Below, piece after piece: positions 1 to 64,000 of a stretch of DNA of 64,000 nucleotides. The notes below the pieces were generated by a model. The model was not told the DNA's origin, ran no database searches, and saw only the letters and a list, made by a program, of their open reading frames with translations. The stretch covers positions 20,336,001 to 20,400,000 of the forward strand of contig CM126231.1 in the NCBI GenBank assembly GCA_052327205.1, read 5' to 3'. The first letter of the stretch is position 1. The number at the start of each line of letters is the position of its first letter. Source of the stretch: Somniosus microcephalus (lineage: Eukaryota). The position numbers were made by a program, and so were the translations under genes.

Positions 1-1510
1 CAAGGGAGGAGATTGCAGGGGTTCTGACACAAATTTTCAGAACCTCTCTGACCACAGGGGAGGTGCCAGAGGACTGGAGGACAGCTAACGTAGTACCATT
101 ATTCAAGAAGGGTCGTAGGGATAAACCAGGGAATTACAGGCCAGTGAGCCTAACATCAGTGGTAGGGAAATTATTGGAAAGAATTCTGAGGGACAGAATT
201 AGTCTCCACTTGGATAGGCAAGGATTAATCGGGGATCGTCAGCATGGCTTTGTCAGGGGGCGATCATGTCTAACCAATTTGATTGAATTTTTCGAGGGGG
301 TGACTCGGTGTGTGGATGAGGGTAGTGCAGTTGATGTAGTCTATGTACTTCAGTAAGGCTTTTGACAAAGTCCTGCATGGGAGACTAGTCAAGAAGGTAA
401 GAGCCCATGGGATCCAGGGTAATTTGGCACATTGGATCCAAAATTGGCTTAGTGGCAGGAGGCAGAGGGTGATGGTTGAAGGTTGTTTTTGTGACTGGAA
501 GCCTGTGTCCAGTGGTGTATTGCAGGGATCGGTGCAGGGTCCCTTGCTGTTTGTAGTGTACATTAATGACTTGGATATGAATGTTGGAGGTATGATTAGT
601 AAGTTCGCAGATGACATGAAAATTGGTGGAGTGGTAAATAGCGAGGAGGGAAGCCTCCGGCTACAGGATGATATAGACGGGTTGGTCAGATGGGCAGACA
701 GTGGCAAATGGAATTTAACCCTGTAAAGTGTGAGGTGATGCATTTTGGGAGGACTAACAAAGCAAGGGAATACACAGTGAATGGTAGGACCCTAGGAAAG
801 ACAGAGGATCAGAGGGACCTTGGTGTGCATGTACTGTACATAGATCCCTGAAGGCAGCAGGACAGTTAGATAAGCTGGTTAAAAAGGCATATGGGATACT
901 TGCCTTCATTAGCCGAGGCATAGAATATAAGAGCAGGGAGGTTATGATGGAGCTGTACAAAGCACTAGTTAGGCCACAGCTGGAATACTGTGTGCAGTTC
1001 TGGTCGCCACACTATAGGAAGGATGTGATTGCATTGGAGAGGGTGCAGAGGAGATTCACCAGGATGTTACCTGGGCTGGAGCGCGTCGGCTATGAAGAGA
1101 CTGGACAGGCTGGGGTTGATTTCCTTAGCAGAGAAGGGTGAGGGGGGACCTGATTGAGGTGTACAAAATGATGAGGGGCATAGATGGGGTGGATAGAAAG
1201 GAACTTTTCCCCTTAGTAGAGGGGTCAATAACCAGGGGGCATAGTTTCAAGGTAAGGGGCAGGAGGTTTAGAGGAAATTTGAGGGAAAACTTTTTCACCC
1301 AGAGGGTGGTTGGAATCTGGAACTCACTGCCTGAAAGGGTGGTAGAGGCAGGAACCCTCAACATTCAAGAAGCATTTAGATGAGCACTTGGTCCATAGCC
1401 TTGTATGCTATGGCGTTTCAAGTGCTGGAAAATGAGATTAGAATAGACAGGGCTTGATGGCCGGCGCGGACACGATGGGCCGAAGGACCTCTTTCTGTGC
1501 TGTATGACTG
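1..1510 (+). mobile_element. CR1 LINE, 3' part (RT domain + 3' tail), frameshifted
   Basis: ORF pieces PEDWRTANVVPLFKKG, NYRPVSLTS, QHGF, F(S)KAFDKV, QGSV-GPLLF, SKFADD, EYCVQFWSP, WNSLP in shifting frames; 3' UTR gatgggccgaaggacctc; very similar to the copy at 21288-22365. Confidence 0.95.
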
Positions 1511-1890
1511 AGAAGGAAGGGATAGTTGAATACACATTAGGCCGAAGTCAGAGGAGTGGGAGATCTGTACTAATGTGGAAGAGTTCGGGGATGTAGGTTG
1601 GGGCGAAGCCATGAAAATAAAATGCACCTTTTTGAGCAAGTAGCTGGACAGAGAAAAATTATGTAACTAATTTGAAAATAAGGATTTGTGTATGGAGAAG
1701 GGATTGAGGAGATATTGGAGCTTTGTGAGGGTGTGATCAGTGCATGGGACTTGGTACAGGGCAGGATACAAGCAGCTGAGTTCTAGATGAGTTGGAGTTT
1801 ATATAAGATGGAGTTTGCAAGGTTACTTATTAGGATGTTGCCTTCAGTTGAGAAAGTGGCGAGGTGGGGTGAAGTCTGGACTCAGCTGTT
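1510..1890 (-). mobile_element. Degenerate L2 LINE relic
   Basis: gggacttggtacagggcaggatacaagcagctgagttctagatgag resembles the L2 segment at 24775-24830. Confidence 0.45.
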
Positions 1891-4800
1891 GCACACATTA
1901 CCTTCGATTTATTTGGATGCAGTTTCTGCCTGGACTCCAATCTCTTCTGCAGACCCGTTCTGTTTGTGTTGTCTTTACCTACTTTAAAGAAAATGCATCT
2001 TATTACCTTGCTTTTTCTTGCATCAGTAAGCCCACCCAGGAGCAAAGTGTGAAGTTTGCACCTCAATAGTCTTCTAGATACCAAGGAGTCATGTATAGCT
2101 CTCCAATGAGTCTGCTTCATGTGGTATTTGGGAAGTTCATTGAAGTGATAAAGCGCTGCCGTAAAAACTTGGCATGCGCTGAAGGAATTTTGTGTGAAAC
2201 GCTCGAGCTGCTCTATTTTTTGCCTCTCTTAGATGTTTTGTGTAACCTTAATTGGAGAATCAAAGTAGATTACTTTCTTGGCAGCCTTTAAATAATAAAT
2301 TATCAAATTCCTTTTTCAATGTGCCTGAAAACAATGACTCATTATAAGCCAGAACTCTGTCTGAGGCCACCTGCTTGTCTCACAAGTAACCTTGGTTTGA
2401 TAAGTGGTCAGAATATTCTGTCTGAGCACTCGTCCAGTTTGGTCACTTGAGCGGTGAAATTCCTTCTGGTGATTGTTGTTGTTGGTGGGGGGGGGGGGAG
2501 AAAAAAAAAGTTGTCCTCCAGAATAAAATGGGAAATCCTTGTGTTGAATTTGTTTTTACTTAAATTAACAAGCAAGTTTTCCAGTTGTCGCGTTGCGAGG
2601 GTTGCCTCCCTGTCTGGGGACAACCCTGGGTGGCACCGGGAGCTGCCCTGCTTTCATAAGCAAACTCCAAAGCACGGGCGACAATAACAACTCCACATAT
2701 CCAAACATTCTGAACTTGAGCCTACTTCTCTGACGGGCTCCCGAATCCATCGTTCTGTGCATAGTCACGTTGCTAAATAACATGGGAGATCACAGCTGGC
2801 CTGCTGTAGTCCATGATATCTAGTGTCAGCAGGCAGTTGATGCTGATTAAAGTGGACGTTCTGTGGTGCTTGATTTACCATGGAAGTGTATTGCTTCTCT
2901 GAAGGAGCTGGCGGCACTGTTGGCGGCTGTTAATTAAAAGAGTGGCACTCCCGGTCTTTCACGGATGGCAGTGCAGCCTTGGATCCCTGGCTGTCTGTGG
3001 CCTTGGACTGTGTACAGGTTATGATCTTGTGCAGTGACAGGATGGGCTCACTACTGTAGCTGTCAGTTAAATGATGTGGAAGCAGTTAAGACCCCCAGGA
3101 TTCAGGAATAATCGCACAATCACTTGCCTGTAAATGTTTTTTTAAAAATTTCAATCAAATAAAAAAACTACCACTGTGAACAGTCGTATAGTTCAATTGC
3201 CCTTTTTGATCGGTCTTTCTTAATGAGAGCAAGACATCATTCCACCACAGAGCTCGTTGTGCCATTTGTGACACTTGGTAATAAAGAAGTATACAAGGGA
3301 TGAGTATTTTAATTCTAATGCCTAATCTCAATACTAGATTGTAGACGGTTTCCAGTTAGCTGTGTGAACGAATGGTTAAAACATAGGACCTGTTCTTTGT
3401 ATGTTTCTCCCATTATTGTAGCAGTCGGCTCAAGAGGGTGGGGCTTGAGTTCATTGTCTCTTTATTTTCTTCCCCCTCGTCTCGGTGAGGTATGGCTTTC
3501 TCGGGCACCGGCAGCGTGACTTCATTAAACCTCCATCTGAAGGCTGCACTGTGGTTTTTTTAAATGGTACCCTTGCATTTATTAACAGCCCTGAAGTTTG
3601 CTTAAAAACCTGAGCATGTTCCTGAAATTTAATTTACAATTTTTAAAATTCTTTAGTGAAAAGCTTTTGGATTTGCATAAGCAGGTCTTGGGGAAATAAA
3701 TAGTGGGACCACTTGCTCACTCTTTCCTTTCTCCCTCCCTCAGGATAGATTTTTTTCCAGACCCCTTTGTTTCAATATAGAGTAAGGACGTGTACCTGAG
3801 CAGGAGGGAAATTGGGGCAGGAGACTAACAGGATGGGTGAAGGAGAGGGCTATCAAAGTGCAGGGATGTGGGCAAAGAGTTCTGGAGTGTAGGACCAAGA
3901 TGGCCGATAGGTTTGCTTGCTGATTTCTTGAGCCGCAGGGTCCTTTGCATGATTGCAGTTGCGTACGGCTCACTATTTCCTCGCCCTCCTCCCTTCCTCT
4001 GCTGAAGATGGTGACTCTAGCTCTGGTCCATTTCTGCAGTCACTAGCAGGGCCCCAGGACCTCTGCCAAGTAACCATTTTTTTTTTTTCATGTGTGCGTC
4101 ACCATGCTTTTGAACTTAGGCGGGCATCGCTGCCAAGCCTGATCTTGCCCTCGCAGAATGTCCACGTGCAATCACTTTGAATCCCCTCTCTGCTGCCCTG
4201 AAGCCCCAGATGCGATCAGCTAACTAAACGGCGTGATGGACCTTTACTGATCTCTGTGGTTCAGGAATGCACGATTCGTGCAATGCACTTACCCCCTGAG
4301 AATTCAGATTAATTGTTTTAATAAATGGCAGATTTTTGCAAGTGGTTCTAAATATTACCAGTGGAATTCACTTGCTGGATTTAGTATGGTTAGTTACTTC
4401 TGCAACCCCTGCTGGTCTTGGTGAGATATGCCAATTACTTATGGCAATGTGCCTGTGACTACAGGGATTTTAATTTTTTTTTCCTTGGGCCTGAATTGGA
4501 CACGGTTAGGAAAGTGACTGAATCAATTGGATCACCTTGTGTTTTGGACTCCAAAATGGCTGCCTTGTGCTGTCGGAAAATGAAAAGGCTTGTGTGTACG
4601 TCGCACAGATGTTGTCACAGGCTGATTGATGCTTGGGACGCGTTCAACACGTATTTATTTAATATTTAACAAAAAATACCACAGCAATTTCACGGTTTCT
4701 GCTCTTTCACGTAGTGTGTTTTGAGTTATGGGCGTGCATGGCAAGGCATGCAGGAAGAATGAGAGACTAGCAGAAAAGCTGTGTGGTATGCAAGAGGAGC

Positions 4801-5009
4801 CTCTGAGTGCACAAGTCAGGTTTTATTGATGCTGGCATTTTATTGATGCTGGCAGTAGGTGCACGAAATATAAAAACGGGAGAACGCTGCACCCCAGGCA
4901 TTCAGGTCCCAACTTTCCTTGAATGGTGAGCAGTTGTTGAAGGCAGTGGGGGGGGGGGGAAAGTACAGCACCATCAGGTTGACTGTCTTCCTTGGGTAGC
5001 TTTTGTCAG

Positions 5010-5405
5010 CAGTGGCTGTTGGTAGCATTCTTGCCCGAGTCAGAAGGTTGAGAGTTCAAGGCTGACTACAGTGCAGTGCTGAGAGTGCTGCACTGTCGGA
5101 GGTGCCGTCTTTCGGATGAGACATTAAACTGAGGCCCCGTCTGCCCCCTCGGGTGGACGTAAAAGATCCCATGACCCCATCTTGAAGAGTTCTTCCTGGC
5201 TATCATTTCTCCCTCAACCAACACCTTAAAAACCAATAATCTGGTCGTTATCACATTGCTGTTTGTGGGAACTTACTGTGTGCAAATTGGCTGCTGCGTT
5301 TCCTACATTGCAACAATGACTACACTTCAAAAGTACTTCATTGGCTGTAAAGTGCTTTGAGATGTTCTGATGTCGTGAAAGGTGCTATCTAAATGCAAGG
5401 CTTTT
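5010..5405 (+). mobile_element. tRNA-derived DeuSINE (SacSINE1-like)
   Basis: tRNA-like head, Deu-type core gtgctgcactgtcggaggtgccgtctttcggatgagac, L2-like tail gaaaggtgctatctaaatgcaag. Confidence 0.8.
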
Positions 5406-5989
5406 TTGTAATGAATTGGGCGGGGAGCTTTAAGTGCAGTCCCTTTGGGGTTGAGGTGATCCTCGTGATGTTATTTGAAAGCCAGTTCAGCCCCTATAGT
5501 CAGATTGGTGATCTGACAAATAATGCAGGCAGGTCTAACGCACCCTTGGTGATTGGCTGGCCAGCCTGGCTCTGGAGTGCAATGCAAAGCGATAGACCTG
5601 ACCCGGGGGGGTGGGGGGGGCCTGGATTCTTCCCACTAGTATTCCAATAACACTTCGAACCAATGGTCTTGCTCAGTATCAGTAAAACGTGTGGTTTTAG
5701 CTAGTTGAATTTGAGCATTAAGGTAAAGAATCCCTAAACTCTGGCTCTGCCAGTCTATGTCTATGCTCTTTGGACTTGGATCAGATCGTGTCCCTGTAGG
5801 GAGAGTAACTGCACACTATCAGTTACACAGAAGTACATGTCTGGATTGGAAACTTTTTAACAGTGATGGGTTTTTATGACAATCCAGCCGCTTTCGTAGA
5901 GTGTTTTGCCTGGTGCTAAATTTATTAACTTGCCGTCGTGAAATTTGAACGAAAGACATCTGGATTGCTAGTCTGGTGCTTTAATCATT

Positions 5990-7110
5990 CAGTCCCTCGA
6001 GCCTGTTCCGCCATTCAATTAGATCAGGGCTGATCTGCACCTCCACTCTACTTACCTGCCTTTGCTCCACATCCTTTGATACCGTTATCTAACAAAAATC
6101 TATTGGGGCAGGGGGGAAGGGAAGAGGAAAGAGTTCCATTACCCTTTGTGTGGGAAAAGTCATTCCTGACCACTTCTAAATGGCCGAGCTCTAATTTTAA
6201 CATTTTGCCTGCTTGTTCTGGATTCCCCCACCAGAGGAAATAGTTTCTCTATCTTTTTTATAGAATCCTTTTATCATGTTAAAGACCTTGATTAGATTAC
6301 CCCCATAAACGTCTACACCCCAGGGAATACAAACCATGTTTATGTGGAGTTTGCACATTCTCCCCGTGTTTGCGTGGGTTTCCTCCGGGTGCTCCGGTTT
6401 CCTCCCACAGTCCAAAGATGTGCGGGTTAGGTTGATTGGCTATGATAAATTGACCCTTAGTGTTAAGGGGATTAAATACCTGGGGTTACGGGGATAGGGT
6501 GGGATATGTGTTGGTGCAGGGGTTACGGGGATCGGGTGGGATATGTGTCGGTGCAGGCTCGATGGGCCGAAATGGCCTCTATCTGCACTGTTGTGATTCT
6601 GTGATTCTGAACATGTCCTCATTTAATCCTTTCAGCCCAGTATAATTCTGGTAAATCTACACACTATCTCTTCCAAGGCTTCTTCCTTGAGGTGCGGTGC
6701 CCAGAACTGAACGCAGTTACTCCCAGGTGGGGTCTGATCAAGGCTCTGTACAACTGAAGCATCATTTACTCACTTTTGAAACCCAACCCCTTGAGATAAA
6801 GGCCACAAGCCTTTCTGATTAAAAGCTAGTGCACAGGTATAAAAAGTCGTGATTTCTGTACATGGGCAGCTAAATCCCTTTGCTCGTCCACCGCACCTAG
6901 TCTCTCGCCATTAAGAAAATACTCCGATTTGTGTATTAGCATCGATAGTGAATGACCTCACAATTCCCCACATTGACCTCCATAGCTTTGCCCACTCACT
7001 TAGTCTGCCTGTTCCCCATTGTAACTTTCTGTTCCCATCTACACAACTTACTGTGCCTCCTAACTTAGTGGCATCTGCAAACTTGAATATACAACTGAAT
7101 TTCTTCATCC
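5990..7110 (-). mobile_element. Old CR1 3' fragment interrupted by an HE1-like SINE
   Basis: CR1 3' UTR at 5990-6060; KFADATKLGGTV in ORF 6911-7108. Confidence 0.8.
6338..6610 (+). mobile_element. HE1-like V-SINE, 5'-truncated
   Basis: V-domain gtggagtttgcacattctccccgtgtttgcgtgggtttcctccgggtgctccggtttcctcccacagtccaaagatgtgc; CR1-like tail gatgggccgaaatggcctc; internal ~38-bp duplication near 6482-6557. Confidence 0.8.
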
Positions 7111-8711
7111 AATTCTGTTCTAGATCTGTAGTTCCCTGTTTGTCTATGTGTGGGTGGGTAGGTGTCTCTTAATCTCTGGTCTTGCTTGAGACTTAAATTT
7201 ACAAGTGAGACAGTGACTAAAACAGCCTAATTTCATGTCTCTCTTGCTGATGATGCTCCTTCACAGACCTTTGGGGCAGCCACCAACTCCAGGCCCCTTT
7301 TTGCCTGATGGAGTCATCATTCATGGTTAACTATCCAAAAGTATTGAAGGAAAAACAAACTGGAGGAGAAAAACCATGTCCAAATTAATCCATATTTTGC
7401 TTAATTTTTCATTTTTTAGGGTTTTGCTGCAAAGCGCACTCCTTTTAACCCTGCACAATGGTGGATTTCTTGGCTTCACTTCGATCTGTGCAATGAAGGG
7501 CATGGTAGTTAATCAGTTACTTTAGCCGAACCACATAGGTTACAGATTGTTTGCAGCTGCCACTAATAACCGTACAAGTGAAAAATTGTTTGGGAAATTA
7601 GACCTGACCTGGTTGGACTAAGAACAATGAAAATGCTCTTTCCCTGCCTGTGTCTGGTTGTACAAAGCCTGATTGGATCAACCTTGATTTCCTTGGCAAT
7701 GTGTCACTGGCACCTATTTTTCTAGTCACTGTTGCCCCTCACCATTTGAACAATATTTGCTGATCTGAAGGAATACATAATTACCTGCATCAAATATTTC
7801 TGATGGTCTTTGTTAGAAATAGGTGTGAAGAGCACTGAACACAGTAAAGTGGTCTTCTGTTATACCTGTAAATGTGGAGTCCTTTTGCTTGTATTTAATG
7901 TTTCCCTTCCTTTTCACTTTTTTCTACCTGCTCTGGTTGCTGACTGTGCTAGGATGGGGTTCCACTGGCATCTGCAGCCCCTTGATACTTTAGTCAAGTG
8001 GCTCTTTGTTGTGTGGATCAATGGGCAATTCGACCGTGGAAGTCTTCACAACAAAAACCGGCTCCTGTCCTCGCCCAATGTCCACACGTGCACACTTTCC
8101 CTATTGGGAGCATTGGATGTTTTGCTCTCCTGCTGTAGCCAAGGCTGGTTGAGGCCAGGTTGTAGTGCAGCTGCAGCCTAACCGGAGATGAACTCACTCA
8201 CCATAGAGCAGGCACTGAATGTGGGACCGTTAGATTTTCAGGGTTTCACATTACTCCTTGAGTGGTGCATTTGCCTCCAGTGCTGTTGGGGTGTTTGAAG
8301 TCCTGTTAGTAGAACAGAAAGTGAGGGGAGGGGTGTTTGTCAAAATAATTATGGTAATCATTATTATTTTGGGGTGGGGGGGGCAGTTAGAATTAATTAA
8401 AAAAACAACTTTTGAGGGCTGTGATTGGGACAACTGGGGAAGTTGGGGTTACAGTCTGAATCAAAATTGGCACACATAAAATGGCGAAGCTTCTTCTGGA
8501 TCTGTATCAACAAAATTTCACTCTTTACATTATTCAGTTATTTACAAATGACTGCAGCGGAAATCTGTATTGAACTGTGCCAGTGATGCTTCGAATACCC
8601 CATTTGTTTCCTTAACCCTGGCTCTGGCAGATTGAGATCTCCATTTATGAAGACAGAAGTTTTGGCAGTGGAAGATGAACTGTGGAAAAAGTAAGGTATG
8701 AACTTTTGCAG

Positions 8712-9690
8712 GATCAAATCAAATCAACTTTTATTGTCATTGTTAGTGCACAAGTGCAGTACAACGAAATGTAGGCTTGCGGCTCCTGAGAGTGTACATT
8801 TGGATTAAGACATTTAAACATTCAACATACATTTGGCTTGTAGTATATTAACATAAATATGACCATAATAAAGTGCATTGGCAGATGTGCAGGCTTTAGA
8901 GTTTATTTGTGGAGTTCAGTAGGATGACAGCCCTGGGAAAGAAGCTGTTCCTGAATCTGTTCGTACGGGTGCAAATGCATCTGTAGCGTCTCCCAGATGG
9001 TAGGAGGGCGAACAGACTGTGGCTGGGGTGGGTAGGGTCTTTGATGATGGACCGTGACCTCTGTAGACAGCGTTTCTGGTATATGTGCTCTATGGTCAGT
9101 AGCCGGGTGCCGGTAATGCGTTGGGCAGTTTTGACTACCTGCTGCAGGGCTTTCCGGTCATAGTAGCTACAGCTGCCATACCATACTGTGATACAGTTTG
9201 TCAGGATGCTCTCTATTGTGCAGCGGTAAAAGTTAGAGAGGATCAGGGGTGACCGATTACATCCCTTCAGCCTCCTTAAGAAATATAGGCGCTGCTGGGC
9301 CGCCTTCGCCAGAGAGGTGGTGTTGAGGGACCAGGAGAGGTCTTCCGTGATGTGGACGCCGAGGAACTTAAAGCTTTCCACCACAGCCCCATTGATGTGG
9401 ATGGGGGTGGTGTGACTTCCGCCTTTTGACTTCCTGAAGTCCACAATGATTTCTTTTGTTTTCTTGGTGTTAAGGGCCAGGTTGTTATCGGCGCACCACT
9501 TCACGAGATGCTGGACCTCCTCCCTGTAGGCTGACTCATCGTTGTTGGTGATCTGGCCTACTACTGTGGTGTCATCCGCAAACTTGATGATGGTGTTGGA
9601 ACCATTAACAGCCACACAGTCGTGGGTGAAGAGGGAGTAGAGGAGGGGGCTCCGCACACATCCTTGTGGGGGCCCCCGTGTTCAAGGTCG
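8712..9690 (-). mobile_element. Rex1/Babar-clade non-LTR retrotransposon, 5'-truncated
   Basis: Open 253-aa ORF 8896-9657 (SPLLYSLFTHDC, IIKFADDTTVVG, KFLGVHI, QRLYFLRRL, FYRCTIESILT, LLPSGRRYR); 3' end AATAAA followed by (ATTTG)n on the minus strand. Confidence 0.85.
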
Positions 9691-9930
9691 GGGGGGGGGG
9701 ATTCTGAAAGGCAGCTTGATGCAGCGGGTCTGCTAGGCATCAACTGAATCAGTAGGATTTCACCTGTGGTTGAGCTCCATTCACCCTGATGGTTTAAGGT
9801 TATTCTGGCTGGTACCTAGAGTAAATTTTCTACCGGGTGACTCCAGGCAGAAGACGGAATAACTTGATGGCATCGTGCAGACCGAGCCCAGTGCACAGGA
9901 AATAACGGCAGGAAATCTGCAGCACACAAC

Positions 9931-10003
9931 TGTGCAAAAAATCAGCATTTTTAAGTGATTTGTGTCAAAAATCAGCATTTTTAAGTGATTTGTGTCACAA
10001 TCA
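9931..10003. repeat. 30-bp tandem duplication (~2.3 copies)
   Basis: tgtg(t)caaaaatcagcatttttaagtgatt at 9931 and 9961, partial copy at 9991. Confidence 0.9.
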
Positions 10004-10037
10004 AGTATGTGGCTTTATACCAATGGAGTTAAATTTG

Positions 10038-10202
10038 TTCAAAGATGTGCGGGTTAGGATGATTGGCTATGATAAATTGACCCTTGGTGTTAGGGGGATT
10101 AAATACATGGGGTTACGGGGATCGGGTGGGATATGTGTCGGTGCAGGCTTGATGGGCCGAAATGGCCTCTCTCTGCACTGTGGGGTTTCTGTGATTCTGT
10201 GA
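10038..10202 (+). mobile_element. HE1-like SINE 3' fragment
   Basis: Near-identical to 6413-6610 but without the internal duplication. Confidence 0.8.
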
Positions 10203-11604
10203 AAACTTGCAGAATTCGAGGCCAATAATTTTTTTTAACTGCCTTTGCACCACTAGTTTTAATTAGGATTTACTTTAAGACTTAAAGTGAATGGGAACTT
10301 TACCCTGGTATGAAGCCTGTACGAGCAGGGATTTAGATGACTGATGCATCCTGAGCATTTTTGCGCTGTTAAGATGAAGAATGTCAACACTAGACAAACA
10401 GTATTTACCTGCATTCTCTGACTTTGGGAGGTATGTGTTCAAAGCCAGTTAAAAAATTTCTCCTCTCTCGCTCGCTATGTTTCTGTCTGCATCTCCCCAT
10501 ATCTAATAATGTGCCCCAGGTTCAGAAGGGCACTCCCTGTTGCCACCCGCGTGACCGTTGTTTCCTGCTTCTGTCATTCCAGTGACCTCTGATCAACACT
10601 AAGTTGTGCAGTTTAGTGCTGTCAAATCAATCGCAAGTCACTGAGTTGGGAGTTTGACTGAAGAAGCTGTGTAACTGGCAGAGATGCCAGGTTTGTATCC
10701 CCTCAGTCTGCACTGGATCGATAATCCGGTCCTGGCGGTGACTGACAACACCCTGCTACATCTCATGACATGTTCTCTCCTTCACGAATTGCTAATTTGC
10801 CTGTCGGAATATCTCTTCCCTCCCTCCCCTGCCTGGCGCACTTGCAATCCTTCTGCTAAGATTGAGTGAGGACCAATGCGGGCTGAAGGTTGGCGATTGC
10901 GTTGAATGTTTAAAGCTCACTTTCTCCAGCAGAAGAGTGTGGCGTAGATGCCAGGGGGGCTTATCTGAAGGGAAGAGAAGAAATGAGGAATAATCAAGTT
11001 TAAGAAAAAACTTTTGTCGAGATACATCAAATGTGCTTGCTACCTTTTTTTGTTAGCACATGGACAGGAAATGCAATTTACAAGTAATTACCACACCTGC
11101 AGAACATTAATTTCTTTGCGTGCTTCTTTTGGATTAGGTTCCAGTTGCAGCTGGATGGACAGAATTTGTTTGTAATGTGTTGCAGTGACTCCCTCTACCA
11201 CCATTAATTCTACCCACTCTGTTTTCTTGATGGCTGTGTTTATTTCTGCTATTTTGGATTTTTTTTTTTTACAAATTTAGCCCACTCGTGTGCCTCCATT
11301 GTTTGATTTGGAAATATATTCACACAAACTTTTCCCTGCCTTAACCAGTGCCAATATATCCTTGTGACTGTGCTCGGAGCAGTTCTGTTCGGTTGCACCT
11401 TGAGGTTCACTCCCCCTGGATGAAGTAATTTTATTTTCTACACCCTGTAACAGCGTTAATAGAAGGCGACTTGTTTCGCAGAGCATTGCCTTATAGATTT
11501 GTAGGTCGGAGCTGTGCATCGCCCTTTGAGCAGAGTAAATCTGCAGTTTTGATTTGTACCTTCACTTTAATAGAAACACTTGCCTTTAGTTTCACAGGAT
11601 AATT

Positions 11605-11800
11605 ACAGTGGAGGCTGGGTCATTAAATACGTTTAAGGTGGAGATAGACAGATTTTTGCAAGATAAGGGAGTGAAGGGTTATAGGGAGCGGGCAGGGCAG
11701 TGGCTTTGAGCCCAAGATCAGCCATGATTTTATTGAATGGCGGAGCAGGCTCGAGGGGCCGAGTGGCCTATTCCTGCTCCTATTTCTTATGTTCTTATGA
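11605..11800 (+). mobile_element. CR1 extreme 3' fragment
   Basis: tttaaggtggagatagacagattttt...gaatggcggagcaggctcgaggggccgagtggcctattcctgctcctatttcttatgttcttatg. Confidence 0.8.
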
Positions 11801-12052
11801 GGAACCCCCTTCCGCTCACCTCAGTCCACCCATTCAGAAAGAAATCCATTGTAGCCTCCAACTGGTACTTAACTCGAGTATTTACAGCACAGAAACAGGC
11901 CAGTCAGCCCAACAGGTCCATACCGGTGTTTATGCACCACATGAGCCTACCTCATCCAGAAGTTCATTCCATGTACTGATCATTATTTTGTGGCCAGAAG
12001 AACTTCCAAACACCAATTCATGCCATTTGTTTGCCTTAACATTAACTCTCCT

Positions 12053-13180
12053 AAGATCATAAATAGGAGCAGGAACAGGCCATTCGGCCCCTCGAGCCTA
12101 CTCTGCCATTTAATGAGACCATGGCTGATCCAATTTTGGCCTCAACTCCACTTTCCTGCCTGCTCCCCATAACCCTAGACTCCCCTGTTGCTCAAATATC
12201 TGTCTATATCAGCCTTAAATATATTCAATGACTCTGCTTCCACAGCTCTCTGGGGTAAAGAATTCCAAAGATTCACGACCTTCAGAGAAGAAATTCCTCC
12301 TCATCTCTGTTTTAAATGGGTGACCCCTTATTCTGAGACTATGCCCCCTAGTTCTAGATTCCCCCACGAGGGGAAACATCCTCTCAGCATCTACACTGTC
12401 GAGCCCCCTCAGTATCTTATATGTTTCAATAAGATCACCTCTCATTCTTCTAAACTCCAATGAGTATAGGCCCAACCTGCTCAACCTTTCCTCATAAGAC
12501 AGCCTCTTCATCTCCAGAATCAACCTAGCGAACCTTCTCTGAACTGCCTCCAATGCAAGTATATCCCTCCTTAAATAAGGGGACCAAAACTGTACGCAGT
12601 GCACAAGGTGTGGTCTCGCCAGCGCCCTGTACAGTTGTAGCAAGACTTCCCTACTTTTATATTCTATATCCCCCTTGAAATAAAGGCCAACATTCCATTT
12701 GCCACCTTAATTACTTGCTGCACCTGCATGTTAAATTTTCATGTACGAGGACACCCAAATCCCTCTGCACTGCCGCATTCTGTAGTTTTTCTCCATTTAA
12801 ATATTTTTCTTTTTCTATTCTTCCTACCAAAGTGGATAACTTCACATTTCCCCACATTATACTCCATCTGCCAAATTCTTGCCCACTCACTTAACCTATT
12901 GATATCCCTTTGCAGACTCTATGTCCTCCTCTCAACTTGCTTTCCCACCTATCTTTGTATCATCTGCAAATTTGGCTACAATACACTCGCTTCCTTCATT
13001 TAAGTCATTAACATAGATTGAAAATAGTTGAGGCCCCAGCACTTATCCCTGTGGCACCCCACTAGTTACAGTTTGCCATCCTGAAAATGACCCATTTATC
13101 CTGATTCTTTGTTTTCTGTTAGTTAGCCAATCCTCTATCCAATCTAATATTACCCCAACACCATGAACTCTTATCTTATG
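12053..13180 (-). mobile_element. CR1 3' fragment
   Basis: ORF 12215-12643 LQLYRALARPHL..VQFWSPYLR..RMRGDLIETYK; CR1 tail at 12053-12130. Confidence 0.9.
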
Positions 13181-15016
13181 CACTCTCCAACCCCACCTTC
13201 CCTCTCAAACAAAATTCAAAAAGTAAAAATGTGGATAAGTTTTATCATTCACTGACAGGAAAGCAACGGCCTGGGCGTCCCAGAATTTGGAAGCAATGTT
13301 TCTGCATGTCATGACGTTGCCATGAGGTTCCAGAGGTTTACGAGTCAATAATTGTTCAAATTGTTGGTGCATCTTAAACGTGCTGTTGGGTTGTGTGAAA
13401 TTATGAGTTCAACTCCTCGGAGATTGGGATTTTTCCGTATTAATGAAGGTCTGATAATTAAAATACTGAAGCATTAGGGGCTCTACTTTGATTCCATTTG
13501 CTGACTGGCTTTCACGCTGGAGGCTTTCTTAAGGGATAGTCTGGGCCGGGTTTTGGAAAACTGGGCATTTAAAAGCCCTTTTGTGGAAGGCTCAAGCACC
13601 CTGATTAGTTGACTGAGGAAGCAGCATTGATGAGGTGCAACTTTGTTCTTTCAAAAGATGTCATCTGAAGGTGGGTGGGGGGAAGTAAAGAGCGAGCGAG
13701 ATATGCATTGAAAGATCTGGGGTATATTCTGAAAAGGAGCTGGGCCCATAGTGCAGGGGTAGGACCAGAACTTTTTAAAAATGAAAGAAAAAGCAAGGTA
13801 AATTAGGAAATGGTTGTGTGCTGCCACGCTTGGGTTAGAACATCTTAAATTGTAGGAAGAAGCAAAGTGTGAGGGGAATGAGCGCCACAGTTTGAGATTT
13901 TTGAAAAGGAACCAAGTGAGAGTAAAAGACTGTGTGATCAGTCTTTTCATTCAACATGACCAGAAAGAGGATATTGGACAATTTGTACCCTGCATTGCTC
14001 CTTTAATCGTTGAATTATTCTCCGCACTTGTGAGACAAAGCACTGGGGATTTGGAAGGACTGAACTGCAGTGTCTTCAGGTCCTGTTCTGTTGTGCCACT
14101 GGTCTATGGAATCATTTTGGTAATAGTAGTGGATCTCCCGCAAGACTGCAGATGGGCAGTCGGGAATCTGAAGCGTGTTTGTGATGCTTCGCAACTAACC
14201 TGGCCTGTCCAGTGCTTCCTGTCGGAATCCAAGTAATCGAAGGTGTTCTTAAATTCATATCAATTAGAGGTTAGGAACAGGAGTAGGCCGTTCAGCCCCT
14301 CCAGCCTGTTCTGGTTTGTTTTGAATGTTAGACTAATACTTAATTTTTTTTTTAAAGATTGTTTTGGAGCTGTAACAAGTGTGACTATGTTGGATGTAAG
14401 GCTGCTAAATACATTAGCTTCTTCCTGTTGGCCACTGTGGTTTTTTGTTAGCGGGGCAACTTTGCAGCTTGTGGATGTCATACATCTCCAGATCTCAGTT
14501 GCAATCAAAAAGCATAGTGTGGATCTCGAAGGCCTAATGTCACTTTCAACAGGGAAGAAATGCATCCCCTACAACTGCAGCTTGGCACTTGGGAAATGCA
14601 CCACCTATGGTTGGCAGATTTGAGCACGCAACTCCATTGTAAAGCACACCAGTGACTGCTTAATTCCCCGGGTGCTTTGGTGGGCTCACCATACAGTCTT
14701 CTGTATTTTACGTGCAATGTCTGGAGTTGGGGTAACACAACAAATCATTATGGTCCCTTGGGGAAACGTCCCAAAGTCAACGTTCTGCAGCTGTGGGCAA
14801 TCACTCATAAACTAAATACAGTTTTTCTCAAGATTTGAAGGTCTGCAAGTGGTAAATGAACAAAAACTTGCTTTCTTTCCTTCTGGTTTCTTTGCTGCTC
14901 TGCTTTTGTAACTGGAGGTTTGTGGTGACTGGACGGCCCAGTGGGTCAGCTGGCTGTTCTTTCACCTTTGGGACCATGGCTTGGATTCATTCCAGGTGGG
15001 AGAGGGGCAAGAATTT

Positions 15017-15017
<1 letters not shown>

Positions 15018-15047
<30 letters not shown>
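15018..15047. repeat. (TC)n microsatellite at the 5' junction of a CR1 fragment
   Basis: Direct reading. Confidence 0.9.
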
Positions 15048-15051
<4 letters not shown>

Positions 15052-15452
15052 GATTGGGCTTATACTCTCTGGAGTTTAGAAGAATGAGAGGGGATCTCAT
15101 TGAAACTTATAAAATTCTAACAGGACTAGATGCAGGAAGGATGTTCCTGATGGCTGGGGAGTCCAGAACCAGGGGTCACAGTCTAAGGATAAAGGGTAAG
15201 CCATTTAGGACAGAAATGAGGAGGAATTTCTTCACCCAGAGAGTGGTGAACCTGTGGAATTCTCTACCACAGAAGGCAGTTGAGACCAATTCATTAAATA
15301 TATTCAAGAAGGAGTTAGATATATTTCTTGAGGCTAAAGGGATATGGGGAGAAAGCAGGGACAGGGTACTGGATGATCAGCCATGATCTCATTGAATGGC
15401 GGAGCAGGCTCGAGGGGCCGAATGGCCTCCTCCCTCTCCTATCTTCTATGTT
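15047..15452 (+). mobile_element. CR1 3' fragment (cttctatgtt-tail subfamily)
   Basis: RLGLYSLEFRRMRGDLIETYK..WNSLP; tail atcttctatgtt. Confidence 0.9.
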
Positions 15453-18319
15453 ACGCATTGTTTCTTGGGCCGCACATGAAAGTTAACTCTGTTTTCTATT
15501 GATTTGCATCTCCAAGTTGCTGAAGCTAACACATCTTGGTGTCCTGACTTGGAGTTTATCCATCAGTGAGGCCTCTAGATCCACAAAGTTCAAACCGAAC
15601 AAAGCCGCAAATAGGGTGCAAGCGGAAATGGGACTGAGCAGTTTGGGCTTTAGGAGCTGATTGCTAGAACTCTGGGGCTCCAGATAGACCTGGGAAAGCA
15701 GGTTGAACAAGGTTGGGAGTTGAGGGACATTGCTGGGTTTGTGCAAAAGGAGCTGGATTTTGTACCTGGCTGTGGTACACCTGACCTTGGGAGTGATCGC
15801 TTGTAGTAAAATAAAAAATAAAAAAATTAAAAAATAAAACGGTACTGGCACTGATCCCTCTCACCCCAATCAAATTGGGGTTAATGTGCATTGACAGGCG
15901 AGAGTTGATGTAGCCTTCACTTTCTCCCTGGCAGTGCTCAATGCTGATACCGGAGTGCGGGAGATGGAGAAACATTCCATTTACTGGATCGGATGTCCCT
16001 TGCTCTGATGAGCACTAAAGATGCTTTTATGTGGATCTGGATTATATTGTATTGTGACTGGACATATCCTCATTTATTTTTATTTTATTTACCAGTGGGA
16101 CCAAGGCAGTGAAGGATACAGGCCACTTCTGCTGGGTATCGATTCTGTACCGAACATGTACCCTACCTCGTCTCTGGACTATCATTCCACAAACTCTTTG
16201 AGGACCTTGGTGCCACTTAAATGTTGGATGATTTGCAATCTGCTGTATCCTCAAATAATATATACTATGTGTGGGGGGAGGGGAAACAAATAACTCGTGA
16301 TCAAATTATAATTTTCTTTCTCTGAATTTCTTTTTTTAAATTAAAACTATTTTATAAATGAACATCACCAGAAGTCCTGAAAGAAAGAAAGAAAGAATCT
16401 CTAAGGAGGTGTTTGGTTGTGCAGTGGTGATGCTCTCTAGTGTAAGTTCATAGCTGTCTGAAGCCTTGGATATTCGTCCCAACATTAATTGAAGAGGTTG
16501 TGCTTTCCTCGTGTGTTGCGGACACACGACTGTGGGCCAGTACGATGCAATTAACCCTAAGAGTACTGGAGGCTTTTGACACCTCAATCAAAAGTGGCAT
16601 TTTGTTTTGCTGATTCTGAGAAGCTGCCTCCATTTGCCTTGGCAGGTGAGGTTGCTACCAGGTGTTAGACAATGCTGTCAAAACTAGGAGGTCCCAGGTT
16701 AGTTGGTTAATCTCAGCCGGGGCAGCAGATTAGGCGCTGATTGTCCAATGTCCCTGGTATTGGGCGGTTAAAATTGGCTCGGGTTCCTGCTCCATGTCCA
16801 ACATACCCCTGCTGATGGAACTATGTGTAGAAGTTTTGGACAGGATCAGGCTGTGATTAGACGTCATGTAGCCTTTCAACAACCACTGGTTGAACTCGCC
16901 AGTGGTCCTGTGCCCTAGCACGAGTTGTAGCCCACCAGAAGAGTAGGGGGGAGAGAAAATGTTTTGTACTGTGAACAAAATGAAGACAAAGGACCTGAGC
17001 GTGTGGTAGAAGGCTCCTGATGCAATCGCAACTGGGTGACGAAGGAGATCTTTGGGTGCGGCCGGGAGGTTCGGCACAATGGGTTGTTAAGTGAGAAATG
17101 AAGTGGTCAGGTGCGTGCTTGAAGGCTGTGAAGATAGTGGAGGTGTGCGAGGAACATCTCGAACCATGAAAATAAAACCAACGATTTCTTCGGTCACCGA
17201 ACTCTGAGACTGTGTTGGTGCAGACCCCAGACATGGTTCTTTTTTTTTAGTATCGCTGGCAATTCAGTTTTTTTTTCCAAAGTAAATTTCTGGGAGCTTT
17301 CGCAATAAAAGTTTCACTGGTGGCAGTCCTGACTGATGTACGCTCACCGGATGCTGCAGATATGACCGCAAGAGGCTATTGCATTGTCATTGAGATGGTA
17401 GATTGGGGGTACAGTACAAGGAAAGGGTGGTTTACAGAGGAATTAGTGTTTTACTGAAGTTTTTGCACGTGTGTGTGTGTGTATGTAATTAAAGGTTAAA
17501 TGTTTCTGCAGAAAGCTGATTCTTTTTAAATTGTATATATTTACATAAAACTTTGGGTTGTCCTTTTTTACATTGAGCCAGATTCGGGAGAGTGGTGCTG
17601 CTCTTCTCCATTTGCTTTCTCTCCCCCCCTGCCTTTACCATATACAGACCAGAAACAGCCAGCGATTCCAACGGCAGTTCACAGGAGCCACAACAAATGG
17701 GTTTCTGACGGCCATTGGCTGCACTGCTGCAACTTGAAAGCGCCTTTACACAACCACATAGATGCATTTTAAAAGCCTTAGAAAGGAGCATTCAGTACTC
17801 TTAGTGGTTAATAACTTATCAATGCTCTGTCACCACTTGTAGCTTTTAGCTACTCGGGTTTATTCCCCAGGGAACTCTGTGACTAAGTAAGATCAGCTCA
17901 TTTAAATTTTTACTGTTTCTCTTGTAACTTGCAATACAAAAATGTAGCTTGCGACAACTTTAACGCCATCTTCTAGATCTGCAGAGTTTGTAAACACTTT
18001 TGATATATTTGTAATTTTTTTTAATAGTCTTTGTCATGGTTTTCCAAAGAAGAAAAATGTTGAGAACATGCCGGTTGTACTTTGTCACAACCCAAACGTT
18101 TTAACTGTGTTCAGTGTTGTGCAGACTGTTCTTGGCGGTTTTGCTGCTTGTTAGTGCGTCTAAAGGAAAAATACAAAGCCTGACCTTGATCCCGGGAAAA
18201 TAATTTGAACAGAGTCCGAGACAATTGGCTGTCAATCATGTCTGACACTAAATCTGACCTTGTGTGACCTCAGGAGCGCAAAAGGGAAGGGGTTTGAGTT
18301 GTGCAGTGGAGTAGAACGA

Positions 18320-18520
18320 GCAGAACATTGACCTTTCAGTTCCAATCCAGCTCAGACTGGCGGACTGAAAGTCTCTTCAGGACGACTGTGAAGGGAGTGT
18401 GGGTGGGGTAGAGGGGGGATGGTGTCAAGCGAGTTCCCAGTGGACACATGTCCATAGTATAAAACTGCCTGTTATTTGACTGACACTAATTGGGCAATCT
18501 CACTCTGAGAGGCCACGGAC
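18320..18520 (+). mobile_element. LF-SINE-like ancient SINE relic
   Basis: Collinear blocks gttccaatccagctcag, ctgaaagtc, gttcccagtggacacatgtcca, cactaattgg, gagaggcca match my recollection of the LF-SINE consensus. Confidence 0.5.
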
Positions 18521-21000
18521 AGGGTCAGCAGAAATCAACAGGAGATTTTTGTTTAAAAATCTGCAGGACTTTTTAATTTAACTCTATTGGTGTGCGTTCT
18601 TTCCCACATTCACATGTTCTAACCTTTTTAAAAGACCAAATGAGTCGGCGCTTAAACAAAATCTTTAACTTTTTCCACACCGACCTATCTTGAATAAGTC
18701 CAGGTTCTGAATTTTATTTTGGCTCTGGTAAAGGTTTATGCTGAGCTTTAGAAAGGACTCTTCAAATTTCTGCGGAGTGACAAATGAACTCTCCCAACCC
18801 CCATGTCTTCTCGTCCCCACCACCCCCCCCCCCCCCCCCCCCCGAAATTGACCGTTTCTAAGGCTCCAGAAACAGCACTGAACTAAGTTTTTGTTATTTC
18901 AGAAAACGCTTAAGTTTTCGAACTATCAATGTGTGGGGGGGGTGGGGAGATTTTTTTTAGGGAGTTTGATCTGTGACACACACTTGTCTTACTGCTGGCC
19001 CTGAGGGTAGAGGTGGTGTGTGAATTCGAAATCTCTGCTTTGCTGTGGATGTAGTGGGAGTTTGTTTTGAGGCAAGTGTGAGAGAAGGCTGTACCCTACA
19101 GCTTTCACCTGCAAACATTTGGAGATTTACCTGGGTGCAGAAAGACCAAAGCACTTCACTCCCCAAAACTGCCATCCTTGATTATCACAAAGCAAAATTC
19201 ACCTCAATGAAGCAGTAACTGTCATGGCGAAACTGATGTTTGATTATTGTTTCAGACTGCTGTTTTGAAACATCAAATGTTAAAGTATGATATACTTTAG
19301 GAAGTCCACATGAGTAAGGCTGAGAGTTTTTTGAAGGCACAGTTGAAAAATGCAGATTCAAATGATGTGAAGCTTTATTCTTATTTCTGACATGCTTCGG
19401 TCTTTTAACTAAATATGAAATGCCGTACATTACCACTGATGACATTGGATGCTGTGACACCCTAAACTTTGCTGCCATTTACGGTGTTCGTATTTCGATT
19501 AAGATTTTCTGCCCTGGAGTAATGAGTCGTTCCAAAAATAAAGGCCTAAGAAGGCAAGAGAATTCGGAGCTCTTGCAATTCATTTCATCAGCGCCGTGAG
19601 GTTAAATGACCCACGTAGTTTCACTGCATCTAACAGGATTTTGAATATTGGGAAGAATTAAGTCCAGGAGTGGCTAACTGCACATTTCCCTCCCCCCCAA
19701 AATCTAGCAGTGGGCTGAATTTTAAAACCTCCCCAATGCTTGACCCTATTCTGATTTGCTAACTTTGAGGATAACAGCACGGCCCAAAAATCCATTGGGC
19801 TTGTCTTTGGTGGGGTGGGGGAGTAAATTACTCCTTGGTGGAGTTCCTGTTAAGAAGTGGGCTTTAAAGCTTGCGTATTGAGCACCTTGTAGGGCACACC
19901 CCAGGCGGGAAAAAGTTATCGGTCCTTAAATTGGCCACACTGCAAATGTGTTCATTTGCTTTAACGAAAGTGAGACCATCACGCTTCTTAACATGGTAAG
20001 CGTACACCACTTAGCTTTCAGTTACACAGCCAGACCAGCTGTGCTAGCTGCGTATTTTTATATCCATTAAGTGTACCAGTTGACGTGACCTAGATTTCTA
20101 GAGCGTTTTTACGAAAACCAGTGTAAAATATGGGAACAACTTTCTTGTATCGAGGTGTGAGTTGAAGTCCTGAAGTTCTGGTGGTGGTACTACTACACAG
20201 GCAAGGCAAGGCAACGGCCAGATGAAGCTTTGAGGCTTTCAAAAGAAAAATGAACGGAGGCCTATATCAAAAAAATATTTGTACAAAACCGTACCTATTT
20301 ATACAATGTATTATACCACTCCAATTGGCGTTGAGTTTGATACATAAGTGGAATAACTATTCTGTATGAGAAGCACTGCTGTCGGATCTTTGACAATTGT
20401 TCTGTGACTTGGGTGAAATTAGTGCAGCACCTTCTGAAACTTAGCATAACTCGCAGAACCTCGTTTATATCGTGTACCTGTCTCGAAGATGCTTTTGATT
20501 CTATTTTATTACTGTATGCTGGAGTCACATGCGGTTTTTAAAAGCTGTCCTTTGATACGAGTGCACTTGCTTGTTAATATACTGTTTTTTTGTTTTCTAT
20601 CTTTGCTGATTTTAAAAAAATAAATAAAACACTTCAACAAAGGTTGTTGTTTCCTGAAGGTGTTTTGCATTGGTTGCCTCCCAAACAGCCCTTGGCGGGG
20701 GGGGGGGGGGGAGTCGGGGGAACTTCCGGTGCAAACTAATTTAACTTCCCCCCCCCCCCCCCTTTTTCTGTTTACTGCCCAATTTCAAAATGGTGTCGGA
20801 GGATTCCTCCATCATTTGAATTCTGTAACGAATGCTTTATTTGTGTGTGTTTGGGACATGTTCATCCCAGCCCCCGCGTATCTATTCAGGTGGGTAGTAA
20901 AGATTGTATAGCAGGAAAATAAAGAACTTGCATTTATTTAGCGGGAACTGACCCATTTGAGGAGGGTCGGGGTGGGAGGTGGAGTGGATGAGGAGCACTG

Positions 21001-22505
21001 TGGACACGGTAGCATCGTGGTTCTGTTACTGGACTAGTAATCCGTGAGACTTGAGTTCAACTCCCACAGCAGCTGGGGAATTTAATTTCAGCTAGTTAAA
21101 TAAATCTGGAATGAAAAGCTTGTATCAGTAATAGTGACCATGTAATTGCAGGATTGTAAAAACCCATCTGTCTTACTAATGTCCTTTAGGGAAGGAAATC
21201 TGCCATCCTTACCTGTTCTGGCCTATATGTGAGCCCAGGCCCACAGCAACTCTTAACTGCCCTCTGAAATTGCCTAGCAAGACACTCCTGGCTGAGTGGC
21301 AGGAGGCAGAGGGTGATGGTCGAAGGTTGCTTTTGTGACTGGAAGCCTGTGTCCAGTGGGGTACCTCAGGGATCGGTGCTGGGTCCCTTGTTGTTTGTGA
21401 TCTACATAAATGATTTGGATGAGAATGTAAAAGGTATGATCAGTAAGTTCGCAGATGACACGAAAATTGGTGGGATGGTAAATTGCGAGGAGGAAAGCCT
21501 CAGGCTACAGGACGATATAAACGGGTTGGTCAGATGGGCGGAAAAGTGGCAAATGGAATTTAACCCTGAAAAGTGCGAGGTGATGCATTTTGGACGGACA
21601 AATAAGGCAAGGGAATACACAATGAGTGGTAGGACCCTAGGAAGTACAGAAGGTCAGAGGGACCTTGGTGTACATGTACATAGATCCCTGAAGGCAGCGG
21701 AGCAGGTAGATAAGGTGGTTAAAAAGGCATATGGGATACTTGCCTTCATTAGCCGAGGCATAGAATATAAGAGCAGGGCGGTTATGATGGAGCTGTACAA
21801 AACGCTGGTGAGGCCACAGCTGGAGTACTGTGTGCAGTTCTGGTCGCCTCACTATAGGAAGGATGTGATTGCTTTGGAGAGGGTGCAGAGAAGATTCACC
21901 AGGATGTTACCTGGGATGGAGCGCCTCAGCTATGAAGAGAGGCTGGACAGGCTGGGGTTGTTTTCCTTGGAGCAAAGAAGGCTGAGGGGGGACCTGATTG
22001 AGGTGTACAAAATGATGAGGGGCATAGATAGGGTAGATAAAGAGGAACTTTTCCCCTTAGTAGGGGGGTCAATAACAAGGGGGCATAGATTCAGGGTAAG
22101 GGGCAGGAGATTTAGAGGGGATTTGAGGAGGAACTTCTTCACCCAGAGGGTGGTTGGAATGTGGAACTCAATGCCTGAAAGGGTGGTAGAGGCAGGAACC
22201 CTCACAACATTCAAGAAGCATTTGGATGAGCACTTGAAATGCCATTGCATACAAGGCTATGGACCAAATGCTGGAAAATGGGATTAGACTGGACAGGGAT
22301 GGATGGGCGGTGCAGACACGATGGGCCGAAGGGCCTCTTTCTGTGCTGTAAAACTCTGACTCTATGACACTCAGTTGTACTAAACCACTACAGACTACAA
22401 AGTCACTGTGTACCTTCACGCTCACCGCCACCTTCTCAAGGGCAATTAGGGATGGGCAATAAATCACCGTGCCAGCGATGCCCACATCCCATGAATGGAA
22501 AAAAA
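21001..22505 (+). mobile_element. tRNA-derived SINE (Meta-domain-like), split by a CR1 insertion at 21288-22365
   Basis: B-box gagttcaac; core actaatgtcctttagggaaggaaatctgcc; resumes at 22373 with tail cttctcaagggcaattagggatgggcaataaat. Confidence 0.75.
21288..22365 (+). mobile_element. Young 5'-truncated CR1 with uninterrupted RT C-terminal ORF
   Basis: ORF 21313-22287 ([26 protein letters not shown]); 7-bp TSD GACACTC at 21281-21287 and 22366-22372. Confidence 0.95.
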
Positions 22506-23054
22506 AGTTATTGCTGTGTTGAGTTTTCTTTCGATTTAGTAAATTGTGCAAGTACTGCATGACAATGCTGCATGACATAGGATGGGTTGTGAGGGGCTTA
22601 AAGGGAATACCGAGTGACTGATATCATCCTCAACTGTTTCATGAATTTCTCCACCCCTCTACTCCCAAAAGATACTAATGTATTAGATCTGAAAAGCAGT
22701 ACGGGTTTATGTCAAAATTTGCAATAAAAAATCTTGCTGATCTTGAAGGGATGACTACTTTTTCATTTCAGTTGGCAACTTTCCTCGTGCCGGTTGTGTA
22801 ACTGCCCTGAAAATGGGGGCAGGTCCATTCAGAGCAGCAATGTGAGTGACTTGTCAGCTGTGGCTCAGTGGGTAGCACTCTCACCTCCTTGAGTCAGAAG
22901 GTTGAGGGTCCCAATCCCACACCAGGGACTTGAGCACAAAAATCTAGGCTGACACTCCAGTGCAGTGCTCAGGGAGTGCTGCACTGTTTGAGGCGCCTGT
23001 TGGATGAGACGTTAAACCCACTCTCAGTTGTGCATAAAAGATCCCTTGGTACTA

Positions 23055-24291
23055 AACATAGAAGATAGGAGCAGGAGTAGGCCATTTGGCCCCTCGAGCC
23101 TGCTCTGCCATTCAATGAGATCATGGCTGATCATCCAAACTCAGTACCCTGTTCCTGCCTTCTCCCCATATCCCTTGATCCCTTTAACCTTAAGAAATAT
23201 ATCCAACTCCATCTTGAACATATTCAATGAATTGGCCTCAACTGCCTTCTGTGGTAGAGAATTCCACAGGTTCACCACTCTCTGGGTGAAGAAATTCCTC
23301 CTCATCTCAGTTCTAAATGGCTTACCCCTTATCCTTAGACTGTGACCCCTGGTTCTGGACTCCCCCGCCATCGGGAACATCCTTCCTGCATCTGGTCTGT
23401 CTAGTCCTGTTAGAATTTTATAAGTTTCAATGAGATCCCCTCTCATTCTTCTAAACTCCAGCGAGTATAAGCCCAATCGACCCAATCTCTCCTCATACGT
23501 CATTCCTGCCATCCCAGGTATCAGTCTGGTGAATCTTCGCTGCACTCCCTCCATGGCAAGAACATTCTTCCTCAGATAAGGCGACCAAAACTGCACACAA
23601 TACTCAAGATGTGGTCTCACCAAGGCCCTGTACAACTGCAGCAAGACATCCTTGTTCCTGTACTCGAACCCTCTCGCTATGAAGGCCAACATACCATTTG
23701 CCTTCTTAACCGCCTGCTGCACCTGCATGCTTACCTTCAGCGACTGGTGCACAAGGACACCCAGGTCTCGTTGCACTTCCCCTTCTCCCAATCTAATGCC
23801 GCTCAGATAATAATCTGCCTTCCTGTTTTTGCCACCAAAGTGGCTAACCTCGAATTTATCCACATTATACTGCATCTGCCAATCATTTGCCCAATCACCC
23901 AACCTGTCCAAATCATACTGGAGTTTCTCGGCATTCTCCTCACAGCACACACGCCCACCCAGCTTTGTGTCGTCTGCAAACTTGGAGATATTACATCTAG
24001 TTCACTCGTCTATAGATCATTTATATATATTGTGAATAGCTGGGATCCTAGGACTGATCCCTGCGGTACCCCACTAGTCACTGCCTGCCACTCGGAAAAA
24101 GACCCGTTTATTCCAACTCTTTGCTTCCTATCTGCCAACCAGTTCTCTATCCAAGACAGTACCTTGCCCCCAATCCCATGTACCTTAACTTTACACGCTA
24201 ATCTCTTATGTGGGACCTTATTGAAAGCCTTCTGAAAGTCCAAATACACCACACCCACTGGTTCTCCCTTATCTATTCTACCAGGTACATC
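23055..24291 (-). mobile_element. CR1 3' fragment
   Basis: ORFs 24010-24258 ([17 protein letters not shown]) and 23141-23950 (EYCVQFWSPYL, WNSLP). Confidence 0.95.
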
Positions 24292-24349
24292 CTATTCGAA
24301 GAACAGCAGGTGAGTTCTCCCCGGTGTCCTGGCCGCTATTCATCACACA

Positions 24350-25197
24350 AGCAACAACAACAATATAGGGCCATTAACATAGTAAAACATCCAAAGGCGC
24401 TTCACGGGAGTGCTGTCAAACAAAATTTAAAGGGACTGCGCATGAAAAATAATTAGAGGGAACATTGATTTAAGGAGCATCCTAAAGGAGGAAAGAGAGG
24501 CAGAAAGGTTTAGTGAGGCAAATCCAGAGCTTGGGGCCTTGGCAGCTGAAGGCACGGCCGCCAATTGTGGAGCAATTAAAATCAAGGATGCTGGAGGCCA
24601 GAATTGGCGCAATGCAGAGATCTCGGAGGGTTGTGGGGCTGGAGGAGATTACACAGATAGGGTGGGCTGAGGCCATGGAGGGATTTGAAAACAAGGAAGA
24701 GAATTTTAAAATTGAAGTGTTGCTTAACCAGGAGCCAATGTAGATCAGCGAGCACGGGGGTGGATGGGTGAACGGGACTTGGTGCGAGTTAGGACACGGG
24801 CAGCAGAGTTTTGGATGACCACGTTTACGGAGGGTAGAAAGTGGGAGGCCAGCCAAGAGTGCGTTGGAATAGTCAAGTCTAGATAACAAAGGCATGGGTG
24901 AGGGTTTCAGCAGCAGATTAGCTGAGGCAGGGGGAAGATGCGGAGGGGGAAATTGGCTGTCTTAGTGATGGCGCGGATATCTGGGTGGAAGCTCAACTTG
25001 GTCAAATATGACACCAAAGTTGCGAACAGTCTGGTTCAGCCTCAGACAGTTGCCAGGGAGAGGGCTGGAGTAGGTGGCTAGGAAACGGAGTTTGTGGTGG
25101 GGACTAGACAATTGCTCCAGTCTTCCCAATATTTAGTTGGAGGAAATTTCTGCTCATCCAGTACTGGATGTCGGGTAAGCAGTCTGACAATTTAGAG
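24350..25197 (-). mobile_element. L2 LINE 3' fragment
   Basis: SRLDYSNALLAGLP, GGRAFS; tail gtgaagcgcctttggatg...tatattgttgttgttg on the minus strand. Confidence 0.85.
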
Positions 25198-25399
25198 ATC
25201 ATCTGGTCATTAACTCATTGCTGTTTGTGGGACCTTGCTGTGCGCAATTTGGTTGCCACATTTCCTACATTATAACAGTGACTACGCATCAAAAGCACTT
25301 CATTGGTTGTACTTTCTCAGTTGTAAAGTGCTTTGGGACATCCTGAGGTCTTGATAGGAGCTATATAAATATAAGTTCTTATGCATACTATACTGTGAT

Positions 25400-26245
25400 A
25401 GAAACATAGAAGATAGGAGCAGGAGTAGGCCATTCGGCCCCTCGAGCCTGCTCCGCCATTCAATGAGATCATGGCTGATCATCCAAATTCTGTACCCTGT
25501 TCCTGCCTTCTCTCCATATCCCTTGATACCTTTAGCCTTAAGAAATATATCCAACTCCTTCTTGAATATATTTAATGAATTGGCCTCTACTGCCTTCTTT
25601 GGTAGAGAATTCCACAGGTTCACCACTTTCTGGGTGAAGAAATTCCTCCTCATCTCTGTCCTAAATGGCTTACCCCTTATCCTTAGACTGTGACCCCTGG
25701 TTCTGGACTCCCCGACCATCGGGAACATCCTTCCAGCATCTAGTCTGTCTAATCCTGTTAGAGTTTTATAAGTTTCGATAAGATCCCCTCTCATTCTTCT
25801 AAACTCCAGCGAGTACAAGCCCAATCGACCCAATCTCTCCTCATACTTCATTCCTGCCATCCCAGGTATCAGCCTGGTAAATCTTCGCTGCACTCCTTCC
25901 ATGGCAAGAACATCCTTCCTCAGATAAGGCGACCAAAACTGCACACAATACTCCAGATGTGGTCTCACCAAGGCCCTGTACAACTGCAGCAAGACATCCT
26001 TGTTCCTGAACTCAAACCCTCTCGCTACGAAGGCCAACATACCATTTGCCTTCTTAACCGCCTGCTGCACCTGCATGCTTACTTTCAGCGACTGGTGCAC
26101 AAGGACACCCAGGTCTCGTAGCACTTCCCCTTCTCCCAATCTATTGCCAGTCAGATAATAATCTGCCTTCCTGTTTTTGACACCAAAGTGGATAACCTCG
26201 CATTTATCCACGTTATATTGCTTCTGCCATGCTTCTGCCCAATCA
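25400..26245 (-). mobile_element. CR1 3' fragment
   Basis: ORF 25300-26364 core (NVDKCEVIHFG, RDLGVLV, WNSLP); tail cttctatgtttct. Confidence 0.95.
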
Positions 26246-26637
26246 CCTTTCCACCCCTTTGGGGACATTGTGAATGATGCAAAGAACACACAGAAGAGGG
26301 AAAAGCAGACAGAAAGCAAATTGTCACGATCAGAAAAGGCCGTGCCCACAGTCACCCCATCCACGCCACAATTTGCAGTATGACCTGCACAGAGCTTTCC
26401 CTCATGGCCGCACCTTATTTCTGAAGTGAATTAAATGGAGACCTAAATTTATATGCGAGTTCAGGATCCAGTTCAACTATTTTTTCAGACAAGATTTTTT
26501 TGTGCTCCGGATCCCTCCATTTTGAGCTCCCTAAATGAATAGCCCTGTTCTGGCGCCTCCCAACTTATTTGGCACATCTCTGATTTTTTTTTTTCAGGAG
26601 ATGCTTTCCAGAATTGTTGTATTTGAGTGAAGATTAT

Positions 26638-27301
26638 GGGCTAGAAATTCACCTCCGGGGGCGCTAACGGGGCGCAAAGGGTTTATCGCCCGGGGGGGGC
26701 GTTGAAAAAAGCGCCTCCTGCGAAATTCAGCAGAGTGTTGGTGAGGTGCTACCCGATAGTGCCCCGGGCTGCTGCGCCGCCGGCGATGACATCGTCCAGT
26801 AACCCCTTACCGCCCTGCGGCAGAAATTCAGCTGCGCCCCGCGAAGCTGCCGCGGGCAATGTCAGCGCCAGCCTCGCAGGTCATGAATGGGGCCGAGCTC
26901 CGCTCGTGGGGCAGTATTTAAAGGGGAGGTGCGGCCGCGACCCACGCTGCCATTTTTTTTTTTGGTCGGCCTGCCGTGGCGTGGTCCTGGCCGCCATTGC
27001 ACAGCCCGGCACGGCGCCTTGCCGCCGAGCGACCACGCCACCCTGGTGGCCTAGTATGGGGCCATCGGAGGCCCTGCAGAGTGCGCAACGGCCCTCCCCT
27101 TTAACTGAAGCGGAAGGCCGGCGAGCGCTGCCGATTGCGCCCCGACATCGCCTCGGTTACCGCCTGAGATTGCTCTCCACTTCCTGTGCGGGGCGGTAAT
27201 CCGAATTTAGTGGTCGGGGCGGTACTTCTGCGCCGGGAGCTAAATGCCTGGCCTTAACTTGGTTACCACCCCCAAATGTGGCGTAACCGAATTTCGCGCC
27301 C
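26638..27301. mobile_element. PIF/Harbinger-type MITE
   Basis: TIRs GGGCTAGAAATTC / GAATTTCGCGCCC; 3-bp TSD TAT; CpG-rich interior. Confidence 0.75.
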
Positions 27302-27307
27302 TATGAG

Positions 27308-27695
27308 GGGTACGGTATCATAGTGGTAACGTTACTGGGCTAGTAATCCAGAGGCCTGGACTAATGATCCAGAGACATGAGTTCAAATCCCACCACGGCA
27401 GCTGGGGAATTTAAATTCAGTTAATTAAATAAATCTGGAATAAAAAGCTAGTGTCAGTAATGGTGACCTTGGAACTACCGGATTGTCGTAAAAACCCATC
27501 TGGTTCACTAATGTCCTTTAGGGAAGGAAATCTGCCGCCCTTACCCGGTCTGGCCTATATGTGACTCCAGACCCACAGCAATGTGGTTGACTCTTAACTG
27601 CCCTCTGAAATGGCAGCTCGCCACCACCCCCTCAAGGGCAATAAATGCTGGCCTTGCCAGCGATGCCTACATCCTGTGAATGAATAAAACAAAAA
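27308..27695 (+). mobile_element. tRNA-derived SINE (Meta-domain-like), near full length
   Basis: A-box-like tagtggt, B-box gagttcaaatcc, core ggttcactaatgtcctttagggaaggaaatctgcc, tail aataaatgctggccttgccagcgatgcc. Confidence 0.8.
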
Positions 27696-28447
27696 GTTTC
27701 CATTGGGGAGGTATTAGTTAAATTATCTGACTGCAACATAATTCTGTCCCTTTATCTTATAGTGCAAGTATTTGACAATGGTTTGCGTTGGCTGATAGCT
27801 CTGACCTGAAGCCTTTTTCTTGGTGCAAAGCCTAACCATCGAGGAGAAAAAGCTTTCCTTGTGCTACGAGCTAGAATTGGACATAGTGCCAGCAGTAGGT
27901 GACTATAGTATTTAGATTGACCAAAAGGGAGAAATCTGAGAAGTTATGTTTTTTTTTGCCACTGAGAAATTCAATCTGCACTTTCTTGAGAACTAAAGTT
28001 TGATGAGAAGGTTTTGCTTTTCACTGTGTGGGAAAAGCTGTGCCGTACTTTGTGGTGCAAACTGATCTCTCCTCAGCAGGACTAAACAACAGATCTCATG
28101 AAATGTTTGAAACATGCGAGTTGGTGTTACCTTATCATCTCCGTCCAAATGCAGTGATCTCCGTCCAAATGCAGTGATAAGTGCTTCAAGGTTTGTCTGA
28201 GCAATCACCATATTCAAAGTAGATTGTCCATCTCTGTAGCGCTCTCTAATTTACATTTTATTAGGGATTTGAGGTCAATTGGTTCAAATAATGCGACCAT
28301 AATGCGTTTATCTTGAGCTCCCAAATCATGTTACAATTTCTTCACCTTATGATCCCTTTTCTTTCCTCTCCCTCAGAGGCCCCAATCTTGCCTCCCAGAA
28401 AATAGGCAAGTGCGTTCAGCCCACCAGTGAGTGCTGAATAATTCTTA

Positions 28448-29105
28448 GGGGGAAAAATTCAGTATCGCCCCATTTGGGGCGTCATTATCGGCTGTGCGCA
28501 AAGTTTAGCGCCTGGTGCTAATTATCGCCTCCGACAGCAAACTTGGCTTTTATCGCCTCTGGAGGTGATTGGAGCGCTAAATCAGGTGCTACACACCTCT
28601 CAAGGCGCAAAGGCCGAGGAGCGAGGCGCTACTTCAGAGCGCGGGTGCAGCAAGAAAGGGCAAATCAAAATGAACCTGCAAAGTGCTCCTTCACACAGCG
28701 CTGAATCTCTCCAGAAGTCTCTCTCTCTCTCTCACAGAATGAGTGGTGCAAAAATGTCACCGGCAAAAAAAGGCAGGAAGCGTAGCCTTTAAATAGCGCT
28801 CCCCCAGTCCCTTTCTGACAGCAAAACGCTCCCCTCAACCTGTCGTTGCTAGCGGCAGGCGGTAAGGCAGGGGGAGCCACTCAATATCCGGTCTGTGGCG
28901 CTAACGAGGCATTGCGCACTCGACTGACATCACGATCTGCCAGCGCAGGAGATCGTGGCGGTAGTGTTTAGCGCCACCGCAAAATGTCTGGTTAATTTCG
29001 CGAGCGGCGCAAACATCGCCGTGCCCGGCCGCTAGTTGCTTTGCGCCCCAATTGCCGCCCTCTTAAGGCGCTAACGGGAGGCGCAAACAACTGACTTTTT
29101 CCCCC
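28448..29105. mobile_element. PIF/Harbinger-type MITE
   Basis: TIRs GGGGGAAAAATTCAG / CTGACTTTTTCCCCC; canonical TTA TSD; subterminal similarity to 46640-46973. Confidence 0.85.
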
Positions 29106-30164
29106 TTAGTAACTTGTCCTTTCATGAAATCTCCTTCAGCCTGGAGCACTTGCTAAAATGCCCAGCTCACCCTAAACTAGGGCACGACCTGACAATGTTT
29201 CTGAAGCGAATTAAAATTTTCATGAGACGCATCATTCATCAACTGAATTTACTGGAACAATTCATACTTGCAACTTAATTCATCAAAGTACTCAAATGAG
29301 TCAATCTTTACATAGATGTATAATTGGGAGCAATGATGTATAAAATTACTTCAGTTTGCATGTACAGCACACTAAACATCTGGCCTGCCAATTCCCCTAT
29401 TAACCTTCAGTTGTTAACAGAACCTTCTTGTTAACTCATCACTCTGCATCTATGTGGAACCACATCTGGAATGGCATTCCAATCCGGGGCCTGTGCCATT
29501 AGTTCATTACCACAGAAACTTGGGCCTTTCTACCTAGACAGTCCCAGTGTGAAGGCATGCGTATCAATTGCCAAGAACATATTTTTGATTGTTTTAATTT
29601 TGCTGAAACTGTTCCTCCAGCAAGTCCTCAAGTCCTTGTAAATTGGCAATAATACCAATTTGGGGCCCTTACCCGGGAAGGGGGTTCTGTTGCGATAAGG
29701 TGGCCACACCATCCGGTTCCAATTTTCTGCCCTCGTCCGTGCTTTTTGGGATCATCGGTTCCCAAAGTCTTCAACTGAGCAGGAATTCTGACTCAGGTCA
29801 TCGGTGATTTTATGCAATAATTGTGATTTAGGATGTAGCCCCTTAAAGTCCAGTTGCCGTATGAGCAAAATTCCTCTGGGAATATTGTTGACGTGCAAGC
29901 TTCCAGCACCACTGCTCCGTTCCATGTGACCGTTCCAGGCCGAGGATGTGATCGGCCAGAAAACCTTGTGGCTAATTGCTCTGGTCCCACCTCATCCTGT
30001 CTCCAGACCTAATGACCACTGCAGTCTTCTGAGGTCCATCATAGTGGACGTTCTCAGATAGCGATGAGCTCTAGTGCAATATGGGCATTACAAAGCCGAT
30101 GTGAGTATTTAACCTCTCCTTGTAATCCTCACAAAAGGAAGATTACATGGGTTAATTTAAGACA

Positions 30165-30392
30165 CCAATCTCTGCCTTCAGCCACCCAGCCTTAAACTCT
30201 GGAATTCCCTCCCTAAACCTCTCCATCTCTCTCTCTCATTTAAGATGCTCCTTCAAAACCTATTACTTTCACCAAGCTTTTGGTCAACTGTCCTGATGTC
30301 TCCTCTTTTGGCTCAGTCTCGATTTTTGTCCTGTGGAGCGCCTTGGGGCGATTTACTGCAGTAAAGGCGCTAGATAAATGCAAGCTGTTGTT
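30165..30392 (+). mobile_element. L2 3' end
   Basis: ctctggaattccctccct (LWNSLP), cttaaaacc-like segment, tail gtggagcgccttgggg..aaaggcgctagataaatgcaagctgttgtt. Confidence 0.8.
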
Positions 30393-30689
30393 AATGCCCA
30401 CAAATCATTTGAGGTTTGCTCATATTATGACATCCTTATGAACTGTGCTGCTGCCCGAAACTCTCAGCCATCCCACTGTTGCTCAGAGGTAAAAATCTGA
30501 AACCAAAGCAGGAGATGGTGAAAATGCTCAGCAGGCTAAAGCAGGATCTGAAAGAGACAGGCACGTTAGTGATTCATGTGTAACCCTGATGAAGGGTTCT
30601 GAGAAACAGTTTCACTTAGATCGTTCACTGAAGCTGTTTATATAGGTTGTGCACGCAGAAAATAAGAGCGCATTTATTGAACAGCTGCA

Positions 30690-31303
30690 GTAATAAGAGC
30701 AGGTCAGAGGCCGGGTATTCTGCAACGAGTGCCTCAACTCCTGACTCCCCAAAGCCTTTCCACCATCTACAAGGCACAAGTCAGGAGTGTGATGAATACT
30801 CTCCACTTGCCTGGATGAGTGCAGCTCCAACAACACTCAAGAAGCTCGACACCATCCAGGACAAAGCAGCCCACTTGATTGGCACCCCATCCACCACCTT
30901 AAATATTCACTCCCTCCACCACCGGCGTACCGTGGCTGCAGTGTGTACCATCTACAAGATGCACTGCAGCAACTCGCCAAGGCTTCTTCGGCAGCACCTC
31001 CCAAACCCGCGACCTGTTCCACCTAGAAGGACAAGGGCAGCAGGCGCATGGGAACACCACCACCTCCAAGTTCCCCTCCAAGTCACACACCATCCTGACT
31101 TAGAAGTATATCGCCGTTCCTTCATTGTCGCTGGGTCAAAATCCTGGAACTCTCCCTAACAGCACTGTGGGAGCACCTTCACCACACGGACTGCAGCGGT
31201 TCAAGAAGGCGGCTCGCCACCACCTTCTCAAGGGCAACTAGGGATGGGCAATAAATGCTGGCCTTGCCAGCAATGCCCACATTCCACGAACGAATGAAAA
31301 AAA
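30690..31303 (+). mobile_element. CR1-group LINE (second family) 3' fragment
   Basis: EYSPLAWMSAAPTTLKKLDTIQDKA, SLHHRR, WNS; tail cttctcaagggcaactagggatgggcaataaatgctggcc. Confidence 0.85.
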
Positions 31304-31806
31304 CCTCTTCAATGTGGACAGCTTCACTCTTTCAATGTCTGGCTAACCTGAGCACACACTTTTTCTAATGGAATATTCAGTTTTCCAGCAACCTGTAACT
31401 GAATATGTACGCCCGAGGCAGCCACCTCCAAGGGAGCAAGTACACATCTGCCTTATAAGATTGATAGCATGGATGGGAATGACGCAGTTCATCTGAGACT
31501 CATAGTGGGGCGATCCATGAAGTGGACAGGATTTGGTGGTGTGGGCCATTACGTTGGGTTAATAATCTGGAGTTCTGTTGTGTTTTGTTCAGTTTCCTTT
31601 TCGTGATTGTGTTAATCTAAGAGCCCTTTACCAGGCAAGTTGTGCATAACACGGGCCACACAACAGAGCCGGTTGGGTGGGTTGAACAGATCTTTCTCGT
31701 ATTATGCTTACGATTGGTCAGACAAGCGCTGTGGATGACTTCCATTGAAAATTAAGGTGCCGAGTCCCCATTCAGGCGAAGCCATCTTCTGTTGAATTGA
31801 AATAAT

Positions 31807-32538
31807 GGCCCAGAAATTTGGGTCTCCATGGGTGAGGACGCACAGGGTACTCACCCGTAAGCCCAATGGAAGTGCCGGTTTCGTGCATGCACTGCGCATG
31901 CGCGGGAAACCGGCACTTCCGTTCCCTTGAAAGAAGGAGTCGACAGGTGGAACGCGTGCGCCGAAGAGGCTGCGCGTGCGCATGGAACTTACGTTTTTTT
32001 TTGCAGGTTTCTCCGGGAGGGTAAGTCTCCAGCCTGCTTTTAACAAGGTAAGTGGTGAATTAATTAAAATTAAAACATTTTTTCCACAGGTTTATTATTT
32101 TTAAATACTTTAAAGAAAGATAAGTTTATTTTTAGCCCTGTTAAAAGATGTAATTCATTTTTTCAAAAATTTAAATTATTGTTTAAAAGTTATTTTATGT
32201 AATTTATAGTTATTTTAAAAATGTGATTTAAAAAAAATCTATTTGAGGTTTTAGTGATGTTTTGGGGCTTATAGTATTTATAGGTTTGACAGCTCTCCCT
32301 GTCAAACTTATGAATAAAGCATTCCCTGCTACCATTGGCTCTCCATGGCCCACGTGATCCCAGGGGACGCATCGAATTAACTGCGCCCCTGGGATATGCA
32401 AGCACTGCGCGCCGGCAGTTGGAGGAGGCCCAGGATCGGAATCCCACGCGGGCCCACAGCTCAACGGCCGGCGCGCTAGGTAAGTGCAGGTCGGGGGCTT
32501 GCACCCGCGGGAAGCCCCCCGACCCAAATTTCTGGGCC
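31807..32538. mobile_element. PIF/Harbinger-type MITE
   Basis: Perfect 18-bp TIR GGCCCAGAAATTTGGGTC / GACCCAAATTTCTGGGCC; TSD AAT; GC-rich ends, AT-rich core. Confidence 0.85.
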
Positions 32539-34547
32539 AATGGGTATGAAGCAACAGGGCAGTGTTAGCGTACATTTAAACGCATGTCCTCTTACTGACA
32601 TTTTGTGTAAATTAGCAGTATAGGAGAGCTAGTCCTGCTAGACCATTGATCCCTTTGCGTGTGCCATTCTCCACTGTTCAGTACCAATATATACCAACTG
32701 ATAATGAGATCTACACCGTTAAAAGTTGCTTCTTCAGCCACTGTTGGTGGGCCATATATTTGCTTATCTTGTATAAAAGTACAACTGAAATATTAAGGAA
32801 CAGCATTTCTTTCTTCTAAGTACTTGTCCAGCCTCAAACTGTACTGTGTAGTTCAGACCTCGGGGTCAGTCACTCACTGGGCTCACTCGGGGACTGCTGC
32901 CGGCTGGTTTGAGCTTGTGGTTGGGACCAAGGCCGCAGAACGCAGACTTAAAAAAGGCTGCAGAATGGTCAACCTCGGGGGGGGGGGGGGGAGAGGGTTT
33001 TGCGTGGGATGGTTTCAGCCCGTTCCCGGAGAGAAAAATGCTTATTTTGGCAAGTCGTCAGGTTGCCGCACTGGCCTGCTGTTTTACTTAAGAATATTTG
33101 CATGAAGGGTTTATGACCAGGGGGAGGAAAGAGAAGAGAATATCCAGGGTGTTCTGCGCCATTTAACGAAATCAAACAATTCAGTGGAATGGTGGGTCAA
33201 TCTGCCACATATTCAATCATCGTTTGAAATAAAGTAGTATTACTTAAAACATTCCAGTACTTGATACAAGTCAACCGGTAGAAAAAAAGAATTGGACTTA
33301 ATCAAGACAACTAGACTTGTAGACTGTGCAAATTGGTGCTGTTGTAGAATAGAAAGTGCCCAGCAGTGTATGGAAGATAAGGCAAGAAACCTGTGGAGCA
33401 ATTTACCTTTTTATAATTATTTCCCCTCCAAAAAGTACAGGTTGGCTCATCTATAACTGTTAACTGCAATTAAAAACTAAAATGGGTGTCGAGCCTGAGT
33501 GTTGTGTTTGGATTCTGAATTTATCATAGAACGGTTACAGTACAGAAGGAGGCCATTCAGCCCGTTGAGCCCGTGCCAGCTCTCTGCGAGAGCACTTCAG
33601 CTAGTCCCAATCTCCCGCCCTTTCTCCGTAGCCCTGCAAATCTTTTTCTTCAGGTACTTATCCAATTCCCTTTTGAAAGCCACGATTGAATCTGCCTCCA
33701 CCACCCTTTCAGGCAGTGCATTCCAGATCATAACCACTCGCTGTGTAAAAAAGTTTTCCCTCATGTCACCTTTAGTTCTACTGCCAATCACCTTAAATCT
33801 GTGTCCTCTGGTTCTCGACCCTTCCGCCAACGGGAACAGTTTCTCTCTATCTACTCTGTCTCGACCCCTCTTGATTTTGAACACTTCTATGAAATCTCCT
33901 CTCAACCTTCTCTGCTCTAAGGAGAACAACCCCAGCTTCTCCAGTCTATCCATGTAACTGAAGTCCCTCATCCCTGGAACCATTCTTGTAAATCTTTTCT
34001 GCACCCTTTCTAAGGCCTTCACATCCTTCCTAAAGTGTGGTGCCCAGAATTGGACACAATACTCCAGTGTTTTATAAAGGTTCAACATAACTTCCTTGCT
34101 TTTGTACTCTATGCCTCTATTTATGAAACCCAGGATCCCGTATGCTTTTTTAACCGCTTTCTCAACCTGCCCTGCCACCTTCAACAATTTGTGCACAAAT
34201 ACCCCCGGGTCTCTCTGTTCATGCACCCCCTTTAGGATTGTACCCTTTAGTTTATATTGCCTCGCCTCATTCTTCCTACCAAAATGTATCACTTCGCACT
34301 TTTCCGTGTTAAATTTCATCTGCCAAGTGTCCGCCCATTTCACCAGCCTGTCTATGTCTCCTTGAAGTCTATCACTATCCTCCTCACTGTTCACTATACT
34401 TCCAAGTTTTGAGTCATCTGCAAATTTTAAAATTGTGCCCTGTACACCCAAGTCTAAGTCATTAATATATATCAAGAAAAGCAATGGTCCTAGTACCGAC
34501 CCCTAGGGAACCCCACTGTCTACCTTCCTCCAGTCCGATAAACAGCC

Positions 34548-34760
34548 TGTAGTGTATGTACCTTTAAGGGGAGAACTACTTTTTACAGCTCGTGTATACT
34601 GTAGTACCGGCAGTGACCACACCTGTATATAAACCCTGAGTAGGGATCTGTACTTTAGTTTTAGAGTAACCTGCATCCAGTAAACACCTGTTAATTGTTC
34701 CTCTGCAGTCTCTGTCGATTTATTGAAGAACACCATACATCAACATTCACGGATTCAACA
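34548..34760 (+). repeat. 5' LTR
   Basis: TGTAGTG...TCAACA; TATATAAA and AGTAAA; 2 mismatches versus the 3' LTR. Confidence 0.97.
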
Positions 34761-34761
34761 G

Positions 34762-34771
34762 TGGCGACGAG
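34762..34771 (+). promoter_or_regulatory. Primer-binding site, tRNA-Ser(GCU)-type
   Basis: TGGCGACGAG one nt after the LTR, complementary to the ...CUCGUCGCCA 3' end of vertebrate tRNA-Ser(GCU). Confidence 0.8.
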
Positions 34772-35171
34772 TTGATTCAAACCTACCTGCAATTCTGTAG
34801 AAGGCGGCCGATTCCACCAGTGCGGGTGTCGACCATCCGGAGAGGACTTGAACATCGCAGAGGAGGCTGTGGAGAGCTGGGCTTGGTTCCCCAGTCGAGA
34901 CAATCCAGCACAGCGGGCTGGCAGCAGGTGCGGCGCAGACCCTTCCCGGACGACAGCGGCTGGAGCCGACCGACGGCACACAAAAAGGCCAAGCAGTGTC
35001 GACGGGGTAAGAGAGACGGTGAAGCGCACAGGGCGCAGCCGGGGTTGAAGACCGAGCGGCGTCAACGAGAGAAGGGAAAACGCGCAGAGCGCAGCCGGGG
35101 TTTCAAGGGCTGAGCAGTGTCCGCGGGGGAAGCCATTTTGAGCCAGCGGAGAAGAAGGGAGAGCGCGGGAG

Positions 35172-38100
35172 ATGCCATTTTTAGCCAGTCTAACCACACC
35201 CAAGAGTGGCAGTGTCACAGCATTCGACAATGAAGTCGAAGATTGGGCAACATATATAGAACATGTAGAAGTGTACTGCAAGGCGAATGAAGTGCCAGAT
35301 GCCAGGAAAGCACTGGTATTGTTGAATTCCATGGGTGCAAAAACGTATGGCTTACTGCGAAACCTAATAACCCCAGAGAAGCCAGTGGAAAAGGATTTTG
35401 AAAGCATAGTGGCAATCCTACAGGACCACTTAAACCCCACACCGCTGCTGATAGCCGAAAGATTTAAGTTTCACAAAAGGAACCAGCATAAAGATGAAAG
35501 TAATGCTGAGTATTTAACGGAACTGCGCAAACTATCGAAACACTGCCAGTTTGGAACGGGACTAGCAGATACTTTAAGGGACAAGTTTGTGTGTGGGCTT
35601 CAAAGTGAAGGAACCCAGAAACGGCTTCTATCAGAAAAGGATCTTACGCTGGACAAGGCTTTCAGCATGGCAGTATCACACGAAGCAGCCGCACGGGGCG
35701 CTGCAGAGATACAACGGAGACCGCAAGAATATGGCACAAATGAAATGTCATATGGAGCAGTGAAGTGTTATCGCTGCGGCAAAACAACACACGACCACAA
35801 GGACTGTTGGTTCAAGGACCAAGTGTGCAGACAGTGTGGAAAAGTAGGACACAGAGCAAGTGTCTGCAGGTCGGGAAAGAAAACCAGCAGCAAGAAATCT
35901 CCACAGGAGAAGTACAAAAAGGTACATAAGGTGACGGAGAGTAGTTCAGACGAACAGAAAAGTGATACAGACTCCAGAAGCAAGGAGCTGGGTTGTCTGA
36001 AACTACATCATGTAATCAAAATGGAGGATCACCAAACTATCTGGGTCACGCTCAAGATAGACGGAGTCCAAGCGAAAATGGAATTGGACACAGGATCAGC
36101 CCTAACAGTCATAAACCAAAGGGACTACAAGCGGCCATTCTCACATATACCCTTGAGAGATACAGAGATTGTCTTGAAGACGTACACGGGGCAAAAAGTC
36201 TACCCCAAAGGAAAAATAAGGGTGAACGTGATATACAACGGCAAGGAAACACCAAAAATGGACCTATATGTATTGCCAGATGGAGGACCGCCACTACTAG
36301 GGCGTGAATGGATCCGGAAGATACAGCTAGATTGGCATTCCGTACAAGCACTGACTGTAGATGCTAAAAAGGAGGACGACGTCACACCGGGACCACTGTC
36401 AAAAATGCTAACTGACGCACAAGAAGTGTTCCAGGAGGGACTCGGAACACTAAAAGGCATAACAGCAACGATCAAAATAGAGGAAAATGCAAGCCCAAAG
36501 TTTTTTTTAAGGCCAGACCGGTACCTTATGCGATCTGCTCAGCCGTCAAAGCAGAGCTGGAAGGTTTGGAACGTTCAGGAGTGCTATCCAAAGTGGGCTG
36601 GAGCGAGTGGGCTACACCCATCGTTCCTGTAATGAAGAGGTCGTTGAGTAATACGCCTGGGGAACCAAAGAAGGTTCGCATCTGTGGGGACTTTAAGGTG
36701 ACAGTGAACCCAGTCCTTCACACTGTACAATATCCGCTTCCGCGGATTGAAGATATTTTCGCCTCGCTATCTGGAGGGAAACGCTTCACTAAGATTGATC
36801 TGGCCCAGGCGTACCTGCAAATGGAGGTGGAAGAAGCCTCGAAACAGTACTTCACGATCAACACTCAAAGGTCTCTACCAATACAACCGGCTGGTGTTCG
36901 GGGTAGCATCAGCTCCGGCTATTTGGCAAAGGGCAATGGATCAAGTCCTGCAAGGGATTCCAGGGACCCAGTGTTATTTGGACGACATCCTGGTTACGGG
37001 CGAAAATGACAGTGATCACCTCGCCAACCTGGAGCAGGTGCTCACTAGGTTGAAGGATTATGGGCTCCGAGCTAATCGCCACAAATGCGAGTTTTTCCAG
37101 AAGCAGATCTCGTATTGTGGCCATGTTATTGATGAAGAGGGGTTACATAAGTCCCCTGAAAAGATTGAGGCAGTAGTCAAGGCTCCAGCACCGGAAAATG
37201 TGTCACAACTGAGGTCGTTCCTCGGGTTGGTGAACTACTACCATAAGTTCTTGCCGAATTTGTCCACAGTTCTACACCCACTGAACACCCTGCTGCAAAC
37301 GGGGGTTCCATGGAAGTGGAATGACGAATGTAAACAAGCTTTCCAGAAGTGCAAAGAATTGATCACATCAAAAGAGGTGTTGGCTCATTTCAACCCAGCA
37401 CTACCAATTCGGCTGGCGTGTGATGCATCACCCTATGGCATTGGAGCGGTGCTGTCGCACAAATTCCCGGATGGCTCGGAGAGGCCAGTAGCCTTTGCGT
37501 CTCGGTCACTAACCTCAGCCGAGCGTAACTATGCCCAGATTGACAGGGAGGCCCTCAGCCTAGTGTGGGGAGTGAAAAAGTTCAACCACTATCTGCACGG
37601 GCAGAAGTTCACCTTGCTGACTGACCACCAACCACTTGTCTCCATCTTTAACCCAAAGAAGGGCGTTCCGGTGATGACTGCGCAACGGCTACAAAGATGG
37701 TCCCTTTTTCTAGGGGTGCACCAATATGATATCGAGTATAAGGGTACGAAACAGCATGGAAATGCTGATGGGCTATCACGCCTGCCACTACCTACTGCAG
37801 AGGAAGCACCAGCAGTGGATCCTGTCGAAATATTTCATTCGACTATAATTGAATGCTTGCCAGTAACTAACGCTGGTATAGAGAAGGAGACCCGAAATGA
37901 CCCAACACTGTCTCGGGTATATGACTTGAAGGTGAAGGGATGGCCAGCACATGGCGACTCACTGTTGCCAGCATTCTCATCCAGAAGAGAACAGCTGTCA
38001 GTATGCCAGGGGACCTTGATGTGTGGATCCCGAGTGGTAATTCCACCGAAGTTAAGGGAGAGAGTGCTCAATGAGCTTCACGAAGGCCATCTGGGAGGGG

Positions 38101-39143
38101 TGAAAATGAAAAGCCTTGCTAGGGCTTATGTGTGGTGGCCGGGGATCGATCAGCAAATCGAGGACCTGACAAAGAGTTGCTCAGGATGCCAGAAGGTCCA
38201 AAATGCACCACCACATGCCCCTCTACACCCATGGGAGTGGCCCTCATCTCCATGGCAACGGGTGCATATTGATTTTGCTGGTCCATTCATGGACTCAATG
38301 TTTCTAATAGCTGTGGATACGCACTCGAAATGGCCTGAGGTGATCAAAATGTCCTCCACCACCACGGAGAAAACTATTGCAGTCCTACGGACCATCTTTG
38401 CCAGGAACGGCTTGCCAGAGCAGATTTGCTCTGATAACGGACCACAGTTTGTGTCCGAAGAGTTTCGAAGATTTATGAAAAGGAATGGGGTAAGGCATTA
38501 CACCTCCACTCCGTATCATCCAGCCACCAATGGATTGGCTGAGAGGTTTGTATAAACCTTTAAAAAAGCAGTAAGGGCCATGTGCGATGATGACATTCCA
38601 CTGCAGCATAAGGTGGACAATTTCCTGTTAGCCTACAGAAATGCGACACATACAGTTACCAACCAGACCCCGGCCATGATGTTCTTTAACCGAAGGCTGA
38701 GATCTCGTCTGGATTTGCTCAGACCAAATGTGCGAAGAAATGTTGAGGATAAGCAATTCCAGCACATCAATGAGAAGATGACAAGGAGCTTCAATGTAGG
38801 ACAACCAGTCTTGGCCCGCGGCTACCGAACAGAGAAATGGCAACCCGGAACGATATGCACACGGCAGGGGCCACTAATGTACACAGTGGATGTCGGGGAG
38901 AACATTGTGAGACGCCATGTCGACCAGATCCTAGCGTCACAGGAACGAGTCAACCCCATGTCTCGCGTACCTGGAGATGAACCTGACATACCGGTAGCAT
39001 CTACCCCAGAAACAGTAGCAGCGGAAACTGATGAACTAACCAATGACAGGGGGCCAGAATCGCCTCCGCACGAAGAACAAGACACTCAGGAAAGGCGCTA
39101 TCCAGAAAGGATCAGGAAGCTGCCCCAAAGACTGAATCTATAA
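35172..39143 (+). pseudogene. gag-pol polyprotein with 2 frameshifts and 1 stop
   Basis: Two CCHC knuckles (CYRCGKTTHDHKDC, CRQCGKVGHRASVC), protease LDTGS, RT YLDD, RNase H CDAS, integrase HEGH..CSGC, HIDFAG, SDNG, NGLAERFV; lesions near 36505, near 36865 and TAA at 38553. Confidence 0.93.
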
Positions 39144-39215
39144 ATGGACTATTTCAGTTAAATGTGCATGTTAAAGTGTTAACTGTTATTTGAATGTTGT
39201 GGGTACTGTTAATCT

Positions 39216-39228
39216 AAAAGGGGAGGAA
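39216..39228 (+). promoter_or_regulatory. Polypurine tract
   Basis: AAAAGGGGAGGAA one nt before the 3' LTR. Confidence 0.9.
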
Positions 39229-39229
39229 T

Positions 39230-39442
39230 TGTAGTGTATGTACCTTTAAGGGGAGAACTACTTTTTACAGCTCCTGTATACTGTAGTACCGGCAGTGACC
39301 ACACCTGTATATAAACCCAGAGTAGGGATCTGTACTTTAGTTTTAGAGTAACCTGCATCCAGTAAACACCTGTTAATTGTTCCTCTGCAGTCTCTGTCGA
39401 TTTATTGAAGAACACCATACATCAACATTCACGGATTCAACA
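39230..39442 (+). repeat. 3' LTR
   Basis: 211/213 identical to 34548-34760 by manual comparison. Confidence 0.97.
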
Positions 39443-40021
39443 CAACCGTTCACCACTACTCTTTGTTTCCTGTCACTTTGCCAATTTCGTATCCATGCTC
39501 AGCCAATTTCATATCCATCAATGCAATGTTGATTTGCAGTTTGCTTTTAGGTCTCACTGTTCTTTATTGTTTTTAGCCTAACTGGTCATGCTCGTAGAGA
39601 ACACTTGGTCTCGGTGTATTTAAAAGGATGATACCGACAGTCTTGCTATTCCATTGTCCAGGATGATTATTCGGTCTCTTTTTTGCACCATGTGCTGTAC
39701 ACCATTACCTAGATAAAAGGACAGGCCGGTGATTTTGCACCAAGGCATCTCCAGGGTTCAAAGATGCCGAAAGACCTTGCCATTAATGCTTTCCCTTTTG
39801 CCAGGTCCCGCAGCAATCAACCCATCGTCGACCGGGGAGATGTCTGACCCTCGGGTTTGGTGTTCCTGTGGAGCGCAGCGAGTAGAGCTAATCTGCGTGC
39901 ATCCAGCTACTCGTGGTGTGCAACAGCCCTGGTTGACTTAGGTTCAGATTCCACCTTGAAAGGAAGTGTCTGCTTCTGACCAAGGCCCGTCTGGCTGAGG
40001 AAGTGAACTTGAATACCAACG

Positions 40022-40437
40022 ATGGCTCAGTGGGCAGCACTCGCATCTCTGAGTCGGAAGGCTGTGGGTTCAAGGTCCCACTCCAGGAGGCTCGAGCGCA
40101 AAAATCTAGGCTGCTACTCCAGTGCAATACTGAGGGAGCGCTGCACAGTCGGAGCTGTCTTTCAGATAGAGACATTAAACCGAGGCCCTGTCTGCTCTCT
40201 CAGGTGGACATAAAAGATCACATGGCAGTATTTTGAAGACGAGCAGGGGAATTCTCCCTGGTGTCCTGGCCAATATTTATCCCTCAACCAACATCACTAA
40301 AACCATTGCTGTTTGTGGGAGCTTGCTGTGCGCCACATTTCCCTACATTACAACGGTGACTACACTTCAAAAAGTACTTAATTGGCTGTAAAGCGCTTAG
40401 GGGCGTCTTGAAAGGCACGATATAAATGTCTTTCTTT
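40022..40437 (+). mobile_element. DeuSINE (SacSINE1-like)
   Basis: tggctcagtggg A-box, gggttcaag B-box, Deu core, tail gaaaggcacgatataaatg. Confidence 0.85.
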
Positions 40438-41064
40438 TTGTTATTTTGCTGCCCAATTGTAATCAGTGCTCCAACATCAAGATGTAGCTCCTGTGGAGTT
40501 CTTGTTTCTGTGGTGGGATGTGAACGCTAAGTCCTTTGGAGGACAAGCGACCATCGTAGGATGGTAGGAGGAAGGCAAGACGAAGGAGGGAAGGAGTTCA
40601 GAGTCTGACTTCCAACACCTTGAGTTACACAGAAAAGAGGAATGGCGTGCAGGATGGGATATTTGCATTTTGGGAGGAAGAAGGGAGAGGAACAATGGCT
40701 AATGATATCACAATAGAAAGCGTTGCTGAGAATTACTGTCCCAACCACAAATCATTCTTTGAATCACTGTATTTGAGTAAATTTTACAAAGCAGGACTCT
40801 ACTTATATTTAGTTATACAAGTGGAAAGGAATTAGGTAAAATAATGATTGGGCTCTAGCAAAAATTAATAGTTGAAGATCTAAGATATGTTAATAAATTG
40901 TGATTTTTCTACTAGGGAGAGGGAGGCAAAGGTGGTTGGAGCCTTAGTGTAAACTGAAAGATTCTGGATCATGCCAATATTTCTATCCTCCAGCCTTCAC
41001 TCTGTCTCTCGCACAACCTTGTCTCTTAATTTGATTGATAGACACCTATCATCACTGCTCTCTG

Positions 41065-41880
41065 AATTTGGATGATGTGCAGGCTTGGGCTGTTAAGTGG
41101 CAGGTAACATTCGCGTCACACAAGTGCCAGGCAATGACTATCTCCAACAAGCGAGAGTCTAACCACCGCCCCTTGACATTCAACGGCATTACCATCGCCG
41201 AATCCCCCACCATCAACATCCTGGGGGTCATCATTGACCAGAAACTTAACTGGACCAGCCACATAAATACTGTGGCAACAAGAGCAGGTCAGAGGCAAGG
41301 TATTCTGTGGCGAATGTCTCACCTCCTGACTCCCCAAAGCCTTTCCATCATCAACAAGGCACAGGTAAGGAGTGTGGTGGAATACTCTCCACTTGCCTGG
41401 ATGAGTGCAGCTCCAACAACACTCAAGAAGCTCGACACCATCCAGGACAAAGCAGCCGCTTGATTGGCACCACATCCACCACCTCAAACATTCACTCCCT
41501 CCACCACCGGTGTACCGTGGCTGCCATGTGTACCATCTACAAGATGCACTGCAGCAACTCGCCAAGGCTTCTTCGGCAGCACCTCCCAAACCCGCAACCT
41601 CTTCCACCTAGAAGGACAAGGGCAGCAGGAGCATGGGAACACCACCACCTCCAAGTTCCCCTCCAAGTCACACACCATCCTGACTTAGAAGTATATCGTC
41701 GATCCTTCATCGTCGCTGGGTCAGAATCCTGGAACTCCCTCCCTAACAGCACTGCGGGAGTACCTTCACCACACGGACTGCAGCGGTTCAAGAAGGCGGC
41801 TCACCACCACCTTCTCAAGGGCAATTAGGGATGGGCAATAAATGCTGGCCTTGCCACATCCCATAAACGATTTAAAAAAA
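41065..41880 (+). mobile_element. CR1-group LINE (second family) 3' fragment
   Basis: WQVTFASHKCQAM, NILGVIID, KAQVRSVVEYSPLAW, WNSLP; same tail as 30690-31303. Confidence 0.88.
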
Positions 41881-43187
41881 TCTTCCTCTGTTACTTTCCG
41901 AGATATGGGCAGCACGGTCTTATTCACTCTTCCCATCGCCCTTGCTCTGTTGGAATCAAGTCTCGTATTTGAATTTGTTCTTTCCCAAGACCTCAGCACT
42001 GTGGATCTCGCCACCTATATCAGTCCTTCTTTTCTCCTACACCACGCAGGCTTTCTCGGGTGTCCTTCATTTCCTGACTTATCTTAATCTGCTCTCAGCC
42101 TTGGTGTTATCCTGCACTTTTGGCTTGGCCCTTCACCCTGACTTCTCAATTAAAAAAAACCCTCTCTCCTTGCACTGAGCGTGCAGGTCCCGGCAATCAA
42201 TCCACAGGCCAGCCCTGAAGTCTGGCAAGAGATTAAGTAATGTGAAAAATGGGTTGAAATCTAAACGACGTCGACCCAGCAACTGCAGACACAAAGGCCA
42301 CTCAAAGGATCCTGTCATTCTCGAACAGGGTCCCTAAATCAGCATGTTGCTCTTAATTTCTGCAGAGCTCTGAACCAAATTCCGAGATTGCCACAAGAAA
42401 GACAATAGTACAATTCAAGATGTTCCAGTGATAATCACATTTGTTCCATATCCATTTTGTTGGAGGCATTTGTGACAGCAAGACGCAGCCCAGAACCATT
42501 ATCTCATGTCCAAAGGATGAATAAATTGCTGCTTGCTGCGACACATTCTGACTAATTACCATGTACCAGTGTATTTATTTTTCTCCTAAGGTTTTTCCCT
42601 AATAAAACACAGATGACTTGTGCTCACCACAGAAATGCAGAGAATTTTCTGCTGCTCCATTGTTTTTCTAAGGCTGTGTGTTTTATGTAAAGGTTAAACG
42701 CGGAGTCAGATCCATCAATGTCCTCTGTTTGCCAACAGTGGGGAGGTCAAAGTTTCACATAAACATACGCAACACTAACATTTTTGTTGAGTGGCGCATG
42801 AGTACTTACTTTTCAGTCCTCCAGTTGGGGATCTTGCAAAAGTATGGGACAGCATTTTAACTCCCTTTCCCAAAAACGCATTCACATTGAAGTGATTTTG
42901 ATTTCTGCCCTATGCTCATTCCTTGATTGTAAATGCCCCAGAGCTTTGCACACTGTATTCCAAATGCCAACCATCTGATTGAAACACTTGAGTTACAAAT
43001 TGCTGCCTAATCTAACAGCTCATTAGGTGGCCAGTTTGCAAATAGGAACACTCAATATACCCTGTCCCACTACTGCACCCGCCCCCCCACAACTCCCCAG
43101 TCCATTGAAGCGCCTCTTCTGCTACAAGAAGGAGAAGACATGTTGCCTTCTTAATTTTGAGAGTCTCTCTCTGTTGCAGATGGAATT

Positions 43188-43553
43188 AACATAGAAACAT
43201 AGAAGATAGGAGCAGGAGTAGGCCATTCGGCCCCTCGAGCCTGTTCCGCCATTTAATGAGATCATGGCTGATCATCCAAACTCAGTACCCTGCCTTCTCC
43301 CCATATCCCTTGATCCCTTTAGCCTTAAGAAATATATCTAACTCCTTCTTGAATATATTTAATGAATTGGCCTCAACTGCCCTGTGTGGCAGAGAATTCC
43401 ACAGGTTCACCACTCTCTGGGTGAAGAAATTCCTCCTCATCTCAGTCCTAAATGGCTTACCCCTTATCCTTAGACTGTGACCCCTGGTTCTGGACTCCCC
43501 CCGCCATCGGGAACATCCTTCCTGCATCTAGTCTGTCTAGTCCTGTTAGAATT
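43188..43553 (-). mobile_element. CR1 3' fragment
   Basis: RTRGHSLRIRG..WNSLP; tail cttctatgtttctatgtt. Confidence 0.9.
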
Positions 43554-44066
43554 TGACTGAACAAAGCCACTTGCACCCGGATGAGAGAGGATCATGTCGG
43601 CAACTGGCATGCTGCAAAAAACGAGTTTACAAATGGGTTACGTATTGCTCTCTGAAAATAGCACTGCGCTTCTGTGCCTTATGAGTTGATGTCTTCACTG
43701 CACGCCATGCCTCAGCAAGACTTTGAAAAATTAGTGAAGATGTCTCTGGAATGCACTCAAGCAGAATGATGGAAACAGCAGCAGCAAAGTGCTCCCAAGG
43801 GTGAATTAAACATGTATCAGTAACTGCATTCATGATGTTCTCTTCCTCCGAACTCTGGTGAATTTTGCCTCTTGCATATTTCAATATAAAGGCGACCTGA
43901 TTTTCTGTTACTGTCTTGATAGTTCAGGATTCTCTATGTTGTATGAAAGATAATAGTTCCCTTTTTATCTTTTAAGTGCAAAGTGTTCAAAAGAATGGGA
44001 ACGAAGATGACCATCACACAATTTGATGCTAAAACTGTACCAGAATGGTGGGTGGGCTCTATTTCA

Positions 44067-44533
44067 GAAAGAAAGACTTGCATTTCTATAGCGCCTTTCA
44101 CAACCACCAGACGTCTAAAAGCACTTTACAGCCAATGAAGTATTTGAAACGTAGTCACTGTTGTAAGGTGGGAAACGCGGCAGCCAATTTGCGCACAGCA
44201 AGCTCCCACAAACAGCAACGTGATAATGACCAGATAATCTGTTTTTGTTAGGTGGATTGAGGGATAAATATTGGTCAGGACACCAGGGATAACTCCCCTG
44301 CTCTTCTTCGAAATAGCATCTTGGGATCTTTTACGTCCACCTGAGAGCGCAGACGGGGCCTCGGTTTAACGTCTCATCCGAAAGACCGCACCTCCGACAG
44401 ATGCAGCACTTCCTCAGCACTGCATTGGAGTGTCAGCCTAGAATTTTTTATGTGCACAAGTCGCTGGAGTGGGGACTTGAACCCACAACCTTCTGGCAGA
44501 GGCGAGTGTGCTGCCCACTGAGCCACAGCTGAC
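44067..44533 (-). mobile_element. DeuSINE, full length
   Basis: Reverse complement matches 48275-48725. Confidence 0.88.
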
Positions 44534-45664
44534 AAGTAATGAGCAATGAGTATTTACGTGGTTTTTGGGAAGCCCTAATGTGCAGTGCCTTGATTGATAT
44601 GGTAGACGGTCAACCTGAAGCTAGTCTTCTAACGTCTAACTCATGAGCTTGATAATGCTGAGGAAAGGTCCAACATTTTTCAACTTTTCAGGAAATCTGT
44701 GGTCTCCCCTGATAGTGCTGCTGAGGCTACAACACCTGCGCTGCATATCACTTACATTTTTTCTAATAGATACCAGTAAAGGGGTTGACTGGCTGGAGGG
44801 GAGGACATGGGACATGGAAGATAAAAAAGGCAATCTGCAAGAACATGCCGCATCACATATGACATTGGCTGCCAATCAGGTGTACACAGTGCAGCCTAAC
44901 GCAAAGCTTGGAGCGTGGGGATGGAGTGAAAGGACACGGAGGAAGATACCATGGTCTGGTTTGACTGGGATTAGCAGCTTGTGGTTTGTGTGCATGGGAA
45001 AAAAATGAAGTTGCAGTTGGTTGTATTGTTTGAAGAAAACTTAAGTCAAGGGGCAAAGGCCCTTTGGTGCAGGGCACCACCAAGGTTGAAAAGAGGAGGT
45101 ACACGTGGAAGAAGTGCTCCAGTGACACCAACCTTGTCTTTGAAAACCAGTGGATTGTCGGAGAAGGAGAAGACAGAGTGAAGTTTGGAGTTCTAATTTT
45201 GAGAGGTCCTGGTAAAAAATGAGTTAGGGTGATAAGTTTTGATTTCAAAATGGTGAGTTTCTAGAGAGGAAGAACAACATATAGAGAAAGAATTTACATT
45301 TATATAGGCCTAGAAATTGGGTATAGCCCCGCTTGAGGCGTTAGAAATGGCGCTGCGCAAAGTTTATAGCCAGACGAAACTTATCGCCGCCTGGCGCGAT
45401 ATTGGGTTGCATCGCCCCCAAAGGGGAATGAGGTGCGAATTCAGACGTTGCACGGGCCTCCCAAGGCGCAAAACTTCCGGCGCTACCCAATATCGGCGCG
45501 GACGGGCGCAGCGCAGGTGATCTCAATTACCGATAACCACGAGACTTCTAGGCGCCGGCCGGCTCTTAAAGGGGTGGGTCAGTCAGCCTCAGCTTCCACA
45601 CTCATCGCCCTGTAGGCCTCAGAATCGGCGCAGGCCCTTCTCTGGTGCTAAAAACTTGGGCCAG

Positions 45665-46333
45665 ATGGAGAAGGTGAGACAGAGAGCAGAGCACTTCACC
45701 AATGAGGCTCTGGAGCAATTGGTGGCCGCAGTGGAGTGCCGGCGAGATGTTCTCTACCCAGACAATGGCACGAGGCCGAATCATAAGGACTACCGATGAG
45801 CTTGGAGGGATGTATGCCAGAGGGTCAACTCCAGCAGCATGGTGACCAGGAGCCCTGTCCAATGCAGAAAGAAATTCAATGACCTCACTCGGGTCGTGAG
45901 GGCGAGTGTTGTTTCTGCAAACTTCTGCATCCCTTCATTTGCACCTGACTTTATGGCTACAGGGTGGGCTGTGCCCCATTGGCCATCTGCCAGCAAGCAC
46001 CCATGGCCCTTTCTGGGCACACACATGCACATTTGACTCAAGGCGTCATGTAAGTGCTCTTGCACCATGGGGGGCATGAGATGATCACTCAGGGCATCAT
46101 GTAAGGGCTCTTCCACCATGGGGGGCATGAGATGATCACTCAGGGCATCATGTAACATAACTTCCCCTCCTTTCCCCTGCAGTCCAAGCTGGCGAGGATT
46201 GGCAAAGACCAGCTTCGCACCGGTGGAGGACCTCCACAAGTGGTCACTCTCACGGATCTCGAGGAGAGAGTCCACCAGATTCTTGGAGGACGTCTGAGTG
46301 GTCCTGTAACCACTGCAGCTGCCGACAGCGATG
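45665..46333 (+). pseudogene. Harbinger Myb/SANT-like DNA-binding protein, spliced (exons 45665-45901 and 46183-46333; possible exon from 46493)
   Basis: MEKVRQRAEHFTNEALEQLVAAVECRRDVLYP..*AWRDVCQRVN..RSPVQCRKKFNDLTRVVR | SKLARIGKDQLRTGGGPP..LTDLEERV; phase-0 intron GCGAGT...ttcccctgcAG; donor GTAAGG; one TGA at 45797. Confidence 0.8.
46036..46155. repeat. 51-bp tandem duplication within the Myb/SANT intron
   Basis: ggcatcatgtaag..caccatggggggcatgagatgatcactca repeated. Confidence 0.85.
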
Positions 46334-48274
46334 GTAAGGTTCTCACCTTTTACAACTGTCTCCTTCCACTTGTTCCCCCCACCAGCATGCTTTCACACTG
46401 TGGACCCATGTCATAGCCTTGCCGCAAACTGGCATCCCTTGCTGCCAAGCTGTCCTTTTGCTAAAGCCACTCTTCCACCTCCCTGCTTTCAGATGCTGCA
46501 TCACCAGCTCGGGAGCCGGGTCCTCAAGCTGCCAGTGCCAGTGCCTCCGAAGGCTCAATGAGAAAATTACTGTCCAACAGAAGGTCAGCAACTCTCTCCA
46601 GCAACGATCAGAATGGCCAGCCCAAATGGCTGCAGCTTTTATACTAGTGCTGTCCCCTTTAAATAGCGCCCCCCGAGTCCGAGAAGGGCCTGGGAACGCT
46701 CCATCCAATTGTCACTAATAGCGCTAGGCGAAAAGGTTGCGGGCGCCACCGAATATCTGGTCCGGGGCGCCAAAAAGGCGTTGCACACTGAAATGACGTC
46801 ATGATCTGCCCGCGCCCGTGGGCGAGCGAAAAGAGTTAGCGCCGGCGCTAAAAGGATACTCAATATGGGAGGTGGCGCTATATTCACTGCGCCTGCCCGA
46901 AAATTGGGTAACGCCCCAATTCTCGGGCTCTTTAGGCGCTAATCGCTGGCGCTACCAACCGAATTTCTAGGTCATAGTGTCTCAGGATGTCCAGGAGCAC
47001 TTCAGAACCTACGAGTATGAAGCACAGTCACTCTGATTATGTAGGCAAATGATTTGCACACAGCAAGATCTCACAAACAGCAAAAGGATGATCAGTTTTT
47101 GGTAGTATTGTCGAGGGAGGAATGTTGACCAGGATACCAGGACACTCCCTGCTCTTCTTTGAATAGCGCCAAGGAATGTTTTTCGTCCATCTGAACAAGC
47201 AGCGACCTCAATTTAACACCACGAGCTGAAATGTGCCTCCTCCGCCAGTACAGCACTCCCTCAATACTGCACTGAAAGATCAGCTGAGATCATGTGCTTA
47301 TATCCAGAAATGGGGCTTGAACTCATGACCGTCTAACTCAGAGCAGAGAGTAGTACCAACTGTAGGACAGGTTAGTTGGAGTTTAGGAAGAGCAATTATG
47401 GCAATTAAATTATCAGAGAAAACAGAGATATTTATTTTTAGTTGTCATTGAACAGACACAATGTGCAGCGATACAATTAGTGTCATGTTAAGGGGGAAAG
47501 AAAGCTTTGATTACAAGGTATTACTGTAACCTAATGCTGATTAGAAGTCTTAGCACTGTTACTATCTGTATGCGATGAAGTCATTCTGACACAACAGCTC
47601 TTGTGAACCATATTATTGTCTAAGATCTGACACATTGAGCCGAAAGCAAAATGACAAGGCCAGCAGCAGTCAATCACAAGTGGAGAACTTGGAAAATCAA
47701 AGGTGTCTTGAGTGCTGCCCTACAGATAAAGGAAACCAAAGATAATGTTTGATATACATCAGTTGTTCAAGTGTGATTAATGACAGGGATGCATAACAAT
47801 GAATTACTGTTGGAAAATGTCAGGGGTGACAACTGATTAAAAAAAAAATTTTTTTTACAGCAAACTTCATCACAGTTGAAAGATATCTGCAAGAACATTT
47901 TCTGGAGCAAATAAAGAACAGCTCCTTTCCCCACCCCATGAGTCTTGGGCCACAGGTCCTGTTGCACGTTGGAAGTTGTAACTCTTTGTTGAGAGCGCGC
48001 ACATTCCAGGTATACGAGGCCGCAGCACTTGGGCACGGTGCCCGTCTTGGGCATGGTGACCGTCTTGGGCACCGATAAGGTTGGGTGTGGGCTCTTCCAG
48101 ACGTGTTGGTTCCAACCGAACTTGTAACCTTGGCTGCAAAGAGCTGGCGCTCACTTAACGGAAAACGGTCAGCTTTAGAGCAACAGGGTCAAGGACTGAG
48201 ACCTCACTCGCCCTCTTGACCACAAGAAACCAAAAGCAAGGAGAAAATGTTGCCTGGTTGCTCAATGGGCCGTG

Positions 48275-48725
48275 TCAGCTATGGCTCTGTTGGTAGCACC
48301 CTCGCCTCTGAGTCAGAAGGTTGTGGATTCTAAGTCCCACTTCAGAGACCCGAGCACAAAAATCCAGGCTGACACTCCAGTGCAGTACTGAGGGAGCGCT
48401 GCACTGTCTGAGGTGTTGTCTTTCAGATGAGACCGAGGCCCTGTCAAGTGGACGTAAAAGGTCCCACGGCACTATTTCGAAGAAGAGCAGGGGCAGTTCT
48501 CCCTGGTGTCCTGAGGCCAATATTTATCCCTCAATCAACATCACAAAAAACAGACTATCTGGTCATTATCACATTGCTATTTGTGGGAGCGTGCTGTGTG
48601 CAAATTGGCTGCCGTGTTTCCTACATTACAACAGTGACCACACTTAAAAAGTACTTCATTGGCTGTAAAGTGCTTTGGGATGTCTGGTGGTCATGAAAGG
48701 TGCTATATAAATGCAAGTCTTTCTT
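48275..48725 (+). mobile_element. DeuSINE, full length
   Basis: tRNA-like head, gcagtactgagggagcgctgcactgtc core, tail gaaaggtgctatataaatgcaagtctttc. Confidence 0.88.
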
Positions 48726-49464
48726 ATTTTGGGCAAGTGTGCTGTTTGGTGAGCTGCTGAGTTATACCAGGTTTAGTCTCAGGTCTGTGTTGAGTTACTT
48801 GATTGAATCAGTTCACTGGTGAAAGGAGCATTAGGATGGGCTTCAATGTTCCTGGGCTAGGAAGTGGAAAATAGAAATCGGCCATCAATCCCATTCCTGA
48901 TTGCTTTTCCACTGGAAAGTATATAAGAGGCGAGTATCAGGTGAGGGAAGGGTCATGCCCTACTGTAGTGTTCGCTGCAGTTGTGTAGCCTGCTGGAAAC
49001 TCACTGAAGACTCGTACCTGAAGGGTGGACAAGCAGATGAAGTAGCAGAGAGCTGTTGGCATCATGGACCCCGGTGCCATGGACCCATATCCCAGCGAGA
49101 GTCAACATCTTCAGGAGAGGCAGGGAGAAAACGGAGAGCGGGGGGGGGAGCAGTAAAACTTTAAAGGAGGAGGACAGAACCAAGAATCAAACTTGTTTAC
49201 AGCTGACGTGTTGAACATCAGACAACCAGCAATGGTTGCTCACATGAGTGCAGAGCTGTAGGAGCAGGTGCTAGAACCTGCTTACTGAAATGCTGTGGCA
49301 CTAGGGATTACAGCTACCTTTGAAAGGATCACAAAGAAGTAATCAAATTAAAAGGGATCAGATGACAAGCAACACAGAGAGCAATTTGCTCCATCAAAAC
49401 CCCTTTGGAATCATCCTCATTTTTTTGTATTTAAAACAAAGTTAAATTTTGAATTATCGCTTCT

Positions 49465-50642
49465 GCCATGGCTCAGTTGGGAGCACTCTCGGCTTTGAGT
49501 CAGAAGGTTGTGGGTTCACGTTCCACGCCAGAGAGTTGAGCACAAAATCTAGGCTGACACTCCAAAGAAATGCTGCACCGACAGAGGTGCCTTCTTTCGG
49601 ATCAGACATCTGCCCTCTCGGATGAACGTAAAAGATCCCACGGCACTACTTCGAAGAAGAGCAGGGGAGATCTCCTCAGTGCCTGGGCCAATATTTAACC
49701 CTCAACCAAAATCACTAAGACAGATTACCTGGTCATTATCACATTGTTGTTTGTGGGACCTTGCTGTGCATATTTGGCTGCCGCATTTCCCTACTTCTTC
49801 TTCTTAGGCAGTCCCTTGGAACCGAGGATGACTTGTTTCCACATTAAAAATGAGTTTTCAGGTGACTGATGAGTCCAGTGCGGGACCTACAGTCTCTGTC
49901 ACAGGAGCGGCAGACGGTGGTTGAAGGGGCGGGTGGGTGGGGTGCTTGGGCTGATGTGCGCTCCTTGCGCTTGGCTTCCGGCGAAGAGACTCGAGGTATT
50001 CGGTGCCTTCCCGGATGCTTCTCCTCCACTTTGTACGGTCTTGGGCCAGGGATTCCCAGGTGTCGGTGGGGATGTTGCACTTTTTCAAGGCATCTTTGAG
50101 GGTGTCCTTGAAGCGTTTCCTCTGCCCACCTGGGGCTCTCTCGCCATGTCGGTGCTCCGAGTAGAGTGCTTGTTTTGGGAGTCTCGTATCGGGCATGCGA
50201 ACAATGTGACCCGTCCATCGGAGCTGATTGAGCGTGGTCAAAGCTTCAATGCTGGGGATGTTGGCCTGAGCAAGAACACTGACATTGGTGTGCCTATCCT
50301 GCCAATGGATTTGCAGGATCTTGCGGAGGCACTGTTGGTGGTACCTCTTCAGTGCTTTGAGGTGCATGCTGTACATGGTCCATGTCTCTGAGGCATACAG
50401 GAGGGCGGGTATCACTGCTGCTCTGTAGACCATGAGCTTGGTGCCGGGTTTGAGGTCCTGGTCTTCAAACACTCTCTTCCTCAGGCGACTGAAGGCTGCA
50501 CTGGCACACTGAAGGCGGTGTTGGTGTTTTCTCTACATTACAACAATGACTGCACTTCAAAAAGTACTTCATTGGCTGCAAAGCGCTTTGGAATGTCTGG
50601 AGCTCATGAAAGGTGCTATATAAATGCAAGTGTTTCTTTCTT
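49465..50642 (+). mobile_element. DeuSINE split by an RTE insertion
   Basis: Head 49465-49794 and tail 50528-50642 are collinear with 48275-48725. Confidence 0.85.
49795..50527 (-). mobile_element. RTE-clade LINE 3' fragment
   Basis: ORF 49858-50472 (TKLMVYRAAVIPALLYASETWT, LRWTGHIVRM, GGQRKRFKDTLK), C-terminal CxxC..HxxxH remnant, (AAG)n tail; TSD TTTCCCTAC/TTTCTCTAC. Confidence 0.88.
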
Positions 50643-51214
50643 TCAGGGAAGCTCATCCCATGGGGCCCAGTAATTTCTCAAGTTTCTCTGCTCTTGATTA
50701 TCAAATCTTGCCAAATGATGAGAGAAAATGCTCACTAAACAATTAAGGCAAGTGATAGACCATTCAGATCTGTTCAGAGATTGGCATTTTGATCCCCACT
50801 GTGACTTCTTCTATAAAAACACAGCACTTGGGCAGAAAATCTCACCTCATGCAGAAAGAGTGGACATTTGTAGGGTTTGTCATGAGATCGTTCACAAAGG
50901 CAAATTACTTGCTCTACTAACAGGACAGGCCCATGTTAGCCTTGTTGACCAAAGTTACTTCATACCAAAAAAAAAGGGTAAATTGACCTTGCGGTCCAAG
51001 CAGGGAGCTGCACCCAAAGGTAATGCGTGTTGGAGATAGGGCAGTAGTTCCGATTCTCTGACCCGCACTCTCCTCCAGCTCGGCCCCCTGCTGGAAGCAC
51101 AGAATCAGTGGAGTTTATCTTTTGCGGTCATGATCATTCCCTCACAGATGAGGTTCCTGACAGCCACATCAACAAAGTGCTGCAATATCAGAAGCGTGGA
51201 CCTGGGCACCCCAA

Positions 51215-51560
51215 GGGACCTCACTCTTTAGCATCCGAGACAGGTGGTTGTGGGTTGAAGCCCCACTCCAGGGACTGGAGCACGTCACCTAGGCTGACAT
51301 TTCCCAATGTTACATTGTTGTGTCTTTCAGAAGAGATGTTAAGTTGAGGCCCTGTCTGACTTGGCAAGATGGATGTAAAGTTGCGATGGCACCGTGACAA
51401 GAGCAGCAGGGGAGTTCTCCTGGTGTCCTGGTTAACGTTTAGACATTCAAGCAACACCATTGAAACAAATTAACTGGTCATTTATCATGTTGTTTATGGA
51501 ACCTTGTCGTGTACAAATTTGCTCTCGACAGTTTCCTAACAATGAGTGCACTTCAAAAAA
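51215..51560 (+). mobile_element. Degenerate DeuSINE
   Basis: ggttgtgggttgaagccccactccaggg, gcaggggagttctcctggtgtcctgg. Confidence 0.65.
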
Positions 51561-52617
51561 ATGTGAAAAGACATTGCTGGGGATATATTGCAGATCAGTC
51601 AGCCCTCAGAAAAAGAAGCAACTCTTTAAATGTTAAAATAGTGCACTGCCAGATATAACATTTAATATAAACTTTTGGGGGGGGTTGCGAGGGGTGCTTG
51701 AGAGCTGCTGTCAGGGCTCGGTTTAGGGGTAAGAAAGTTTAACTGGGATCTCTTGCTTTCTGTAAGGCTGGTCTCCAGTTTACAACAAGTCTTAACAAAG
51801 AGTCCTGGTGAAGTATTCAAGGGGGAAAGTGGCACGCAGAATTCACAAGCCCTTATTTGAACACGGGTTCCACTTACCCCTAGAAATGCAGCTCGATGGT
51901 TTGGTTGGACTGCTCATCACAGAATCATTGAATAGTGCAGCACAGAAGGAGGCCATTCGGCCCAGCGAGGAGCAATCCAGTTAGTCCCACTCCCCCTGCT
52001 CTTTCCCCATTTCCTTGCTATTTTTTTCTCATCAGAACCAGCGCAATCAGAAGAGGACAGACTAAAAATGAAGATGGGGAGAATAATGGGTGGAGGTGAA
52101 GATTTGTTGGCCAGCTATATCTGTGTTTTTCCACAGTGAGTGCAGCCTGTGTGTTTGCTCCACCTGTCCAGTTTAGGTATGGTTGCTGTGTCCTTCCAAG
52201 CAAAGACAATGATCTGCAGGTGTAGCAAACATCTCAGAAAATTCACTAAATCAAAGCACTCAAAAACCTGGGGCATCTTTCTTACAGAGATTATTTATTT
52301 TCCTCTTCTTGTTGTACGGGCTCCGACTGTGAGCTTACTGCATTGTGAAGGGGGGGCGGTGGGGGGGGGGTGAAGGGCGGAAATAACAGTTGCTGTCACC
52401 CAACAGTGTTAGCTGTTCGGGCATGGGGGCTGGCGGGAGAGGTGGAGGTGGGGGCGATGCCCTGTTAATTCGGGAAGATTCTTTGGGCGCTTCCTGTTTA
52501 CCCCACTCACTCCGACACATTGCTTCAAAAAAAAAAAAATCCAGTATTTCTCTGCTCCTTTCTTACAAAAGTGCTGACTCGTGCTCAGGTACAATTTGAC
52601 TGGCACTGGTTGGCTTT

Positions 52618-53635
52618 CTTTTAAATTCATTGATGGGATGTGGGCATCACTGGCAAGGCTAGCCTTTATTGCCCATCCCTAATTGCCCTTTAAGGTGGTG
52701 GCTGCAGTCCGTGTGGTGAAGGTACTCCCACAGTGCTGTTGGGGAGCGAGTTCCAGGATTTTGACCCAGCGACGATGAAGGATCGGCGATATATTTCCAA
52801 GTCAAGATGGTGTGATTTGGAGGGGAACTTGCAGGTGGTGGTGTTCCCACGTGCCTGCTGCCCTTTTCCTTCCAGGTGGAAGAGGTGGCGCGTTTGGGAG
52901 GTGCTGCCGAAGAAGCCTTGGCGAGTTGCTGCAATGCATCTTGTAGATGGTACACACTGCAGCTACAGTGATTCAGTGGTGGAGAGAGTGAATGTTTAAA
53001 GTGGTGGATTAAGCGGATTGCTTTGTCCTGGATGGTGTCGAGCTTCGAGTGTTATTGGAGCTGCACTCATCCAGGCAAGTCGAGAGTATTCCATCACACG
53101 CCTTACTTATGCCTTGTAGATGGTGGAAAGGCTTTGGGGAATCAGGTGGTGAGTCACTTGCCGCAGAATACCCAGCCTCTGACCTGCTTTTGTAACCACA
53201 GTATTTATGTGGTTGGTCCAGTTAAGTTTTTGGTCAATGGTGTCCCCCAGGATGTTGATGGTGGGGGATTCAACAATGATAATGCCTTTGAATTTCATTG
53301 GGGTGGTGGTTAGACTTTCTCTTGTTAGAGATGGTCATTGCCTGACACTTGTGTGGAACGAATGTTACTTGCCACTTATCAGCCCAAGCCTGAATGTTGC
53401 CCAGTTCTTGCTGCATGTGGGCATGGACTGCTTCATTATCTGAGGAGTTGCGAATGGTGCTGAACACTGTGCAGTCATCAGCGAACATCCCCATTTCTGA
53501 CATTATGATGGAGGGAAGGTCATTGATGAAGCAGCTGAAGATGGTTGAGCCTAGGACACTGCCCTGAGGAACTCCTGCAGTGATGATTGACCTCCAACAA
53601 CAACAACCACCATCTTCCTTTGTGCTAGGTAGGAC
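52618..53635 (-). mobile_element. CR1-group LINE (second family) fragment including RT core
   Basis: [34 protein letters not shown]; same tail as 41065-41880. Confidence 0.88.
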
Positions 53636-53748
53636 TACCTCACTTATGAGTCCACTCTTCATGGGCGAGCCTTGATGGTGAGTGTTGACCGCCCATTCAA
53701 CCGTGGGGCATCACAGTCAAGCCCTGTGCTATCTTTGCCAAATAGACA

Positions 53749-53979
53749 TGACATGAATCAGTCAGTCATTCATGAAAGAAAGACTTATGAAATAATACTG
53801 AGCGGCCTATGGGTGGCGCTGTCCAGGGAGAGTATAAATACTCAGGTACGGGCCCAGCTTGCGCAGGACATTCTTAACAGGAACTAGTGAAGGACACAAC
53901 TAGACCTCCATGTTGTAAAACAGTTGATTAAAGCTTTGTTTAACGCTTAGACCAAGTGCCTAGTAGTTTTCTTACATCA
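53749..53979 (+). mobile_element. Solo LTR
   Basis: TGAC...CATCA termini, TATAAA and ATTAAA, 5-bp TSD AGACA; homologous to 55707-55919. Confidence 0.85.
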
Positions 53980-54284
53980 AGACACTTCTGTGGACCTCTG
54001 GGGGAAGGTGGGTGTTTGCTTCACAGAATATTGACAGGAGCAGGATTCCTGATGACTTGCGCCTCCCTAGACCAAGGGTGCTGAGCACTTTGGCCAAATC
54101 CCAAGCTGAATTCAGCATAGACCAGGAATCGGACCGGACACCTCCCTCGTGTTTATGGCTGCACTCACATTGGACACTGCCTTTGCCAACCTGTGCCCTG
54201 TTTTAGCAATTGCTCAAGGCTGGAGGTGGAGGGGATGTGTACCACAGTCCCATCTTCAGACTGATTAATATCACCAACAATCAA

Positions 54285-54672
54285 AGAAAAACTTGCATTT
54301 CTATAGCGCCTTTCACTATCTCAGGACGTCCCAAAGCGCTTCACAGCCAATGAAGTACTTCTTGAAATGTCGTCACTGTTGTGATGTACGAAACACAACA
54401 ACCAATTTGTGCACAGCAAGCTCCCATAAACAGCAATGAGATAATGACCAGGTAATCAGTTTCAGGTGTTTGTTGAGGGATAAACACTGGCCAGGTCACT
54501 GGGAGCAGCTTCGTTGCTCTCCTACGGATAGTGCCATGAGATTTTTTACGTCCACCTGAGGAGGCAGATGGGGCATCGTTTTAGTGTCTCATCCAAAAGA
54601 CGGCACCTCCCTCAGTACTGCACTGGGGTGCCAGCCTAGATTTTGTGCTCAAGGCGCTGGAGTGGGACTTGA
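54285..54672 (-). mobile_element. DeuSINE
   Basis: Similar to 44067-44533. Confidence 0.82.
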
Positions 54673-54792
54673 TCTGCAGCAGCCCCTGTGGTGATGGTGC
54701 TCCTACAATGGTGCAAGGTTCCAGAATATTGACTCAGTGATGATGATATATGTTCAAGTGAGGATGGTTTGAGAATAGGTGCTCTTTTGTAG

Positions 54793-55205
54793 TGGCACCC
54801 CATCCACCACCTTAAACATTCACTCCCTCCACCACCGGCGTACCGTGGCTGCAGTGTGTACCATCTACAAGATGCACTGCAGCAACTCGCCAAGGCTTCT
54901 TCGGCAGCACCTCCCAAACCCGTGACCTCTTCCACCTAGAAGGACAAGGGCAGCAGGCGCATGGGAACAACACCACCTCCAAGTCACGCACCATCCGGAC
55001 TTGGAAATATATCGGCCGTTCCTTCATCGTCGCTGGGTTAAAATCCTGGAACTCCCTCCCTAACAGCACTGTGGGAGTACCTTCACCACACAGACTGCAG
55101 CGGTTCAAGAAAGCGGCTCACCACCACCTTCTCAAGGGCAATTAGGGATGGGCAATAAATGTTGGCCTTACCAGCGACGCCCACATCCCAGGAAAGAATT
55201 AAAAA
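54793..55205 (+). mobile_element. CR1-group LINE (second family) 3' fragment
   Basis: Near-identical to 30880-31290. Confidence 0.88.
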
Positions 55206-55374
55206 TAAATTTGTTTCAATAGCCTGAAAGCTTGTGTAGCGTAATAGAATTGCAAGAAAAGTATTTAAGAAGGAGAAATGATTGGCAGTGTGGCTAACCA
55301 TAGCTCAATGGAAATGGGATGAGTATTACAGCTGAAATAGATTGTCCGTGGTTTTGTTTCAACTGAGCAGGATT

Positions 55375-55995
55375 ATAGAATCTTACGGCACAGAAAGAGA
55401 CCATTCGGCCCATCGTGCCTGTGCCGGCTCTTTGAAAGAGCTCTCCAATTAGTCCCACTCCCCTGCTCTTTCCCCAGAGCCCTGCAAATTTTTCCTTCAC
55501 AAGTATTTATCCATTTTGAAAGTCACTATTGAATCTGCTTCCACCATCCTTTCAGGCAGTGAATTCCAGATCATAACTCGTTGCGTAAAAAAAACCTCAT
55601 CTCCCCCTCTGGTTCTTTTGCAGATTGCCTTAAAATCTGTGTCCTCTGGTTACCGACCCTCCTGCCAGTGGAAACAGAGAAAATAAGGAGAAACTATCAA
55701 AACCACTGTCATGAATCTTATCATGACTCATGAAGTAACACTGGGCGGCCAGATGGTGGCGCCGTCCAAGGAGTATAAATACTCGGGCATGGGCTCAGCT
55801 TGCTCAGGATGTTTCTGTAACCAGGAACTAGTGATGTAACTAGAATCTCATGTTGTGAAACAGTTGATTAAAGCCTTGTTTTATAATCAAACCAAGGGCT
55901 CAGTAGTCTTTTTACATCAACCACTTACAATTTTGAACGCCCCTATTAAATCTCCCCTTAATCTTCTCTGCTCTAAGAACAGGCTCAGCTTCTCT
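55375..55995 (-). mobile_element. CR1 3' fragment interrupted by a solo LTR
   Basis: Similar to 33523-33950. Confidence 0.8.
55707..55919 (+). mobile_element. Solo LTR
   Basis: TGTC...CATCA termini, TATAAA, ATTAAA, 5-bp TSD ACCAC. Confidence 0.88.
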
Positions 55996-56187
55996 AGTCG
56001 CTGCTCCCTTGGTGAAATGCAGTCTGCACACAAACAGCTCCTCTGATAGTCGCTCCCTGACCAGTCTCTGGGGTTGAGGAGGGGCGGGGCGGGGGCAGTG
56101 GTTGTGGGAAGTTATTGCGACTGGTTCAGTCTCCGGACACGGTGCGTGACGCACCGCGGATTAGTATTGCAGCAACTCATCATCAGT

Positions 56188-56745
56188 AGAAACATAGAAG
56201 ATAGGAGCAGGAGTAGGCCATTCGGCCCCTCAAGCCTGCTCCGCCATTCAATGCGATCATGGCTGATCATCCAAATTCAGTACCCTGTCCCTGCCTTCTC
56301 CCCATATCCCTTGATCCCTTTAGCCTTAAGAAATATATCTAACTCCTTCTTGAATATATTTAATGAATTGGCCTCTACTGCCTTCTGTGGTAGAGAATTC
56401 CACAGGTTCACCACTCTCTGGGTGAAGAAATTCCTCCTCATCTCAGTCCTAAATGGCTTACCCCTTATCTTTAGACTGTGACCCCTGGTTCTGGACTCCC
56501 CCGCCATCGGGAACATCCTTCCTGCATCTAGTCTGTCTAGTCCTGTTAGAATTTTATAAGTTTCAATGAGATCTCCTCTCATTTTTCTAAACTCTAGCGA
56601 ATATAAGCCTAATCGACCCAATCTCTCCTCATACGTCATTCCTGCCATCCCAGGTATCAGCCTGGTGAATCTTCGCTGCACTCCCTCCATGGCAAGAACA
56701 TCCTTCCTCAGATAAAGGCGACCAAAACTGCACACAATACTCAAG
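56188..56745 (-). mobile_element. CR1 3' fragment
   Basis: ORF 56277-56810 core nearly identical to the 23141-23600 region. Confidence 0.93.
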
Positions 56746-57145
56746 TAACCTGCCTCACCAGGGTCTGAACCCTGCTGATGTTCTCGACCAGTGGGTGAAC
56801 AAACTGACACTTGGGCACTTCTGCTTCACCTTGATGGGACGTATGAGCAACAAGAGCATCACTGTGAATTGGCCGTCAAATGGGAATTCGTGCTGTGATG
56901 ATGTTTCCTGATCTCCCATTCTGCTTAAGCACAAGTCCTAAGATTCATGCGGCCCAAATAAATTAATAAAAAAGTCCACTTGATAAATGGGAAGCCGATC
57001 AATATGTATCCTAGACCTTGTGCTCTATCACTGCTCACTGTTCAGTACACATTGCCATTTGATGTGTTTTATGCACCATCTGCTGTTTGAATCAGTCATT
57101 TTTCCAGGTGAAGCCTTTGGAACGGTCCGACAAGCAAGATCCTTT

Positions 57146-58233
57146 GGCCTAGAAATTAGTTATAGCCAAGAAATGGGCAGTGTTTAGACTAAAAATAGTT
57201 AAGTAGCACCAGTTGAAAATCGTCTAGGCTGCTCGCAGAATTTAGTCCTCACTCCTTATTAAAATGATTGCAGTCATGATTCTCGTTTAAAAAAAAAACC
57301 AAGCTCATTGGGCAGTACACTGAAAAGATGGACCATTATCGGGTGTAGTCTAAGCTCAAGTAATGATTGCCACAGGATCTTTTCACTACTTAAAGGGGCG
57401 GTTCATTGATGCTGCAGCACCTCATTCTCATCATTGTTGGATATCCAGCTGCCTCAACAACCATAAGAAAAAGGATAAAGAGAAGGAGCTGTTATTTACA
57501 AATCCTGATGGCAGATCGCCGCCCCAGGCAAAGCGCCCGGAGGTTTTCGGATGAAGCGTTGGAGGCATTGGTTTTAGTGGTGGAGAGAAGGTGGGCGGTC
57601 CTGTACCAACTGGCAGGAGACCCTTGCTACAAGTCTGCCGACTACGTAGAGGGAGATAGTACACCACATCACTGGCAACCAGGACCCACACCCAGTGCAG
57701 GAAGAAGTTTAAAGAGCTCACATGAGTGGTCAGGGTGAGTGAATGCTTCAAAAGAAAAGCTACATTCCACCATCTGAACCACAATCTTTACACACTGCCC
57801 AATGCACCACACCCCCAGCACTCACCCACCCACACCCACATCTCACACCTTGCACACAATGACAGCTATTCAACTGTGGCAGGTGCAAGGGTCATTACTT
57901 CTTAGAATTCATGTCATACGTGTGATCTGTTGATAGATACATTTATTAAGTGTGTTTGGAATATTTTATGGGAGTTGGAGTCAGAGTTGGAGTCAGAGCC
58001 GTTAAGGTAAGTGGCTGTAATGAAGTTGGGAGACCGGATGTCCAGTGAGCGTTGCACACTCACTGATGTCACGATCTCCATGCTGGTGAGGTCCCTGGTG
58101 AGTGAGTTTACCAGCAACACTATTGGCAACACCGATATGGCGTGCGATCCTGGAACTGGCATCAGTGTTAACGGCATTTTAGTGCCATCTTGTGGCACTA
58201 ACGTGTGGCGCAAACCACATGAATTTCTAGCCC
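57146..58233 (+). mobile_element. Older non-autonomous Harbinger element with a Myb/SANT remnant
   Basis: TIRs GGCCTAGAAATT / AATTTCTAGCCC; no clean TSD. Confidence 0.7.
57508..57734 (+). pseudogene. Myb/SANT exon remnant
   Basis: MADRRPRQSARRFSDEALEALVLVVERRWAVLY...QCRKKFKELT*VVR followed by donor GTGAGT at the position homologous to 45902. Confidence 0.72.
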
Positions 58234-58453
58234 AGATTGTGTTTGATCAGTGTCAATATTTCCAAGTGTAGCATACACAAGTGTCATGTTAAGCTGGTGT
58301 GGTAAAGGAACAGCAATAGATCCAGGATGGTTGAGGCGACAGCGGGACACCGAATGTCAGGGCCAGGATGAAGTTCGACTGTTTGTTAGAGCAAAGCATC
58401 CATTGCTAAATTGTGGTGAAACAAGTGGATATTTATTCTGCCGTCGAGCAGTC

Positions 58454-58613
58454 CAGGCGTTACCGGGCACCCAATGTACAGGTGTCACCGGGCACCCAAT
58501 GTACAGGTGTCACCGGGCACCCAATGTACAGGCGTCACCGGGCACCCAATGTACAGGTGTCACCGGGCACCCAATGTACAGGCGTCACCGGGCACCCAAT
58601 GTACAGGCGTCAC
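58454..58613. repeat. 25-bp minisatellite, ~6.4 copies
   Basis: Unit cagg(c/t)gtcaccgggcacccaatgta. Confidence 0.95.
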
Positions 58614-58799
58614 TAGGCGATAGGTGGAATAGCTTTAATGGAATAATACTGAACATGCAAAAGAAATATATTTCTAAAACCAACAAGCTCAGTCTAAACA
58701 AATGTGACTCTAATTGGATTAACACAGAATAAAGTGAAATAAACAGGAAAAACAACCTCTACCTTATCATTCTATGATTCTATGATACAAATCCTGCAG

Positions 58800-59760
58800 A
58801 GACAACAGGAAGGGGCTTACCAGCATGAATGTAATAAAAGGCAGAAACATGCTAAAATGATATTCAGAAGGGCAAAGAGGAACCAATTAAAAGAAAGCAC
58901 AAGATAAAACACAAGTTGAAATATCTTTTTAGAACTGTAACAGTAAGAGATGAAAACATTAAAAGATGCAAACAGGCTTGAAACCAAGGATGAACACATA
59001 ATAATTAATATTCTGACTGATAGCTCCAGGAGTTCACCAAGTAAGAGGAGCGCAACATACCCTCCCTAAACCAAGATAAATTTATCAAAATCAATGACTT
59101 TGATACAAGTGAGATGGAAGTGCTGGATAAGCTCAAAGCACTCACAACAAATAAATCCCCAGGGATAATTACTACTTATCCCAGAGTACTGACAGAGTCT
59201 ATCATTTTAAAGGAGTCACTAGACAATGGGGAGATATCAGTAAAGAATAAACTCACACTTATATAGTGTCTTTCACGACTTCAGAAAATCCCCAAATGCT
59301 TCACAATGAATTACTTCTTAAGTATAATCATAGAATCATAGCGCCGGCCAACAAAGAGCTATCCAGCCTAATCCCACTTCCCAGCTCTTGGTCCGTAGCC
59401 CTGCAGGTTACAGCATCCCAAGTGCACATCCAAGTACTTTTTAAATGCAGTTAGGGTTCCTGCCTCTACCACCCTTTCAGGCAGTGAGTTCCAGACCCCC
59501 ACTGCCCTCTGGGTGAAGAAGTTTCCCCTCAAATCCCCTCTAAACCGTCCCACAATTACTTTAAATCTGTGCCCCCTTTTTTTGACCCCCCTGCTAAGGG
59601 AAATAGGTCCTTTCTATCCACTCTATCTATGCCCCTCATAATTTTATACACCTCAATAAGGTCTCCCCTAATCATTGTTGTAATGTAGGGAAAGTAGATT
59701 AGAAACAGGCCAATGCGGTGCCCATATTCAAAAAGGGAGATAAAACAACTTGAGGACTAA
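58800..59760 (+). mobile_element. Old CR1 ORF2 relic with nested SINE and CR1 fragments
   Basis: KLKALTTNKSPG, YPRVL and ANAVPIFKKGDK readable in pieces. Confidence 0.5.
59330..59670 (-). mobile_element. CR1 3' fragment
   Basis: FRGDLRGNFFTQR..WNSLPERVVEAG. Confidence 0.85.
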
Positions 59761-60002
59761 CTCAAAGGGAATGGCGGAATAGGATGTCCAAATGTAACTA
59801 GAGCCCTTAGTGCACCTGCCTGGAGGGTTACTTTAGTCACGTTGCGGGCTTTTACTGGCACAAATATCTTATCCCCAAATTGAGACACTGCAGTTGCTGC
59901 AAAACAAAACGATTGCAGAAAAGGGCATTGATTGTTGCCATGGGTGGAATACACTTTGTTGGTAGTAACACAATACTTTGCTCTCTCTAAATAGGCCGCA
60001 TT

Positions 60003-60367
60003 AGAATCATGCCCCTCATGTCTGTGCCAGCCAAAAAAGAGCTCTCCGGCCTAATCCCACTTCCCAGCTCTTGGTCCGTCACCCTGTCACTTCAAGTGCA
60101 TATCCAAGTACTTTCTAAATGTGCTGAGGGTTTCTGCTTCGACCACCCTTTCAGGCAGTGAGTTCCAGACCCCCACCACCCTCTGGGTGAAAAAATGTCT
60201 CTTCAACTCCCCTCTAATCCTTCTACCAATTACTTTAAATCTATGCCCCCTGGTTATTGACCTCTCTGCGAAGGGAAATAATAGGTCCTTGCTGCCCACT
60301 CTATCTAGGCCCCTCATAATTTTATACACCTCAATTAAATCTCCCCTCAGCCTCCTCTGTTCTAAAG
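60003..60367 (-). mobile_element. CR1 3' fragment
   Basis: YKIMRGLDRV..TRGHRFKV..WNSLP. Confidence 0.85.
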
Positions 60368-60564
60368 TTGTCCTGCAATTGGCGACTTAGTGAACTCAAA
60401 GCACTTCACACCGACTCTACCCTTGGACTCTGAATGCGTGCCAAAAGGTGTACACAAGATCGAAAGGGAACTGGGAATACTTAATCCTGAGCACTATTAG
60501 CTTACACTACATTTGCAGGACACTGTGACAAAGGTGGATCCAAGTAAAAAAAGGAGGCCGAGAT

Positions 60565-62441
60565 TGTTAGATCCGTGTGTTAATGGAGACACGGAATGCA
60601 GGAGTTGATTTAACAAGTGTTTACTGAACAAAGTCTGGAGGTGAACTAACTACACAAGACGCTATACAGGCTTATATACCCGAGTGGTCACTACTGGTAC
60701 TACAGTATACAGGGGCTTCAAAAACATAGTTCCTCTTAAAGGTACATACACTACAATTCCTCCCCCTTTAGATAAATAGTACATAACATTTTAAGTAATC
60801 ATTAAATAACATTTTTACAAGAACAATAATATACACATTTGCTGAAGTTAATCAATTACAAATTCAGTCTCTCTGGAGGCTTCCTGACTCGGTCCGGATA
60901 ACGCCTCGGTGGTGTAGTAGGTTCTTTTGGCAAGGTCGATTCGGCTTCAATGCCAGTGTCGGGTTCATCTGGTTCCAGTATCACCGGATCGGAGGTAGAT
61001 ACTATGGGTATCTCTGCTTCATCACTAGGCGTATAGAGTTGTGGTGTAGGTTGTCCTTTTTCGGATGACTCTATGATCTGGTCAGCACGGCGCCTTATTA
61101 TGCTTTCTCTAATGTCCACGGTATACATCAGCGGTCCTAGTTGTGTGCAAATAGTTCCAGGCTGCCATTTCTCGGTACGGTAGTCCCGGGCCAAAACTGG
61201 TTGACCTATCTGGAAGGTTCTAGTTGGCCTTTCATTCATGCTTTGAAATTGCCGGTTCTCTACGTCCCTTCTGACGTTTGGCTTGACCAAATCCAGCCGG
61301 CATCTTAGGCTTCTATTGAAAAACATCATGGCGGGGGTTTGGTTTGTAACTACATGTGTTGCATTCCTGTACGCAAACAAGAAGTTATCTACCTTATGTT
61401 GTAGATTTATGTCTTCATTACCCATGGCCTTTATGGCCTTCTTGAAGGTCTGGACAAACCTTTCAGCCAACCCATTGGTGGCGGGATGGTATGGGGCGGA
61501 CGTGTAGTGCTTAACCCCATTGTTTTTTAAGAACTTCCTGAATTCTTCGGATACAAATTGCGGTCCATTATCAGAACAGATCTGTTCAGGCAGCCCATTC
61601 TGGTGAATATGGTCCTTAATACTGTGATGGTTTTTTCCGTGGTGGTGGAGGACATCTTTATTACCTCCGGCAACTTGGAGTGTGCATCCATCGCGATTAA
61701 GAACATTGAGTCCATAAATGGACCAGCAAAGTCGATATGTACCCTTTGCCATGGAGATGAGGGCCACTCCCACGGATGTAGAGGGGCTTGTGGTGGGGCG
61801 TTTTGGACCTTCTGGCATCCTAGACAGCTCTTGGTCATTTCTTCGATGTCTCCATCGATACCTGGCCACCACACAAACGCTCTGGCTAAGTTCTTCATTT
61901 TCACTCCACCCAGATGCCCCTCGTGAAGCTCCTTTAGCACTCTATCCTTGAGTTTGGCTGGAATCACCACTCTGGATCCACACATCAAGGTTCCTCGGCA
62001 CACTGACAGCTGTTCTCTTCTTTGCGAGAATCATGGCAACAGTGGTTCGCCATGTGCTGGCCATCCCTTCACCGTTAAATCGTAGACTCGTGAGAGAGTC
62101 GGGTCATTTCGCGTTTCCTTTTCAATGGTAGAATTTGTCACCGGTAGACATTCCACTATGGTCGAGTGGAACATCTCCACTGGGTCCACTGTAGGCGCCT
62201 CTTCCACCGTTGGCAACGGTAGGCGCGATAACCCGTCAGCATTCCCATGCTGTTTTGTTCCTTTGTATTCTATGTCATATTGGTGTGCCCCTAGGAAAAG
62301 GGACCACCTCTGTAGCCTTTGCGCTGTCATAATGGGAACGCCCTTTTTAGGGTTGAATATGGAGATGAGGGGTTGATGGTCAGTCAACAAGGTAAATTTT
62401 TGTCCGTGTAGGTAATGGTTGAATTTCTTCACCCCCCACAC
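60565..62441 (-). mobile_element. Second Mag-like Gypsy element (RNase H end, integrase, PPT, 3' LTR 60565-60755), interrupted by CR1
   Basis: VWGVKKFNHYLHGQKF, HEGHLG, HIDFAGP, SDNG, NGLAERFV in frameshifted ORFs; PPT AAAGGGGGAGGAA; LTR begins with the same tgtagtgtatgtacctttaag as element 1. Confidence 0.92.
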
Positions 62442-63175
62442 CGCAGGGAAGGGCTGCACAGGAAGATAGGAAATGGGTGAGCACCAGGCGGAGCAATAGA
62501 AGCAGGCAGGTAGTGCAGGAGACCCCTGTGACCATTCCCCTCTCAAACAGGTATGCCGCTTTGGATACTGTTGAGGGGGATGACTCACCAGGGGAAGGCA
62601 GCAGCAGCCAACTTCCTGGCACTGGGGGTGCTCCTGCTGCCCAGGAAGGGGGGAAAAAGAGTGGGAGAGCAATAGTGGTAGGGGATTCTATAGTAAGGGG
62701 AACAGATAGGCGTTTCTGTGGCCGTAGACGTGAATCCAGGATGGTTTGTTGCCTCCCTGGTGCCAGGGTCAAGGATATCACTGAGCGGCTGCAGGGCATT
62801 CTGGACGGGGAGGGTGAACAGCCAGAGGTCGTGGTCCACATTGGTACCAACGACATAGGTAAAAAGAGGGATGAGGTCCTGCAGCAAGAATTTAGGGAGC
62901 TAGGTGAAGGATTAAAGAGCAGGACCTCAAAGGTTGTAATCTCTGGATTACTCCCGGTGCCACGTGCTAGTGAGTATAGGAATGGGAAGATAGAACAGAT
63001 GAATGCGTGGCTAAAGGGATGGTGCAGGGGGGAGGGCTTTAGTTTCCTGGATCACTGGGTCTGCTTCTGGGAAAGGTGGGACTTGTACAATTCGGACGGT
63101 TTACACCTGAACCAGAGGGGAACCAATATCCTTGCGGGTAGGTTTGCTAGCACTGCTGGGGGGGGTTTAAACTAA
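62441..63175 (+). CDS. CR1 ORF1p SGNH/GDSL esterase domain (N-terminus missing)
   Basis: LSNRYAAL, IVVGDSIVRG, PGA, HIGTND, DGLHLN: all four SGNH blocks present. Confidence 0.88.
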   Translation, partial: PQGRAAQEDRKWVSTRRSNRSRQVVQETPVTIPLSNRYAALDTVEGDDSPGEGSSSQLPGTGGAPAAQEGGKKSGRAIVVGDSIVRGTDRRFCGRRRESRMVCCLPGARVKDITERLQGILDGEGEQPEVVVHIGTNDIGKKRDEVLQQEFRELGEGLKSRTSKVVISGLLPVPRASEYRNGKIEQMNAWLKGWCRGEGFSFLDHWVCFWERWDLYNSDGLHLNQRGTNILAGRFASTAGGGLN

Positions 63176-64000
63176 CTTGGCAGGGGGATGGGGTACAGAG
63201 TGGAGCTATAGCAGGGGGTGATTTACAGCCAAACACAGAGAAAAAAACAAGGCAGAGCAAATATGTGAAGGCAAAAGGGAATATGGCAGGGCTGGAAGGC
63301 ATTTATTTTAATGCAAGGAGTCTTGCAAATAAGGTGGATGAACTGAAGTTGTTGTTGAACACATGGGAGTATGATATTGTTGCTATCACGGAGACATGGT
63401 TGAGGGAGGGTCAGGACTGGCAGCTCAATATTCCGGGGTATAGAATCTTCAGGCGAGACAGAGGGGGGTGTAAAAGGGGAGGGGGTGTTGCAATATTAAT
63501 TAAGGAGTCAATTACTGCTGTAAGGAGGGATGATATATTAGCAGGTTCCTCTAATGAGGCCATATGGGTAGAACTTAAAAACAAAAAGGGGGCAAGCACT
63601 TTGCTGGGAGTGTACTATAGGCCCCCAAACAGCCAGGGGGAGATAGAGGAACAGATATGTAGGCAAATCTCAGAAAAGTGCGAAAATAATAGGGTAATAA
63701 TAGTGGGGGATTTCAACTTCCCCAATATTAATTGGGATAGTCAGAGTGTGAAAGGTTTAGAGGGTGCAGAATTCTTAAAGTGCATCCAGGAGAGCTTTTT
63801 GAGCCAACATGTAGAAAGTCCTACAAGAGAGGGGGCGATACTGGACCTAATTCTGGGGAATGTAGCCGGGCAAGTGGTGGAAGTGTCAGTAGGAGAGCAT
63901 TTTGGCGACAGTGACCATAATTCGGTGAGATTTAAGGTGGTCATGGAAAAAGACAAAAACGGCCTGGAAATAAGGGTTCTAAATTGGGGGAAGGCCGATT
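62442..64000 (+). mobile_element. Young CR1 LINE, 5'-truncated within ORF1, extending beyond the window
   Basis: Open esterase ORF1 and open APE ORF2. Confidence 0.93.
63283..64000 (+). CDS. CR1 ORF2 apurinic-like endonuclease (partial; absent from the ORF track because it has no stop in the window)
   Basis: Manual translation: GIYFNARSL, AITETWL, RRDR..GGGVA, GVYYRPP, VGDFNFP, ILDLIL, SDH; the frame is already open from 63151. Confidence 0.9.
   Translation, partial: MAGLEGIYFNARSLANKVDELKLLLNTWEYDIVAITETWLREGQDWQLNIPGYRIFRRDRGGCKRGGGVAILIKESITAVRRDDILAGSSNEAIWVELKNKKGASTLLGVYYRPPNSQGEIEEQICRQISEKCENNRVIIVGDFNFPNINWDSQSVKGLEGAEFLKCIQESFLSQHVESPTREGAILDLILGNVAGQVVEVSVGEHFGDSDHNSVRFKVVMEKDKNGLEIRVLNWGKAD

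Follow-up and report, generated by a model that had tools for sequence, protein, structure and literature searches.

A conserved in-phase U_UUA_AAC heptamer at the ORF1/ORF2 junction of esterase-type CR1 retrotransposons suggests programmed -1 frameshifting

Elements of the CR1 group dominate among the retrotransposons of most vertebrates according to the sections of PMC13343379 covered here, and how a bicistronic LINE RNA yields ORF2 protein is called unclear in the covered part of PMC3708506. Two solutions to the same problem, the low-level production of ORF2 from such an RNA, are UAAUG coupling in SART1 and reinitiation in L1, as far as the excerpts covered here describe them, and both yield a separate ORF2 protein. 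A third is given by the Dictyostelium elements TRE5-A and TRE3-A, which need a -1 frameshift for ORF2 according to a figure legend in a review (PMC5911963, in part). These are non-LTR elements with a -1 frameshift for ORF2, as is proposed here for CR1, and the kind of mechanism is therefore already known. TRE5-A and TRE3-A differ from CR1 in lineage and in ORF1 type.

U_UUA_AAC is named as the IBV coronavirus heptamer in the covered part of PMC5009743. The IBV 1a/1b and retroviral gag-pol junctions share the heptamer, its phase, the -1 overlap and a downstream polymerase with the CR1 junction. The CR1 junction differs from viral -1 frameshift sites in its non-LTR host and in the sequence 3′ of the site, where no stem-loop was found and where a stop codon directly abuts the heptamer and is followed by a short G-rich motif. 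A short motif at a fixed 3′ distance also replaces the pseudoknot in synthetic G-quadruplex (G4) constructs and in the PRRSV nsp1beta/PCBP system, as it would at the CR1 junction, where the stimulator is a prediction only. The natural use of a G4 in frameshifting was not known as of 2016 according to the same portion of PMC5009743.

Esterase-type CR1 LINEs encode an SGNH esterase ORF1 followed by an ORF2 that starts with an APE endonuclease. They correspond to CR1 subgroup 7 with ORF1 type IVB in PMC4120745 and to canonical CR1 in PMC13343379, and the sections of these two papers covered here do not address the mode of ORF2 translation. The word 'frameshift' is absent from the main text of both and from that of the esterase structure paper (PMC3905857). 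No proposal of CR1 frameshifting was found in the literature searched, and the original CR1 papers or Repbase notes may mention the site. A canonical slip site conserved across vertebrate CR1s is absent from the literature searched.

The window analyzed is a 64,000-nt stretch of the Somniosus microcephalus genome (contig CM126231.1, 20,336,001 to 20,400,000) with an esterase-type CR1 LINE at its 3′ end, identified as such by its SGNH esterase ORF1, an ORF2 that starts with APE, and a junction match to sequences classified as CR1. The features of the junction are collected in Table 1. ORF1 matches the SGNH esterase fold of PDB 4C1B with E = 8e-30 and is 70% identical to a Pristiophorus protein in an alignment that starts at residue 73 of that protein; about 70 amino-terminal residues, including a Cys-rich region, are absent from the window copy. 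The ORF1 reading frame spans 62423..63175 and closes with the codons GGT TTA AAC TAA. The ORF2 frame (63151..63999) is -1 relative to ORF1, continues as FKLTWQGDG... with no intervening stop until it enters the APE domain (Pfam PF03372, residues 53-256) and is open at its 3′ end where the element leaves the window at 64000. The best longer homologue of ORF2 (65% identity) contains an APE domain as well as a reverse transcriptase (RT) domain, and the closest named homologues are from sharks and rays, in keeping with a cartilaginous fish as the source of the window.

Table 1. Features of the CR1 ORF1/ORF2 junction and its 5′ neighbor, in window coordinates.
Feature	Position	Strand	Remark
Gypsy-type pol fragment (RNase H, integrase)	60856..62441	-	adjoined by the CR1 5′ end
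CR1 ORF1 (SGNH esterase), 5′-truncated, ends ...GGLN*	62437..63175	+	Pfam PF13472, E 9e-15
Last stop (TAG) in the -1/ORF2 frame	63148..63150	+	confines the ORF1/ORF2 overlap to 25 nt
Second overlapping in-phase heptamer, G GGT TTA	63163..63169	+	lineage-limited
Slippery heptamer T TTA AAC (X XXY YYZ)	63166..63172	+	final two sense codons of ORF1
ORF1 stop (TAA)	63173..63175	+	immediately 3′ of the heptamer
Purine-rich linker	63176..63282	+	only the -1 frame is open
G-rich motif (GG, GGGGG, GGGG)	63179..63193	+	candidate 3′ stimulator; -1 frame reads Q-G-D-G
In-frame ATG	63283..63285	+	9 codons 5′ of the catalytic Asn motif; A at -3 and G at +4, a good context
APE endonuclease domain of ORF2	63307..63918	+	Pfam PF03372, PF14529

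The ORF1/ORF2 overlap thus holds an in-phase X XXY YYZ heptamer. From the base composition of ORF1, the chance of any X XXY YYZ sequence at one fixed in-phase position is about 1.2e-3, and the chance of T TTA AAC at one fixed position is 2.8e-5. TTTAAAC occurs 10 times in the window when both strands are counted, so the case rests on position and conservation. The open linker is weak evidence by itself because 10% of 20,000 shuffles were equally open (p ~0.10). The coordinates assigned to the heptamer, the upstream TAG and the ATG in the preliminary description of this DNA were all confirmed, as was the TAA that ends ORF1, and G GGT TTA, which it had named as an overlapping candidate, is also in phase. 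Its claim that the -1 frame opens after the TAG and runs into the endonuclease agrees with the open reading frame list and the Pfam matches.

The CR1 copy in the window is truncated at its 5′ end inside ORF1 and lies inside a Gypsy element, so the mechanism considered here concerns the parent family and not this copy, which is probably a passenger that is not itself translated. The Gypsy pol fragment is 75% identical to a Gypsy copy at 37563-39285; the Gypsy homology stops at 62441 and, judged by eye, a shark CR1 consensus matches from 62437. The CR1 truncation point is joined to Gypsy pol by a 5-nt microhomology (62437-62441). A second, longer Gypsy-type element at 35142-39143 (+) encodes gag-protease, RT, RNase H and integrase split over several ORFs and shows 75% identity to that at 60701-62441. 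About a dozen 5′-truncated 3′ ends of CR1-type ORF2 are found in the window (among them 3-1362, 12184-13192, 15063-15380, 21274-22236, 23192-24327, 25516-26241, 33648-34547, 43303-43500, 55500-56747 and 59419-60371), and of the CR1 copies in the window only that at 62437-64000 keeps the ORF1/ORF2 junction. Carboxy-terminal RT fragments of other LINE types, which resemble Rex1, RTE and Zenon/CR1-like elements, lie at 8896-9681 (-), 49858-50532 (-), 30632-31159 and 41250-41828.

Conservation of the ORF1 end was examined in 247 pooled ORF1-like proteins. The 175 that were kept have an alignment that reaches the last helix and an end at most 20 residues beyond it, and the 72 that were dropped appear to be fragments or chimeric models. 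The carboxy terminus is Leu-Asn (LN) in 113 of the 175. Species names were attached to 34 matches, of which 21 pass the filter and 18 of these 21 end in LN; sharks, rays, Callorhinchus, Acipenser, Paramormyrops and Hyla are represented among them. Because T TTA AAC is slippery only if the preceding codon ends in T, the residue before LN is informative. This position takes 13 different values, and 112 of the 113 residues can be encoded by a codon ending in T. Glu, Lys, Gln, Met and Trp, which have no such codon, account for 1/113 residues before LN compared to 50/113 and 42/113 at the next two positions. After collapse to 87 distinct endings the excluded residues make up 1/87 against a background of 23%; the nominal p value of 3e-9 overstates the T rule given the shared descent of the proteins, and the statistic is further limited by the construction of the profile (A1) from LN-ending proteins.

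Two other observations were made among the proteins collected. The shark-like CR1 proteins P0008 and P0121 are listed as proteins of Pseudomonas aeruginosa and Carnobacterium maltaromaticum on contigs of 3-4 kb and are probably host DNA contaminating bacterial assemblies. Ray gene models with RPS24, HAO2, TMEM204 and ABHD14A-like names (P0024, P0300, P0080 and P0114) contain CR1 ORF1 sequence, which is exonisation or an annotation artefact.

The nucleotide sequence at the junction was examined in the CR1-group consensuses of Supplementary Table 2 of PMC13343379, where the search covered the first 400 nt of each row. The search for TTTAAACT gave 44 matches in the table, of which 19 lie at the end of an esterase ORF1 as judged by eye; the other 25 TTTAAACT matches are in 5′ UTRs, in ORF2 or in other LINE clades. 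The elements with a heptamer junction carry the labels CalMil, ScyCan, SquAca, HypSab, PriPec, AmiCal, AldAff, LatCha, AquCat, PogVit, AllMis and CroPor. These presumably stand for a chimaera, sharks, rays, bowfin, a teleost, coelacanth, a frog, a lizard and crocodilians. The codon 5′ of the heptamer varies among the 19 junctions (GGT, GCT, GAT, TAT, CTT, TGT), as does the ORF1 stop (TAG in 11, TAA in 6, TGA in 1 and none in 1). The second heptamer, G GGT TTA, is present by eye in 3 of the 18 junctions for which the sequence 5′ of the heptamer could be read. The window junction is nearly identical by eye to those of PriPec_CR1-7 and ScyCan_CR1-1a. The AldAff_Crack-2 row of the table has a Crack label, yet starts with remnants of a CR1-type esterase ORF1 and the same junction; ORF1 is not reliably detected in vertebrate Crack elements according to the covered part of PMC13343379.

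The heptamer search selects for its own motif, and control searches were therefore run on the same 400-nt row starts. Selected synonymous spellings of Leu-Asn-stop occur 34 times, and none of the 33 inspected is located where a CR1 ORF1 terminates. For first-base variants of the heptamer the count at this position was 0/10. Anchoring on the codons of the upstream catalytic motif DGLH recovered the heptamer in all 8 rows that extend across the junction, with one further row cut short, using anchors designed from consensus rows seen beforehand. Beyond this table, the covered supplementary file of Suh 2014 (PMC4316615) gave 4 matches, all in 3′ regions of ORF2, and the junction DNA had no match in plasmid and phage collections. 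Nine loci on GTDB contigs with 24-31% identity were taken for unrelated SGNH proteins and set aside. In the first 400 nt of each row of this table, and in counts that are not phylogenetically independent, both the heptamer and the -1 phase recur at the nucleotide level at ORF1 ends across jawed vertebrates, in line with the proposal in the preliminary description.

These data bear on the idea that LN is a carboxy-terminal requirement of the protein, in which case codon choice and common descent would account for the heptamer and the G-run would merely encode Gly-Asp-Gly. L224 and N225 are indeed invariant in alignment A1, the sequences have a common origin, and in the consensus rows covered the -1-frame residues specified by the G-run are alike between sharks and crocodilians, so that peptide constraint is a rival reading of the G-run. 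A requirement for LN in the protein does not account for 0/33 synonymous spellings at the CR1 ORF1 end in those rows though the neighboring codons and the stop vary, and it gives no reason for the exclusion of Glu, Lys, Gln, Met and Trp solely at position -3. The crystallised ZfL2-1 esterase chain stops before the LN position, which indicates that the esterase fold needs no LN. Protein constraint is thus very unlikely to explain the junction, and the heptamer appears, from these sequence comparisons, to be conserved in nucleotides beyond protein need.

Other ORF1 endings may represent alternative slip sites. The distant relatives of ORF1 outside the group of named vertebrates end in QGN (9), SGN (1) or SKN (3), with tails of variable length. 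Back-translated from protein, these endings would fit the strong heptamers G GGA AAC and A AAA AAC. Of the 53 non-LN tails, 38 hold a tripeptide that fits at least one member of a set of five strong heptamers, picked after the data were seen, compared to 9.0 expected. In the ZfL2-like set, defined by a DGLHP motif, 4 of 9 tails hold a compatible tripeptide compared to 0.9 expected, and 2 of these 4 lie outside the ZfL2-like clade in the tree; this set is not a clean negative control. An esterase tree of 81 of 171 rows left after a redundancy filter, built by a quick method that cannot order events, contains one well-supported group with 30/32 LN ends, and the GN, KN and FF ends are scattered elsewhere. 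The GN and KN endings look like swapping between slip sites.

Access to ORF2 was considered next from the -1 frame and the candidate start codons. In four ORF1 homologues FKL is read at the LN position, which is the -1 frame. Two automated gene models of Hypanus sabinus are unbroken from the esterase via the linker into the APE motif and probably represent copies that carry a one-base indel. The -1 frame was read by eye in 7 of the 19 consensus junctions, all in gappy consensuses: starting at the heptamer, it reaches the APE motif without a stop in ScyCan 1a and SquAca 6c, is open to the cell cut in PriPec 7, and is stopped in AllMis 1b, AllMis 6a, CalMil 1b and PogVit 2. The ATG at 63283, whose conservation had been put forward as a check, is not conserved: among 52 other ORF2-like proteins, 9 lack the motif, and an equivalent Met is present in 1 of the 43 that have it. 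Many ORF2 predictions have an upstream Met at 1 to 96 residues, which is often the start chosen by the gene caller. The recurrence of heptamer and phase at CR1 ORF1 ends and the lack of conservation of this ATG support the retrovirus-like frameshifting that was initially suggested.

The alternative that these start codons address is termination followed by reinitiation, either SART1-like at a TAATG or by an L1-like, AUG-independent restart, with the heptamer, stop and G-run acting as a conserved termination or ribosome-retention signal in place of a slip site. In the excerpts covered, SART1 is described as using reinitiation and L1 is favored to do so, the heptamer is always abutted by a stop, and the ATG of the window copy has a good context. 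A TAATG stop-start overlap is found in 3 of the 19 consensus junctions (ScyCan_CR1-1a, SquAca_CR1-17a and SquAca_CR1-6c), but it is lacking in the other 16 and in the window copy, which reads TAA CTT. With no stop-start overlap in the window copy and no conserved AUG upstream of APE, the junction differs from those of SART1 and L1. Reinitiation also does not predict the exact X XXY YYZ phase, the restriction of the preceding codon to those ending in T (112/113) or the GN/KN swaps, and as the general explanation it is improbable. The good-context ATG and the three TAATG junctions indicate that reinitiation may coexist in some subfamilies, and the three elements with TAATG might, judging from their junctions, use both frameshifting and reinitiation.

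A frame change on the RNA, by polymerase slippage or splicing, and not on the ribosome was also weighed. The window copy has a G8 run (63158-63165) that could promote slippage and a branch-point-like CTAAC followed by AG (about 63172-63183). The distance from this branch point to the AG is too short for splicing. The G8 run is not conserved, as the preceding codons are GCT, GAT, TAT and others in the consensus rows covered, and the AG is absent from the crocodilian junctions shown there. The RNA-level reading was rejected since its features are not conserved, and it is the least probable of the explanations considered.

The sequence 3′ of the heptamer was analyzed for a stimulator, a structure that lies 5-9 nt downstream in a canonical -1 frameshift cassette. 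RNA downstream of the heptamer folds no better than shuffled sequence (z = +2.3, +1.0 and +1.25 for Watson-Crick hairpins without pseudoknots), and a classical stem-loop was therefore not found. A search of Rfam returned no frameshift element and a single chance-level match. The G-tracts that the preliminary description placed about 12 nt downstream are present, with starts at 63179 (GG), 63183 (GGGGG), 63190 (GGGG), 63202 (GG) and 63214 (GGGGG), but they begin closer to the heptamer, the first GG after a 6-nt spacer and the first GGGGG after a 10-nt spacer. A two-tier G-quadruplex is predicted from 63179, 6 nt from the heptamer, with -6.5 kcal/mol compared to -0.6 kcal/mol without the quadruplex (63173-63200), a prediction made without a shuffle control. 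By eye, a run of at least 4 G follows a 6-10-nt spacer in 12 of the 19 consensus junctions in the rows covered. When C-rich tracts over 1.6 kb were considered as pairing partners for the G-motif, several of similar energy emerged, a comparison that had no control and is uninformative.

Programmed -1 frameshifting that gives an ORF1-ORF2 fusion, to which we assign a probability of about 0.78, explains the exact phase, the T rule, the invariant codons, the apparent swaps and the unconserved AUG. The sequences show the anatomy of the junction, its conservation in nucleotides and the lack of a conserved AUG; from them we infer the slippage, the product and the stimulator. Reinitiation, protein-only constraint and an RNA-level change each leave most of this evidence unexplained. 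On the RNA of an active esterase-type CR1 LINE, the majority of ribosomes would terminate ORF1 at the stop right after U UUA AAC. A minority would slip one base back, with tRNA-Leu and tRNA-Asn re-pairing on UUU AAA, and would proceed through the unstructured linker into APE and RT. The pause would probably be caused by the G-rich motif that lies 6-10 nt further 3′, as a quadruplex or bound by protein, by the adjacent stop codon, or by both. The product would be a low-abundance ORF1-ORF2 fusion in a fixed ratio to the ORF1 protein, like Gag-Pol. It is a tentative and rather doubtful extension that frameshifting in vertebrate CR1s is driven by the short G-tract in place of a pseudoknot and that the esterase-APE-RT fusion co-assembles with the ORF1 protein as Gag-Pol does with Gag.

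If programmed frameshifting is correct, the annotated start codons of CR1 ORF2 would often be wrong, and the CR1 junction offers a candidate natural G-tract frameshift stimulator. CR1 elements would then make a Gag-Pol-like fusion, contrary to the argument, in the portion of the published literature covered here, that ORF1 functions have to be produced apart from ORF2.
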